From: Polyangiales bacterium
Lineage (GTDB): Bacteria; Myxococcota_A; Polyangia; Polyangiales; JADJQN01
Direction: 5' to 3'
Assembly: GCA_964202905.1 (NCBI GenBank)
Contig: CAXNJO010000006.1
Location: 128,001-192,000, forward strand
Length of the DNA: 64,000 nt
A program made the position numbers and the translations under genes. The notes beneath the pieces are model-generated. The model was not told where the DNA came from. It was given only the letters and a program-made list of their open reading frames with translations, and did not search any database. Of the stretch, positions 1 to 64,000 are shown piece after piece; position 1 is the stretch's first letter, and the number at the start of each line of letters is the position of its first letter.

Positions 1-1
1 G

Positions 2-2617
2 ATGATCGGGGCGCTCACCGCCTCGAACCCGTCGGTCACGAACTCCGACCTCATCACCGAGGATCCGGCCTCGCTCGCCGACACCATCACCACCGTGCTC
101 GGCTCCTTCGCGGGCATGCTCGGCGGCTCGATCGCGCCCTTCGATCTCCCCGCGATCATGGGCTTCAACCTCGTCGTCCCCGAGGGCGGCCTCAAGGGCG
201 TCCGCGACTCCGGCGAGGACTTCCTCGGCATCTTCGCGAACCTCGAGCTCGCGGCCCCCGCGCCGCTCACCGCGACCACCGAAACGACGCTCGACCTGCA
301 GGACCTCACGCTCAACCGCGAGGCGATGAGCGTCGGCACCTTCGGGCAGGGCGACCTCCCGTCGGTGCGCCTCAACATGAACGCGACCGGCCCCGCGGGC
401 GTCGACTACGAGTACAGCTACCGCATCGACGGCATGCAGTGGTCGCCGTGGACGCGCGACCGCTCGGTCGTCGTCGAGTCCCCGGCGCTCCTGCTGCAGG
501 CGCGCCACGAGGTCGAAGCGCGCTCGCGCGTCGTCGGCGAGCGCACGACGGTCGACACGACGCCGGCCCGCGCCGCGCTGCTGATCGACCTCCTCGCGCC
601 GGACGTCGTCGTCGAGCAGGAGGGCAACCTCGCGCGCGTCCTCGCGACGGACGTGATCACCGCGCGCAGCGCGCTCCGCTACCGCTACCGCACCGGCGGC
701 ACGGCGTGGACGGCGTGGACGAACGCCTCGACCTTCACGCTGCCCGAGGGCGACGCGACGGGCCTCGACGTCGAGGTCCAGGACGAGGCGGGCAACGTCG
801 GCGCCTCGCGTCAGGCGCTCATCCGCGGTCTGCCGAACGCGGCGGGCGGCGGCGCGTGCAACTGCCGCGTGGCGGGCGCGCCCACGGGCGGCGACTTCGC
901 GGTGTTCGCGATGGCCGTGCTCTTCCTGCTCGGCGCCGGCCGGCGGAGGTTTCTTCCAGCAGCGCGGCGCGCGCTCCGCAGCCCGCTCGCCCGCGCGGCG
1001 CTGAAGCACCTGCCGGTCGTGCTCGTGCTCTCGGCCCCGCTCGGGCTCGGCGCGATGGGCTGTGACTGCAGCGACGGCCTCGCGCCGCCGCCCGCGGCGA
1101 CCCCGTGTGAGGGCCTCTGCGCGACGACGCCGGCCGACGGCCAGTTCTGCTGCGCCGAGACCAACATGTGCCAGACCTTCGGCGCTGACGCCGACTGCGA
1201 TCCGGGCTTCACCTGCCCGCCCGCGTCGATCGAGCTCGACGGCTGCACCGTGCGCTGCGCCGCGGGCGCGTGCATGGAGAAGCCGCCGCTCACCCCTGGC
1301 CAGCTCGCGACGCACCTCGACATGGTCCTCGACGACACGGGCACGGCGACGTTGAGCGGCTATGCCGCGGGCAACCCGCCGAACCGCTTCTACGGTGACC
1401 TCGTCGTGGGTGAGTACGACGCGGCCACCTCGACGGTCGACTGGGAGATCGTCGATGGCGCGCCCCGCTCCCCGGTGGTCGCGGGCCCGAGCGGCTGGCG
1501 CGGCGGCGTGTCGGCCCCGGGCGACGACGTCGGCCGCTTCACCAGCATCGCCCGGAGCAGCAGCGGCACGCTCTACGTCAGCTACTACGACGCCGACGCC
1601 GGCGACCTCAAGCTCGCCATCCGCAGCGGCGCCTCGTGGAACACGCAGGTCGTCGACGAGACGGGCGACGCGGGTCGCTACGCCTCGCTCGTCCTCACGG
1701 ACGACGGCGTGCCGGCCGTCGCGTACATGCGCGTCGAGCCGCCGGCGACGAGCGGCCGGCCCACCTCGGGCGTGTACTTCGCGCGCGCCGCGAACGCCGC
1801 GCCCGGTGACCCGACCGAGTGGACCATCAGCGAGGTCGTGAAGGGCGAGATCGCCTGCCGTCCGCAGTTCTGCGGAGACGGCCAGACCTGCCTCGAGAAC
1901 GGCGAGTGCGTCACGCCCTCGACGGACTGCGCGGCCGCGTGCGGCGACGCCGAGGCCTGCGTTGCGGGCAGTTGCGTCGCGGCGCTCGCGGACCCGTGGG
2001 TCGAGGATCTCCCGCCTGCCATCGGCCTGCACATCTCGCTCGCGCGCACCGCGTCGGGCTTCGGCCTCGTCTACTACGACCGCAACGCGGGCAACCTCCG
2101 CGGCGTGGCCTTCTCCGGCAGCGCCTGGGGCGCGCCCTTCCTCATCGACGGCTACGCGGCCGGCAGCCCCTTCATCGGGGACAGCGGCATCGGCGCGTCG
2201 CTCGTCGTGGACGCGGCGGGCAAGTGGCACGTGTCCTACGTCGACGGCGCCGAGGAGCTGCTCAAGTACGCGCGCGTCAACGGCACCAGCGTCGAGGCGA
2301 AGGAGATCGTGGACGACGGCTCGACGGACGGCACGACGCCGCACACCGACGGGCGCCACGTCGTCGGCGACGACAGCTCGCTCGTCGTGACGGCGGGCGG
2401 CGAGGTCCGGATCGCCTACCAGGACGCCACCACGCAGCGCGTGATGTACGCGACGCGCGCGTCGGCTGGCGGCTGGACGCTCACCGTGCTCGACGCGATG
2501 GACAGCACCGGCTACTTCGTCGAGCAGGCGCTCGTCGGTGACACCTCGTACGTCGCGACCTGGTGGCGCCGCGAGCAGGGCACCAAGGCGAACGGCGTCC
2601 GCGTCCTCAACCCCTGA
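2..2617 (+). CDS. Large secreted/surface protein (5' truncated by the window) with an internal MYXO-CTERM-like segment followed by a lipoprotein-like signal and a Cys-rich/beta-propeller-like C-terminal region
   Basis: Open frame with strong GC3 bias. GGGACNCRVAG + hydrophobic helix + RRR at ~845-949; second hydrophobic stretch ending LGAMGC at ~1010-1063; repeated G-x-Y/F-x-S-(I/L) blade-like motifs; followed by an intrinsic terminator. Confidence 0.8.
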   Translation: MIGALTASNPSVTNSDLITEDPASLADTITTVLGSFAGMLGGSIAPFDLPAIMGFNLVVPEGGLKGVRDSGEDFLGIFANLELAAPAPLTATTETTLDLQDLTLNREAMSVGTFGQGDLPSVRLNMNATGPAGVDYEYSYRIDGMQWSPWTRDRSVVVESPALLLQARHEVEARSRVVGERTTVDTTPARAALLIDLLAPDVVVEQEGNLARVLATDVITARSALRYRYRTGGTAWTAWTNASTFTLPEGDATGLDVEVQDEAGNVGASRQALIRGLPNAAGGGACNCRVAGAPTGGDFAVFAMAVLFLLGAGRRRFLPAARRALRSPLARAALKHLPVVLVLSAPLGLGAMGCDCSDGLAPPPAATPCEGLCATTPADGQFCCAETNMCQTFGADADCDPGFTCPPASIELDGCTVRCAAGACMEKPPLTPGQLATHLDMVLDDTGTATLSGYAAGNPPNRFYGDLVVGEYDAATSTVDWEIVDGAPRSPVVAGPSGWRGGVSAPGDDVGRFTSIARSSSGTLYVSYYDADAGDLKLAIRSGASWNTQVVDETGDAGRYASLVLTDDGVPAVAYMRVEPPATSGRPTSGVYFARAANAAPGDPTEWTISEVVKGEIACRPQFCGDGQTCLENGECVTPSTDCAAACGDAEACVAGSCVAALADPWVEDLPPAIGLHISLARTASGFGLVYYDRNAGNLRGVAFSGSAWGAPFLIDGYAAGSPFIGDSGIGASLVVDAAGKWHVSYVDGAEELLKYARVNGTSVEAKEIVDDGSTDGTTPHTDGRHVVGDDSSLVVTAGGEVRIAYQDATTQRVMYATRASAGGWTLTVLDAMDSTGYFVEQALVGDTSYVATWWRREQGTKANGVRVLNP

Positions 2618-2669
2618 TCCGCAGCCGTGAAGGCGGCCGCGCGCCGCCTCACGATGCCCCCACAACGAG

Positions 2670-2698
2670 AAGGGGACCGGTCACCCGGTCCCCTTTTT
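2670..2698 (+). terminator. Rho-independent terminator
   Basis: Perfect 11-bp stem AAGGGGACCGG-tcac-CCGGTCCCCTT running into TTTTT, about 50 nt after the stop at 2617. Confidence 0.8.
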
Positions 2699-2844
2699 CG
2701 CGTGCGCTGCATTCTGCGGAACAGCCGCTCCTGCGTCTGCGGCATTCCGTGGCGCTGTCGCGCGCGTGGCGTTCCGTGGAAAGCCACCTCACCCGCGCGC
2801 CCCGCGCACCGGCCCGCGGAGGGCGCGGCCGAGAGGCGTCGCGC

Positions 2845-3132
2845 TCAGGCGACCGCGCGACCCACGGGGATCGCCTCCGCGCCCGTCGCATTCACGCCCG
2901 ACGTCGCGTCGCCGCGCGTGTCCTCCTCGGCGAGGAAGGCGGTGTTCGACGCGCTCACCACGCGCAGCAGCGACGCCTTGTCGGTGAGGCCCGCGTCGAG
3001 CAGCGCCCGCATGTAGCCGTCGGCGTAGCCGTGCGCGCGGGAGAGCTTCGACCGCTCCGCGCCCGCGAACCGCGCCTTCAGCACGTCCTTCAGAAGCCCT
3101 TCGAGAACCGCGATCAGCTCGTCCTTGCGCAT
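2845..3132 (-). CDS. Small hypothetical protein (95 aa)
   Basis: ATG preceded by GGAGG; protein-like helical sequence MRKDELIAVLEGLLKDVLKARF...HGYADGYMRAL. Confidence 0.75.
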   Translation of the reverse strand: MRKDELIAVLEGLLKDVLKARFAGAERSKLSRAHGYADGYMRALLDAGLTDKASLLRVVSASNTAFLAEEDTRGDATSGVNATGAEAIPVGRAVA

Positions 3133-3197
3133 GTGTCCGCCTCCAGAGCGACCACACCTGCTATGAAACGGCCTTCGCGGTCAAAAAAGCGCACCGC

Positions 3198-3281
3198 GCC
3201 GGGGTGGCGGAACGGCATACGCAGGCGATTTAAAATCGCTCCGTCGGCAACGACGTGCGGGTTCGAGTCCCGTCCCCGGCA
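3198..3281 (+). tRNA. tRNA-Leu(UAA), reads the TTA codon
   Basis: Cloverleaf: acceptor GCCGGGG/CCCCGGC, discriminator A3281, anticodon stem GGCGA/TCGCT with loop TT-TAA-AA (anticodon 3231-3233), long variable arm CGTCG-GCAA-CGACG, T arm GCGGG-TTCGAGT-CCCGT. Followed by CCG, so CCA is not encoded. Confidence 0.95.
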
Positions 3282-3311
3282 CCGCCCGCTGCGCGCACGC
3301 AGCGGCGCCCG

Positions 3312-3722
3312 TCACTCCGCGTCGACGGGCGGGTAGGCGGGCGGCATGCGCGGCCCCGGCGTCTCGGCGGCGAGCGACAAGATCCGGTTCTGCGCGTCGA
3401 CGCGCACGACGGTCGGCTCCCAGGCGCGGGCCTCCTCTTCCTCCATCTCGCCGTACGTCGCGAGGATGACGAGGTCGCCCGGATCGTTGAGGTGCGCCGC
3501 CGCGCCGTTGATGCAGATGACGCCCGAGCCGCGCGGGCCCGGGAGCGTGTAGGTGATGAGCCGCGTGCCGCGCGTCACGTTGAGGACGTGGACCTCTTCG
3601 TGCGGCAGCATCTGCGCGGCGTCCATCAGGTCCTGATCGATGGTGACGCTGCCCTCGTACGCGAGGTCGGCGTGCGTGATGACGGCTCGATGGATCTTCG
3701 AGCGAAACATACGACGGCGCAT
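3312..3722 (-). CDS. panD: Aspartate 1-decarboxylase
   Basis: [13 protein letters not shown]...YEGSVTID (G-S self-cleavage site), [25 protein letters not shown] upstream of ATG 3722. Confidence 0.97.
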
Positions 3723-3903
3723 GATCCGACTCCTTCGTGCCCCTCGTCGCGTCTCGTGAACGAGTACACGCGAGTGCCGGCAGAACGTACGGTCTGACGC
3801 GGTGGAGTTCAAGCGCCGCGTCGCGGGCGGCCCGCCCACGTGCCTTGACCCGATGCGCGCGTTCCCGCATGCCATGCCCACTTTTTCAAAGGACGGACAC
3901 GTG

Positions 3904-6900
3904 ATGCGCGCCTTGAAACTTCGTCGGTGCGGGCTCTGGGTGGTGGCGGCGCTGGTCGGCGTCGCGGCGGTCGGCTGCGGGGACGACGAAGGGCGGCCGC
4001 CTGCGCCCGATGCGGGCCTCGACCTCGCCGCGAGCGACGGCGGCGGTCTCGACGGCGGGCCGGTCGATGGCGGCGGCGCCGACGGGGGCGCGCCGGATGC
4101 GGGCCCCATCGTCACGACCTGCCCGGGCGCGTCGCTGCCTTCGAACCCGGATGGCCGCTGCGCGGTCACGGCGGGCTCGGCCGCGCTGCTCCTCACGGCC
4201 GACGTCCTGCGCCCCGGCGAGGTGCTGCGCGGCGGTCAGGTGCTCGTCGCCGCGGGCGGCACCATCGAGTGCGTCGGCTGTGACTGCGCGTCCTCCGCGA
4301 GCGCAGCGGGCGCGACGGCGGTGGTGTGTCCCGACGCGGTCGTCTCGCCGGGCCTCGTGAACGCGCACGACCACCTCACCTTCACGCAGAACGCGCCGTA
4401 CACGCGCACCGACGAGCGCTACGAGCAGCGCCACGACTGGCGCCGCGGGCTCCGCGGCCACCGCCGCATCCCGTCCGCGGGCATGGCCTCGCGCGCGCAG
4501 GTCACGTGGGGCGAGCTGCGCTTCGTCGTCGGCGGCGGCACGAGCACCAACGGCTCCGGCTCCGCGCCCGGCTTCCTGCGCAACCTGGACGGCAGCGCGA
4601 TGGAGGGCCTCGGCCAGCCCGCGGCGGAATACGACACCTTCCCGCTCGGCGACTCCGACGGCACGCAGCTCGCGATGGGCTGCGGCTACCCGTCGGTCAC
4701 GACGGCGGCCTCCATCGGCTCGCTCGATTCCTACACGCCGCACGTCAGCGAGGGCATCGACGCGACGGCGCGCAACGAGTTCCTCTGCATGCGCGCGGGG
4801 GCCAACGACCTCGTGCAGGCGCAGAGCGCGTTCATCCACGGCGTCGCGCTCCTGCCGCCGGACATCGCGGAGATGGCCTCGGACGGCACCGCCCTCATCT
4901 GGTCGCCGCGCTCGAACATCACGCTCTACGGCGACACCGCGCGCGTGACCGAGTTCGCGCGGCTCGGCGTCGAGATCGGTCTCGGCACCGACTGGACCCC
5001 GACGGGCTCGATGAACATGCTCCGCGAGCTGCGCTGCGCCGACGAGCTGAACACCGTCTATTACGATGGCTTCTTCAGCGACGAGCAGCTCTGGCTCATG
5101 GCGACGCTCGGCGCGGCGCGCGCGCTCGCGGTCGATGACGTCGTCGGCAGCATCGCGGTCGGCAAGGCCGCGGACCTCGCGCTCTTCGACGCGCGCGTGC
5201 ACCCCGATCACCGCGCGGTCCTCGAGGCGGAGCCCGCGGACGTCCTGCTCGTGCTGCGCGGTGGCGCCCCGCTCTACGGCGACGCGGCCACCGTCGAGGC
5301 GCTGCCGGGCGGCGGCGCGGCCTGCGATCCGCTCGACGTCTGCACGGTCGGCAAGCGCGTCTGCGCGATGCGCGAGGCCGGGCAGACCCTCGCCGCGCTC
5401 ACGGCGGCGAACGCGACGAGCTACGACCTGTTCTTCTGCGGCACGCCGGAGAACGAGCCGTCGTGTCTCCCCGAGCGCAACGGCACCGCGCCCGCCGCGT
5501 CCGTGAACGGCTCGACGCGTTACACCGGTGCGCTCGCCGACACCGACGCGGACGGCGACGCGATCGCCGACGCGATGGACAACTGCCCGCGCGTGTTCAA
5601 CCCCGTGCGACCCGTCGACGACGGCGCGCAGGCGGACTTCGACCGCGACGGCGAGGGCGACGCGTGCGACGTCTGCCCGCTCGACCCCGACACGGACGCG
5701 TGCAGCGCGCCCGATCCGGCCGACAGCGACGCGGACGGTGTCCCGAACGCGACCGACCTCTGCCCGACCGTGCCGAACCCCGATCAGGCCGACGCCGACA
5801 TGGACGGCGCGGGCGATGCGTGCGACGCGTGCCCGACCGTCGCGAACCCCGGGGGCAGCGCGTGCCCCGGCTCGATCTACGACGTGAAGTCGGGCGTCGT
5901 CGCGCCGGGCAGTGTGATCGGCGTGAGCGGCGCGATCGTCACGGGCGTCGGCGCGACGGGCTACTTCCTCCAGGTGCCGCCCGGCAGCGCGGGCTATCGC
6001 GGGGCCGACAACTCCGGCGTCTTCGTCTACACGGGCGGCCGCCCGACCGTCGCGCGCGGCGACCTCGTGAACCTCACGAGCGCCACCGTGAGCGCGTTCT
6101 TCGGGCAGATCCAGCTCACGCGCACGACGGTCGCCGTCGTCTCGTCGGGCAACGCAGCGCCATCTTCCGTGATGGTGTCGGCGTCCGAGGTCGCGACGGG
6201 CGGCGCGCGCGCCGCGGCGCTCGAGGCCGTGATCGTGCAGGTCGGCGCGGTCCCCGTCACGGACGTGGCGCCCGCGCCGGGGAGCGCCGACATGGCCCCG
6301 ACGAACGAGTTCGTCGTCGCGGCCTCGCTGCGCGTCGACGACTTCCTGCACCTCGCGTCGCCGTTCCCCGTGCTCGGCGAGGCCTACGGGTCGATCGCGG
6401 GCGTGCTCGCGTTCCGCAACGGGGACTCCAAGCTCCTGCCGCGCGACGCCGCGGATCTCGTGCCCGACGGCAGCCCCGCGCTCGTCGCGCTCGAGCCCGC
6501 GCTCTCCTTCACGCGCGTCGGCGGGGCGCCGGCGCCCACCTTCCCGACGCCGCTCACCGTGCGCCTCTCGCGCGCGGCGACGGCCGACGTGACCGTCACG
6601 CTGACGTCGTCCGATCCCGGGCTGGTCGTCGGCTCCGTCACCATCCCGGCGGGCGCGTCGAGCGGCGTGGCGCTCGTGAGCGGCGTCACCGTGTCGGCGA
6701 CGCCCTACACCGTCACCGCCACCCTCGACGGCCTCATGCGCGACGCCGCGGTGCGCGTCCTCGGCGCGACCGAGGCGCCGACGCTCACGGGGATCACGCC
6801 GACGACGGCCAGCGTCTTCGCCGGCGACACCGCGCGCTTCGCGGTGACGCTCGACGTCCCGGCGCCTTCGGGGGGCACCACCGTGCTGCTCGCGGTGAGC

Positions 6901-7617
6901 GCGGGCGGCAGCGTGCCCGCGTCGGTGACGGTGCCGGAGGGCGCGACGAGCGCGTCCCTCGACTTCACGGCGGGCGCGGGCGACGCGAGCGTCACGATCA
7001 CCGCGTCGCTCGACGCCGTCAGCGTGACGGCGACGGTCACGGTGACCACGGCGCCGCCGGCCGAGCTCGTGATCAACGAGGTCGACTACGACAACGTGAT
7101 GAGCGACGACCGCGAGTTCATCGAGCTCTACAACCCCGGCACCACCTCGCGCGACCTCACCGGGCTCGCGGTCGTGCTCATCAACGGCGCGTCGACGCCG
7201 GCGGCGACCTACCGCACGTACGCCTTGAGCGGCTCGCTCGCGGGGCGCTCCTACCTCGTGCTCGCGCCGCCGACCGTCACCGTTCCGGCGGGCACCCTCG
7301 TCGTGCCGCTCGCGGGCGCGACCAACAACGTCCAGAACGGCGGTGCGGCCCCGACCGAACCGGGCGACGCCATCGCGCTCGTCGACACCGCGACGGGCGC
7401 CGTCCTCGACGCGCTCGCCTACGAGGGCGCGATCACCGCGTCGGTCGTGGCGGGCGGGCCGAGCGTCTCGCTGGTCGCGGGGCGTCGCGCCACCGCCACC
7501 GACTCCAATACGGCCGAGGGCGCGCTCGCGCGCGTCCCGAACGGCGCGGACACGGACGACGATCAGACCGACTGGATCTTCACGAGCGCCCCGACCCCGG
7601 GCGTCGAGAACCTCTAG
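3904..7617 (+). CDS. Surface lipoprotein: amidohydrolase domain + thrombospondin type-3 Ca-binding repeats + OB-fold-like region + Ig-like repeats + lamin-tail domain
   Basis: Lipobox [38 protein letters not shown] (amidohydrolase); [15 protein letters not shown] / [13 protein letters not shown] (TSP3); [12 protein letters not shown]...[14 protein letters not shown]...EFIELYN...PTPG (lamin tail). Start uncertain (3901/3904). Confidence 0.85.
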
Positions 7618-7816
7618 CCCACCCCGTCGCGCGCCGACGGCCGCGCCGGACGCGCGGCGGTCGGTGGTGCGTCGGTGAGACACTCTTCCGACCGGCGCCG
7701 TTCACGCGGCGCCGTTCACGCGGCACGTCGCCGTGTCGCCATCGGCGCGGTCCCTTGGCCGCGGGGCCGTGGCCGCGATCCCCGGGCGCAAGCGCGGTCG
7801 CCGCGGCGGGGCGCCG

Positions 7817-8146
7817 TCAGCCCGGAGCGACGAACGCGAGGCCGACGATGCAGCCGTCGGGCCGGGGCTGCGACCAGACGACGCGGCCATGTTCGACGGT
7901 CTCGTCGCCCGAGCCGTGGCGAACCCGCAGCACACAGGTCTCGCCGGCCATGAGCGTCCGGTCGAGCATGAGCCGCAGTCCGCCGCCGCTCACGTTGAGC
8001 ACGAGGCCGTGGCCGCCGGCGGGGACGAGCATCTCGACGTCGGCCTCGGCGGGCCAGCGCTGTGCGGCGCGGCGCGGGTCGCGGGCGTCGTGGGCGAAGG
8101 CGCGGTCGGTCGGAGAGAGGGGGGCGGGGGTCATGGCGGACTCCAT
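7817..8146 (-). CDS. PilZ-domain (c-di-GMP-binding) protein
   Basis: RRAAQR (RxxxR) and NVSGGG (D/NxSxxG) motifs, GRVVW, GLAF. Start 8146 or 8134. Confidence 0.85.
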   Translation of the reverse strand: MESAMTPAPLSPTDRAFAHDARDPRRAAQRWPAEADVEMLVPAGGHGLVLNVSGGGLRLMLDRTLMAGETCVLRVRHGSGDETVEHGRVVWSQPRPDGCIVGLAFVAPG

Positions 8147-8487
8147 GGGGTCGGGGTGAACCTGCGCTCGCGGGTAGCAAGGGGCGGGCCAGCGCCGCGC
8201 GGTGGGCCGCATTGCGGGCGGCGTGCGCGTGGGGCGCGGGGAATGGGTGGAAATCGTTGGCTCGTGAGGCGGAGCGGCCGGAGCGAGGCGAGGACCGAGG
8301 CCCCGTACGGCCACTTCGCCGCGGTGCGTCATGCACGCCCTGCGGCGCGGGGGTGACATGGCTGTCACGGGCGCGCAACGCGCGGCCCGCCGCGGGACTG
8401 GCGGAAGCGGCGGGGTTGCGCCGACGAACGCCATGCGGGATGCGGCCCGCTCTGGTGTCGCGGGCGTCGCAGGCGTCGCGGGCGGTG

Positions 8488-9381
8488 TCAGCGATCGGGC
8501 AGCGCGGCGACGAGCGCGCGGAGTCGCTCGAGCGAGTGTGCGAGGCGGGTGCCGTACCAGAAGAGGTCCATTCCGTCGGCGAAGCGGACCGCGTCGCGGG
8601 AGGCCGCGGGGATCGGCAGCGCGCGGAACACGGCGGCGTCGGCCTCGCCGAAGTCGTGCGGCTCGCTCGGGAGGAGCACCGCCTCGGGGGCGCGGGCGAC
8701 GACCTCGTCGGGTGTCACGCGCGGGTAGCGCGTGTCGCGGCCCAGCACGCGCTCGGGCGGCAGCGCCGGCGCCGCGCCGAGATCGGCGGCGAGCGGGTAG
8801 CGCCGCGGGCGATCTGCGAAGACGTTGACGGCGCCCGCGAGCTCGAGCAGGTCGCTCGCGAAGGTGCGTCCGTCGAAGGTCATCAGCGGGTCCATCCAGA
8901 TTGGAACGAAGATGCGACGCAACGGCGCGTCACCGCGGGAAGCTGCTGCGGCGAGGGCGCGCGCGACGGCGCGGCGGGTCGCCTCGAGGGCGGGCGCGTC
9001 CGGCGTGCCGAGCAGCGTCGCGAGCGACTCGAGCCACGCGAGCGCGCCGGGCACGTCGTGCGGGAAACTCACGTGCACGCGGAGGCCGGCCTCGAGGAGG
9101 CGCTCGACCTCCTTCTTCGCGTTCTCCTCCTGGTTGACGAGCACGAGATCGGGCGCGAGCGCGACGACGCGCGCCACGTCGATGCTCTTGGTCCCGCCGC
9201 ACTCGGGCACGTGCGCGACCGCCTCGCGGGGCTCGGTGCAGTACGCGCTGCGGCCGACGAGCACGCCCGCTCCCGCGAGCGCGACGACGGACTCGGTCTC
9301 GCTCGGCACGAGGGACACCACGCGGCGTGCGGGCGCCTCGAGGCGCACGGTGTGGCCGAGCGCGTCGACGACGGCGATCAC
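8488..9381 (-). CDS. BtuF-like helical-backbone metal/cobalamin-binding protein
   Basis: RRVVSLVPSETE, GGTK, PDLVLVNQEEN, LLPSEP, DGMDLFWYG; no obvious signal peptide. Confidence 0.85.
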   Translation of the reverse strand: MIAVVDALGHTVRLEAPARRVVSLVPSETESVVALAGAGVLVGRSAYCTEPREAVAHVPECGGTKSIDVARVVALAPDLVLVNQEENAKKEVERLLEAGLRVHVSFPHDVPGALAWLESLATLLGTPDAPALEATRRAVARALAAAASRGDAPLRRIFVPIWMDPLMTFDGRTFASDLLELAGAVNVFADRPRRYPLAADLGAAPALPPERVLGRDTRYPRVTPDEVVARAPEAVLLPSEPHDFGEADAAVFRALPIPAASRDAVRFADGMDLFWYGTRLAHSLERLRALVAALPDR

Positions 9382-9542
9382 GCGCGGGGGGCGCCGACGC
9401 GCGGCGGGGTGGAGGAGGAGGGGCGGGGATTCATCGGCACGCGCGATCTTTGTTGGTGGAGGATTGTGAGGTTTGTTACCCTTCGACGCCTCCGGTGAAC
9501 GTACACCGGACCACCTGGTTCGCGCGGAGAGGGACGTCAGCG

Positions 9543-9974
9543 GTGCAGAAGAGCGAGCTCCCGGATCTCAAGAAGGCGCTGATCGCGGCGGGCGTGGAGA
9601 TCTACCGGACGCGCCCGGAAGAGGTCCAGATCGCCGAGCGCATCCGTCTGCACATCATGGACTCCGGCGTGCGCGTGGTCTTCGGCGAGGTGGCGAACGT
9701 CGTGTTCACGGCCCGCGCGCAGCGCAGCGACTTCCCCAGCGAGGGCGCGGACGAGCTCTTCGCGAAGGTGCGCGCGGCCGTCGGCGCGCTCGCGGCAGCC
9801 CGCGGCTACGCGGAAGCGACGTCGGGAACCACGGAGGTCACCGACCCCGTCGACGCCCAGAAGGTGCTCGACGTCTGGCACGAGGTGACGTTCCACAAGG
9901 CCGTCGCGGCGATCGCGGACGCGGTCGACGAAGTGCGCTGGGCGCTCGCGCTCGAGAAGTACATCACCGGCTGA
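9543..9974 (+). CDS. Hypothetical protein
   Basis: GTG start after GGAGAGGG; typical codon bias; AERIRLHIMDSGVRV...LDVWHEV. Confidence 0.75.
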   Translation: MQKSELPDLKKALIAAGVEIYRTRPEEVQIAERIRLHIMDSGVRVVFGEVANVVFTARAQRSDFPSEGADELFAKVRAAVGALAAARGYAEATSGTTEVTDPVDAQKVLDVWHEVTFHKAVAAIADAVDEVRWALALEKYITG

Positions 9975-10035
9975 GCACGCCCGGGGCGCCGCGCCGACAT
10001 CGCTGCTGGTCCAACAGGCGCCGCGCCGCAGGCCA

Positions 10036-10080
10036 TCGAGGTCGAGGTCAAAATCGAAATCAAAGTCGAGGTCGAGGTCG
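10036..10080. repeat. Degenerate hexamer tandem repeat (GTCGAG/GTCAAA/ATCGAA)
   Basis: tcgaggtcgaggtcaaaatcgaaatcaaagtcgaggtcgaggtcg between convergent genes. Confidence 0.6.
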
Positions 10081-10157
10081 CTTGGACCGGTCGTGGCTCG
10101 CACGGGGACCGAACGGGAGCGGGGAGCTCGCGTTCTTGCTGGTCAAGGACGCGTTGA

Positions 10158-10179
10158 CCCCCGGGCGCAGGCCCGGGGG
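10158..10179 (-). terminator. GC-rich hairpin just downstream of the cold-shock gene
   Basis: CCCCCGGGC-gcag-GCCCGGGGG, 9-bp stem; no U-tract. Confidence 0.4.
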
Positions 10180-10189
10180 CCGGGGACGA

Positions 10190-10396
10190 TCAGGCGCTGG
10201 CGCGGGTCACGCGCTCGGCGAGCAGGCCCTTCGGCCCCTCCTTGATCTCGAACTCGACGGGCTGCCCCTCCTCGAGGGTGCGGAAGCCGTCACCGATGAT
10301 CTGGGAGTAGTGCACGAAGACATCGGGCCCGTTGTCCTGACGGATGAACCCGAACCCCTTCGCGTCGTTGAACCATTTGACCGTGCCGAGAGCCAT
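10190..10396 (-). CDS. cspA: Cold-shock protein (CspA family)
   Basis: [15 protein letters not shown] (RNP1), DVFVHYS (RNP2), GPKG; purine-rich RBS GGAGGAAGTAGG. Paralog identity uncertain. Confidence 0.97.
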
Positions 10397-10565
10397 CCTA
10401 CTTCCTCCAGCTTGGCGGGGTCACCGCCCGACGTGGAGGCCTCCCCCCGCGCCTAACTCCGCTCCGGAGGTGGGTTTCACCCCGCGTCACGCAAGCCCGC
10501 CGACCACTGCTCGCGACGAGCGGTGATCGCGCGGCTACGTGCCTTGGACCCCCGAAAGCCGGGCG

Positions 10566-10593
10566 AGAATATGCGCGGGCGCGGGTGAGTCAA
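10566..10593 (-). promoter_or_regulatory. Candidate sigma-70-type promoter for the cold-shock gene
   Basis: Minus strand TTGACT-N16-TATTCT; implies a ~160-nt 5' UTR, as known for cspA-type genes. Confidence 0.5.
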
Positions 10594-10708
10594 GCGCTTT
10601 CCGAGGTGGGCGCGCGGCAGGGCGCAGCGCGCGGCGACGCGCGAGATCGCGCACACGGCGCGCGCGCGGCGCTGGTGCCCGGAGACGCCTGCGGCGTAGC
10701 ATCGGCCC

Positions 10709-13297
10709 GTGATCCCGACGCCCGTATCCCGCCTCCGCCTCGCCGCCTCCACGCTCTCGTTGTGCCTCGCGCTCGCTGCCTGCGGCGACGACGACGCGAC
10801 GCCCTCGCCCGATGCGGGGCTCGATGCGGGCTCCGACCTCGGGCCGCCGGTGCCGGTGAGCACCGCGCACTGCGCGTACGCGCCGCTGCCCGCGACGTCC
10901 CGCGCCGGCGGCACGGTGACGACGGGCACGATCCGCGCGGGCGTCGGCGAGGCGCGGCTCGACGCACCGGTCGGCACGGGGCTCGGGGCGTACACCGCGC
11001 GCGGCCTCGGTGAGAGCAAGGTGGACCGGCGCTTCATGGAGATCGCGGGCTCGTGGGCGCCCTCGGTGGGCATCCACACGGCGCCCCGCGCGAAGGCGCT
11101 CGCGCTCACCGCGGGCGACGAGACCGTCGTCCTCCTCGACCTCGACATCGGGGATGCGTTCGATGGGATGACGGTCGACATCGAGGAGGCGCTCGGGCCC
11201 GACTTCCACGGCAAGGTCGTCGTGCAGGTCAGCCACTCGCACTCGGGTTGGGGGCAGTTCACCGCCGACTACGCGCTGCAGGTGGGCTTCGGCGTCTTCC
11301 GCCGGACCGTCTACGACCGCATCGTCGAGCGCAGCGTCGCGGCGGCGCGTCAGGCGCTCGACAATCGCGTCGACGCAAAACTCGGCATCGGGCACGACGC
11401 GGACTTCGACCCGATGGACCGCGTCTCCCGCGACCGCCGCGGCGAGAACGACGGGCTCCCGCGCGGCGATCGCAAGGACACGGATCTCTTCGTGCTGCGC
11501 GTCGATCGCCTCGACGACACGCCGCTCGCGATCGTCCCGATCTTCGGCGTGCACGGCACCGTGACGGGCGGCGACAACCCGCTCGCCTCGACGGACGCGC
11601 TCGGCGCGATCGAGCGGGCGCTCGAGGAGTCGTTCGACGACGAGGTGTTCGTCATGCACCTGCAAGGCTCGGGCGGCGACGTCTCGCCCGCGGGCGACGC
11701 GGGCTTCGGCTGCGGCCGTGACTTCTGGTGCGCGTACGCGATCGCCGAGCAGGTCGGCATCAACGCGCGCGAGGAGATCCTCGCGCTCTGGACGGCCACG
11801 GCCGCGTCGATGCAGACCGAGACGAAGATGGAGATGCTCACGCGCGTGGTGCCGCTCGGGCCCGACTGGGAGACCTTCACGATCCGTGGCGGCGCGCTCC
11901 GCTACGCGCCCTGGGACGGTCGCCGGCGCTGCGATGGCGTCATCTATGATGGTGTCGGCGCCGTCGCCTCGCCGATCGACGAGTTCAACGCGCCGTACGG
12001 CGCGGCGCTCTGCGGCGATCCGAACATGGGCGCGCTGACCTTCCGCGGGAAACTCCCCGGCGCCGACGACCTCCCGATGTACCGCTCGTGCGTGAAGATC
12101 GAGGAGGCCGCGCCCGTGCTCGGCGGCGTGCTCGACCTGCCGCCCTTCGAGACGCCCGTCTGCGCGCAGACGCGCACGATGGTCTCCGCGCTGCGCATGG
12201 GCGACTGGCTCTTCACGACGATCCCCGGGGAAGCCACGCAGCTCCTCGCGGACGTCGTGCGCAACGGCTCGCCGTACCCCGGTGACCACACCATCGTCCT
12301 CGGCTACGCGCAGAGCAGCGTCGGCTACGTGCTCACGCCCGAGGACTGGCTGCTCGGCGGCTACGAGCCGAACATCACGTTCTGGGGGCCGCTCGAGGGC
12401 GAGTACGTCGCGGAGCGCCTGCTCGAGGTCGCCGCGCTCGCCGTCACCGACACGCGCGAGGACGGCACCGCGGGCGGCACGTCGCACTGGCCGACGCCGA
12501 CCGCGGCCGACACGCTGCCGCCCGTCGATCCCGCGCCGATGGCGGGCACCGTGCCCGCGTCGGTGCCGTCGCTCGTGTATTGGCGTCAGGAGATGGGCGA
12601 GACGCTCGCCGCCGCGCAGCCGCCCGCGACGCTGCCGCGCCTCGAGATCGCGCGCTTCGTGTTCATCGGCGAGGATCCGCTCGCGGGCACGCCGACGATC
12701 ACCGTCGAGCGCGAGAGCGAGACCGTGCCCGGCACCTTCGCGGCGCTGCGCCGCCGCAGCGGGCGCGTCGTCGACGACGAGGACGTGCTGCTCCTGCACA
12801 CGCCCTCGCCGCTCGTGCGCGTCGGCACCGACCCGCGCACGCACTACTGGGTCGCCGAGTGGCAGGCCGTGCCGCCGACGGGCGACGCTGCGCTCCCGGC
12901 CGTCGCGGATCGCGCGGGCCTGCCGCTCGGGCGCTACCGCTTCCACGTCGAGGGCACGGGCTACGCGCTCGACAGCGCCCCCTTCGAGATCGTAACCGCG
13001 ACGCTCACGGGCAGCGCGTCCCGCGCCGGCACGACGCTCTCGCTCTCGGGGCTGGCGCACCCAGCCGTCGCAAAGGGCTGGCGCATGATCGAGCGGCGCA
13101 CGCGCCCCGGCGACGCCGCGCCGCTCCGCACCGGCACCGTGCGCGTGCAGCTCCGCGCGGGCGGTACGGCGCTCGGCGCCGAGCAGGACACCACCGTCAG
13201 CGATGGCAGCGCGTCGCTCACCGCGGCCGAGGTCTCGATGGCCGACACCGCGGTCGTCACCGATCGCTTCGGCAACACCGTCACGCTCACGCTCTGA
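10709..13297 (+). CDS. Neutral/alkaline ceramidase-family lipoprotein
   Basis: Lipobox LAAC; SHSHSG metal motif, VHGT, LQGSGGDVSP, TIPGE, GY...GGYE. Confidence 0.8.
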   Translation: MIPTPVSRLRLAASTLSLCLALAACGDDDATPSPDAGLDAGSDLGPPVPVSTAHCAYAPLPATSRAGGTVTTGTIRAGVGEARLDAPVGTGLGAYTARGLGESKVDRRFMEIAGSWAPSVGIHTAPRAKALALTAGDETVVLLDLDIGDAFDGMTVDIEEALGPDFHGKVVVQVSHSHSGWGQFTADYALQVGFGVFRRTVYDRIVERSVAAARQALDNRVDAKLGIGHDADFDPMDRVSRDRRGENDGLPRGDRKDTDLFVLRVDRLDDTPLAIVPIFGVHGTVTGGDNPLASTDALGAIERALEESFDDEVFVMHLQGSGGDVSPAGDAGFGCGRDFWCAYAIAEQVGINAREEILALWTATAASMQTETKMEMLTRVVPLGPDWETFTIRGGALRYAPWDGRRRCDGVIYDGVGAVASPIDEFNAPYGAALCGDPNMGALTFRGKLPGADDLPMYRSCVKIEEAAPVLGGVLDLPPFETPVCAQTRTMVSALRMGDWLFTTIPGEATQLLADVVRNGSPYPGDHTIVLGYAQSSVGYVLTPEDWLLGGYEPNITFWGPLEGEYVAERLLEVAALAVTDTREDGTAGGTSHWPTPTAADTLPPVDPAPMAGTVPASVPSLVYWRQEMGETLAAAQPPATLPRLEIARFVFIGEDPLAGTPTITVERESETVPGTFAALRRRSGRVVDDEDVLLLHTPSPLVRVGTDPRTHYWVAEWQAVPPTGDAALPAVADRAGLPLGRYRFHVEGTGYALDSAPFEIVTATLTGSASRAGTTLSLSGLAHPAVAKGWRMIERRTRPGDAAPLRTGTVRVQLRAGGTALGAEQDTTVSDGSASLTAAEVSMADTAVVTDRFGNTVTLTL

Positions 13298-13313
13298 ACG
13301 GTTCGCGCAGAGG

Positions 13314-14693
13314 TCAGCGCGCGAACATCGCCGCCATCATGTCGCGCGTCAGCACCTCGGTGAGGCGCTGGTCGGTGAGCACGCTCATCTTCGCGCCGCC
13401 GTAGGCGCGCGAGTAGCGGTCGAGGTAGACGAGCTGCTTGGTGACGAGCACGAGGTCGCGCGGCATGCGCAGGCCATGCGCGCGGCCCGTGCGCACCATC
13501 GCAGGCACCAGGTCGCGGAGCTGCAGGCCCGAGTCGCCGTCGCTCATCGGCGCGAACGTGCGGCCGAGGTGCGCGACGAGCGCCGCGCGGTCGAGCGTCA
13601 CGCCGGGCAGCACCGCGCCGAGCCCGACCATCGCGTCGGCGACGCGCCCGTAATCGCGCTGCTGAAAGCCGATCACGTACTCGAGCACGGCCGTGCGCTC
13701 GCCGCCGTGAAAGCGCCCGACGATGCCGAAGTCGAGGAAGCCGATGCGCCCGTCGTGGAGGAGCATGAAGTTCCCCGCGTGCACGTCGCCGTGGAAGAAG
13801 CCGCGCAGGATGAGCGACTGGAACCAGCCGCGGATGCCCTCCATCAGGCGCTCTTCCGGGTCGAAGCGGCTCGCGCGGACGGCGTCGTAGTCGTCGATGC
13901 GCAGGCCGCGGAAGCGCTCCATCACGAGCACGCGCGGCGTCGCGCGGAAGACCTCCGGCGCGGTGACGATGCGGTTGTCCATCGCGCGCATCACGTCGCG
14001 GAACTCGCCGATGCGCGCCGCCTCGCCGCGGAAGTCGAGCTCCTCGGCGAGGTTCGTCGCGAAGTCCTCGACGAAGGCGACGAGGCTCGAGCCGCGCGCG
14101 ATGGGGAAGAGCCGCTCGGCGACGAGCGCGAGCACGCGGAGGATGGCGACGTCGGCCGCGGCGCGCGCCGCGATGCCGGGGCGCTGCACCTTTACGACGA
14201 CCTCGCGCCCGTCGGGGAGCGTGCCGCAGTGCACCTGCGCGATGCTCGCGGCGGCGAGCGGCGCGGGCTCGAGCGATTCGAAGAGCGCCTCGACGCGCTC
14301 GCCCGTGTCCTCTTCGATCACGCGCCCGACCTCGGCGAACGAGAACGGCGGCACGCGGTCGAGCAGGACGCGGAACGCCTCCGAGTAGCGCTGCGGGAAG
14401 AGCGCCTCGCCCGAGGCGATCAGCTGGCCGAGTTTCACGTAGATGGGGCCGAGCCGCTCGAGCGCGAGGCGCGCCGCCGTCGGGCCGTCGGTGCCTTCGC
14501 TGAGCGCGCCGAAGACGGCGCGCAGGCCGTACCACGCGCTGATCGCGAGGACGACGACGAGGCGCAGCGCGACCTGCGCAGCGCGCGGACGGGCGAGGGT
14601 GGGACGGTGCGCCGCGGGTAGAGCATCCGGGGCGGAGGGCGTGTCGGCGCCGGCGTCCGGAGCGGCGGCAGACGTGGAGGTCGTGGCGGACAT
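13314..14693 (-). CDS. ABC1/UbiB (AarF) family atypical kinase
   Basis: LGPIYVKLGQ, AAASIAQVH, VVVKVQRP, EELDF, FFHGDVHAGN, LDFG. Start uncertain. Confidence 0.92.
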   Translation of the reverse strand: MSATTSTSAAAPDAGADTPSAPDALPAAHRPTLARPRAAQVALRLVVVLAISAWYGLRAVFGALSEGTDGPTAARLALERLGPIYVKLGQLIASGEALFPQRYSEAFRVLLDRVPPFSFAEVGRVIEEDTGERVEALFESLEPAPLAAASIAQVHCGTLPDGREVVVKVQRPGIAARAAADVAILRVLALVAERLFPIARGSSLVAFVEDFATNLAEELDFRGEAARIGEFRDVMRAMDNRIVTAPEVFRATPRVLVMERFRGLRIDDYDAVRASRFDPEERLMEGIRGWFQSLILRGFFHGDVHAGNFMLLHDGRIGFLDFGIVGRFHGGERTAVLEYVIGFQQRDYGRVADAMVGLGAVLPGVTLDRAALVAHLGRTFAPMSDGDSGLQLRDLVPAMVRTGRAHGLRMPRDLVLVTKQLVYLDRYSRAYGGAKMSVLTDQRLTEVLTRDMMAAMFAR

Positions 14694-14832
14694 CGGGTTC
14701 CGCGGAACGTACGGCGTCCCCATCGAGAACGCGACGGCCTGCGCGGCGCATCGTGCGGCCCGAGTCGCTGCGCGTGGGCGCCAGTGGTTCAACCAGTGTG
14801 GAGCCGCTCCCCGTCACCCGCGCGCGGCGCGT

Positions 14833-15906
14833 TCAGATCCCGCTGCCGTCCTTGTAGACCTGCCAGCGGCGCGGGCGCAGCGCGACGTCGTCCCCGACCT
14901 CGACGGGCCACGCGGCGTACTCGCTGCGCGTGAGCTCGACGTCGACGGGACCGCTCGCCCCCTCCGCCGTGAGCTCGAGCCGCACGAGCGGACCCGCGAG
15001 CTGCACGGCGACCACCTTCGCGGGGAGCGCCTCGCGCCCGCCGTGGTGCGCGGGGACGACCTCGAGATCGTGCGGGCGCACGTAGGCGATGGCCTTCGCG
15101 TCGTCGGCGTCGTCGTGCGCGGGGGCCGCGAGGTGCACGCCGGCGGCGCTCGCCATGCCCTGGTGCACGCGGCCCTCGAAGCGGTTGGCCTGCCCGAGGA
15201 ACTCGAAGACGAAGGGCGTCGCGGGCTTGTCGTAGACCTCGTGCGGCGGTCCCTCCTGCACGATGCGGCCGCGCTCGACGATCACGACGCGGTCCGAGAC
15301 CTCGAGCGCTTCCTCCTGATCGTGGGTGACGAAGACGCTCGTGACGTGCAGCTCGTCGTGCAGCCGGCGCAGCCAGCGGCGCAGGTCCTTGCGCACCTTC
15401 GCGTCGAGGGCGCCGAAGGGCTCGTCGAGCAGCAGCACCTTCGGCTCGACGGCGAGCGCGCGGGCGAGCGCGACGCGCTGGCGCTGCCCCCCGGAGAGCT
15501 GCGCCGGGTAGCGCGGCGCGAGGTTCTCGAGCTGCACGAGCGAGAGCAGCTCGTGCACCTTCGCGGCGATGCGCGCCTCGGTCGGGCGCGTCTTCTTCGG
15601 CATGACGCGCAGCCCGAAGGCGACGTTCTCGAAGACCGTCATGTGCCGGAAGAGCGCGTAGTGCTGGAAGACGAAGCCCACGCCGCGATCGCGCGCGTCG
15701 CGGGCCGCGGCGTCCGCGCCGTCGAAGAGCACCTCGCCCTCGTCGGGCGTCTCGAGCCCCGCGAGGATGCGGAGGAGCGAGGTCTTGCCCGAGCCCGAGG
15801 GCCCGAGCAGCGCGACGAGCGTGCCCGTCTCGACGCGCAGGTTCACGCGATCGAGCGCGACGAAGCTGCCCCAGCGCTTCGAGAGGTTGCGGACCTCGAT
15901 GCTCAT
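14833..15906 (-). CDS. cysA: Sulfate/thiosulfate ABC transporter ATP-binding subunit
   Basis: [45 protein letters not shown]-terminal TOBE domain. Confidence 0.96.
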
Positions 15907-16730
15907 CGACTCTCCCTCGCCTCGACGAGGCGCTTGACCACGAGCGTGACCAGACCGAGCAGCGCGAGCAGCGACGCCACCGCGAACGCGCCGACGAAGT
16001 CGTATTCGTCGTAGAGGATCTCCACGTGCAGCGGCAGCGTGTTGGTGTGCCCGCGGATGTGGCCCGAGACGACCGACACCGCGCCGAACTCGCCCATCGC
16101 GCGCGAGGCGCAGAGCACGACGCCGTAGAGCAGCCCCCACTTGATCTTGGGGAGCGTGACGCGGAAGAAGGTCTGCCAGCCGCTCGCGCCGAGCACGAGC
16201 GCGGCCTCTTCTTCTTCGTTGCCCTGCGATTGCATGAGCGGGATGAGCTCGCGCGCGACGAAGGGGAACGTGACGAAGGTCGTCGCGAGCACGATGCCCG
16301 GCACCGCGAAGATGACCCGCACGCCGCGCTCGAGGAGCCACGGCCCGAGATAGCCCTGCGCGCCGAAGAGCACGACGAAGACGAGCCCGCTGATGATCGG
16401 CGAGACGGTGAAGGGCAGATCGATGAGCGTGAGCAGCAGCGTCTTGCCGCGGAAATCGAACTTCGTGATGGCCCACGACGCGGCGAGCCCGAAGAGCGTG
16501 TTGAGCGGCACGCTGACGCCCGCTGCGATCAGCGTGAGCCGGATGGCCGAGCGCGTCGCGGGGTCGCCGAGCGCGGCGAAGTAGGCGGCCGGGCCGTCGG
16601 CGAAGGCCTGCACGAACACGGCGGCGACCGGGATGATCAGGAACAGCGCGAGGAAGACGAGCACGAGCGCGATGAGCGCCGCGCGCACGAGCGGCGGCTC
16701 ACCCGGCGTGCGCGTCGGGCGGGCGTCCAT
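15903..16730 (-). CDS. cysW: Sulfate ABC transporter permease
   Basis: [47 protein letters not shown]. Confidence 0.95.
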
Positions 16731-17560
16731 CACGGCTCCTCCCCGGTGCGGCGCCGCGTCCACGCCTGCGCCGCGTTGATCGCGACGAGCAGCACGAACG
16801 AGACGACGAGCAGCGCGAGCGCGATGGCCGTCGCGCCCGCGTAGTCGAACTGCTCGAGGCGGCCGACGATGAGCAGCGGCGCGATCTCGGTGCGCATCGG
16901 CATGTTCCCCGAGATGAACACCACCGAGCCGTACTCGCCGAGCGCGCGCGCGAAGGCGAGCGCGAAGCCCGCCACGAGCGAGGGCACGACGCGCGGGAAG
17001 ATCACGCGGCGGAAGGTCTGCCAGCGGCTCGCGCCGAGGCAGGCCGCGGCCTCTTCGACCTCGGGGTCGAGATCGAGCAACACGGGCTGCACCGTACGCA
17101 CGACGAAGGGCAGCCCGACGAAGGCGAGCGCGACGACGACGCCCGCCGGGCGAAACGCGATCTCGATGCCGAGCGGCTCGAGGTAGCGACCGAGCCAGCC
17201 GTGCTCCGAGTACACGTACGTGAGCGCGATGCCCGCGACCGCCGTCGGCAGCGCGAAGGGCAGATCGACGAGCGCGTCGACGAGGCGCCGGCCCGGGAAC
17301 GCGTAGCGCGCGAGCACCCACGCGACGAGCCCGCCGAACACCACGTTGATCAGCGCCGCGACGAAGGATGCGCCGAAGGACAAGCGATACGCGGCGAGGG
17401 CGCGCTCGGAGGCGATGACGTCCCACAGCCGCGCGGGGCTGAGCTCCGCCGCCTTCCACACGAGGCCCGAGAGCGGCACGAGCACGAGCGTGCACAGGTA
17501 GAAGACCGTGAAGCCGAGCGTGAGCCGGAAGCCCGGCATGTTGTTGCGCCGCCCGCTCAT
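16730..17560 (-). CDS. cysT: Sulfate ABC transporter permease
   Basis: DLPFALPTAVAG, PFVVRTVQP, EEAAA, RALGEYGSV, LEQFDY. Confidence 0.95.
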   Translation of the reverse strand: MSGRRNNMPGFRLTLGFTVFYLCTLVLVPLSGLVWKAAELSPARLWDVIASERALAAYRLSFGASFVAALINVVFGGLVAWVLARYAFPGRRLVDALVDLPFALPTAVAGIALTYVYSEHGWLGRYLEPLGIEIAFRPAGVVVALAFVGLPFVVRTVQPVLLDLDPEVEEAAACLGASRWQTFRRVIFPRVVPSLVAGFALAFARALGEYGSVVFISGNMPMRTEIAPLLIVGRLEQFDYAGATAIALALLVVSFVLLVAINAAQAWTRRRTGEEP

Positions 17561-18672
17561 CGGCGCCCCGGCTGGTAGATGCGATCGAACACGCCGCCCT
17601 CGTCGAAGTGCTTCGCCTGCGCGGCGGCCCAGCTCCCGGCGACCTCGTCGAGGGTGAAGAGGGTGAGCGTGGGGAACGTGTCGCGGTGGCGCGCGCGCAC
17701 GGTCTCGCTCTGCGGGCGGAAGTAGTGCGACGCGCCGATCTGCTGGCCCTCTTCGGTGAAGAGGAACTCGAGGTAGGCGCGCGCGACGGCCTCGGTGCCG
17801 TGCTGCCGCGCGTATGCGTCCACCACGGCGACGGGCGGCTCGGCGAGGATGCTGTCGGTGGGGACGACCAGCTCGAAGTCGTCGCGCGTCGCGCGGCGCC
17901 GCGAGAAGAGCAGCGCCTCGTTTTCCCACGCGAGCAGGACGTCGCCGATCCCGTTGCGCGCGAAGGTCGTCGTCGCGCCGCGCGCCCCCGAGTCGAGGAC
18001 GGGCACGTGGCCGTAAAGCGCCTCGACGAACGCGCGCGCCTGCGCTTCGTCGCCCCCCGCGGCGCGGAGCGCGTGGCCCCACGCGGCGAGGTAGACCCAG
18101 CGCGCGCCGCCCGAGGTCTTCGGGTTCGGCGTGATGACCTCCACGCCGGGGCGTACGAGGTCCTCCCAGCGCCGGATCCGCTTCGGGTTCCCGCGGCGCA
18201 CGAGGAAGACGATGGTCGAGGTGAAGGGCACCGATCGGTGCGGGAGCCGCCCGGCCCACGATGCGGGCAGGAGCGCGCCGCGCTCGGCGAGCACGTCGAT
18301 GTCCTGCCCGCAGCCGAAGGTGACGACGTCGGCGTCGAGCCCGTCGAGCACGGCCCGCGCCTGTTTGCCGGACCCGCCGTGCGACTGGAGGATCTCCACC
18401 GCGCGTCCGGTGCGCGCGCGGTATTGCGCCGAGAACGCCTCGTTGATCGCCGTGTAGAGCTCGCGCGTCGGGTCGTACGAGACGTTCTTCAGCACGATGG
18501 CGCCGCTCGCGCCGTCGCACGACGCGAGCACGCCCAGCGCGAACACGCCGAGCAGGAACGCGCGCCGGACGAGACGGCCCGCTCTGCTGCGCGCCGTTCG
18601 TTCGCACGCACGCCCGCCGTCCGCCGGGCTGGCGGGCGCGTGCACGTCGAGGGAATCATGGAAGAGGGTCAT
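17557..18672 (-). CDS. sbp: Sulfate-binding protein (Sbp/CysP family), lipoprotein-like N-terminus
   Basis: NVSYDPTRELY, QSHGGSGKQAR, NPKTSGGARW, DSGARGAT, WENEA; LASC lipobox-like. Start uncertain. Confidence 0.93.
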   Translation of the reverse strand: MTLFHDSLDVHAPASPADGGRACERTARSRAGRLVRRAFLLGVFALGVLASCDGASGAIVLKNVSYDPTRELYTAINEAFSAQYRARTGRAVEILQSHGGSGKQARAVLDGLDADVVTFGCGQDIDVLAERGALLPASWAGRLPHRSVPFTSTIVFLVRRGNPKRIRRWEDLVRPGVEVITPNPKTSGGARWVYLAAWGHALRAAGGDEAQARAFVEALYGHVPVLDSGARGATTTFARNGIGDVLLAWENEALLFSRRRATRDDFELVVPTDSILAEPPVAVVDAYARQHGTEAVARAYLEFLFTEEGQQIGASHYFRPQSETVRARHRDTFPTLTLFTLDEVAGSWAAAQAKHFDEGGVFDRIYQPGRR

Positions 18673-18676
18673 GCGA

Positions 18677-20197
18677 TCAGGTGCGCAGCGTGAGCATCAG
18701 GAGGGCGAGGTTCTCGGCGCTGCGATCGCCGCCGCGCGCGCCGCCGCGGAAGGTCGTGCGTTCGCCGTCGACCTGCAAGCGCATGTGCCGGTTCACGGAC
18801 CAGCTCAGACACACACCGAGGTTGAGCGCGTCCGACACGCTCGCGTCCGGATTGGCGAGCGCGGGGAAGGCCCCAGCGCCGACGTGGAAGCGCTGCACGC
18901 GCGCGGCGAGCTCGAAGGCGCCCCAGTGCCCCTGGGCCGGGTCGAAGGGCCTGCGCGGCTCGACGCCCCGCTCGTACGAGGAGGTGTCGTCGGTCAGCAG
19001 CCACGCGGCCATCGCGCTCCAGGCCGTCACCGACACCGCGCGTGTCGTGTCCGTGCCCGGCACGCGGTAGGTGTTCGAGGTCTCGACCAGCTCGGCGAAG
19101 AGCGAGAAGCGGCCGACGTACCAGTAGCCATCGAGCTCGAAGCGCCGCCGCGCGCCGTCCGCGAAGACCGCGGGGAGGCGCCCCGTGTCCGTCGTCGTCG
19201 CGCCGCGATACGCGAACATCGTCGCGCGCCCCGGCGTCGTGTAGGTCGGCGTCTGCGTCGCCGGGCCATCTGCGCCCTGCGCACGCCCGTACGACGCCGC
19301 GCCGCCGAGCGCGAGGCGCGCGAACGGTGAGTCCGGCACGTTCACGAAGGGCCGCACCAGCACGCGCCCGACGACGTCCTTCCCGTCATCGAGGTCGTCG
19401 TCGCCGTTGCGCCCGTCGGGGACGCCGTTGAAGAGGCCGAGTTGGTATTGGAACGCGCCGCCGAACAGCTCGCCCCATGCGACGACGCCGAGATCGCGGT
19501 TCGGTCCGACCATCGCGCCGAAGCTGCGCTCGGCGAGCGGGATCACCGGAAACCCCTGGAGCCGCTCGAGGCTGAAGGGCTGCTTCTGCTTGCCGACGCG
19601 CAGGCGAAATGCGGGCAGAAAGCGTACGTCCGCCCACGCGTCGAAGAGCGCGAGCTTCCCCTCGCCGCCCGCCTCGAGCATGAAGAGGTAGTCGACGACG
19701 CCAAAGAGCGTGCCCTCGAGCCGTGGCCGCACGCGCCGCAGCGAGAACGTGTCGACGGTCTGCCCTGCGTCGTCGCCGACCGCGACGCGCGCGAGCGCCT
19801 GCACCCAGAGGCTCGCGCGGAGGGCGTGGCGCCCGTCCGCCGTGGCGAGGGAGAGCCCGCTCTCCGGGGCGGTCGCGGTCCGCGTCGCGGACACGGTCGC
19901 GGGCACGGTCGCGGGCACGGTCGCGGGCACGGTCGCGGGCACGGCGGGGGACACGGCGGGGGACACGGCCTCGGGCGCTTGCACGTGCCGCGCCTGCCCG
20001 TCGTCGGGGCCCGGCTCGGACGCGTGCGTCGGCTCGCCGGAGGTCGCGTCGGGCGAGGCCCGGGTCGCGTCGCTCTGCGCGTGCGCGTGCGCGGGCCGCG
20101 CGTGCGCGGCGTGCAGGGCCAGCGCGAGCGCCAGGAGGCCGCCGTGCAGGACGGCGCGGTGCACCGCGGAGGTGCAGGGCGTGGCGACGGTCGGCAT
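18677..20197 (-). CDS. OprO/OprP-like anion-selective outer-membrane porin
   Basis: FSLRRVRPRLEG, GKQKQPFSLERLQ, PNRDLG, WGAFELAAR; signal peptide ending AHAQ; first gene of the sulfate operon. Start uncertain. Confidence 0.88.
   Translation of the reverse strand: MPTVATPCTSAVHRAVLHGGLLALALALHAAHARPAHAHAQSDATRASPDATSGEPTHASEPGPDDGQARHVQAPEAVSPAVSPAVPATVPATVPATVPATVSATRTATAPESGLSLATADGRHALRASLWVQALARVAVGDDAGQTVDTFSLRRVRPRLEGTLFGVVDYLFMLEAGGEGKLALFDAWADVRFLPAFRLRVGKQKQPFSLERLQGFPVIPLAERSFGAMVGPNRDLGVVAWGELFGGAFQYQLGLFNGVPDGRNGDDDLDDGKDVVGRVLVRPFVNVPDSPFARLALGGAASYGRAQGADGPATQTPTYTTPGRATMFAYRGATTTDTGRLPAVFADGARRRFELDGYWYVGRFSLFAELVETSNTYRVPGTDTTRAVSVTAWSAMAAWLLTDDTSSYERGVEPRRPFDPAQGHWGAFELAARVQRFHVGAGAFPALANPDASVSDALNLGVCLSWSVNRHMRLQVDGERTTFRGGARGGDRSAENLALLMLTLRT
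19884..19967. repeat. 12-bp tandem repeat (7 units) encoding a VPAT/VSPA linker in the porin
   Basis: gtcgcggacacg, gtcgcgggcacg x4, gcgggggacacg x2. Confidence 0.9.
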
Positions 20198-20211
20198 CGG
20201 CCGCGTGGCTG

Positions 20212-20228
20212 AGCACCCTCTGTACCAA
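20212..20228 (-). promoter_or_regulatory. Candidate sigma-54 (-24/-12) promoter of the sulfate operon
   Basis: Minus strand TTGGTACAGAGGGTGCT = GG-N10-GC, adjacent to a sigma-54 activator gene. Confidence 0.6.
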
Positions 20229-20236
20229 CGGACGAG

Positions 20237-20336
20237 CCGCCGCATTTCACGGCCATCCGCGCCCCATGATGGCCGAGTCCGTGAAATGACACGGATGATT
20301 CCGTTGCATGTCACGGTTTGCCATCACATGACACGG
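20237..20336. promoter_or_regulatory. Four palindromic candidate enhancer sites, consensus CCGTG-nnATnn-CACGG
   Basis: 20237 CCGCCGCATTTCACGG; 20279 CCGTGAAATGACACGG; 20301 CCGTTGCATGTCACGG; 20321 CCATCACATGACACGG. Confidence 0.7.
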
Positions 20337-20374
20337 ATTCGCGGTCTGTCCGAGGGGGAGCACGGCGCGGGACA

Positions 20375-20390
20375 CGGCACGGTGCGTGCT
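20375..20390 (+). promoter_or_regulatory. Candidate sigma-54 promoter of the activator gene
   Basis: CGGCACGGTGCGTGCT = GG-N10-GC with a GGCAC -24 box. Confidence 0.5.
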
Positions 20391-20421
20391 GAAGGCGGGG
20401 CCTGATGAAGCGAGCAGTCCG

Positions 20422-22064
20422 ATGAGCCTCGAGCTCTCCGTGTGGCGCGAGGCCTGTCGTCACCTCGACATCGAGGAGTCCGTCGCGCGTCTGCTGCCGC
20501 CGCTCGCCGCCGCGCTCCCGGTCGCGGCGGTGATCGTGCGGCGCCTCGACCTCGCGCGCCTGCGCCTCGAGACGGTGGCCGCGGCCCGCAGCCGGGCGCG
20601 GCGCAGCGCGGCGCGGCGCGCACGGAGCTCGGCGCCGCGGCGCGGCGGCGCTCGCGCAGCGCGCGGCGGCGGGCGCGGTCTGGCACCGCGACGCCGGCGC
20701 GCGGCGGGCACCCGGACGACGTGCTCGCGGAGGTCGTGCCGGAGGGCGTCGAGGGGGACGTGATCGCGGGTGCGCTCGTCGACGAGGGGGCGGTGCTCGG
20801 CGCGCTCGTGCTCGTCGCGCGCGGGGGCACGCGCTTCTCGGCGTCGGACGTCGCCGCGACGCGCGGCCTGCTCGAGCCGTTCGCCGTCGCGCTCGCGAAC
20901 GACGCGCGCGTGCACGAGCTCGCGCGGCTCCGCGAGGCGGTCGAGGCCGAGAACCGCGCGCTGCTCTCGCGGCTCGGGCGGCAGAGCATCGTCGAGTCGA
21001 TCGTCGGTGAGAACGCGGGCCTGCGCCTCGTCATGGAGCGCGTGCAGCAGGTCGCGAACACGGACGTACCGGTGCTCGTGCTCGGTGAGACGGGCAGCGG
21101 CAAGGAGGTCATCGCGCGCGCCTTGCACGAGCGCTCGCGACGCGCGCGCGGCCCCATCGTGCGCGTGAACTGCGGCGCGATCCCGACCGAGCTCGTCGAC
21201 AGCGAGCTCTTCGGCCACGAGCGCGGTTCGTTCACGGGCGCCGCCTTCGCGCGCAAGGGCTGGTTCGAGCGCGCGGACGGCGGGACGCTCTTCCTCGACG
21301 AGGTGGGCGAGCTTCCGCTCGCGGCGCAGGTGCGCCTCCTGCGGATCCTGCAGGACGGCACGCTCGAGCGCGTCGGCGGGCAGCGGACGGTGAACGTCGA
21401 CGTGCGCATCGTCGCGGCGACGCACCGCGATCTGCACGCGATGGTGGAACAGGGCACCTTTCGCGAGGACCTCTGGTACCGCATCAGCGTCTTCCCGATG
21501 CGGCTGCCGGCGCTGCGCGAGCGGCTCGAGGACATCCCCGCGCTCGCGGCGCACTTCGCGGCGCGCGCGGGTGAGCGCCTCGGCGCCGGCGCGCTCACGC
21601 CGAGCCCCGACGACCTCGCGCGGCTGCTCGCGTACCCCTGGCCCGGGAATGTGCGCGAGCTCGCGTCCGTCATCGAGCGCGCGGCGATCCTCGGCCACGG
21701 GCGGCGCCTCGAGGTCGCCGCGGCGCTCGGCGCGGACGCCCGCCGCGGGACGTCGGTGCGCCCCGGTCCGCCGGAGTCGCCGCGCACGCCGTCCGCTGCG
21801 TGGTCGCCCGACACGCCGTTCCCCGCGCCGTCGCCGTACCGCGCCGAGCCCGTGGACGCCTCGACGCGCGCGGCCGAGGTCGCGCGGCTCGACGAGGCGG
21901 TGGTGCGGCACATCGAAGCGGCGCTCGCCCGCACGGGCGGCCGCATCGAGGGGCCGCGCGGCGCCGCGGTGCTGCTCGGCATCAACCCGCACACCCTGCG
22001 TGCCCGCATGCGCAAACTCGGCGTCGCGTGGGCGCGCTTCCGCGACCCCGACACGGGGCGTTGA
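20422..22064 (+). CDS. Sigma-54-dependent enhancer-binding protein (FhlA/HyfR-like: GAF-like + AAA+ + HTH), apparent frameshift near 20590-20700
   Basis: N-terminus MSLELSVWREACRHLDIEES in one frame; GETGSGKE, ELFGHERGSFTGA, LFLDEVGE, WPGNVREL and HTH (GAAVLLGINPHTLRARMRKLG) in another. Confidence 0.9.
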
Positions 22065-22160
22065 CCGGCGCGCCGACGCCCCGCGTCACGGCAACACGGA
22101 TTACACCTGCAATCTGGATGCTGCTGCGACGCGACTGCGTCGGAGGACGCCGCGCTTCGC

Positions 22161-22706
22161 TCAGTCGTCGCCGTCGAAACCAGACGGCTTGCGCGCAGGC
22201 AGCGGGGAGGACTCGGGCGCGGGCGTGCGCCCGTGCACGAGCACGCGACGCTCTCCGGAGAACCAGACCTCGATCTTCCCAGCCTCGGGGACGGCCTCGA
22301 CGACGCCGCGCCCGAAGGTCGAGTGGTCGATGGGATCGCCCACGCGGAAGGTCTCGATCGGCCGGTATTTCCGCACGGGACGCAGCGGATCGACCGTGAC
22401 GCGCGGGCCCGGCGGCGCCTTCGGTGTCGCGCTGCGCGACGCGCGCGGGGCCTTCCCGCCCGGGGCGGCGGCGGCGCGGGGGGCGGCGGGCGCGCGCGGC
22501 GATTTCGCGGCCTTCTCGCGTACGGGCGGGCGGTGCCGGTGCACGGCGCCGCACTGCTTGCACTGCACCTTCGCGATGGAGTCGCCGACCTTCGCGACGA
22601 CCACGTGCCAGACGTCGCCGCACTTGCCGCAGATCGACTCGACGTCGTTGCCGACGTTCGTTCCGACGCCCGCCTTGCCGAACCCGGACTTGTCGCCTGC
22701 CACCAC
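22161..22706 (-). CDS. Hypothetical protein with zinc-ribbon-like N-terminus and SH3-like C-terminus
   Basis: CGKCGDVWH...CKQC, basic linker, FRVGDPIDHSTFGRGVV; GTG start after GGAGG. Confidence 0.8.
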   Translation of the reverse strand: MVAGDKSGFGKAGVGTNVGNDVESICGKCGDVWHVVVAKVGDSIAKVQCKQCGAVHRHRPPVREKAAKSPRAPAAPRAAAAPGGKAPRASRSATPKAPPGPRVTVDPLRPVRKYRPIETFRVGDPIDHSTFGRGVVEAVPEAGKIEVWFSGERRVLVHGRTPAPESSPLPARKPSGFDGDD

Positions 22707-22868
22707 GCTGCCTCCGTGATCGGGCCGCGTACGGCGGCCCGCTTCGTCGACGCGGTGTGCCACTTTCGCGTGCCGATTCAATGCATTTCCGCGCGCAAGA
22801 GGGCCTCGCGCGCGCTGCCCGATCGCGCCGCCGTGTTAGCGTCCCGGGCCGATGCGAGGAGGCGACCG

Positions 22869-24312
22869 ATGACGACGCAGCGCTACGATCTCGTGGTCCT
22901 CGGGACGGGCCCCGCGGGCGAGAAGGGCGCCGCGCAGGCGGCGTACTTCGGCAAGCGCGTGGCCGTCGTCGAGAAGGCGCCCCAGCCCGGCGGGGCCGCC
23001 GTGCACACCGGCACGCTGCCGAGTAAGACGCTGCGCGAGACGGCGCTCTACCTCTCCGGCCACCGCACGCGCCCGCTCTACGGCCTCTCCGTGAAGCTCG
23101 ACGACCCGCGCGAGAGCGTCGCGCGCCTCATCGCCCGCAAGGACACGATCGCGGGGCTCGAGTCGGCCCGCATGCGCGACAACCTGCGCCGCCACGGCGT
23201 CGACTACGTCGAGGGGTACGGCCGCTTCGCCGACGCTGCACGCGCTCGAGGTCACGCACGCCGACGGGCGCGTGACGCGCCTCGAGGGCGAGAAGTTCCT
23301 GATCACGACGGGCAGCCGACCGCTGAACCCGCCCGAGATCCGCATCGACGAGCCGGACGTCTACGACTCGGACGAGATCCTCGGGCTCGAGCGCCTCCCG
23401 CAGAGCCTCGTCGTGCTCGGCGCGGGCGTGATCGGCTGCGAGTACGCGTGCATGTTCGCGGCGCTCGGCGTCACCGTCACCGTCGTCGAGGCGCGCGACG
23501 CGCTGCTGCCCTTCCTCGACGAGGAGATGGGGCAGCGGCTGCGCGCCGCCATGGAGCGCCTCGGCATCACCTTCTCGCTCGGCGTGAAGTGGAAGCGCGT
23601 GGACCGCGACCCCGAGCGCGGCCTCTTCTGCGAGCTCGTCGACGGGCGCCGGCTGTGGTGCGAGAACCTCCTCTTCGCCGCGGGGCGCGTCGGTGCGACG
23701 CGGGACCTCGGCCTCGAGCGGATCGGCCTCGCGCCCGACGCGCGCGGCTACCTCAAGGTCGACGAGCACTACCGCACCGAGGTCCCGCACGTGTACGCGG
23801 CGGGTGACGTGATCGGCTTCCCGGCGCTCGCCTCGACCTCGATGGAGCAGGCGCGCGTCGCGGCCTGTCACGCCTTCGGCATCCACTACAAGTCCGACGT
23901 CCTCGGCGTGCTGCCCTACGGCATCTACACGATCCCCGAGGTGAGCTGCGTCGGCGAGACCGAGCAGGGCTGCCGCGAGCGCCACATCGATCACGTCGTC
24001 GGCCGCGCGTTCTTCGCCGACAACGCGCGCGGGCAGATCACGGGCGACGTCGAAGGCATGCTGAAGCTGGTCGTGCACGCGCCGACGCGGCGGCTCATCG
24101 GCGTGCACGTCATCGGCGAGCGCGCGAGCGAGCTCGTGCACATCGGCCAGGCCGTGATGCAGCTCGGCGGCAGCGTCGACGTGTTCATCGACATGGTCTT
24201 CAACTACCCGACGCTGTCGGAGGCCTACAAATACGCGGCCTACGCGGCGCTCGGCGCCCTCGCGGAGCGCGCCGCGGCGGGCGTGGTTCAGACGAGGAGC
24301 GACGCGCAGTAG
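22869..24312 (+). CDS. sthA: Soluble pyridine nucleotide transhydrogenase, +1 frameshift at ~23237
   Basis: YDLVVLGTGPAGEKGA, GGAAVHTGTLPSKTLRE (no redox CxxxxC), GAGVIGCEYA, GDVIGFPALAS, FNYPTLSEAYKYAA. Removing one base at ~23237 gives a continuous FADAHALEVTHADGRVTRLEG. Confidence 0.93.
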
Positions 24313-24977
24313 AGCGCGACCTCGCGCTCGGCGAGGATGCTCTCGCAGGCGTAGACGTTGTCGCCGTCGCAGTCGGTCTGCGCGCCCCACGCGATCACGA
24401 CGGCGTCCGTCTCGCTCGCGCGGCGAACCCACGTGTCGGCGACCGAGAGCGAGGCGCCACGCAGGTCGAGAATGATCGCGGAGCGCGTGCCGCGGATGGG
24501 CGGCACCGAGGGCGCGACGCGCGACGTCATGCCGAGCGCGGCGAGCTCGCTCGCGAGGTCGTGCGCGCGCCGCACGTCGTACGCGACGATCCACACGGTG
24601 TCGGTGCTCGCGGCGAGGCGGAGCGTGTCGCGCGGGATGACCGCGGAGATCTCCTCGTCGTAATCGTCGAGGGGGACCGGGGGCGGCATCGTCGTCGGCA
24701 TCCGCGGGGAGGGCGGGGCGGGCAGCATCGCCCCGAGGCGGTCGCAGAGGGCCTCGGCCGTCTCCGGGCCGAGCGCGCGCGTCATCGCCTCGCGCAGCGC
24801 GGTGCGCACGAACACCGAGAGGACGTCCGGGTCCGTGGGCATCGACGGATGGCCCGCGTCGTCGAGGGCCGCCGCGACGAGCGCGCGCCGCGTCGCGGGC
24901 GACGCGACGGCGTCGATCTCCTCTTCGACGAGGCGCGCGACGAGCAGACCGATGCCCCCGGCGGGACTCCTGGGCAT
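24288..24977 (-). CDS. Hypothetical protein, possibly with a degenerate receiver-like C-terminus
   Basis: Coding-like composition and codon bias; no recognisable catalytic motif. Confidence 0.6.
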   Translation of the reverse strand: MPRSPAGGIGLLVARLVEEEIDAVASPATRRALVAAALDDAGHPSMPTDPDVLSVFVRTALREAMTRALGPETAEALCDRLGAMLPAPPSPRMPTTMPPPVPLDDYDEEISAVIPRDTLRLAASTDTVWIVAYDVRRAHDLASELAALGMTSRVAPSVPPIRGTRSAIILDLRGASLSVADTWVRRASETDAVVIAWGAQTDCDGDNVYACESILAEREVALYCASLLV

Positions 24978-25072
24978 CGCGGAGGGTGCGCGCATCCTGC
25001 TCCACAAGGTGGCACGCGATGCGGTGGTCGTCCCGCGCCGACACGCAGATTTTGCGCGCACTGCGGGGATGT

Positions 25073-27354
25073 TCAGAACGACGCCGGGTCCGGGAGCGCC
25101 CAGCGGAGGTCGAGCGTGAGCGGCGTCGTCGCCCCGGGCGTCGGTGCGCGGAGGGCGTCGATCGCGCCCGCGGGGGCCGCATCGACGACGACGCGCGCGT
25201 CGCGCCGGCGCGCGGCCTCCGCGAGGTCACGCGGGAGTCCGTCGTAGGCGCCGCCGCCCGGCGCCCACGCGTGCAGCGTGAGCCGCTGCGTCGAGGCCGC
25301 GCGGGCGTGCTTCCACGCGAGGACGACGGGCTCCGTCGGCGGGAGGAGCGGGTGCAGGCCGGGCCGCGGGACGAAGGCGCGGTAGCGCAGCCCCGCGACG
25401 AGGGCGGGGCCGCGCGCATCCCGGGCGGCGACGAGCGGGACGCGCACGCCGCACGCCCCGAGCACGACCCCTTCGGGCAGCGAGCCGTCCTCGCCGCGCA
25501 GCACGAGCTCGAGCCGCACGGTGCTGCCATCGACCCAGCGCGCCGCGTGGCGTTCCTGCGAGGCGGCGTCACCCACGAGTGGCCAGTGCTCGATCGCGCG
25601 GCGCACCCGCAGCGTGACTCCGTCGAGCGCGCTCGCGCCGACCTCGCGGTGCGCGCCGTCGTGCAGGGGCGCGCGCAGCGCGGGCGCGAGGCCGAGGCCC
25701 GCGGCGTCGAGGTCGGCGAGGACGTCGTCGAGATCCGCTTGAAGGAAGAACGGCAGCGCGAACTCGTCGTGCAGGCGCGCGCCCCACGCGACGAGCGGCG
25801 CGGTGTACGGCGTCGCGGCGAGGCGCGCGCAGACCGCGCGGAGCAGCGCGGCGATGGCGGCGGCGTGCGCAGGCGAGGGCGCCATGCGCAGCGCGCGCAG
25901 CTCCACGAGGCCGAGCTCGCCGCGGCCGGGCAGCCGCGGGTTCGCGAGCTTCTCCACGTTGATCTCGGCGCGGTGCGCGTTGCCCGAGTGGTCCGCGAGA
26001 AAGGGTGCGAGCGTCGCGTGCAGTGTGCGCGCGTCGGGTGGCGGGACGCGCGCGAGCACCTCGAGCGCGAGGGCGAGCTCGGCGACGATCTCGGGCAGCC
26101 CCTCGTCGGCGCGCGGTGACTGCGACGAGCTGCCGAGCGAGTCGACCGCGAAGAGGTACGAGAGGGACGGGTGCCGCTGCGCGTAGCGCACGAGGCCGGG
26201 CAGCAGGTGCGGCACGCGGACGAACGGGCTCTCCGCGAACGAGGCGCCGCCGAAGGTCACGTGCCCGCCGCCGCCCGAGTCGCCGAGCGTCCCGTCGAAG
26301 CGCGCGCGCAGCGGGGCGAGGCCGACCTCCGCGGCGCAGGCGTGCACGAGGCGCTGCTGCGCGAGGTAGCCCGCGAGGTCCGGGCACGGCGCGGCGTTGA
26401 CCTCGACGACCGCGGGGTCGGGCGTGACCGTCGTGTGCGCGACGCGCGCGTCGACCGGCGGCGGAAAGCCCGTCCAGACGAGCGCCGTGACGCCGCTCGC
26501 GCGCGCGGCGTCGGCGACGTGCGCGACGAGCGCGAGGAAGGCGTCGACGTCGGGGAGCGCGGGCAATTCCACGCGCACCGCCTGCGCGCCTCCCGCGGCG
26601 TGATCCGCGCCGAGCGCGAGCAGGTACACGCCGAGGGCCGCGAGCGCGTCGGTCGCGCCGTCGTCGGGCACGGGCGCGTCGTGCACCGAGGGCCGCGCGA
26701 GGCGTGCGTCGTGCGTCGCGCGCGCGAGCGTCGCGGCGTCGCGCGCGTAGGCGAGGCGATGCGGGAGCGGGACGGGCAGGTCGCCCGTGTCGCAGGCGAG
26801 GCCGGCGTCGCGCAGGCGCGCGGCGAGCGCGTCGCGGAGCGCGCGGGCCTGCGCCTCCGAACGCGCGCGGGCGTGCGCATCGCGGAGCGCGCTGTCGGGT
26901 GCGCCGGCGTGGTGCTCGCCGGTGTCTCCGGAGAGCGGATCGCGCGGCAGCGCAGGCCCCCACACGGGCTGCCCGTCGCGGCGCGCGTAGAGGCCGTACG
27001 ACCAGCGCGCACGCGGCTCGCCCGCGTACTGACGGCCGAGCGTGCGCAGCAGCAGCGCCCCCGGCTGCCGCGCCGCGAGCCGCGCGGTGAGCGCGCGGGC
27101 GCGCGCCTCCTTCTCCTCGCCGAGCGCGGCCGACATCCACTCCGGGGCGAGCGAGAGGCGATCGGTGAAGGTCGGTTCACCGCCGACCCACGGCGCGACG
27201 CCCAGCGCCGCGACGGCCGCGTCGTGCGCGCGCACCGCGTCGTCGAGCGCGGCCTCGCGTGCGGCGTCGTCGGGCGCTTCCTCCCCGGCGCGCGCGGCGT
27301 CGCGCGTGTCGTCGGCGTGGCCGCGTAGGTCGCGGGCGCGCGTCGGTGCGCCGC

Positions 27355-27358
<4 letters not shown>
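25073..27358 (-). CDS. DUF2126 putative amidoligase, stand-alone paralog without a transglutaminase domain
   Basis: [65 protein letters not shown] start overlaps the upstream stop. Confidence 0.85.
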
Positions 27359-30657
<3,299 letters not shown>

Positions 30658-30823
30658 GGTGGCGCGCAGCATGCGCGCGATCGCGCGCGCGGGACAAGCG
30701 CGGATTGTGCGTGTTTCCCACGGGTTTCGCGGTCGTGGCGCGGGGGCGCGCGACGCGGGAGGGCGCGGCGCGCGCGGCGCCGGCGGCCTTGTGGTGGCGC
30801 ATGGAAGTACGGTACGAGAGCCC

Positions 30824-31145
30824 ATGGAATTTCAAGTCGTCAGCGCGCTCAACGCGCTCGTCACGCTGCTGCTGCAGTGCGCGCTGCTCGGCGTCGCGCT
30901 CGGCGTCGTGCGGAAGGCGCACGCGCAGGCGGCCTACGTGATCGCGGCGGCCGCTGGCGTGCGCGTGCTGGCGACGTGCTGCATCGATCTCGGCCCGCTC
31001 GCGCTCGAGTTGGGCAACCAGTACGAGGCCCTGCGTACGCTCTCGCCGTTCCTCCGCATCGCTGGGACGCTCGAGTTCGCGCTCCACTGGGGCGCCCTGA
31101 GCGCTCGCCGCGGTGCTCCTCGCGCGCGGCCGTCGCGGCGCGTAG
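30824..31145 (+). CDS. Small membrane protein (about 3 TM, CC motif), apparent frameshift near 31100
   Basis: [33 protein letters not shown]...[10 protein letters not shown]...TCC; the hydrophobic tail [14 protein letters not shown] continues in the +1 frame. Confidence 0.55.
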
Positions 31146-31167
31146 CGGCACGAGGGGGAGGCCGCCC

Positions 31168-31510
31168 ATGGATCGTGAGGCGTCCGAGATCCTCGGTTGG
31201 GTGCTGTTCGTCTTCCGGCTGTTCGTGCTCGTTCGGCGTACTCGGCGCGGTGCTCGGGCTCGTGCGGCGCGCGAGCAGCCGCGCGGCGTACCTGCTCGCG
31301 GGCGGCGTCGGGCTCCAGCTCGCCTCGATGTGCTGCTGGCGCGCGACGAACCTCGCCTTCCGCGGCGAGTACGGCGAGACCTACCGCTACGTGATGATCG
31401 CGGACAGCTGCGTGGGGGTGCTCGTCGACGCCGCGTCGGTCGGGCTGCTCGCGTACGCGTTCGTCGTGCTCGCGCGCGCGCTCTCCGCGCCCGCGACGCC
31501 GACGCGCTGA
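31168..31510 (+). CDS. Small membrane protein, paralog of the preceding gene, apparent frameshift near 31230
   Basis: RBS GGGGGAGG + ATG (MDREASEILGWVLFVFRLFV), then FGVLGAVLGLVRRAS..AAYLLAGG...MCC in another frame. Confidence 0.55.
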
Positions 31511-31565
31511 CGACCCCCGCGAGCGTGCTTCCCATCCGCGGAGCGCTCTGACAGGATCGCGCCCG

Positions 31566-33545
31566 ATGACGGACGCGACCGAGCGGCGCACCTCCCCACC
31601 CCCGTCGTCCGCGCCGGGTCTCCCCGAGGGGAGCAGCGCGGAGCTCCGGCGCGAGCACCAGCTCACGCGCCTGCTCGCGATGTCCTTCGACGCCGCGGCC
31701 TCGCCCTCGATCACGTTGCGCGCGCTCACCGAGGCCGAGGAGCGCGACCGCCCGTACGGCTGGGGCTTCGCGTGGTACCCGGACGAGACGCCCTGCGCGC
31801 TCGTCGTCAAGGACCCGACCTCCATCGGCGAGAACGCGATGACGAAGCTGCTCCGCGAGTGGGAGCGCTTCGAGTCGACCGTCTTCGTGTGTCACCTCCG
31901 CGGCGCCGCGCGCACGATCCAGGAGCAGGACACGCACCCGTTTTCGCGCAGCTACGCCGGGCGCGACTGGCTCTTCGCGCACAACGGCGACCTGCTCGGC
32001 GATTTCCGCGCGAAGCTCCCGCTCAGCGGGCCGATCCCGGCCTTCGAGCCGGTCGGACGCACCGACAGCGAGTACGCCTTCTGCTGGCTGCTCGAGCAGA
32101 TGCGCAACGCCGGGGCGCGCACGCTCGCGGAGGTCGGCTGGGCGCGCCTGCACGGCTGGGCGCGCACGCTCGACGCGCTCGGCACCTGCAATTTCCTGCT
32201 CTCCGACGGCACCGACCTCGTCGTCTACCACGACGAGGAGCAGTACAACGGGCTCGTCTGGACGCGCCTGCTGCCGCCGCACGCCACCTCGCTCGCCACC
32301 GAGGACATCGAGGTCGATCTCGGCGACGCGGGCGACAGCGGGCGCACGGTGGTCGTGTTCGCGACCTCGCCGCTCGAGGGCGCGGCGTGGACCCCGATGA
32401 CGGGCGGTCAGCTCGTCGTCGTGCGGCGCGGCGCCTTCGTGTACGACAGCCACGCGAGCGAGACGGCGCGGCGACTCATGGTCTCGCCGATCCGCCCGGT
32501 GCTGCGCGCGGCGCGCCCGGCGTCCAGCGCGTCGACGGGCGAAGGTCAGCGCGAGCACGGCACGCAGCAGGCGGCGCGCGGCGTCGCGGCGCTCCGCGGC
32601 CCGGAGGCGCGCCCCGCGTCGTTCGAGGTCGCCCCGTGCCTCGCGCTCCCGGCGGGCGTGCAGCGCATCCCCGGCACGCGCCTCGTGTCGGTCGTGCACG
32701 AGACGCTCTACACCTACGACGCGCCCGTCGAGCGCAGCACGCACCTCTACCGGCTCCGCCCCGTGCACGACCGCGCGCAGGAGGTGCTCGCGCAGGAGCT
32801 GCTCATCTCCTCGGAGGATCTGCGCCGCGAGTACGAGGACGTCTTCGGCAACATGACGACGCGCACCGAGGTCGAGCGCCCCTACGACCGCATGCGCATC
32901 CTCGCGCGTTCGATCGTCCGCGTCGCCGAGCTCATGCCGCGGGACCTGCACTCGCCCGTGCGGCGCACCATGATCCCGCTCGTGTGGATGCCCTGGCAGC
33001 GGCAGATGATGATGCCGTACCTCCTGCCGCCCGAGCTTCCCGAGACGCAGTTGCAGGAGCTCTACGAGTTCGCGCTGAGCTTCGTCGAGCGTCAGGACTA
33101 CGACCTCGTCCAGACGCTGCTCGACATGAACACCACCATCTACCGCGACTTCGTCTACGAGAGCGGCTCGACGACCCTCGGCACGACGCCGTTCGACGTG
33201 TACGTCGCGCGGCGCGGTGTCTGCCAAGACTTCGCGAACCTCTTCATCTGCCTCGCGCGGCTGCTCTCGATCCCGGCGCGCTACCGCGTCGGTTACATCT
33301 ACACGGGCGCGGACTACGAGAACAAGGTGCAGAGCGAGGCCTCGCACGCGTGGGTCGAGCTCTACCTGCCCTGGCGCGGCTGGATCGGCTTCGACCCGAC
33401 GAACGGCTGCCTCGCGGGGCTCGATCACGTGCGCGTCGCCTGCGGCCGCAACTACCGCGACGCGACCCCGACGAGCGGGACCATCTACAAAGGTGGTGGT
33501 TTCGAGACGCTGCAGGTCGCGGTGCGCATCGAGGATCTCGGCTGA
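31566..33545 (+). CDS. Class II glutamine amidotransferase-like (Ntn fold, YafJ/EgtC-like) domain fused to a transglutaminase-like domain
   Basis: GWGFAWY, HLR, DTHPF, FAHNG, TDSE, NFLLSDG; then HETLYTY...EDVFGN, GVCQDFA, SHAWVE, FDPTN, GRNYRDATP. Confidence 0.9.
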   Translation: MTDATERRTSPPPSSAPGLPEGSSAELRREHQLTRLLAMSFDAAASPSITLRALTEAEERDRPYGWGFAWYPDETPCALVVKDPTSIGENAMTKLLREWERFESTVFVCHLRGAARTIQEQDTHPFSRSYAGRDWLFAHNGDLLGDFRAKLPLSGPIPAFEPVGRTDSEYAFCWLLEQMRNAGARTLAEVGWARLHGWARTLDALGTCNFLLSDGTDLVVYHDEEQYNGLVWTRLLPPHATSLATEDIEVDLGDAGDSGRTVVVFATSPLEGAAWTPMTGGQLVVVRRGAFVYDSHASETARRLMVSPIRPVLRAARPASSASTGEGQREHGTQQAARGVAALRGPEARPASFEVAPCLALPAGVQRIPGTRLVSVVHETLYTYDAPVERSTHLYRLRPVHDRAQEVLAQELLISSEDLRREYEDVFGNMTTRTEVERPYDRMRILARSIVRVAELMPRDLHSPVRRTMIPLVWMPWQRQMMMPYLLPPELPETQLQELYEFALSFVERQDYDLVQTLLDMNTTIYRDFVYESGSTTLGTTPFDVYVARRGVCQDFANLFICLARLLSIPARYRVGYIYTGADYENKVQSEASHAWVELYLPWRGWIGFDPTNGCLAGLDHVRVACGRNYRDATPTSGTIYKGGGFETLQVAVRIEDLG

Positions 33546-33564
33546 AGGCGCGCCCGCCCGGCCC

Positions 33565-34545
33565 TCACTGCGACGGCGTGTCGAGGGGCTCGCCCCCCAC
33601 GGGGCGCGGCGCGAAGAAGGTCTCGTGGATCGCGTCGCCGACGCCGTTGAGACGGTCCTGGAAGCCGTCGAGGTACTCGTGCAGCCCGCCCGCGACGATC
33701 CCGCGGATGTCGCCTTGCTCGAGCTCACCGCGCAGCCTTCCGAGCGCGACCTCGGCGCTCGTCGCCGCCGTCTCGGCCGTCGCGCCCGTGATCGCGTGCA
33801 GGCTGCGCTCGCCCTTGGTGGCGCAATAGAGCACCGAGCGCGGGAACTTGCGGTCGAGCAGCAGGAACTCGACGACGCGCGCGGGCTCGATGCGCCCGAA
33901 GCGCTTGCGGTACATCTCGAGCGCCGATGCGCTCTTGAGCAGCGAGACCCACTGCAGCTCGTCCCACGGCGTGCCGACGTCGTGCGGGTCGGGCAGCAGC
34001 AGGAAGTACTTCACGTCGACGATGCGCGAGGTCTTGTCGGCGCGCTCGAGCAGCCGCCCGAGTCGCCCGAAGTGCCAGGCCTCGTTGTGCGTCATCGTGA
34101 TGTACGTGATGCCGACGAAGAGGTGCGCGGCGAGCTTCACGTCGGTGTAGAAATCGTGCGGCGTGTCGAGCACGCCGGGGCGCGAGGCCGCCGCGCTCAC
34201 GGTGAGGAAGGCCTTGTTGACCTGCTCCCACATCTCCGAGGAGATGATCTCGCGCACGCTGCGCGCGTTCTCGCGGGCCGCGCGCAGGCAGGAGAGGATC
34301 GAGCTCCCGTACTCCGCGTCGAACGTGAGAAACTGCAGCACGTTCTCCCGCGTCGGAGCGCCGTATTTCTCGCGGAAATACGCGTCGTCGCCCGTGGTCG
34401 CGACGAGCGGGGCCCACTGCTGGTCCGCGCCATCGGGCATGTCGAGCAGCAGGTTGAGGTTCACGTCGACGAAGCGCGCGACGTTCTCCGCGCGCTCGAC
34501 GTAGCGGTTCATCCAATAGACGGAGTCGGCGACGCGGCTCAGCAT
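33565..34545 (-). CDS. Alpha-E domain protein (DUF403)
   Basis: MLSRVADSVYWMNRYVERAENVAR, ARENARSVREIISSEMWE, LERADKTSR, FPRS. Confidence 0.95.
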   Translation of the reverse strand: MLSRVADSVYWMNRYVERAENVARFVDVNLNLLLDMPDGADQQWAPLVATTGDDAYFREKYGAPTRENVLQFLTFDAEYGSSILSCLRAARENARSVREIISSEMWEQVNKAFLTVSAAASRPGVLDTPHDFYTDVKLAAHLFVGITYITMTHNEAWHFGRLGRLLERADKTSRIVDVKYFLLLPDPHDVGTPWDELQWVSLLKSASALEMYRKRFGRIEPARVVEFLLLDRKFPRSVLYCATKGERSLHAITGATAETAATSAEVALGRLRGELEQGDIRGIVAGGLHEYLDGFQDRLNGVGDAIHETFFAPRPVGGEPLDTPSQ

Positions 34546-34546
34546 C

Positions 34547-36022
34547 TCAGCGGCCCCCGCCGACTTGCGTCTGCGTCGCGTGCGGCGTCGGCTCCGAGAG
34601 CACCCAGGTGTCCTTGCTGCCGCCGCCCTGCGAGCTGTTCACGACGAGCGAGCCCTTCTTCAGCGCGACGCGCGTGAGGCCCCCCGGCAGCACGAAGACG
34701 TCCTCGCCGTAGAGCACGTAGGGGCGCAGGTCGACGTGCCGCCCCTCGAGGTGATCGTCGATCATCGTCGGCACGCGCGAGAGCGCGAGCGTGGGCTGCG
34801 CGATGTAGTTGCGCGGGTTCGCGCGGATCTTGTCCCGGAAGGCGTCGCGCTCGGCGGCGGTCGACGCGGGACCGACGAGCATGCCGTAGCCGCCCGACTC
34901 GTTCGCGGCCTTGACGACGAGCTTCTCGAGGTTGGCGAGGACGTGGGAGAGCTCCGAGGGCTCGCGGCACACGTACGTGGGCACGTTGGGGAGGATGGCG
35001 TCCTCGCCGAGGTAGTAGCGGATCATCTTCGGCACCCAGGCGTAGATGACCTTGTCGTCGGCGACGCCCGTGCCCGGCGCGTTCGCGAGCGTCACGCGGC
35101 CGCGCGCGTAGACCTCCATGAGGCCCGGCACGCCGAGGAGCGAGTCGGCGCGGAAGGCGCGCGGATCGAGGAAGGTGTCGTCGATGCGGCGGTAGATGAC
35201 GTCGACGCGCTGAAAGCCGCGCGTCGTGCGCATCTGCACGTAGCCGTCGAGGACGACGAGGTCGCCGCCCTCGACGAGCTCGATGCCCATCTGCTGCGCG
35301 AGGAACGAGTGCTCGAAGTACGCGGAGTTGTAGCTGCCGGGCGTGAGCAGCACGACCGTCGGCGACTCGACGCCGCGCGGGCGCACCTGCTGCAGCGTCT
35401 CGAGCAGACGCGAGGGGTACGCGTCGACGGGCCGCACGCGCGAGGCCTCGAAGACCTGCGGCAGCGTCCGCTTCATCACGCTGCGGTTCTCGAGGACGTA
35501 CGAGACGCCGCTCGGACAGCGCAGGTTGTCCTCGAGCACGAGGAACGTGCCGTCGCCGTCGCGGACGAGGTCGGTGCCCGTGACGTGGCACCAGATCCCG
35601 CGCGGCGGCGCGAGGCCCACGCACTGCGGGAGAAAGCCCTTGCTCGTCTCGAGCACGTCGCGCGGGACGACGCCGTCGCGGACGATCTTCTGCTCGTGGT
35701 AGACGTCGTCGATGAACAGGTTGAGCGCGCGGATGCGCTGCGCGAGGCCGCGCTCGATGGGCGCGAAGTCGGCCGCGTCGACGATGCGCGGCACGATGTC
35801 GAAGGGGAAGATCTTCTCCGTGCCGGCCGCGTCGCCGTACACGTTGAAGGTGATCCCCATCGTCAGCAGCGCGCGCTCGGCCGCCTGTCGCCTCCGCTGC
35901 AGCTCGTCGAGCGGGAGCGCCGTGAGCCGCTGCGCGAGCAGGGCGCTCGCGGGGCGCGGCGTGCCGTCCGCGTGGAACATCTCGTCGTAGAAGCCGCCCG
36001 TGTCGTAGCCGTCGAGCTTCAT
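34547..36022 (-). CDS. Circularly permuted type 2 ATP-grasp peptide ligase
   Basis: [73 protein letters not shown]. Confidence 0.96.
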
Positions 36023-36183
36023 GCGCGGGGCCGAGCCTACGCGGAGCGCGCGCGCGGGATCAACGCCGAATCGCCCCGATCTGTCGGTATTTCGGCCGTG
36101 TTTCGGCGCGATGGCCCGTGCGGGGCGTCGCCGGCGGCACCGTGGATGCCGTCGCGCGTGGCGAGTCGGGTATAGTCGGCCGC

Positions 36184-37992
36184 GTGTCCGCGCCCCCCGA
36201 GCCCCGCCGGATGCCGCCCGCGCCCGCGCCGCCGGCCGCCTCGACGAACCCGTCGTCGGGGATGCGCGCGTTGCTCGAGGCGGCGATCGCGGCCGAGGCC
36301 GCCGAGGAGGCTGCGGAGGCCGCGCACGACGTCGATTCGGAGACCGAGCCCGAGCACACGCAGCGCATGTCGGGTGAGGTCTTCGCGGCGATCGTCGCGT
36401 CTGCGGAGTCCGCCGCCGCGGGCTCGTCGACGTTCGCTGAGGAGTTCGAGGACGAGACGACGACCTTCGCCGGCGCGATCCGCAAACCGCCGCGCGCGCC
36501 GTCCGCTGCGGCGGCCTCGCCGCGTGCCGTCGCGCGCGCGCACGCCGGTCCCGCGCGGGCCGAGCCAGCGCCTGCGGGAGGCGCGCGGGCGGAGGCAGCG
36601 CGTGCCGCGCCCGTGTCCGCGGGGGGGGCGTCGGCGGGCACCGCGTCGGCGGATCCCGCGTCGGCGGGCACCGCGTCGGCAGGCCCCGCGTCGGCGAGCC
36701 CGGTGGCGGCCGCGTCGGCCGCCGGAGTCGCGCACATCGGGCGGTACGAGGTGGTGCGTCGCCTCGCGTACGGCGGGATGGCGGAGGTCTTCCTCGCGCG
36801 CGAGCCGCTCGCGGTCGGCGCCTCGCGCCTCGTGGTGCTCAAGCGCGTGCTGCCCCACGTCGCCGACGACGCGGCCTTCGTCGCGATGTTCCTCGATGAG
36901 GCGCGCGTCGCGTTGCAGCTGCAACACCCGCAGATCTGCGCGTCCTTCGACGCGGGCCACGGTGAGGACGGGCCCTTCCTCGCGATGGAGTACGTGGACG
37001 GGCGCTCGCTCGCGCAGATCATCGCGCTCGCGCGCGCGGGCGGGGCGCTGCCCCCCGCGGTGATCGCGCGGATCGTCTCGCTCATCGCCGAGGCGCTCCA
37101 CCACGCGCACGGCGCGCACGACGCGGACGGCGCGCCGCTGCACGTCGTGCACCGCGACGTCAGCCCCTCGAACATCATGGTCGGGCGCGATGGCCGCGTG
37201 AAGCTGCTCGACTTCGGCGTCGCGAAGGCGCGCTCGCACGCGACGCGCACGTGCCCGGGCATCGTGAAGGGCAAGTTCGCGTACATGGCCCCCGAGCAAT
37301 GTCGCGGCGCGGTCGCGGACCCGCGGGCCGACGTGTTCGCGCTCGGCATCTGCCTCTACGAAGCGCTCACGCGCACGCCGCTCTACGCGCGCGAGAGCGA
37401 GTACGCGACCATGACCGCGGTGCTGCACGAGCCGCCCGCCTCGCCGCGCGCCGCCGATCCGCGCATCCCGGAGGCCCTCGACGCCATCGTGCTGCGCGCG
37501 CTCGCCAAAGAGCCGGAGGCGCGCTTCCCGACGGCCCTCGCGATGCAGGAGGCGCTCGAGGCCTGGCTCGCGTCGAGCGGCGCGGCGGTGTACTCGGCGC
37601 GGATCGCGGCGGCGGTCGACGGGCTGGTGACGCGGACGCCGGACGCCGTCGATGCGCTGCTCGACGCGCTGCCCGGGCCCGCGGGCGCCGAGGACGTCGA
37701 CGTCGACCTCGACCCCGTTGGCGACACTGGACGCGTCGTCGCGGGGGCCGGCGCGGACCGGTTCGTCGCGCCGGTCGTCGCCGTCGCGGACGAGCCGATC
37801 CCCGAGACGCGGCCCGGTGACGGGCGGCGTCGCGCACCGCTGGCGGCGCCGCCGGCGTCGTCCGAGGCGACCCTGCAGATCGCCGCTGCCCGCGTCACGT
37901 CCGCGCAGGAAACCGGGCGACATCGCGGGGTTGCGGGCCTCTTGCTGGGCGCCGCGCTCGTCGGCCTCGCACTCTGGCTCGCGCTCCGCTGA
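36184..37992 (+). CDS. Eukaryote-like Ser/Thr protein kinase with a C-terminal TM helix
   Basis: [32 protein letters not shown]; low-complexity N-terminus. Start uncertain (36184/36211/36262). Confidence 0.93.
36628..36702. repeat. 15-bp tandem repeat (5 units) encoding an [10 protein letters not shown] linker
   Basis: gcgtcggcgggcacc-type units, in frame within the kinase N-terminus. Confidence 0.85.
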
Positions 37993-38040
37993 GGCGCGCT
38001 GCGCGGGTCGCGCGTGCGTGCGCTGCCTCGCCGCGCCCGG

Positions 38041-40704
38041 TCAGCCGAGCACGCGCATCGTGCCGCGCGTCACGCCGAACTGCTCGTGCGCGCCCACGCG
38101 CCGCACGGTCTCCGCCGGATCGATGCGCCCCGCGAGCAGATCCGCGTAGGCGGCGAGCACCTCGCGCGTCTCGGCCTCGGTCTCGCGGACGAGCTCGACG
38201 CGGAAGCGCTGCACGCCGCGCGCGAGCAGGCCGGGGACGAGCGCGGCGGCGCTCTGCGCGCGCGCGTTGAACACGGTGTTGCGGCAGCCCACGTCGACGA
38301 TCACGGGGTGCGCGTCCCCGGTGCGATCGCGCAGCGACACGGCGTGCGTCTCGCACGGGCGCCCGCAGGTGCGGAAGTCGCGGCCCTCGGAGAGCAGGTG
38401 CGCGTAGACGCAGTGCTCGGTGTGGAACGTCGGCACGTGGTGGTGGAGCGCGACCGTGACGCGCGCGGGATCCGTCGCCCGGAGCAGCGCGTGGAGCTGC
38501 GCGGCGTCGAGGTCGTGCGCCGCGGTGAACGACGCGAGGCCGAGCGAGAGCACGTGCGCGGCCGTGAGGCCGTTCGTGACGTTCAGCGAGAAATCGCCGT
38601 GCAGCGCGGGGGAGACCGAGCCCGGGGTGCCCCGCGCGAACGCGGTGAGCGCGCCCCAGTGCCGCACGAGCACGGCGTCCGGCGCGAGGCGCGCGAGGCG
38701 CGCGTCGTAGCCCTCCTCGCCGGGTTTCTGCACGCGCACCGTCGCGAGCGTCACGCGGAGGCCCGCGGCGCGCGCCCGCTCGACGGCGCGCGCGAGCCCG
38801 ACGAGCTCCATCCAATCGAGCTCGACCTCGGGGAGCCCGGCGGCGATCACGGCGTCGAGCTGCGCGTCCGTGCGGCAGAGCGCGAGGAGCCGCGGCGATG
38901 GGGGGGCCGCGGCCTCGACCGTCGCGAGGGGCGGGAGCGCCTCGAGCTTCGCGCGCGCGAGATCGCGGACGTGCGGGAGCACGCTCTCCGACGCGACCGC
39001 GCGAGCGGGGCCGCGCAGCACCTGCGCCTCGAGCGCCTCGAGCGCGGCGCGCCGCAGGGCCTTCAATTCCGAGACCGGCACGTGCAGGCCGGGCGCGAGC
39101 GCATCGACGTCGAGCGCCGCGAGCCGGAAGGGCGTGCCCCCGACCGCGCCGAGCTTCTCCCGCAGCGTGGCCGCGTCGAGCCCCGCGCCGCGCGCGGCGC
39201 AGAGCGGCGACGTCGTCTCGGCGTGCGTCGCGTGCCCGCCCGCCCGCGCCTCGAGCCGCAGCGGCGCGCCTTCGCGACCGGACACCGCGAGCGCGAGGGC
39301 GATGCGGCCCGCGGGCAGGCCGCGCTCGAGCAGCCGCTCCGTCCGCGCGGCGATCGCCGGGTCCTTCGTGACCCACACGCGCTGCCCGGGGGCGACGCGC
39401 GAGAGATCCGGGCCCGGCGTGCCGAAGCGCAGCGCGAGCGCCTCGCGGCCGCGCGACAAGACGCGGCGCTCGACCGCGAAGACCGGGCCGCCCTCTTCGT
39501 CCGACTCCGGGGCGCCGTCGTCGAACACCACGCCCATGCCCGCACGCAGCGCGAGCGGGGCCTCGGCCGCGCCCGTCGCCGCCTCGGTGCTGCCGCCGAG
39601 CGCGGGCAGCGGCGAGGAGACGACGCCGAGCGCCGTGCGCGCCGCGAGCGGGTCGCGCACGACGACGACCTCGTGCGGCCCGACCTCGCGCACGCGGCCG
39701 AGGTACGCGCCGCGGTGCTTGGGCGCGCGCCCCTCGACGAGGCTCTGGTGATCGTTGCCCGCGAGGAAGCCGTCGCCGAGACCGCGCGCGTAGCTGAGGC
39801 GCATCTCGCCGAGGTCCGTCGCGAGCTGCGCGACCGCGTCGTCGTCGGCGGCGCCACCGGCGGCGTCGAGCGCATCGACCCAGCGCCGGTAGCCGCCCAC
39901 GCTCGTCGCGACGTAGGCGGGCCCCTTCTGGCGGCCCTCGATCTTCAGGCCGTGGACGCCGATCGCCATCAGCTCCGGCACCGCGCGCACACCCGCGAGA
40001 TCGCTCGGGCTGAGCAGGTAGCGCACGTCCCCGAGGTCGCGCTCCGCGCCATCGACGACGAGCGCGTAGGGCAGGCGACACGACTGCGCGCATTGACCGC
40101 GGTTCGCGCTGCGGCCGCCCCACGACTCGCTCGTGAGGCACTGACCGCTCCACGAGACGCAGAGCGCGCCATGGATGAAGACCTCGAGCTCGACGCTCGT
40201 CTCGGCCGCGAACCGCCGGATCTCCGCGACCGAGAGCTCGCGCGGCACGACGACGCGCGTGATCCCGAGCGAGCGCGCGACCTCCGCGCCCTCCGCGCTC
40301 GAGATGGTCATCTGCGTGCTCGCGTGCAGCGCGAGCGCGGGGCAGATCGCGCGCGCGAGCAGCGCGACCGCGAAGTCCTGCACGATCAGCGCGTCCGCGC
40401 CCGCCGCGGCGACGCCGCGGATGACGCGCTCGACGTGCTCGAGCTCCGGCTCGAAGACCAGCGTGTTCAGCGTGACGTAGAGCCGCGCGCCCGCGCGGTG
40501 CACCTCGCGGGCGACCTCGGGGAGCGTCGCGAGCGAGAAGTTCTCGGCGCGCGCGCGGGCGTTGAAGCCCTCGTCGAGCCCGAGGTACACGGCGTCCGCG
40601 CCGGCCGCGAGGGCCGCGGCGAGCGAGCGCCGATCGCCCGCGGGCGCGAGCACCTCGGGGCGCCGGGCGCGCGGTCCCGGCGCGTCGTGCAGGGGGCCGC
40701 TCAC
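38041..40704 (-). CDS. U32 'peptidase' family protein, RlhA-like long form (probable Fe-S RNA hydroxylation protein)
   Basis: PEVLAPAG, GADAVYLG, HASTQM, ELEVFIHGALCVSWSGQC, NRGQCAQSCR, KIEGR; second Cys cluster HTEHC...CGRPC...GCRN. Confidence 0.9.
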   Translation of the reverse strand: MSGPLHDAPGPRARRPEVLAPAGDRRSLAAALAAGADAVYLGLDEGFNARARAENFSLATLPEVAREVHRAGARLYVTLNTLVFEPELEHVERVIRGVAAAGADALIVQDFAVALLARAICPALALHASTQMTISSAEGAEVARSLGITRVVVPRELSVAEIRRFAAETSVELEVFIHGALCVSWSGQCLTSESWGGRSANRGQCAQSCRLPYALVVDGAERDLGDVRYLLSPSDLAGVRAVPELMAIGVHGLKIEGRQKGPAYVATSVGGYRRWVDALDAAGGAADDDAVAQLATDLGEMRLSYARGLGDGFLAGNDHQSLVEGRAPKHRGAYLGRVREVGPHEVVVVRDPLAARTALGVVSSPLPALGGSTEAATGAAEAPLALRAGMGVVFDDGAPESDEEGGPVFAVERRVLSRGREALALRFGTPGPDLSRVAPGQRVWVTKDPAIAARTERLLERGLPAGRIALALAVSGREGAPLRLEARAGGHATHAETTSPLCAARGAGLDAATLREKLGAVGGTPFRLAALDVDALAPGLHVPVSELKALRRAALEALEAQVLRGPARAVASESVLPHVRDLARAKLEALPPLATVEAAAPPSPRLLALCRTDAQLDAVIAAGLPEVELDWMELVGLARAVERARAAGLRVTLATVRVQKPGEEGYDARLARLAPDAVLVRHWGALTAFARGTPGSVSPALHGDFSLNVTNGLTAAHVLSLGLASFTAAHDLDAAQLHALLRATDPARVTVALHHHVPTFHTEHCVYAHLLSEGRDFRTCGRPCETHAVSLRDRTGDAHPVIVDVGCRNTVFNARAQSAAALVPGLLARGVQRFRVELVRETEAETREVLAAYADLLAGRIDPAETVRRVGAHEQFGVTRGTMRVLG

Positions 40705-41795
40705 CGGCCGAGGTTCCCGCGGTCGAGGGCGTCGGCCGCGACCTCGCCGAGCACGGCGACGGCCATCCCGAGCGCGGCGAAGCGCTCGTCGCGCGTGAGG
40801 CCCTGCTTGTAGCGGGCGTAGATCTGCTGGAGCACGACGGCCGTCTTGAACAGCGCAAACACGAAGTAATACAAGACGTTGGACGTGTCGCGCCCCGTGC
40901 GTTCGGCGTAGCGCGCGGCGAGCGCGCGGCGCGTCAGCGAGCCGGGCGTGTTCGTCGGGCCGAACGGCAGCGCGACGAGACGCGGGTCGTCGCCTTCTTC
41001 GAGCCAGTAGCCGAGCGCGACGCCGAGATCCATCAGCGGATCGCCGATCGTCGACATCTCCCAGTCGAGCACGCCGACGATGCGCGTGAGGTCGCCCGGA
41101 TCGAGCACGACGTTGTCGTACTTGAAGTCGTTGTGGACGAGCACCGCGCCGCGCTCGCCGGGCCGCTCGGCCTCGAGCCACGCGGCGACGCGCTCGACCA
41201 GCGGCACGTCGTCCGTCTTCGCGTCCTCCCAGCGCTTGCGCCAGCCCGTGATCTGTCGCGCCACGTAGCCCTCGGGGCGCCCGATCTCGGCGAGCCCCGC
41301 GGCGCGCCAGTCGATCGCGTGCAGCGCCGCGAGCTCGTCCACGAACGCCTCCGACAATGCGCGCGCGATCTCGGGCGTGAAGGGCGCGTCGCGCGGCGGC
41401 GTGCGGCGCAGGATGCGCCCGCGGAGGCGCTCCATGACGTAGAAGGGCGCGCCGATCACGGCGTCGTCGTCGCAGTGCGCGAGCGGGCGCGGCGCCTTCG
41501 GGTAGACGGCGCTCAGCGGGCCGAGGATGCGCACCTCGCGGCCCATGTCGTGCGCGGTCTTCACGCGGCTGCCGAAGGGCGGGCGGCGCAGCACGAGCTC
41601 GCGATCGCCGGCGGTGAGCAGGTAGGTGAGGTTCGAGTGGCCCGCGGGGAACTGCGTGATCGCGAGCGGCGTCGCGAGCCCGCCGGGCAGGTGTGCGTCG
41701 AGCCACGCGGCGAGGCGATCGGCGTCGATCTCCTCGCCGGCGCGCACGGCGCGGGCCGCGTCGATGCCGGTCGGAGGGGATGTGTCGGTGAGCAT
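40701..41795 (-). CDS. Phosphotransferase family protein (APH / ACAD10-11 kinase-like)
   Basis: GHSNLTY, LRRPP, AHDMGRE, HNDFKYDN, LDWEMSTIGDPLMDLG. Confidence 0.92.
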   Translation of the reverse strand: MLTDTSPPTGIDAARAVRAGEEIDADRLAAWLDAHLPGGLATPLAITQFPAGHSNLTYLLTAGDRELVLRRPPFGSRVKTAHDMGREVRILGPLSAVYPKAPRPLAHCDDDAVIGAPFYVMERLRGRILRRTPPRDAPFTPEIARALSEAFVDELAALHAIDWRAAGLAEIGRPEGYVARQITGWRKRWEDAKTDDVPLVERVAAWLEAERPGERGAVLVHNDFKYDNVVLDPGDLTRIVGVLDWEMSTIGDPLMDLGVALGYWLEEGDDPRLVALPFGPTNTPGSLTRRALAARYAERTGRDTSNVLYYFVFALFKTAVVLQQIYARYKQGLTRDERFAALGMAVAVLGEVAADALDRGNLGR

Positions 41796-41811
41796 CGTGC
41801 GCCTCGCTCGC

Positions 41812-42873
41812 TCAAGCGCCCGGGAGGGCGACGGTGACGTCCGGGAGCGTCCGCACGAAGTCGCCGCCGAGCGCGTGCGCCGGCGTCGTCGCGCCCGCGG
41901 TGACGGCCCCCGCGCGGACCTTGGCGACGATCGCGAGGGCGGACGCGACGGTGAAGGCGTAGCCCTCGCCGCAGCGCAGCGTGCCTTCGAGGCTGCGGCC
42001 CGCGCCGTCTTCGACGCGGCCCCAGACGAGCGAGCGGCCGCGCTCGCGGTCCTCGGCGGAGGGCGGGCTCACGCGCTCCTCGACCAGCTTGCGCAGCGCA
42101 CGCTGCACCGGCGCCGCGCCCAGCGCGGGCAGCGCGAACCGGAGCGCGCGCGCCGCCGCGATGACCGCGGGCGGGAAGGTCATGTACACGGTGATGTCGG
42201 GGATGCCCGTCGTGCGCCACGCGCTCGCGACGTCGCCCCACGCGGCCGCCATCGCCTTGCGGGGCGCGCCGTCGAAGTCGATCGTGCGGACGAGCGGCGC
42301 GATCGGCGTGATGCGTCCGCCGCGCCGCGCGAGCGTGCCGCGCGGCAGCGACTCGAGCGCGCTCTTCGCGGTGCCCTGGCTGACCTTCACCTCGGCCGCG
42401 ATCCCCAGCTCGAGCCGCGTCGCGCCGGGCAGGCGGGCCGCGAGCAGGGCTGCGAGGCAGTCCGTCGGCACCACGTCGAAGCCGACACCGGGCATCACGA
42501 CGACGCCGCGCGCCTTCGCCTCGTCGTCGCGCGCGTAGCAGGCCTCGAAGACGTCGATCTCCCCCGTGATGTCGAGGTAGTGCGCGCGCTCGGCGAGGCA
42601 GGCGTCGAGCATCGGGCGGCTCGTCGCCGAGAACGGCCCCGCGCAGTGCAGCACGAGCCCCATCCCCGCGACGCCCTCGCGCACGGCGTGCGCGTCGTCG
42701 AGCGGGAACGCGCGAAAGGGCAGCCCCAGGCGCCCGGCGATGGGGCGGAGCTTCAGCGCGTCACGCCCCGCGAGCACGGGCTTCTGGCCCTGCTCGGCCG
42801 CGCGCTCGGCGAGGAGCAGCCCCGTGTACCCGCTCGCGCCGTAGATCATCCACTCGCGTCCCGAGTTCGGCAT
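41812..42873 (-). CDS. Saccharopine dehydrogenase-like NAD(P)-dependent oxidoreductase
   Basis: IYGASGYTG, CAGPF, HYLDITGE, GFDVVPTD. Confidence 0.9.
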   Translation of the reverse strand: MPNSGREWMIYGASGYTGLLLAERAAEQGQKPVLAGRDALKLRPIAGRLGLPFRAFPLDDAHAVREGVAGMGLVLHCAGPFSATSRPMLDACLAERAHYLDITGEIDVFEACYARDDEAKARGVVVMPGVGFDVVPTDCLAALLAARLPGATRLELGIAAEVKVSQGTAKSALESLPRGTLARRGGRITPIAPLVRTIDFDGAPRKAMAAAWGDVASAWRTTGIPDITVYMTFPPAVIAAARALRFALPALGAAPVQRALRKLVEERVSPPSAEDRERGRSLVWGRVEDGAGRSLEGTLRCGEGYAFTVASALAIVAKVRAGAVTAGATTPAHALGGDFVRTLPDVTVALPGA

Positions 42874-43002
42874 CGCGCGCGCAGCTTACACGCATGGCCG
42901 ACGCGCGGCCCTCCGCCTCGCGCGCCTCGCATCGGGCTCGTGCACGTCGCCGCCGCGCGGTTCCCCTTGCGCGCGGCGGGGCGCGCCCCGATGCTCCGCG
43001 CC

Positions 43003-43713
43003 ATGGCGGACAAGCTCCACACGACGATGGACGGGCGCGTGCTGCGCGTGCGGCTCGACGACGGGAAGGCGAACACGATCGAGGCGCGCTGGGTCGCGGA
43101 GCTCGCGGCCGCGCTCGACGCGGCGGAGCAGGGCGCGGGCTCGGTGCTCCTCGAGGGCCGCGCGGGTCGCTTCTGCGCCGGGCTCGACCTCAAGGTGTTG
43201 CCGACGCTCGGGCGCGACGCGCTCATCGACTTCGTGCGCTCGTATCAGGAGCTGATGCTGCGGCTCTTCCTGTTCCCGCGGCCCGTCGTCGCGGCGATCG
43301 GCGGTCACGCCATCGCAGGCGGCGCGATCCTCGCGCTCGCGAGCGACTTCCGCGTGATGGCCGAGGGCGCGTTCCAGATCGGGCTGCGCGAGGTCGCGAT
43401 CGGGATCCCGCTGCCGACCTTCGGCTGCGAGCTCGCGAAGGCGACGATGCCGCCGACCTCGTGGACGGGCGCGGTGCTCCGCGGCGAGCTCTACGCGCCC
43501 GAGGCCGCCCTCGCGCGCGGCATGGTCGATCGCGTGGTGCCAGCGGCCGAGCTCGAGGCGAACGCGCTCGCCGAGGCGCGCCTGCTCGCGCAGCTGCCCG
43601 ATCGCGCCTTCGCGCAGACCAAGGTCATGCTGCGCGCCGAGTTCGCGCAGCGCATCCGCGACGCCGCCGAGCGCGACCTGCACGAGCTGACCGCCGCGAT
43701 CCCCGCGGGCTGA
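43003..43713 (+). CDS. Enoyl-CoA hydratase/isomerase (crotonase) family protein
   Basis: DDGKAN, FCAGLD, GHAIAGG, GLREV; only one of the two catalytic Glu is evident, so isomerase-like. Confidence 0.9.
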   Translation: MADKLHTTMDGRVLRVRLDDGKANTIEARWVAELAAALDAAEQGAGSVLLEGRAGRFCAGLDLKVLPTLGRDALIDFVRSYQELMLRLFLFPRPVVAAIGGHAIAGGAILALASDFRVMAEGAFQIGLREVAIGIPLPTFGCELAKATMPPTSWTGAVLRGELYAPEAALARGMVDRVVPAAELEANALAEARLLAQLPDRAFAQTKVMLRAEFAQRIRDAAERDLHELTAAIPAG

Positions 43714-43770
43714 GCAGGCCCGTCACGCGTCGCGGGCGCCCGCGCGGGCCCGGCGACTGAAGGGTGATTC

Positions 43771-46084
43771 ATGGGCTACTTCGATTGGCTGCACGGGCGC
43801 TGGCCGGCGGGCACGGTGGAGGCGCTGCCTGAGGTGGCGCCGGACGGCACCACGCGCATCCCGGGCCTGCGCGTCGTCGGCGATCTCACAGGCGTGCCTC
43901 TTCTGAAGTTCGCAGCCGATTCCGGGGCGCGCGCGGTGCAGGCCATCCTCGCGGAGCCCGACTTCATGGCGCGCCGCGGGAAGACGCCCGGCGTCGTCGA
44001 CGTGGCGATCCTCGGCGCGGGCGTGTCGGGGCTCGCGGCGGCGCTCGAGGCGCGGAAGGCGGGGCTCGAGGTCGCGTGGCTCGAGGCGCGCGCGCCCTTC
44101 GCGACGATCGCGGATTTCCCCCTCAAAAAGCCCATCTACACGTACCCGAACGACTTCGCGCCCGCGGGGGGCGTGTCGCTCGAGGCCGTGTCGCGCGAGG
44201 GGCTGCTCGCGGACCTCGAGGCGCAGCGCGCCGAGGCGGGGCTCGTGCCGACCCGTCGCGCGGGTCTCGCACGTCGACCACCGCGTCGGCGTGCTCGTCG
44301 TGAACGCGCAGGGCGACGACGGCCCGGCGCACGTGAGCGCGCACCGCGTGATCGTCGCGCTCGGCCGGAGCGGCGATCACCGCACGCTCGGCGTGCCCGG
44401 CGAGACGCGCGCGGGCGTCTCGCATCGCCTGCACGATCCGGCCGATTTCGCGGGTCGCGACGTGCTCGTCGTCGGCGGCGGCGACAGCGCCGTGGAGGCG
44501 ACGGCGGCGCTCGCCGAGGCCGGCGCCCGCGTCACGCTCGCCCACCGCGGCGCGTCGCTCACGCGCCCGAAGCCCGAGAACCTCGCGCGGCTCGCGGCGC
44601 TCGTCGCCCGTGCGTCGTCCGAGGGCGAGGCTCCGCGCCCCACGCTGCATGTGCGCGCGGGAACGACGGTGCGCGCGATCGACACGCACTCCGTGACGCT
44701 CGTCGGGCCCGACGGCGCGGCGGCGTCGATCGCGAACGACGCCGTCCTCGTGATGATCGGGCGGGAGGCGCCGCTCGACTTCTTCCGCCGCTCGGGCGTG
44801 CCGATCCGCGGCGAGTGGCGCCCCGCGACGTGGCTCACGCTCGCCTTCGCGCTCGCGCTGTGCACGCTCGTCTACACGTGGAAGAGCGGCGGCGCGGTGA
44901 CGCGCTTCTTCGAGACGCGCGGCTGGTTCCCCTTCGGCCTGCCCGCGGCGCTCGGCGCGCTCGGCGACGATCCCGCGACGCTCCTCGGCACGCTGCGCAT
45001 CTCGCTCGGTCAGCCCGGCTTCCACTACTCGCTCGCCTACACGGCGGCCGTCGTCGCGTTCGGCCTCCGCCGCATGCGCCGCCGCCGCACGCCCTATGTA
45101 AAGGCGCAGACGCTCACCCTCATGGCGGTGCAGGTCGTCCCGCTCTTCCTGCTGCCGTACCTGCTGCTCCCGTGGCTCGGACACAATGGCATCTTTGAAG
45201 ATGGCGTCGGTCGATACGTCGCCGATCAGCTCTTCCCCGCCGTGAGTTGGGACCCGCACGGGCGCGAGTACTGGCGCGCGTTCGGCTTCGTCCTCGCGTG
45301 GCCGCTCTTTCTCTGGAATTTCTTCACCGCGCAGCCGCTCGGCTGGTGGCTCGCGATCGGCGGCGTGCAGACCTTCGTCGTCATCCCGCTGATCGTCTGG
45401 CGCTGGGGGAAGGGCGCGTACTGCGGCTTCATCTGCTCCTGCGGCGCGCTGGCGGAGACGCTCGGCGACGCGCACCGCGAGAAGATGCCGCATGGCCCCT
45501 TCTGGAATCGCCTGAACATGGTCGGCCAGGCCCTGCTCGCGGTGGTCACCGGGCTCTTCGCGCTGCGCGTCGTCGCGTGGACGTGGCCCGCGACCGCGCT
45601 CGGTCGCCGCGCCGCCGCGCTCTTCCAGACGCTGCTCACCGACTTCGACGTCCTCGGCGTACCGCTCGACTACTACCACTTCGTCGACGTCTTCCTCGCG
45701 GGCATCGTCGGCGTCGGCCTCTACGTCCACGTCTCCGGGCGCGTCTGGTGCCGCTTCGCGTGCCCGCTCGCCGCGCTGATGCATCTCTACGCGCGCTTCA
45801 GCCGCTTCCGCATCTTCGCCGACAAGAAGAAGTGCATCTCCTGCGGCGCCTGCACCGCGACGTGCCACCAAGGCATCGACGTGATGGGCTTCGCGAGCCG
45901 CGGCGCGCCCATGGAAGACCCACAGTGCGTGCGCTGCTCGGCGTGCGTGCAGGCGTGCCCGACGGGCGTGCTCACCTTCGGCCGCGTCGGCGCGGACGGC
46001 GCGCCCGTGTACGACGCGCTCGCGGCCTCGCTCGTCCCGCAGCGCGAAGGCGCGGCGAAGCGGCGGCTTCCGCTCGTGCGCTGA
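43771..46084 (+). CDS. FAD/NAD(P) oxidoreductase (TrxB-like) fused to a NapH/YccM-like 4Fe-4S membrane domain; +1 frameshift near 44255-44265
   Basis: GAGVSG, VGGGDSAVEA, several TM helices, YCGFICSCG, WCRFACP, CISCGACTATC and CVRCSACVQACP. Confidence 0.85.
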
Positions 46085-46137
46085 GCGGCGCGTGCCCCGT
46101 CGGCGGTGATCGCGCGCGGCGGTGATATCGTCGCGCG

Positions 46138-48174
46138 ATGTTCCGCGTCCTGCCCTCGCGATCCGCCGCTCTGCGCTCGTCTCGCTCGACACTCCTGCTC
46201 GCCGCGCTCGCGCTCTCCGCGTGCGGCGACGATGACGGGAGCGGCCCGCCGCCCGATCCGTGCGCCGCCGTCACGTGCGAAGCGGGCTACGCGTGCGACG
46301 CCGCCGTCGGGGCCTGCGCGCCCGTGGCGGTCTGCGACCCCGCTGCGACGGGCTGGGACGGAATACGTCCCACCTTCCGCGACGCCACGGAGGCGAGCGG
46401 GCTCCTCGCGGCGGGCGCGCTCGGCCAGCGCATCAACGCCGTCGACTTCGACGGCGACGGCTTCGCGGACCTCGCGATCCGCGCGGGCGGCACGGGGCAC
46501 GACGACGTCGCGATGGGCACGCGCGTGACGTGGCTGCTCCGCAACCGCGGCGACGGCACCTTCGAGGACGTCACCGAGGCGTCCGGCATCCGCACGCCGC
46601 GCCTCCCGCAGGGGCCGGGCGTCGGGCGCCCCGGTGAGGTGTGGGCCTTCGGCGACGTCGACAACGACGGCGACCTCGACGTGTACCAGGGCGTCAACCG
46701 CACCGACGTCGCCGCCGTGCTCGGCGAGACGAGCGAGCTGTTGCTCAACGACGGCGCGGGCCGCTTCGTGCTCGGCCCGGAGGCGGGCGAGCTGCGTCTG
46801 ATGGGCGCGGACACGCCCGCGGGCGCGTCCTTCGTCGACGCCGACCGCGACGGACAACTCGACCTCTGGGTCGCGCAGAACGGCGGCTCGCAGCCGGGCG
46901 CGCAGTCGCGGCTCTTCCGCGGCGACGGCGCGGGTTTCTTCGCGGACATCACCGCGGCGTCGGGGCTCACGACGCAGTCGTGGCGCTCGTTCGCCGGCAT
47001 CAACGAGGGGCGCGGACACGCGCGCTCGTGGTCGTCCGCCGCGTGCGATCTCGACGGAGACGGCACGACGGAGTTGCTCGCCGCGAGCTACGGCCGCGCG
47101 CCGAACCTGCTCTTCCAGGGCGTGCGCGCGGGCGACGGAGCGCTCTCCTTCACGAACCGGAGCGTGTCCTCTGGATACGCTTACGATGGTGTTCGCGAGT
47201 GGACCGACAACCAGTTCGCGCGCTGCTTCTGTCAGGCGAACCGCACGGCGGATGGCTGCGCGACGGTGCCCGCGCCGGCCATCAGCTCGTGTCCCCCGAA
47301 CTGGACGCACGAGCAGGATCGCGAGGCGTTCCGGCTCGGCGGCAACTCGGGCACGACGGTCTGCGCGGACATCGACAACGACGGCGACATCGATCTTCTC
47401 ACCACGGAGATCCAGCACTGGTGGGCCGGCACCGGCGCCGACCGCGCCGAGTGGCTGCTCAACACGGGCGAGCCCGAGGCGCGCTTCGAGCGGCCGGGCC
47501 GCGCCGCGCAGGGCTGGGATGTGCCGCACCCCGGGGCGTCGTGGGACGAGGGCATCATGACGGCGGCCGCGTTCGACTTCGATGGCGACGCGCGCCGCGA
47601 CTTCTACCTCGGCGGCTCCGACTACGCGGGCAACCACGGCATGCTCTTCCACCAGGGCGGGGGCGGACAATTCGCGGCCGTGCCGATCGAGCTCGGCATC
47701 GATCACCACCGCAGCCACGGCGTCGCGGTCGCGGACTTCGATCGCGACGGCGACCTCGACGTCGTCGTCGGCCACTCGCGCTCGCGCTGCGACGCCTCCG
47801 CGCCCGACGACTGCTACGCGACGACGCAGGTCCGCTACTTCGAGAACGTCTCGCCCCCGCAGAACTTCGTGCAGCTCGCGCTCGTCGGCGCCGCGGGCAC
47901 GAACCGCAGCGCGATCGGCGCGCGCGTCCGCGTGACCGCGGGCGGCGTCACGCAGACGTTCGACGTCGGCGGCGGTCACGGGCACTACGGCATGCAGGAC
48001 GACCTCGTCGTGCACGCGAGCCTCGGCACCGCGTGCGAGGCGACGATCACCGTGCGCTGGCCCGACGCGGCGCTCACCACCGAGACGTTCACGCTCCCGG
48101 CGGGCCACCGCTACCGGCTCACGCAGGGCGCAGCGCCCGCGGCCGCCGACGTGCCTTCGCCCGCGGGCCCCTGA
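46138..48174 (+). CDS. CRTAC1/ASPIC-UnbV family FG-GAP repeat lipoprotein
   Basis: Lipobox LSAC; multiple DxDxDGxxD repeats; NRSAIGARV...VRWP C-terminal domain. Confidence 0.9.
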
Positions 48175-48176
48175 CC

Positions 48177-49019
48177 GTGCGGCAGTACCACGCGCTGCTC
48201 GCGTCGCTGCTCGAGCATGGCCGCGAGCGCAGCGACCGCACCGGCACGGGCACCCTCGGGCTCTTCGGCGCGCAGCTCCGCTTCGATCTGCGCGAGGGCT
48301 TCCCGCTCCTCACGACGAAGAAGTTGCACGTCAAATCGATCGTCCACGAGCTGCTGTGGTTCCTGCGCGGCGAGACGAACGTCGCGTCGCTCCAGGCCGA
48401 GGGCGTGCGGATCTGGGACGAGTGGGCGACGCCCGCGCAGACGGCGCGCTTCGGTCGCGCGCCCGGCGAGCTCGGCCCCGTGTACGGGCACCAGTGGCGC
48501 AACTTCGGCGCGACGCGCCGCGCGGATGGCACCTACGAGCGCGACGGCGTCGACCAGATCGCGCGCATCGTCGATCAGATCCGGACGAACCCGAGCAGCC
48601 GGCGCCTGCTCGTGACCGGCTGGAATCCGCGCGAGGCCGACGAGGTCGCGCTCCCGCCCTGCCACACGCTCTTCCAGCTCTACGTGCAGGATGGCGCGCT
48701 GAGCTGTCAGCTCTACCAGCGCTCGGCCGACGTCTTCCTCGGCGTGCCCTTCAACATCGCGAGCTACGCGCTGCTCACGCAGATGATCGCGCACGTCACC
48801 GGCCTCGTGCCGCACGAGTTCGTCCACACCTTCGGCGACGTGCACCTCTACAAGAACCACGTGGAGCAGGCGCGCTTGCAGCTCACGCGCGCGCCGCGTC
48901 CGCTGCCGCGCATGCGCCTCGACCCTTCGGTGCGCGACCTCGTCGACTTCCGCTTCGAGCACTTCGCGCTCGAGGGCTACGATCCGCACCCGCGCATCAA
49001 GGCGGACGTCAGCGTGTAG
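48177..49019 (+). CDS. thyA: Thymidylate synthase
   Basis: [55 protein letters not shown]. Confidence 0.98.
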
Positions 49020-49035
49020 GCGAAGCGCGCGCCGC

Positions 49036-50109
49036 TCAGTTCACCGACTGGAACGCGCCCGCGATCGGCGCCTGCGCCCCGACGATGTACTGCGCGCGGC
49101 GGTTGCGCGCCTCGGCGGTGTCGTCCGGCGTCGGCACCGCGAGCGACGACTCACCGAGCCCGCGCGCGAGGACGGGGATGGTCAGGCCGCCGCGCCGCCG
49201 GAACCAGCGCGCGATGGCGAGCGCGCGCCGCTCGGAGAGGCGCGCGTTGTCCGCCGGGCTGCCGACGGTGTCGGTGTGGCCGAGCACGTAGAGCTTCGCC
49301 TGCAGATCCGCGCCGTGCTGGCGGACGGCCGCGAGGATGCGCTGGTAGGCGGCCTCGAGCTTCGGCTCTTCGCCGGGACGCACGAGGTCGCTCGCGGTCT
49401 CGAAGACCACGTCGTCGTGCGGAATGTCGACGCTGAAGGGCACGATCTCCATCTCCGTCCACGACTCGGAGGTGTCGAAGGCGCGCACCGTGAGCCTGCC
49501 CGCCGCGCGCGCGAGCGCGGGCCACGCGAGCGTGAGCGGGCTGCGCGGCGGCGCGCCCTGCAGGTCGGTCGTCGCCGTGTGCAGCAGGCTGCCGGCGGCG
49601 TCGGTGATCGTGAGCAGCGCGCGCCCGGCGGGGTTGGTGAGCGTGAAGCGGAGCGTGCGCGCCTCGAGGTCGACGTCCGCCTTGCGGAGCAGGATCTGCA
49701 AGCCCCGCGTCGCGGTCACGGTCGTCTCGAAGGAGAGGCTCGCGCGGCCCTCGGCCGTCTGCCCCGAGACCTCGACGCGCAGCGGGTGCACGCCCGGCGT
49801 GAGGCGGAAGGGCAGCACCTTCGTCGTGCCGCCGCGCACGGTCCCGAGCGGGCGCGTGAGCACGGCGCGACCGCCCTCGCGCGCGACGAGGCGCATGCCC
49901 CGCACGTCGGCGCTGACCGACACCGTGAAGGTCGGCTGCGCGCGCTCGAGATCGACGAGCTCGCTCACCTCGACGGCGACCGGCAGGGCGGCCTGCGCGT
50001 CCACGCGCGACGGCGCCGCGAGGAGCCCGAGCGCGAGCGTGAGCGCGGGGACGATGGCGCGGAGCGCGTGCGCAGCAGGTAGCGGGGCGGGGAGCGTGGC
50101 GTGGCGCAT
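49036..50109 (-). CDS. Secreted protein with a C-terminal OmpA-like peptidoglycan-binding domain
   Basis: Signal peptide; GHTDTVG..N..LSERRA, GLGE, NRRA. Confidence 0.88.
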   Translation of the reverse strand: MRHATLPAPLPAAHALRAIVPALTLALGLLAAPSRVDAQAALPVAVEVSELVDLERAQPTFTVSVSADVRGMRLVAREGGRAVLTRPLGTVRGGTTKVLPFRLTPGVHPLRVEVSGQTAEGRASLSFETTVTATRGLQILLRKADVDLEARTLRFTLTNPAGRALLTITDAAGSLLHTATTDLQGAPPRSPLTLAWPALARAAGRLTVRAFDTSESWTEMEIVPFSVDIPHDDVVFETASDLVRPGEEPKLEAAYQRILAAVRQHGADLQAKLYVLGHTDTVGSPADNARLSERRALAIARWFRRRGGLTIPVLARGLGESSLAVPTPDDTAEARNRRAQYIVGAQAPIAGAFQSVN

Positions 50110-50166
50110 CGCGCGAGGGTAGCGCGTCGCGGCGGGTCGTCGGCGCCCGTGTCACGCTCGCCGCGC

Positions 50167-50664
50167 ATGACGGCCGCGCTCTCGCCCCTCTCGCTCATCG
50201 CCGCGGTTGCGCGCGACGGCGTCATCGGCCGCGACGGCGCGCTGCCGTGGCACCTGCCCGAGGACCTGCGGCACTTCAAGCGCCTCACGCGCGGCCACGC
50301 GATCGTCATGGGCCGGCGCACCTTCGCGTCGATCGGCCGCGCGCTGCCCGAGCGCCGCAACCTCGTCGTCTCGCGCACGCTCGCGGCCGCGCCGCCGGGC
50401 GTCGAGGTGTTCCCCTCGCTCGAGGCCGCGCTCGACGCCGCGCGCGCGACGGACCCGGAGCCCTTCGTCATCGGGGGCGCGGCGCTCTACGCGGAGGCGC
50501 TCCCCCGCGCGACGACGTTGCACCTCACCGAGCTCGACCGCGACGTGCCGGGCGACGTGCGCTTCCCGGCCTTCGATCGCGCTGCGTTCCGGGTCGCCGA
50601 TCGCCGTCCGGCCGAGTCGGCGCCCGACGTGTGGTTCGTCACGCTCGTGCGCCACGCGCCCTGA
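50167..50664 (+). CDS. folA: Dihydrofolate reductase
   Basis: LIAAVARDGVIG, LPWHLPEDLRHFK, MGRRT, LPERRN, IGGA, GDVRFP. Confidence 0.97.
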   Translation: MTAALSPLSLIAAVARDGVIGRDGALPWHLPEDLRHFKRLTRGHAIVMGRRTFASIGRALPERRNLVVSRTLAAAPPGVEVFPSLEAALDAARATDPEPFVIGGAALYAEALPRATTLHLTELDRDVPGDVRFPAFDRAAFRVADRRPAESAPDVWFVTLVRHAP

Positions 50665-50746
50665 ACCGTTTTTGCTGGGTTTTCTGGCCGTTCGTCGCGC
50701 ACTGCCGCGAGGCGGGAGCAGGATCGTTCCACCCGCAGGTCGAAAG

Positions 50747-50762
50747 GACTGACACGCCAGTC
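50747..50762. promoter_or_regulatory. Candidate TetR operator
   Basis: Palindrome GACTG-N6-CAGTC, 26 nt upstream of the first gene of an operon that ends with a TetR gene. Confidence 0.35.
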
Positions 50763-50788
50763 TAGTTCCGTGCTAGCCGTTCGCGCCC

Positions 50789-51448
50789 ATGGACACAGCG
50801 GCTTTCTATCGGGTCGAAGGCGCCATCGTCGGCCGTCCGGCCCTCGCGGCGGCGGCCTATCTCGTCGGCAACGCGCAGCACGTGCGCGATCGGATCCTCC
50901 GGCTCGGCGGCGTCGCGGCCTCGCTGCCCCTCGCGCTCGGCGGCGACCGGACGCTCGCGGCGCGCGTCGCGTGGATGGGCCTGCGCGGCATGAGCGAGGA
51001 CCGGCTCGCGGTGCTCGGCGAGGAGTACGGCGACCGCTACCTCGTGCCGGAGATCAAAGACCTCGCGCGGCAGCTCATCGCCGAGTCGCGCGCCCGCAAG
51101 CACCGCATCGTGCTCGTGAGCGACTCGCTCGACGTCGTGGTCGGGCCGCTCGCGCGCGCGCTCGGCGTGCCCGCGGCGGACCTCGTCGCCAACCGCGCCG
51201 AGCTCAACGCCGAGGGCCGCGCGACGGGGCGCCTCGCGGATCCGATCGTCGGTGGCGCCGTCGGCGGCACCTGGGTGCGCGCGTTCGCGAAGGAGCGCGG
51301 CATCGACCTCGAGCGCTCGTTCGTCTACGGCGCGAGCGGCGACGACGGCCTGCTGCTCTCGGCAGTGGGGCATGCGTGCGCGGTGACGCCGGACCGCGCG
51401 CTGCGGCGGCTCGCCCGCGACAACGGTTGGCCCGTGGTGGAAGCGTGA
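50789..51448 (+). CDS. HAD-IB (SerB-like) fold protein with a degenerate catalytic motif
   Basis: AAFYRVEG in place of FFDVDG; VLVSDSLD; YGASGDD..LLSAVG..AVTPDRALRRLA...WPV. Confidence 0.82.
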   Translation: MDTAAFYRVEGAIVGRPALAAAAYLVGNAQHVRDRILRLGGVAASLPLALGGDRTLAARVAWMGLRGMSEDRLAVLGEEYGDRYLVPEIKDLARQLIAESRARKHRIVLVSDSLDVVVGPLARALGVPAADLVANRAELNAEGRATGRLADPIVGGAVGGTWVRAFAKERGIDLERSFVYGASGDDGLLLSAVGHACAVTPDRALRRLARDNGWPVVEA

Positions 51449-51459
51449 AGGAGGAGCAG

Positions 51460-53202
51460 ATGGACGCGCTCGAGCGCTCGAATCCCCGGCCCGCCGGTGC
51501 GTCCGGCGCGCTCTCGGTGCACGCGGCCTTCGCGGGCAGGCACGTGCTCGTCACCGGCGTGACGGGCTTCCTCGGCAAGGTGTGGCTCGGCATGCTGCTC
51601 GACCTCGTGCCGGGCGTCGGGCGCGTGTCGGTGCTCGTGCGCCCGCCGCGCCGCGCGAAGGGCGACGCGACCGCCGCGGCGACCGCCCGCTTCGAGAAGA
51701 TCGCGGCCACCGCGCCCGCGTTGCGCCCGCTCCGCGCGACGCATGGCGCGGGGCTCGGCGCGTTCCTCGACGCGAAGCTCGACGTCGTCGCGGGCGACGT
51801 CTCGCAGCCGCTCTGCGGGCTCGCGCCGCAGGAACTCGAGCGCCTCGCGAAGACGGTGGACGTCGTCGTGCATTTCGCGGGGCTCACCGACTTCGAGCCC
51901 GATCCGCGCGAGGCCGTCGAGGTGAACGTGCGCGGCGCCGCGCACGTCGCGGACGTCGCCGCGCGCCTGCGTGTGCCGCGGCTCGTGCACGTCTCGACGT
52001 GCTTCGTCGCGGGGTGCCGCGACGGCGAGATCGCCGAAGAGCGCGCGACGGGCACGACGCCGGACGGTCGGCCGATGGACGTCGCCAGCGTGGTCGAGAC
52101 GCTGCTCGCGCGGGCCGACGCGGTCGAGTCCAAGAGCGAGCGTCGCGGCGCCGCGCTGCGCCGGATCCGCGCGGAAGCGGGCGGCCACTACGCGCGCGAG
52201 CTCGCCTTCCCGAACACGTACACGCTGACGAAGGCGCTCGCGGAGCAACTGCTCGTCGAGCGCAGCGACGTGCGCGCGAGCGTCGTGCGCCCCGCTATCG
52301 TCGAGTGCGCGCGCGCTTACCCGTTCGCGGGCTGGAACGAGGGCATCAACACCAGCGGTCCGCTCGTCTGGCTGCTCGCGGGCCCGTTCTTCGAGCTCCC
52401 GTGTCGCCCGGACGCGCGCTTCGACGTGGTGCCCGTCGACGACGTCGCGAAGGGCACGATGCTCATGGTCGCCGCGATGCTCGGCGACGACGCGCCCGAG
52501 GTCGTGCAGCTCGGGACCTCGCACACGCGCCCCTTCACCGTCGGCCGCGCGGTCGAGCTGACGGGCCTCGGCGTGCGCAAGTACCACGATCGCCCCGAGG
52601 CGACGAAGCTCGAGAAGCTGCTCTTCCGCTACCTCGACGCGGTGCCCGTGCCGGCCGAGAGCGGCTCGCTCCTCTCGGTGCCGCGCCTGCGCCAGCACGC
52701 GCGCCGCCTCCGGACCTGGCTCGAGGACGTGCGCTTCGACGAGGCGCTGCCCACGACCGCGCGACGCGTCGCGGGGCAGCAGGTGTCGCGCGCGCAGCTG
52801 CGCGCCCACATGGCCGCGTCGGGCTTCGAGACGGTGCTCCGCCGCATCGACCAGATGCTCGCGCTCTTCAAGCCGTTCATCCACGACCACGACTGGGTGT
52901 TCCGCACCGACCGCATGACCGCGCTGAGCGCGCGCCTCGTGCCCGCCGAGCGCGCCCAGTTCGGGTGGGATCTGCGCGACCTCGACTGGCGCTCCTACTG
53001 GCTCGACGTGCAGATCCCCGGCCTCGCGACGTGGTGCCTGCCGCTGATGAACGGCAAGACCGTGCCCGACGACCCGCCGGCCCAGCCGCCGCTGCGCCTC
53101 GCGCGTGCGACGGCCGGGCTGCCGCCGACGTCCGCCGCGATCTCGAACGGCCACGTCGCGCACGGCGCCGCCGCGAACGCGGGCAGCGAGGCGCGCGCGT
53201 GA
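51460..53202 (+). CDS. Fatty acyl-CoA/ACP reductase (alcohol-forming FAR type)
   Basis: VTGVTGFLGKV, HVSTCFV, PNTYTLTK (YxxxK), RPAIVE, DVVPVD, C-terminal sterile-like DWRSYW; RBS GAGGAG. Confidence 0.9.
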   Translation: MDALERSNPRPAGASGALSVHAAFAGRHVLVTGVTGFLGKVWLGMLLDLVPGVGRVSVLVRPPRRAKGDATAAATARFEKIAATAPALRPLRATHGAGLGAFLDAKLDVVAGDVSQPLCGLAPQELERLAKTVDVVVHFAGLTDFEPDPREAVEVNVRGAAHVADVAARLRVPRLVHVSTCFVAGCRDGEIAEERATGTTPDGRPMDVASVVETLLARADAVESKSERRGAALRRIRAEAGGHYARELAFPNTYTLTKALAEQLLVERSDVRASVVRPAIVECARAYPFAGWNEGINTSGPLVWLLAGPFFELPCRPDARFDVVPVDDVAKGTMLMVAAMLGDDAPEVVQLGTSHTRPFTVGRAVELTGLGVRKYHDRPEATKLEKLLFRYLDAVPVPAESGSLLSVPRLRQHARRLRTWLEDVRFDEALPTTARRVAGQQVSRAQLRAHMAASGFETVLRRIDQMLALFKPFIHDHDWVFRTDRMTALSARLVPAERAQFGWDLRDLDWRSYWLDVQIPGLATWCLPLMNGKTVPDDPPAQPPLRLARATAGLPPTSAAISNGHVAHGAAANAGSEARA

Positions 53203-54365
53203 GCCACGTCTTCGTCACCGGTGCGACCGGCTACCTCGGCGGTTACACCGTCACGCGGCTCCTCCGCGACCACCCCGCGACGCGCGTCGCGCTCCTCGTG
53301 CGCGGGCGCGACGAGCGCGAGGCGACGGACAAGCTCTGGCGCTCTCTGCAGCTCCACATGGAGCCGCGCGAGTTCTGGGACGCGCTCTCGCGCGTGGACT
53401 TCGTGCTCGGTGATCTCACCTCGACGAAGCCGCGCCTCGGCATCGCGCCGGACGTCTACGAGCGCACCGTGCGCGGCATCGACTCGGTGCTGCACATCGC
53501 GGCCTCGCTGAACCGCAAGAGCGAGAAGGCCTGCCTCAACACCAACCTGCGCGGGACGCTCGCGGTGCTCGAGCTCGCGCGCGACGCGAAGACGCACGGC
53601 GGACTGCGTCGCTATTCGCACGTCTCGACCGTCGCGGTGTGCGGCCATCGCGACCGCGAGGTCGTCACCGAGGACGCGGCCATCGACTGGGACCGCTCCG
53701 ACTACGACCCGTACGGCCGCACGAAGAAGTTCTGCGAGCACATGGCGCACGTGCTCTTGCCGGACGTGCCGAAGACCATCTTTCGGCCGAGCATCGTGAT
53801 GGGCGACGCGACGCGCCCCGAGACGACGCAGTTCGACATGGTGCGCGCGTTCTGCGTGCTCGCGGATCTGCCCGTCGTGCCCGTCCGCGCCGAGGCGCGG
53901 CAGGACATCGTCAACGCCGACTGGGTCGGCCGCGCGATCGCGACCGTGCACATGAAGGACGCGCCGAAGTACGACTGCTACCACCTCTCGGCGGGGACGC
54001 GCTCGCTGTCCGCGGAGACGATCGCGGGCGCCCTCGCGGGGGCCGTCGGGCGTCGGCCGCCGCGCTTCGTCGGCGCCGCGGAGCAGCCCTTCGCGACGGC
54101 CGCGGAGCTGATGATGCGCTTCCCGAAGAAGAGCGCCGTCGCGCTCGTCGGCTCGCTGCTGCACGTCTTCCTGCCGTACATCACGTACGACACGGTCTTC
54201 GACAACGAGCGCATCGTGTCGGAGCTCGGCGAGGCGCCGGTGCCCTTCACGGGCTACTGCGCGGAGCTCTACCGCTGGGCGAAGCGTCACGACTTCGAGT
54301 ACCCGTATCGTCCGCTTCCGTCGCGGCCGGCGCAGGTGCAGGGCGCGGAGCTGGGCCATGTCTGA
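53199..54365 (+). CDS. Thioester-reductase-like extended SDR
   Basis: VTGATGYLG, HIAAS, HVST, YGRTK, RPSIV. Confidence 0.88.
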   Translation: MSHVFVTGATGYLGGYTVTRLLRDHPATRVALLVRGRDEREATDKLWRSLQLHMEPREFWDALSRVDFVLGDLTSTKPRLGIAPDVYERTVRGIDSVLHIAASLNRKSEKACLNTNLRGTLAVLELARDAKTHGGLRRYSHVSTVAVCGHRDREVVTEDAAIDWDRSDYDPYGRTKKFCEHMAHVLLPDVPKTIFRPSIVMGDATRPETTQFDMVRAFCVLADLPVVPVRAEARQDIVNADWVGRAIATVHMKDAPKYDCYHLSAGTRSLSAETIAGALAGAVGRRPPRFVGAAEQPFATAAELMMRFPKKSAVALVGSLLHVFLPYITYDTVFDNERIVSELGEAPVPFTGYCAELYRWAKRHDFEYPYRPLPSRPAQVQGAELGHV

Positions 54366-56055
54366 GGCCGAGCGCAACGAGGCGCCCGCCGAGGCGACGG
54401 GCCTCGCGCGGCGGGGCGCGGAGGCGTCGGAGGAGCGCCCGCGGAAGCGGGGCAGCAAGCTCCTCGCCGGGCTCGCGCGGGTCGCGGGCAAGGCCGCGAA
54501 GGCCGCGCTCGAGGTCGCCGGGCGCGAGCTCGATCCCGACCGGCTCCTGCAGCGCGCGATGGCGAGCACCATCGAGGCAGCGGCGAGCCGCTACGCGGTC
54601 GATCCCGGCGCGCAGTGGCGCCCGGGCGAGCCGCTGCGGCTGCTCTTCGCGGGCTACAGCGGCACGCGCAACACGGGCGCCGACGTGCGCGTCGAGGAGA
54701 TGGTCCGGCAGGTCCGTTGGCTCTTTGGCGACGAGCACGTCGCGCTCTCGCTGCTCACCATCGACCCGGCCCTCTCGCGCGGATATTTCCGCACCGTCGA
54801 GCAGCTGCACCTGCCGCAGTTCTTCCCGCCCTTCCTCTACGAGAAGGTGCACGGCGTGCACGGCGTCATCGCGTGCGAAGGCTCGATGTTCAAGTCGAAG
54901 TTCGCGAACGCGCTCTCGACGATGATGGTCGGCGCGCTCGGCGTCGCGGCTGCCGAGAACAAGCTCGCCATCGGCTATGGGGGTGAAGCCGGCGCGATGG
55001 ATCCGTCACTGCAGGACCTCGTCCGCACCTACTGCCGCGACGCGCTCATCGTCGTGCGCAACAAGGAGAGCGGCGAGGTGCTCGCGGACCTCGGCGTGCG
55101 CAGCAAGCCCGGCACCGACACCGCGTGGACGTTCGAGCCCGCCGGGCCCGAGGTCGGTGCGCGCGTGCTCCGCGCGGCGGGCTGGGACGGCGAGACGCCG
55201 GTGCTCGTCGTCTGTCCGATCAACCCCTTCTGGTGGCCGGTGAAACCCGACGTCAGCAAGGGCGTCGTGCAGGCGCTCACCGGGGCGCACGACGAGTCGC
55301 ATTACGACTCGTTCTACTTCCACAAGGACGGCGACGCGGTCCGCGAGAAGCAGCGCCGCTACCTCGGCGCGCTCGCCGACGGCATCACGTCGTTTCTCGC
55401 GGAGCACGACGCCTTCCCCGTGATCGTGGGGATGGAGCAGCTCGACCGCCGCGCGTGCGAGGGGCTCTCGAAGCTCGTCGCGGAGCGCGCGGGACGCGAG
55501 GCGCCGCCCGTGATCGTCTCGGACGAGCACGACATGTACGAGATGGTCAGCGTGCTGCGCACGGGCCGCGCGCTGCTCTCGTCGCGCTACCACGCGATCG
55601 TCACCTCGATGCCGGGGCTCGTGCCCTCGGCGGGCGTGACGATGGACGAGCGCATCCGCAACCTCATGGCCGATCGCGGCCAGCCGGAGCTCTGCCTCGG
55701 CGTCGAGGACGCCGACCTCGCCGAGCGCGTCAGCGTCGTGCTGGGGCGGCTCTGGACGGATGGGGACGCGGTCGCCGACGGCATCGGCCGCACGGTGGTC
55801 ACCAACCTCGAGCGCATGGGCGAGATGGGCGTGACGCTCGTCGACTTCGTGCGCGCGCGGCACCCCGGAGTGCCGGTGCGCGCGGGCGTTGGCAGCGCCG
55901 CCTCCGGGGGCGAGGGCGACCCGTGGGCGCACCTGCCGCCGCTGCCGCCGGCCGTCGCCGCGCTCGTCGCGAAGTACCGCGGAACGCCCACGAACACGGG
56001 CGATGCGCGCCCCGTCGCGCGGGCGCTCGCCGAGCACGTGGGATCGCAGCCTTGA
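54358..56055 (+). CDS. Polysaccharide pyruvyl transferase family protein
   Basis: GYSGTRNTGAD, vRNkES, DTAW, SSRYHA; family motifs GYxGxxNxGD, RDxxS and RxH are recognisable. Confidence 0.78.
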   Translation: MSEAERNEAPAEATGLARRGAEASEERPRKRGSKLLAGLARVAGKAAKAALEVAGRELDPDRLLQRAMASTIEAAASRYAVDPGAQWRPGEPLRLLFAGYSGTRNTGADVRVEEMVRQVRWLFGDEHVALSLLTIDPALSRGYFRTVEQLHLPQFFPPFLYEKVHGVHGVIACEGSMFKSKFANALSTMMVGALGVAAAENKLAIGYGGEAGAMDPSLQDLVRTYCRDALIVVRNKESGEVLADLGVRSKPGTDTAWTFEPAGPEVGARVLRAAGWDGETPVLVVCPINPFWWPVKPDVSKGVVQALTGAHDESHYDSFYFHKDGDAVREKQRRYLGALADGITSFLAEHDAFPVIVGMEQLDRRACEGLSKLVAERAGREAPPVIVSDEHDMYEMVSVLRTGRALLSSRYHAIVTSMPGLVPSAGVTMDERIRNLMADRGQPELCLGVEDADLAERVSVVLGRLWTDGDAVADGIGRTVVTNLERMGEMGVTLVDFVRARHPGVPVRAGVGSAASGGEGDPWAHLPPLPPAVAALVAKYRGTPTNTGDARPVARALAEHVGSQP

Positions 56056-57689
56056 CGACTGAACCGTCGTTCATCGAGGTCTTCCTCGACGTCCTCGCGA
56101 AGGAGCCCGCGAAGGCGCACGTCACCGAGATCCACGGCCCGACGCCACGCCCCTTCGACGGCACGTCGCTGTGCGAACTCGTCGCCCGCGCCCGCGGCGC
56201 GTTGCGGTCGCGCGGCGTGCGCCCCGGCGACCGCGTGGGCCTGCTCGCGGCGAACTCCGCGCAGTGGGTCGCGGCCGACGTCGCGCTGCTCGCGGAGGGC
56301 GCGATCGTCGTGCCGCTCTACGCGCGGCAGGAGCCCGCCGAGCTCGCGGGGATGCTGCGCGACGCGGGCGCGACGCTCGTCGTCGCGAGCACCGACGCCC
56401 TCGCTGCCGCGCTCGCCGCGCACCTGCCCGGCGTGCCCGCGTGCCTCTTCGCCGAGCTCTTCGCGGGTGAGCCCGTGCGCGAGCCCGCCGCGCCGCGCGC
56501 GCCCGGCGACTGCGTCACCATCGTCTACACCTCGGGCACGAGCGGCGAGCCGAAGGGCGTGATGGTCACGCGCGCGGGCGTCGACCACATGCTGCCCGTC
56601 ACGCGCGACTCGCTGCGCGCGCTGATGGGCGCGCAGGCCGGGAACGACCGGCTCTTCCACTACCTGCCGTTCTGCTTCATGGGCTCGCGGATCGTCTTGT
56701 GGACGGCGCTCTACCGCGGCTCCGGGATCCTCGTCTCGACGAGCCTCGAGAACCTGGTCGAGGAGATGAAGACGGCGCGGCCGCACTACTTCCTCAACGT
56801 CCCGGCGCTGCTCGAGCGCATCAAGAAGGGCGTCGAGGGCAAGCTCGCGACGAAGCCGGCGCCCGTGCGCGCGCTCTATGCGCGTGGCCTTCAGGCAGCG
56901 GCACGCAGCGCGGCCGGCGAGGCGTCGATCGTCGATCGCGCCGCGCTCGCGCTCGCGCGTCGCGTCGTGTTCGCGACGATCCGCGCGCAGATCGGGCCGG
57001 ATCTCGTGTGCCTCATCTGCGGGAGCGCGCCGCTGCACCCGGACACGCAGCGTTGGTTCGAGACGCTGGGCATCCCCGTCTACCAGGTCTACGGGCTCAC
57101 GGAGACGACCGCGATCGTGACGATGGACGTGCCTGGGCACGCGGTCGCGGGGCGCGTCGGCACCGCGATCCGCGGCGTCGAGCTGAAGCTCGGCGAGGGC
57201 GACGAGCTGCTCGTGCGCGGGCCCAACGTCTTCGCCGGCTACTGGCAGCGGCCCGAGGCGACGGCCACCGCGCTCGCGGACGGCTGGTTCCACACGGGCG
57301 ATCAGTGCGGCCTCGACGCGCGCGGCAACCTCGAGGTCATCGGGCGCGTCGGCAACATCCTCGTCGCCGAGTCGGGGCACAACATCGCGCCCGAGCCCAT
57401 CGAGACGAAGCTCCTCGCCGAGCTGCCGGGCGCCGAGAACTGCGTCGTGCTCGGCCACGGGCGCCCGTACCTCGCGGCCATCGTCACGGGCAAGGTCGCG
57501 ACCGACGACGTGCAGCGCGCGGTCGATCGCGTGAACGAGACGCTGCCGCACTACCGGCGCGTGCGCCGCTTCCACGTCTCCGCCGCGCCCTTCACGATCG
57601 AGAGCGGGCTGCTCACCGCGAACCAGAAGCTGCGCCGCAAGGCCATCGAGAAGCACTACGCGGACGCCGTGAAGGAGCTCTACGCGTGA
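56052..57689 (+). CDS. AMP-dependent long-chain acyl-CoA/ACP ligase
   Basis: YTSGTSGEPKG, YGLTET, FHTGD, NIAPEPIE, KLRRK; TTG start overlapping the upstream stop. Confidence 0.92.
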   Translation: MTTEPSFIEVFLDVLAKEPAKAHVTEIHGPTPRPFDGTSLCELVARARGALRSRGVRPGDRVGLLAANSAQWVAADVALLAEGAIVVPLYARQEPAELAGMLRDAGATLVVASTDALAAALAAHLPGVPACLFAELFAGEPVREPAAPRAPGDCVTIVYTSGTSGEPKGVMVTRAGVDHMLPVTRDSLRALMGAQAGNDRLFHYLPFCFMGSRIVLWTALYRGSGILVSTSLENLVEEMKTARPHYFLNVPALLERIKKGVEGKLATKPAPVRALYARGLQAAARSAAGEASIVDRAALALARRVVFATIRAQIGPDLVCLICGSAPLHPDTQRWFETLGIPVYQVYGLTETTAIVTMDVPGHAVAGRVGTAIRGVELKLGEGDELLVRGPNVFAGYWQRPEATATALADGWFHTGDQCGLDARGNLEVIGRVGNILVAESGHNIAPEPIETKLLAELPGAENCVVLGHGRPYLAAIVTGKVATDDVQRAVDRVNETLPHYRRVRRFHVSAAPFTIESGLLTANQKLRRKAIEKHYADAVKELYA

Positions 57690-58510
57690 CCGCGCCGTTC
57701 GTCGGAGAGACGCTCTCGTACGCGCACGTCGGCACGACGCTCGAGGTCACGCTGCACCGCTCGGTGCCGGGCGCCTCGTGCAACGAGATCGGCGAGCAGA
57801 CGCTGCGCGAGCTCGAGGCCCTCGTCGCGTATCTCGCCGCCGGTGCCGGGGGAGCGCGCGCGCTGCTCTTCGCGAGCAGCGTGCCGCGCGGCTTCTGCGC
57901 GGGCGCGGATCTGCGCGCGCTCTACGAGGGCATGGTCGCGCGCCGCGGCGCGGGGGCGCCGCCGGTCGGCGAGGTGCGCGCGTTTCTCGACCGCATCCAC
58001 GCCGTCTTCGACGCGCTCGACACCACGCCGCTGACCACCGTCGCGGCGTTGCACGGGGTGGTGTTCGGCGGCGGCTTCGAGCTCGCGCTCACCTGCGACG
58101 TGCTCGTCGCGGACAAGACCGCGCGCTTCTGCTTCCCGGAGCTGCGGCTCGGGCTCGTGCCCGGGTTCGGCGGCATCCCGCGGCTCGCGCGGGACGTCGG
58201 CAACGCCGTCGTGCGCGACCTGCTCTTCACCGGGCGCTCGCTCAACGCGCAGCGCGCGCAGCAGATCGGGCTCGTCTCGCAGCTCGTCGCGCCCGGCGAG
58301 GCCGTGCACGTCGCGCGCAAGGTCGCGGAGCAGGCGGCGCGCTTCGACGCGGCGACCTCGGCGGCCGCCAAGGCCTTCGCGAAGCCGCTCCCGAGCGAGT
58401 GGCTGAACCGCGAAAAAGACACGTTTTGCGCGCTCTTCGCCTCGCCGGTGGTCGAGGCCGCGCTCCACAAGTTCGTCACCAGCACCGACGCGAGACCGTA
58501 CCTGCCATGA
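57686..58510 (+). CDS. Enoyl-CoA hydratase (crotonase) family protein
   Basis: FCAGAD, GGGFE and PELRLG; both catalytic Glu present. Confidence 0.92.
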   Translation: MTAPFVGETLSYAHVGTTLEVTLHRSVPGASCNEIGEQTLRELEALVAYLAAGAGGARALLFASSVPRGFCAGADLRALYEGMVARRGAGAPPVGEVRAFLDRIHAVFDALDTTPLTTVAALHGVVFGGGFELALTCDVLVADKTARFCFPELRLGLVPGFGGIPRLARDVGNAVVRDLLFTGRSLNAQRAQQIGLVSQLVAPGEAVHVARKVAEQAARFDAATSAAAKAFAKPLPSEWLNREKDTFCALFASPVVEAALHKFVTSTDARPYLP

Positions 58511-58758
58511 ACGCCTCATCCAGCCCCGACCTCGAGACCCGCCTGCTCACCCTCGCCGCCGCGCGCTTCGGCAAGCCCGTCGCCTCGCTCGCGCCTGGCG
58601 ACGACGTCTTCGAGAAGCTCGGCATCGACAGCATCCAGGCGATGGAGATGCTCACCGAGATCGAGACGACCTTCGGCGTCGAGGTCCCCGACTACGAGCT
58701 GCAGGGCGTGACGACGTTCGCCGGGATCGCGGAGCTCGTGCGCCGGAGGCTCGGCTGA
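58507..58758 (+). CDS. Acyl carrier protein
   Basis: 83 aa, LGIDSI phosphopantetheine site, IETTFGV. Confidence 0.93.
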   Translation: MNASSSPDLETRLLTLAAARFGKPVASLAPGDDVFEKLGIDSIQAMEMLTEIETTFGVEVPDYELQGVTTFAGIAELVRRRLG

Positions 58759-60572
58759 TGGACGCGGCCCCCGAGACCCGGCCCGCCGCGCCGCGCGATG
58801 CCCGCGCGTACGCGATGCTCGATGCCTCGCGCTACACGAGCGTCGGCGAGATGCTCCGCGACGCGCTCGTGCAGTTCAAGACGCACGTCGCGTTCACCGA
58901 GCTCGATCGCCGCCGCGTCACGCAGCGGCTCAGCTACCTCGACGTCAAGCGCGCGGTCGAGCGGCTCGCGCGGCGCCTCGAAGACGCGGGGATCGGCGCG
59001 GGGGACCGCGTCGCCATCGTGATGACGAACCAGGCGCGCTGGCCGATCGCGGCGATGGCCGCGTTCTTCCGCGGCGCGGTCGTCGTCCCCATCGATTACA
59101 AGCTCACGCCGAAGGAGCGCGAGGCGCTGCTCGCGCACGCGAAGCCCCGCGCGCTCGTCACGGAGTACCCGCTGTTCGCGCCGCACGCCGCGGGCGCGCT
59201 CGAGGCCGTGTCGCTCGTGCTCGTGAGCGAGGCGCCGCCGAACGCGCGCCTCGGCCACGCGCAGCGCTGGGGTGCGCTCGACGGCGCGGACGAGCCGGCC
59301 GGCTCCGACGCGCCGCCGACCTTCGTGCCGCGCGCGCGCGAGGACGTCGCGACCATCGTCTACTCCTCGGGCACCGGCGGTCAGCCGAAGGGCTGCATGC
59401 TCCCGCACCGCGCGTACCTCGCGCAGTACGCGGCGCTCACGGCGCTCTTCCCGCTGGTCGCGGGCGATCGCTACTTCTCGATCCTGCCGACCAACCACGC
59501 GATCGACTTCATGTGCGGCTTCCTCGGGCCGCTCTGCGGCGGCGCGATGGTCGTGCACCAGCGCACGCTGCGCCCCGAGTTCCTCACCGCGACGATGAAG
59601 AGCGAGCGCGTCACGCACATGGCCGTCGTGCCGCTGCTGCTCACGGCCTTCGAGCGCGCGATCCGCGAGAAGCTCGACGCGCTCCCCGGCTGGCAGCGCG
59701 CGGCCGTCGAAGCGCTGATGCAGGTGAACGAGCGGCTCACCGAGCGGCGCCCGAACCGGCTCGTCAGCCGCACGCTGTTGCGTCCCATCCACGAGGCCTT
59801 CGGCGGCGAGCTGCGCGTGCTCTTCTGCGGCGGCGCGTTCGTCGAGCAGGAGCGCGCGGAGCTCTTCTACCGCCTCGGGCTGCCCGTCGCGATCGGCTAC
59901 GGGCTCACCGAGGCCAGCACCGTCGCGACGGTCAACGATCTGCGGCCTTTCCGGGGGGATTCCGTCGGCCGCGCGGTCGACGGCGTCTCGCTGCGCATCG
60001 TCGACGCGGACGCGAGCGGCGTCGGCGAGGTGCAGCTCCACGGGCCGACGCTGATGCTCGGCTACCTCGACGACCCCGAGCAGACGCGCGCTGCCTTCAC
60101 GGAAGATGGTTGGCTGCGCACGGGCGATCTCGGGCACCTCGACGCCTCGCACCACCTGCACCTCGTCGGGCGCAGCAAGAACATGATCGTCACGCGCGGC
60201 GGCAAGAACGTGTACCCCGAGGACATCGAGGGCGCGTTCGGCGGCGTCGCGTGCGAGGAGCTCGCGGTCTTCGCGGAGGGCTACCTCTGGCAGACGCGCG
60301 GCGAGCTCGTCGGCGAGCGGCTCGTCGTCGTCGCGCGCCTGAAATCGGGCGCGACCGAGGCCGAGCGGCTGCGCTTCACCGAGGCGCTGCACGCCGCGAA
60401 CCAGCGGCTCGCCGACTACAAGCGCGCGCACGCCCTGCTGCTGACGGACGAGGCCTTCCCGCGGACGGCGTCGATGAAGATCAAGCGCGGCCCCCTCGCG
60501 GAGGACTTGCGCGCGCGGTACGCGCAGGCCGACATGCTGTGGCTCGGCGAGCCGGTCGAGGCGGTGCGGTGA
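58758..60572 (+). CDS. Second AMP-dependent acyl ligase
   Basis: YSSGTGGQPKG, GYGLTE, LRTGD, GKNVYPEDIE, PRTASMKIKR. Confidence 0.92.
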   Translation: MDAAPETRPAAPRDARAYAMLDASRYTSVGEMLRDALVQFKTHVAFTELDRRRVTQRLSYLDVKRAVERLARRLEDAGIGAGDRVAIVMTNQARWPIAAMAAFFRGAVVVPIDYKLTPKEREALLAHAKPRALVTEYPLFAPHAAGALEAVSLVLVSEAPPNARLGHAQRWGALDGADEPAGSDAPPTFVPRAREDVATIVYSSGTGGQPKGCMLPHRAYLAQYAALTALFPLVAGDRYFSILPTNHAIDFMCGFLGPLCGGAMVVHQRTLRPEFLTATMKSERVTHMAVVPLLLTAFERAIREKLDALPGWQRAAVEALMQVNERLTERRPNRLVSRTLLRPIHEAFGGELRVLFCGGAFVEQERAELFYRLGLPVAIGYGLTEASTVATVNDLRPFRGDSVGRAVDGVSLRIVDADASGVGEVQLHGPTLMLGYLDDPEQTRAAFTEDGWLRTGDLGHLDASHHLHLVGRSKNMIVTRGGKNVYPEDIEGAFGGVACEELAVFAEGYLWQTRGELVGERLVVVARLKSGATEAERLRFTEALHAANQRLADYKRAHALLLTDEAFPRTASMKIKRGPLAEDLRARYAQADMLWLGEPVEAVR

Positions 60573-61471
60573 GCGACGCGTTCGTCACCGTCGTCAACGT
60601 CGCGGCCGGCGGCGGGCGCTGCGGGGCGCGGGCCCGCGAGGTGCTTCCGCGGCTGCGCGAGGCGGGGCTCGCGCTCGACGTGCGCGAGACGCGCGCGCCG
60701 GGCGACGCGACGCGGATCGTGCGCGAGGCGTACGGCGCGGGGGCGCGGCGCTTCCTCGCGGTCGGCGGCGACGGCACCACCTACGAGGTGGTCAACGGTC
60801 TCTTCCCCGCGGCCCAGGGCGCGCCGGACGTGACGCTCGGGATGCTGCCGCTCGGCACGGGCAACTCCTTCCTGCGCGACTTCGGGATCGTCGACGCGGA
60901 GGGCGCGATCGGCGCGCTGCTCCGCGGGACGACCCGCGCGATCGACGTCGTGCGCGCCGAGCACGCGGAGGGCGTGATTCACTACGTGAACCTGCTCAGC
61001 GTCGGCTTCAGCGCGACGGTCGGTGCGCTCACGAACCGGCGCTACAAGCCGTTCGGCCAGGCGGGCTACGCGCTCGCGGTCGTGCAGGGGCTCGCGCGGC
61101 TCGCGCACCCGACGTTCCCGCTGCGCCTCGACGACGCGGACACGATCGACCTGCGGCCGTGCACGCTGCTCTCGTTCTCGAACAGCCGCTGCACGGGCGG
61201 CACGATGCAGATGGCGCCCGATGCCGACCCGACCGACGGCGCGCTCGACGTGATCCGCGTGGGCGCGATGGGGCGGCGCGAGCTGCTGCGCACCTTCCCG
61301 AAGATCTACCAGGGCAAGCACGTGGGCCATCCGGCGGTGTCGGCGACGCGCGCGCGGCGCGTGACGTTCGCGGACCCGTTCGCGACGGATGTGATGGTGG
61401 ACGGGGAGGTCCTCGAGCTGACGCTGCGCGAGCTCCGGGTGCTGCCGGGCGCGCTGCAGGTGAGGGTGTGA
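60569..61471 (+). CDS. Diacylglycerol/lipid kinase family protein (DgkB/YegS-like)
   Basis: VN..AG, GGDGT..EVVNG, PLGTGNSF, DG.LD, VDGE. Confidence 0.93.
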   Translation: MSDAFVTVVNVAAGGGRCGARAREVLPRLREAGLALDVRETRAPGDATRIVREAYGAGARRFLAVGGDGTTYEVVNGLFPAAQGAPDVTLGMLPLGTGNSFLRDFGIVDAEGAIGALLRGTTRAIDVVRAEHAEGVIHYVNLLSVGFSATVGALTNRRYKPFGQAGYALAVVQGLARLAHPTFPLRLDDADTIDLRPCTLLSFSNSRCTGGTMQMAPDADPTDGALDVIRVGAMGRRELLRTFPKIYQGKHVGHPAVSATRARRVTFADPFATDVMVDGEVLELTLRELRVLPGALQVRV

Positions 61472-62319
61472 GTCCGATGGACGGGGAGCGCACGATGGAC
61501 GCGCAGCGTGGGTCGGTGGGCGAGGTTGAGGGCGAGGCCGGAGCGGTGCCCGTGTCGCTCGAGCCGGTGCGGCCGCTCGACTACGTGAAGTCGGCCGCGC
61601 TCTGGGCCGCGGGCGTCGCGTGGCTGGTGCCGACGCTCGGGCCGATGACGCTGCTGAACGCGACGGTCGGCCCGGAGCGCATCGAAGCGATCTCGCGCGT
61701 GTACACGCGCACGCAGGTCGCGCTCACCGGCTCGCGGTGGCGCACGGTGGTGCACCCCGAGGTCGACCCGAAGGGCGTCTACCTCTTCGCGCAGAACCAC
61801 ACGAACCACTTCGATCACGTCACGCTCTACGCGGCGACACCGCACTTCAAGCAGGGTGTCGAGCTCGAGTCGCACTTCTCGTATCCGTTCTACGGCTGGT
61901 TCATGAAGGCGCGCGGCACGATCCCGGTGCGCCCGGGCTCGAAGGGCCAGACCCCGGAGATCCTCGCGCGCTTCAAGTCCGAGGTCGACAAGGGGCACTC
62001 GATCCTCGCCTTCCCCGAGGGCACGCGCACGCTCGACGGGCGCGTCGGGCGCTTCCGCACGGGCACCTTCTTCATCGCGCGCGATCTCGGCATCCCCGTG
62101 GTGCCCGTCGCGGTGACCGGCATGTACGAGGTGATGCGCAAGGGCAGCTATCTGCTGCGTCCCGGGCACACGGTGACCGTCCACGTCGAGCGCCCGATCC
62201 CCACGGCCGGGCTGCGCGACGACGAGGTCCCCGCGCTCGCCGCCGAGGTCCAGCGCGTCGTGGCCGCGCGCATCGACACGTACTGGCGCGAGAAGGCGGA
62301 GCGGGGCGCCGCGCGATGA
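61468..62319 (+). CDS. Lysophospholipid acyltransferase (PlsC family)
   Basis: NHTNHFD (HxxxxD), FPEGTR, PVVPV. Start 61468/61477/61495. Confidence 0.92.
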   Translation: MSPMDGERTMDAQRGSVGEVEGEAGAVPVSLEPVRPLDYVKSAALWAAGVAWLVPTLGPMTLLNATVGPERIEAISRVYTRTQVALTGSRWRTVVHPEVDPKGVYLFAQNHTNHFDHVTLYAATPHFKQGVELESHFSYPFYGWFMKARGTIPVRPGSKGQTPEILARFKSEVDKGHSILAFPEGTRTLDGRVGRFRTGTFFIARDLGIPVVPVAVTGMYEVMRKGSYLLRPGHTVTVHVERPIPTAGLRDDEVPALAAEVQRVVAARIDTYWREKAERGAAR

Positions 62320-62966
62320 CCACGGCGCTCAAGGCCGACGCGAAGCCCGACGGGCGCACCGAGCGCGCGCAGGCGATCCGCCTCGAGCGCCGCGCGCACC
62401 TGCTCGACTCCGCGCTCCGCACCTTCGCGGCGCGGGGCTATCACCAGACCAGCATCGCGGACATCGTCGACGAGGCGGGCGTCGCGCGCGGCACGTTCTA
62501 CCTGTATTTCGAGTCGAAGAGCGCCGTCTTCCTCGCGCTGCTCGACGAGCTGCTCGCGCACCTGCGCGCGAACGTCGTCGGCGTCGACGTGACGCCGGGC
62601 GCGGCGCCGCTCGCCGCGCAGCTCCTCGACATCGTGCGCCGCATCCTGCGCACGGTGCTCGAGAAGCGCGCGCTCGCGAACATCGTCTTCCGCGAGGCCA
62701 TCGGGCTCGACGCGGAGGTCGACGCGAAGCTGCGCGTGTTCTACGCGTCGCTGCACCGCTTCCTCGTCGAGGCGCTCGAGCTCGGGCAGCAGACGGGCGC
62801 GGTGCGCGGGACACTCGACGTCGACGCGAGCGCGTCCTGCATCCTCGGCTCGATCAAGCAGGTGCTCGAGCAGTATTTCGTGCAGCAGGGCGAGCGCGAC
62901 TTCGACGTCGAGCGCTTCGCCCGCGCGATCCTCGACTACAACCTGCACGGCGTGCTCGCGCGCTGA
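62316..62966 (+). CDS. TetR/AcrR family transcriptional regulator
   Basis: FAARGYHQTSIADIVDEAGVARGTFYLYFESK. Confidence 0.95.
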   Translation: MTTALKADAKPDGRTERAQAIRLERRAHLLDSALRTFAARGYHQTSIADIVDEAGVARGTFYLYFESKSAVFLALLDELLAHLRANVVGVDVTPGAAPLAAQLLDIVRRILRTVLEKRALANIVFREAIGLDAEVDAKLRVFYASLHRFLVEALELGQQTGAVRGTLDVDASASCILGSIKQVLEQYFVQQGERDFDVERFARAILDYNLHGVLAR

Positions 62967-62979
62967 CGGCGCGACGCGG

Positions 62980-63999
62980 TCAGCTGCTCGCGGCGGGCGC
63001 GGACGGCGTCGGCGACGCGGCGCCGGGCGCGGGGGCCTCGGGGCCCGCGGGCGGCTGCGGTCCGGGCGGCTGCGATCCGGGCGGCTGCGATCCGGGAACC
63101 TGCGGCTCGGGCCCTGCGCCCGGCGTGCGCGGCAGGCCGAGCGATTCGCGGTAGCGCTCGTCGCCCGGGCCGTGGAGCGCCCAGTACGGGAGGCGCTCGG
63201 TGCGCAGGAGCGTGGCGCGCTCGCCGTCGCTCGCCGTCCACGCGAGGATGCGGCGCTGCCCGCCCTGCTCGACGTTGAAGGTGCGCGTCACACCCTCATA
63301 GGAGAGGGTGAAGCGATCGACGCCGCCGGCCTCGTGGGACCGCGCGATGCGGGCGGGCGTCGGCCTCAAGGGGATGTGGGCGCGGCGCGTGCTCCAGAGG
63401 CGCGGGACGAGCATGCCCTGCCAGTCGCCGCCCTCCGCGAAGGGACCATCGAGCTCGCGGAGCTGGATGAAGAGGGCGTCCTCGTAGAGCGTGCCGGCGG
63501 GGGCCGCGACGCGCTCGGTGCGCTCGCCCTCGTTCGCGAAGTAGCTGATCAGCTGCGACTCGTAGCCGTCGGCCGCGGGCCACACGCCGTGGAACACGTG
63601 GCCGCACCACTCCTGCGCGGTGAGCGTGATCTTCGCGGGGGCAAAGCGCGTCGGGAGGTAGCCGTCGACCGGCGCGAACACGCTCGTCAGGAGCGAGTAG
63701 GGGTAGATGCCCGTCTGGAAGCGCTCGGTGTAGTTGAGCTTCAGCACGGGCACGCCGCGCGCCCCGGCGGCGTCGTCCTTCACGAGCGTGTCGCGGTCGA
63801 GGGGCTCGGTGACGTAGACGAGCACGATCTCCGCCTCGCGCGGCGCGCCGTAGCGCATGACCGTCGCGCGGTAGCCGCTCAGCTCGGCGCGGCCGTCGCC
63901 CCACGTGCGCCAGAAGCCCGCGGACGCGCGCGCGCCGGGTCGCGCGGGGAGCTGGGCGTGCGCGTGCGCCGGGTGCTCGGGCGCGCTGACCGGCCCGCC
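62980..63999 (-). CDS. Hypothetical protein (5' end outside the window) with a Pro/Gln-rich repeat tail
   Basis: Frame open to the window edge; WGDGRAELSGY...RYG, VTEP, KLN...TGIYPYS, QEWCGHVF, LPYW; 15-bp repeats encoding QPPGS at ~63052-63110. Confidence 0.8.
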   Translation of the reverse strand, partial: GGPVSAPEHPAHAHAQLPARPGARASAGFWRTWGDGRAELSGYRATVMRYGAPREAEIVLVYVTEPLDRDTLVKDDAAGARGVPVLKLNYTERFQTGIYPYSLLTSVFAPVDGYLPTRFAPAKITLTAQEWCGHVFHGVWPAADGYESQLISYFANEGERTERVAAPAGTLYEDALFIQLRELDGPFAEGGDWQGMLVPRLWSTRRAHIPLRPTPARIARSHEAGGVDRFTLSYEGVTRTFNVEQGGQRRILAWTASDGERATLLRTERLPYWALHGPGDERYRESLGLPRTPGAGPEPQVPGSQPPGSQPPGPQPPAGPEAPAPGAASPTPSAPAASS

Positions 64000-64000
64000 G

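Follow-up and report, generated by a model that had tools for sequence, protein, structure and literature searches.

In the window, i.e. the whole stretch of 64,000 nucleotides that was analysed, eleven genes follow each other on the + strand in the order pseudo-HAD, fatty acyl-CoA reductase (FAR), thioester-reductase-like SDR (TR), the target pyruvyl-transferase-fold protein (PT), a first acyl ligase (ACS1), enoyl-CoA hydratase (ECH), ACP, a second acyl ligase (ACS2), YegS-type kinase, PlsC and TetR. Neighbouring genes overlap by 1-8 nt at 8 of the 10 junctions, and this eleven-gene operon is translationally coupled. The first gene (50789..51448, +) encodes an HAD-IB-like protein (Pfam HAD E 6.7e-16; TIGR01490 E 1.2e-19), a predicted pseudo-phosphatase. 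Motif I of HAD enzymes is F-D-x-D-G. The window protein carries F-R-V-E-G instead, as do 56 of the 58 homologues covering this motif (59 were aligned, one of which is without N-terminus), while the other two display F-(R/V)-(A/S)-A-D-G. The Asp nucleophile is missing from the window protein and from all 58, so that kinase and phosphatase of the operon need not oppose each other. In acidobacterial loci this HAD is fused to FAR (796 aa).

FAR (51460..53202, +; NAD_binding_4 PF07993 E 9.9e-45; Sterile C-domain PF03015 E 1.3e-10) displays the motifs GxxGxxG at residue 33 and YxxxK at 254. TR (53199..54365, +), also an NAD_binding_4 protein (PF07993 E 1.5e-38; TIGR01746 E 2.8e-32; MxcG R-domain E 6e-18), overlaps FAR by 4 nt and its stop overlaps the start of PT by 8 nt. 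Downstream of PT, ACS1 (56052..57689, +) is a FadD11-like acyl ligase with an AMP-binding_C_3 domain (PF00501 E 1e-59; PF23562 E 8.1e-11; NF038343 E 1.7e-62); PT is indeed placed between a reductase and an acyl ligase, as the reading made from the sequence only had it. The crotonase ECH (57686..58510, +; PF00378 E 7.9e-35) carries both Glu motifs, GGGFE and FPE, which by rat ECH we take to be catalytic. The stand-alone ACP of 83 aa (58507..58758, +; PF00550 PP-binding E 1.8e-13) is masked by a longer spurious ORF, of which it forms the last part. It shares 4 nt with ECH and 1 nt with the long-chain acyl ligase ACS2 (58758..60572, +; PF00501 E 1.7e-70; PRK06187 E 9.8e-77). Then come a YegS/DAGK-type lipid kinase (60569..61471, +; PF00781 E 3.6e-27; PF19279 E 1.4e-32) with a GGDG motif at residue 66 and a TIGR00147 score of 134.7 bits, above the cut-off of 118.65, and a PlsC-type lysophospholipid acyltransferase (61477..62319, +; PF01553 E 2.2e-21) with its HX4D motif at residue 108. 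A TetR-family regulator (62316..62966, +; PF00440 E 1.1e-17), overlapping PlsC by 4 nt, ends the operon. In sum, exactly two ligases, two thioester/acyl reductases and a hydratase are present, and no acyl-CoA dehydrogenase was found among the genes of the window operon or the conserved neighbour genes.

The PT frame opens at ATG 54358 and ends with the stop at 56055 (+ strand, 565 aa). This ATG is the sole start codon listed for the frame in a scan that began at the stops 54109/54112 and reached about 54360. GC at the three codon positions is 0.70/0.55/0.91, and the GC3 frame plot indicates + strand coding throughout PT. The ORF is a genuine gene, which confirms the earlier observation.

The proposed assignment to the pyruvyl-transferase family turned out to be weaker than implied. 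Pfam PF04230 matches PT with 19 bits (E 1.4e-3, residues 219-418 only; cut-off 25.3) and TIGR03609 (CsaB) with 41.4 bits (E 1.1e-10, residues 95-443; cut-off 213.1), neither cut-off being reached. The call nevertheless stands because profile-profile comparison rescues it: aligning the profile of 74 clade members with that of 12 canonical PF04230 proteins (family E-values 7e-43 to 3e-22) by hhalign gives a probability of 99.7% and E 4e-26 over 363 columns (residues 94-503). By this comparison, PT is homologous to ketal-pyruvyl transferases along the whole catalytic core. A precomputed PF04230 match is present in many other members of the PT clade, and one of them, P0182, scores 58 bits. At E up to 0.01, PT gave neither an EPSP_synthase-type nor a glycosyltransferase family match in Pfam. 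No second PF04230-like gene was found in the source genome.

The AlphaFold model of PT (pLDDT 91, pTM 0.86) is predicted to have a GT-B fold with two Rossmann lobes (Foldseek and VIA-align; best Z 20.8), and the conserved two-lobe core covers residues 93-505 (54634..55872, +; 94-503 by hhalign, rows 90-504 by VIA-align). The structure of Pvg1p (5ax7_B), one of those with which comparison had been suggested, matches the model at Z 16.8 (rmsd 3.5, 255 residues aligned, rank 21). The top match goes to nucleotide-sugar GT-B enzymes such as PimA (Z 20.8); GT-B glycosyltransferases resemble PT in fold only, with 7-16% identity.

According to the accessible text of PMC10435577, CsaB and Pvg1p bind PEP via an Arg (R148/R217), an Arg-x-His (R306-H308/R337-H339) and a Lys (K328/K361), and the CsaB variant K328R retains activity. 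In the alignment columns, R234 of PT corresponds to the canonical invariant Arg (‘RD..S’ motif of 5ax7) and R410-x-H412 (R410-Y-H412, 55585..55593, +) to the canonical R-x-H (‘DRLHAHIL’ in 5ax7), whereas R432 occupies the column of the invariant Lys. For the CsaB loop Arg R207, no counterpart in PT could be placed in the alignment. Among the 74 aligned members (23-91% identity), R234, D254, P294, D363, H412 and D430 are invariant, and conservation is at least 90% for R410 and R432. The PEP-binding positions are thus kept, three of them the same and the fourth with a conservative change, and their conservation argues for a working active site. Of the observations that had been named as refuting the reading, the two open to computation, a profile search that fails to support the family and a lack of PEP-binding residues, were not made.

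Such conservation bears on the idea that the donor chemistry of PT has been lost or changed, the protein using another phosphorylated or nucleotide-activated donor or serving as a non-catalytic scaffold of lipid enzymes. Scores under the curated Pfam and NCBIfam cut-offs would fit this idea, as would the PimA-like enzymes outranking Pvg1p, the Lys to Arg change and the shifted Asp of the acceptor motif described below. Yet the PEP-site residues are maintained across very diverse members, the equivalent CsaB variant is active and no glycosyltransferase family is matched, and we regard a changed donor as very unlikely.

On the acceptor side, the column of the canonical acceptor Asp (N-x-G-D) is occupied by Ala108 in PT, with Asp109, at least 90% conserved, following it, so that a clade motif N-T-G-A-D replaces the canonical one. 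The corresponding Asp of Pvg1p is D106, and the D106A variant is described as inactive in the accessible text of PMC10435577. Either the register has shifted by one residue here or the handling of the acceptor has truly changed; as the column differs, catalysis by PT may differ from that of canonical enzymes. A second peculiarity is a clade-specific, Trp/Phe-rich insert of ~50 residues (CPINPFWWPVKPD ... HY..YFH; residues 287-335; 55216..55362, +), whose middle ~32 residues lie opposite a gap in the canonical profile. Its CPINPFWWPV columns are 70-90% conserved apart from the invariant P294, and N289, F321 and Y335 reach at least 90%. The protein had been called long, which is correct for its 565 aa, but part of this length is a lineage-specific head and tail; the conserved core amounts to ~480 residues, the extra length being due to the insert.

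The N-terminal extension had been proposed to be amphipathic and able to bind membrane, based on the peptide KLLAGLARVAGKAAKAALEV, which corresponds to residues 34-53. A helix is predicted there in the model (residues 34-57, pLDDT 72-81; 54457..54528, +), and in 18-residue windows it is cationic (net charge +2 to +5) with a hydrophobic moment of 0.5-0.6, among the ten highest in PT. The helix is therefore real but not a family feature: at least 58 residues precede the conserved core in only 4 of 74 aligned members, and among 80 loci the match begins at query residue 54-64 in 47 and extends to residue 40 or earlier in 23. Being lineage-specific, it cannot be the general basis for lipid or membrane access.

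When 301 Myxococcota genomes were searched with the PT clade profile, 35 matches were obtained at E 1e-121 or lower, the next best being at 6e-23, and nothing appeared beyond the clade and canonical pyruvyl transferases. At the sequence level, the clade is sharply set apart from canonical enzymes, by ~100 orders of E-value. It is carried by 34 of the 301 Myxococcota genomes and by 12 of 301 Acidobacteriota genomes; with so patchy a distribution, PT cannot account for ether lipids in general in either phylum. We counted neighbours by tblastn at 80 loci of the two phyla, taking as denominators the loci with enough flank. Upstream of PT lie TR (67/73), FAR (63/68) and HAD (60/66), a median of 54 nt separating the end of TR from the beginning of the PT match; downstream lie ACS1 (52/65), ECH (54/60), ACS2 (49/57), the kinase (46/55) and PlsC (36/49), and a TetR homologue in 13 loci. 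The lipid neighbours of PT are conserved across two phyla. In 13 of the 65 loci no ACS1 was found after PT, several Myxococcota loci pass directly from PT to ECH, and three loci (L004, L009 and L036) display PT without any partner gene nearby.

Public annotations name clade members ‘polysaccharide pyruvyl transferase WcaK-like’, and these automatic names would suit an ordinary glycan pyruvyl transferase with coincidental lipid neighbours. This reading, already disfavoured, we consider extremely improbable: the same lipid neighbours recur across the loci, PT is fused to lipid enzymes (see below), and the gap in E-value from canonical enzymes is very wide. Moreover, the sequence-only reading was right that sugar genes are missing nearby. 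Glycosyltransferase, sugar-nucleotide and polysaccharide-export families were absent from the 34 window ORFs scanned (16 at 44.3-63.9 kb, the ACP and 17 further ORFs, in a scan running outside about 14.8-17.5, 24.3-27.3, 36.8-40.7 and 42.9-44.3 kb), and no sugar genes were found in the atypical PT loci.

Three fusions join PT to enzymes of the same kind as its neighbours: FAR C-domain::PT (P0133), PT::ACS1-type ligase (P0182; 31% identity to ACS1 over 497 aa, E 2e-79) and ligase-ACP-PT (P0393), each being one database protein that could result from a frameshift merging overlapping neighbours. Taken together, they place PT between an enzyme making an alcohol and one activating a carboxylate, and a lipid alcohol or diol as acceptor would fit both the gene context and the three fusions. 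P0393, which sets PT beside a carrier protein, is also compatible with a PEP-dependent PT whose acceptor is a lipid intermediate, carrier-bound or otherwise, for instance the hydroxyl of 3-hydroxyacyl-ACP/CoA or a lysolipid, to give an unforeseen head group or tail modification. The stand-alone ACP of the operon and the aromatic insert, which would make an acceptor site unlike the canonical one in a manner left unspecified, go in the same direction. Against this, the FAR C-domain::PT fusion and the gene order FAR-TR-PT point to a reduced (alcohol) substrate, and in the accessible pyruvyl-transferase literature we found no reported pyruvylation of a thioester-bound substrate. We judge a carrier-bound acceptor to be distinctly unlikely.

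We suppose, tentatively and with a chance somewhat short of even, that PT moves the enolpyruvyl group of PEP onto a fatty alcohol rather than a sugar, and that an ether-lipid pathway ensues; donor, acceptor, every product and the order of the steps are what we infer. FAR would reduce acyl-CoA to the fatty alcohol, which PT would join to C2 of PEP with release of phosphate, giving a 2-alkoxyacrylate, i.e. an enolpyruvyl ether bearing a new free carboxylate. ACS1 would thioesterify this carboxylate, the product being by construction an enoyl thioester, which the crotonase could hydrate at C3 to a 2-O-alkyl-glyceroyl thioester. TR would then reduce the thioester to 2-O-alkylglycerol, the YegS-type kinase would phosphorylate one primary hydroxyl and PlsC would acylate the other, yielding an ether analogue of phosphatidic acid in which PEP is the source of the glycerol carbons. 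Acyl groups would be supplied or carried by ACP and ACS2, and TetR would control the operon. Pyruvyl transfer would thus create a carboxylate, matching the two ligases, two reductases and hydratase and the absent acyl-CoA dehydrogenase.

Alternatively, PT could retain ketal chemistry and pyruvylate a lipid diol, either an alkane-1,3-diol that hydratase and reductases would produce from an enoyl/3-hydroxyacyl thioester or a monoalkyl- or monoacylglycerol with its free vicinal diol, to form an anionic 1,3-dioxane/dioxolane carboxylate lipid activated by ACS1. All characterised relatives covered by the accessible part of PMC10435577 form ketals on diols, a true hydratase and two reductases are at hand for a 1,3-diol, and the PT::ligase fusion is compatible with any carboxylate product. 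A direct precedent, according to the accessible text of PMC12964715, is DxpH of the dioxanopeptin pathway in Chitinimonas koreensis, which in vitro uses PEP to pyruvylate the diol of a lipopeptide lipid tail into a 1,3-dioxane ketal. Pyruvylation of a lipid diol, which had been called unusual for the family, thus has a known case, and DxpH indicates that pyruvyltransferase-annotated enzymes can act on lipids. By its description, DxpH resembles PT as a PEP-dependent pyruvyltransferase with a non-sugar, lipid-borne acceptor; it ketalises a finished PUFA-NRPS lipopeptide, whereas PT lies in an operon of primary-lipid type (FAR, kinase, PlsC). Several points speak against a ketal. The enoyl substrate would lack a maker, since the conserved genes include no acyl-CoA dehydrogenase; a ketal carboxyl thioester would have no double bond for the hydratase, though ECH follows ACS1; and ketal plus phosphorylation would leave no hydroxyl for PlsC, so that kinase and PlsC stay unexplained. 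In addition, the acceptor Asp column is unlike that of ketal-forming enzymes. We consider ketal formation unlikely, though the likeliest of the rivals weighed. Compared with the rivals weighed, a free hydroxyl would remain for PlsC after the kinase only in the enolpyruvyl-ether scheme.

This enolpyruvyl-ether scheme also meets objections. Characterised members of the PT fold ketalise diols; none is known to form an enol ether on a single alcohol. MurA and EPSP synthase do make enolpyruvyl ethers, but their fold is unlike that of pyruvyl transferases. That these ethers come from enzymes of a different fold is covered in part by PMC10435577. In both enzymes a single hydroxyl is joined to C2 of PEP with phosphate loss, the chemistry proposed for PT, but their fold and family are unrelated to PT and their acceptors are UDP-GlcNAc and shikimate-3-phosphate. 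Besides, an sn-2 ether is predicted here, while the myxobacterial ethers described in the accessible text of PMC9131029 are at sn-1.

With CsaB of Paenibacillus alvei, Pvg1p of S. pombe (5ax7) and WcaK-type enzymes, PT shares core homology, a GT-B-like two-lobe fold and the Arg, Arg-x-His and Lys/Arg PEP positions. It differs from them by its scores below family cut-offs, its separate clade, the N-T-G-A-D motif and the aromatic insert, by a lipid rather than glycan context (EPS, capsule, SCWP), and by a predicted fatty alcohol acceptor and enol ether, not ketal, product. Compared by domain type, the operon recalls the ether-lipid operon elbA-E of M. xanthus, where, as described in the accessible text of PMC9131029, ElbD combines FAR-like, ligase, ACP and AGPAT domains and ElbB is HAD-like; HAD-like, FAR, NAD-dependent reductase, ligase, ACP and PlsC-type components are common to both, and in the elb pathway the ether-forming step is likewise not known. 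The PT operon keeps in separate genes the domains fused in ElbD, and no ElbD-type fusion (NAD_binding_4 and Acyltransferase in one ORF) was seen in the source genome. It further has PT, a crotonase, a second ligase and a lipid kinase, and while elbD is reported in all three suborders (PMC9131029, accessible text), 267 of the 301 Myxococcota genomes gave no PT clade match.

The AGPS route of eukaryotes and myxobacteria (GNPAT, AGPS and FAR; MXAN_1676-1674), which shares FAR with the PT operon, and the anaerobic Ger/PlsA route lead to the same predicted end, a glycerolipid with an ether that is alkyl or derived from a fatty alcohol. They either attach the ether at sn-1 of a backbone derived from DHAP or G3P or start from an ester that is already there and reduce it, whereas in the PT scheme PEP would provide the backbone and the ether would sit on its middle carbon. 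Among the alkyl-ether producers screened in the accessible text of PMC13159169, all had Ger except Acidobacteria, and these Ger-less ether producers represent an open need that the PT route could meet. If our proposal is true, these bacteria would build an ether lipid by an undescribed route, with a backbone coming from PEP.

The window has a G+C content of about 74%, and for this reason its raw ORF lists are full of spurious frames. Over 54358-56055, one forward-strand frame stands out in the GC3 frame plot (codon-position GC 0.70/0.55/0.91). Between the stops at 54109/54112 and about 54360, the stretch scanned, ATG 54358 is the sole in-frame start listed, and the end of the upstream gene, stop codon included, overlaps it by 8 nt. 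The product, the diverged pyruvyl-transferase-fold protein called PT here, has 565 residues, and ORF analysis, codon-position GC and translation all confirmed the coordinates, length and peptide quoted in the sequence-only reading. That reading also drew attention to an amphipathic N-terminal extension. In the AlphaFold model, residues 1-30 are disordered and residues 34-57 form a helix that is positively charged overall and whose hydrophobic moment is 0.5-0.6. The amphipathic character is thus borne out, but the extension is not the defining trait of the PT clade: an N-terminus as long as that of PT is present in just 4 of 74 aligned clade members. Of 80 loci carrying PT relatives, 47 have a tblastn match that begins within query residues 54-64, and 23 one that begins no later than residue 40. 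Within this lineage, the helix may aid membrane association.

By curated thresholds PT is a non-member of the pyruvyl transferase family, scoring 19 bits with PF04230 against a cut-off of 25.3 and 41 bits with the CsaB equivalog against a cut-off of 213. PDB sequence searches returned no match for whole PT, only estradiol dehydrogenase (E 0.37) for residues 350-470 alone, and nothing significant with the clade profile, for which the Pvg1p structure 5ax7 reached only E 1.3 and chance matches to IpaD appeared at E about 0.09. The family assignment made by the sequence-only reading therefore falls under the Pfam and CsaB cut-offs, yet it is upheld by comparison of profiles. An alignment of 74 clade members (23-91% identical to the query) was compared by hhalign with one of 12 canonical PF04230 proteins from Myxococcota genomes, giving a probability of 99.7% and E 4e-26 over 363 columns, which cover PT residues 94-503. 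Judged from these profiles, the homology of PT to canonical pyruvyl transferases is firm. The AlphaFold model, built on the 74-member alignment (pLDDT 91, pTM 0.86), displays a two-lobe GT-B fold. VIA-align placed it close to PimA (Z 20.8) and to Pvg1p 5ax7 (Z 16.8, rmsd 3.5, 255 residues). Foldseek concurs on GT-B, with generic GT-B enzymes ranked top and 5ax7 absent among the matches listed, and ESM Atlas matches belong to PT's own clade only. Pyruvyl transferases and glycosyltransferases are told apart by sequence profiles, not by fold alone.

For the canonical ketal-pyruvyl transferases CsaB and Pvg1p, the available text of PMC10435577 names as PEP binders R148, R306, H308 and K328 in the former and R217, R337, H339 and K361 in the latter; it also reports that Pvg1p D106 is necessary on the acceptor side and that CsaB K328R is still active. 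The canonical profile aligns with 5ax7 at 'NKGD', 'RDrqS' and 'DRLHAHIL', and PT counterparts were assigned through the hhalign columns. R234 corresponds to the canonical invariant Arg and is itself invariant in the clade. The R-x-H motif is R410-Y-H412, with R410 conserved in at least 90% of members and H412 invariant, and R432, also conserved in at least 90%, occupies the position of the canonical invariant Lys. The PEP-binding residues, on whose presence the sequence-only reading depended, are therefore in place, the change at the lysine position being one that CsaB tolerates as K328R. A changed donor, or a mere scaffold role for PT, is in our estimation highly unlikely. The acceptor side differs from the canonical one in two respects. 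Ala108 of PT stands in the Asp column of N-x-G-D, and the next residue, Asp109, is conserved. PT also has an insert particular to its clade at residues about 287-335, in which some 32 residues face a gap in the canonical profile and which carries the motif CPINPFWWPVKPD ... HY..YFH, with P294 invariant in the clade. Located at the places expected to handle the acceptor, these changes suggest a different acceptor.

The protein search yielded 7318 relatives at E <=1e-3 among 7997 candidates scored, and in a library clustered at 50% identity 697 representatives passed this threshold and 193 passed <=1e-30. The best relatives of PT are 59-91% identical and mostly from Myxococcota. When the clade profile was run on 301 Myxococcota genomes, 35 matches at E <=1e-121 were found in 34 genomes and, after a gap, canonical pyruvyl transferases came in from 6e-23 upward. 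The group is sharply defined and highly conserved, with identities of 50-90% across two phyla, and PT belongs to a well-defined lipid-operon clade of the pyruvyl-transferase fold. Its distribution is patchy: it occurs in the 34 of 301 Myxococcota genomes (about 11%) and, around an acidobacterial carrier, in 12 of the 301 genomes sampled (4%). Every named match was a MAG among the 120 matches listed in a search with a Blastocatellia homologue, and of the organisms behind the 80 loci only Paraliomyxa miuraensis (L041) is in culture. In the source genome we found no second PF04230-like gene elsewhere. One acidobacterial genome, that of locus L020, carries beside its intact copy a second PT-clade match in two pieces (G302:C11:670533-671733; E 5.5e-87 and 2.1e-49), which may be a broken duplicate.

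Pfam and NCBIfam scans place PT fourth among eleven consecutive genes on the forward strand, with overlaps of 1-8 nt at eight of the ten junctions and spacers of 11 and 5 nt at the others. The first gene encodes an HAD-IB-like protein (50789-51448, Pfam HAD). It is followed by a fatty acyl-CoA reductase (FAR, 51460-53202) with NAD_binding_4 and Sterile domains, and by a thioester-reductase-like SDR (TR, 53199-54365; TIGR01746, E 2.8e-32). Downstream of PT (54358-56055) lie a FadD11-like ligase with AMP-binding and AMP-binding_C_3 domains (ACS1, 56052-57689), an enoyl-CoA hydratase (ECH, 57686-58510, PF00378), an acyl carrier protein of 83 aa (ACP, 58507-58758; PP-binding, E 1.8e-13), a long-chain AMP-binding ligase (ACS2, 58758-60572), a YegS/DAGK-type lipid kinase (60569-61471, TIGR00147 above its cut-off), a PlsC-type acyltransferase (61477-62319, PF01553) and a TetR regulator (62316-62966, PF00440). 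The ACP gene, which shares 4 nt with ECH and 1 nt with ACS2, is the tail of a spurious 326-aa ORF at 57778..58758. Directly upstream of the operon, at 48177-50664, an opposite-strand OmpA-family gene splits thyA from the dihydrofolate reductase gene, and in the close relative L001 thyA and the dihydrofolate reductase gene are arranged likewise. In the promoter/terminator scan no promoter-like site came up, and the one terminator-like site lies on the opposite strand; these counts do not exceed those of shuffled sequences.

Characteristic motifs are retained in several of these products: HX4D in PlsC, GGDG in the kinase, and GxxGxxG and YxxxK in both FAR and TR. ECH keeps both glutamate motifs, GGGFE and FPE, which we take from the rat enoyl-CoA hydratase to be the two catalytic Glu, so that a genuine hydratase is to be expected. 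In the HAD-like protein, motif I departs from the F-D-x-D-G of HAD phosphatases: it reads F-R-V-E-G in the window copy and in 56 of 58 homologues covering the motif (59 homologues from the 80 loci were aligned, one without its N-terminus), and F-(R/V)-(A/S)-A-D-G in the other two. The Asp nucleophile is replaced by Arg, or by Val in one homologue, and the protein is probably no phosphatase; to judge from its sequence, it looks like a conserved pseudo-phosphatase. A role as a phosphatase opposing the lipid kinase was considered and set aside on account of this replacement throughout. Acidobacterial loci encode a fusion in which the HAD-like protein precedes FAR (e.g. L065:2063-4450, 796 aa).

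Elsewhere in the window, an 865-aa protein (10700-13297, forward strand) has a neutral/alkaline ceramidase N-terminal domain (E 1.7e-18) and may bear on sphingolipid turnover in this myxobacterial genome; an ABC1 atypical kinase gene (13314-14813, reverse strand) adjoins it. The cluster at 27355-36838, with DUF2126 amidoligase/transglutaminase-like, GATase_4-transglutaminase, Alpha-E and circularly permuted ATP-grasp genes, is a conserved, poorly understood peptide-ligase-type system.

The 80 loci were kept from 571 relatives found in named genomes and are by label 25 Myxococcota-type, 44 Acidobacteriota-type and 11 uninformative or odd. Partners were counted by tblastn of the window operon proteins, provided that they shared the strand of PT and lay on the side expected, only in loci with enough flank. 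TR was present in 67 of 73 loci, FAR in 63 of 68, the HAD-like protein in 60 of 66, ACS1 in 52 of 65, ECH in 54 of 60, ACS2 in 49 of 57, the lipid kinase in 46 of 55 and PlsC in 36 of 49. Several Myxococcota loci are devoid of ACS1, PT being followed directly by ECH. In three loci (L004, L009, L036) PT has none of its partners, and in five others (L024, L026, L030, L073, L078) an unrelated insertion follows it. The neighbours in these eight are unrelated (FG-GAP proteins, SecDF, RecJ, solute-binding proteins, a serpin), and none is a glycan gene. The sequence-only reading had also remarked on the lack of sugar genes near PT, and indeed no glycosyltransferase, sugar-nucleotide or polysaccharide-export family matched among the 34 window ORFs scanned, which cover most of the window. 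That PT is an ordinary glycan enzyme thus seems extremely unlikely.

Three database fusions are informative, each being a single protein in which a frameshift artefact between overlapping neighbour genes is possible. In P0182 (967 aa), PT is followed by a ligase built like ACS1 (31% identity over 497 aa, E 2e-79); P0133 (640 aa) joins the C-terminal 'Sterile' domain of FAR to PT; P0393 (1348 aa) consists of a ligase, ACP and PT. Together they set PT between the alcohol-forming reductase and carboxylate-activating enzymes. PT might alternatively act on a carrier-bound acceptor, an option that we regard as distinctly unlikely.

Other features of these proteins and loci deserve mention. A PilZ domain interrupts the adenylation domain of the ligase in P0393, a hint of regulation by c-di-GMP. 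Five of the 80 loci have, upstream of the operon, a gene for a radical-SAM protein whose N-terminal zinc ribbon is of the HMPTM type (709 aa at L049:4204-6330, forward strand), an architecture that resembles that of tetraether synthase (Tes) homologues. Just upstream of the operon in L057 are genes for an HMGL-like (isopropylmalate/homocitrate-synthase-like) protein (3980-5179, forward strand) and an isopropylmalate-dehydrogenase-like protein (5204-6316, forward strand), with relatives in 7 and 12 loci, respectively; such genes recur at this place in acidobacterial loci. These leucine-pathway genes could reflect iso-branched chain supply or chance synteny.

We propose, tentatively, a scheme in which PT and its partners would convert PEP and a fatty alcohol into an sn-2-alkyl glycerolipid; inferred throughout, it seems to us plausible rather than probable. 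FAR would produce the fatty alcohol and PT would transfer pyruvyl from PEP, so that the acceptor gains a new carboxylate, in a 2-alkoxyacrylate (alkyl enolpyruvyl ether). Activation by ACS1 would yield the thioester of 2-alkoxyacrylate, an enoyl thioester obtained without any dehydrogenase; no acyl-CoA dehydrogenase is found among recurrent neighbours in the window operon and the 80 loci. The hydratase would then put a hydroxyl on C3, the second reductase would give 2-O-alkylglycerol, and the kinase and PlsC would convert this into an sn-2-alkyl analogue of phosphatidic acid. The scheme would account for two ligases, two reductases and a hydroxyl left for PlsC, and would employ every conserved gene. 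The main competing explanation is that PT retains the ketal chemistry of its family with a lipid diol as its acceptor, a reaction demonstrated for DxpH in the available part of PMC12964715. It explains poorly the position of the hydratase, the kinase and PlsC, and we consider it rather unlikely. The interpretation put forward in the sequence-only reading, with a lipid acceptor, is partly supported, by homology, PEP-site residues and a lipid operon context, while the N-terminal extension does not contribute as a clade trait. By the enol-ether scheme, the glycerol backbone of an ether phospholipid would be built from PEP, with the alkyl at the middle carbon; that this constitutes a third bacterial ether-lipid route is possible, if doubtful.

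Climate proxies based on brGDGTs rest on bacterial ether lipids. Ether formation in brGDGT synthesis is described as still open (PMC13274423, in the text available), and according to the accessible portion of PMC13159169, Ger is present in all screened alkyl-ether producers but Acidobacteria. The M. xanthus elb operon shares its domain inventory with the present one, comprising HAD-like ElbB, ElbD with FAR-like, ligase, ACP and AGPAT domains, and NAD-dependent ElbA/ElbE (PMC9131029, in part); in that source, the step by which the Elb pathway of myxobacteria forms the ether is given as unknown. PT is unlikely to be the counterpart of M. xanthus ElbC ('unknown function'), the clade profile having no such match in most Myxococcota genomes. 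The elb and MXAN_1676-1674 operons are described in PMC13012113 and sponge-symbiont elb-like clusters with kinases and acyltransferases in a preprint (10.64898/2026.06.23.733905), and the available parts of these texts mention neither 'pyruvyl' in the former nor 'pyruv' in the latter. A literature search covering few subscription journals found no description of the PT operon and no publication tying a pyruvyl transferase to a fatty acyl-CoA reductase, ether lipid, ElbD, synthetase, acyltransferase or lipid kinase.

Given the low prevalence of the clade, the operon cannot be a general ether route, and the patchy distribution limits the reach of the scheme. Formation of the alkyl ether bond in aerobic bacteria is unsettled, and the PT clade, set in a self-contained lipid operon, offers a concrete hypothesis. 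If true, the route would be independent of the enzymes of the AGPS and Ger/PlsA routes and of glycerol-3-phosphate or DHAP, the glycerol backbone deriving from PEP. The ethers expected from it would be at sn-2 and show a distinctive isotope-labelling pattern, and lipid enol ethers would join glycan ketals among the products of the pyruvyl-transferase fold.
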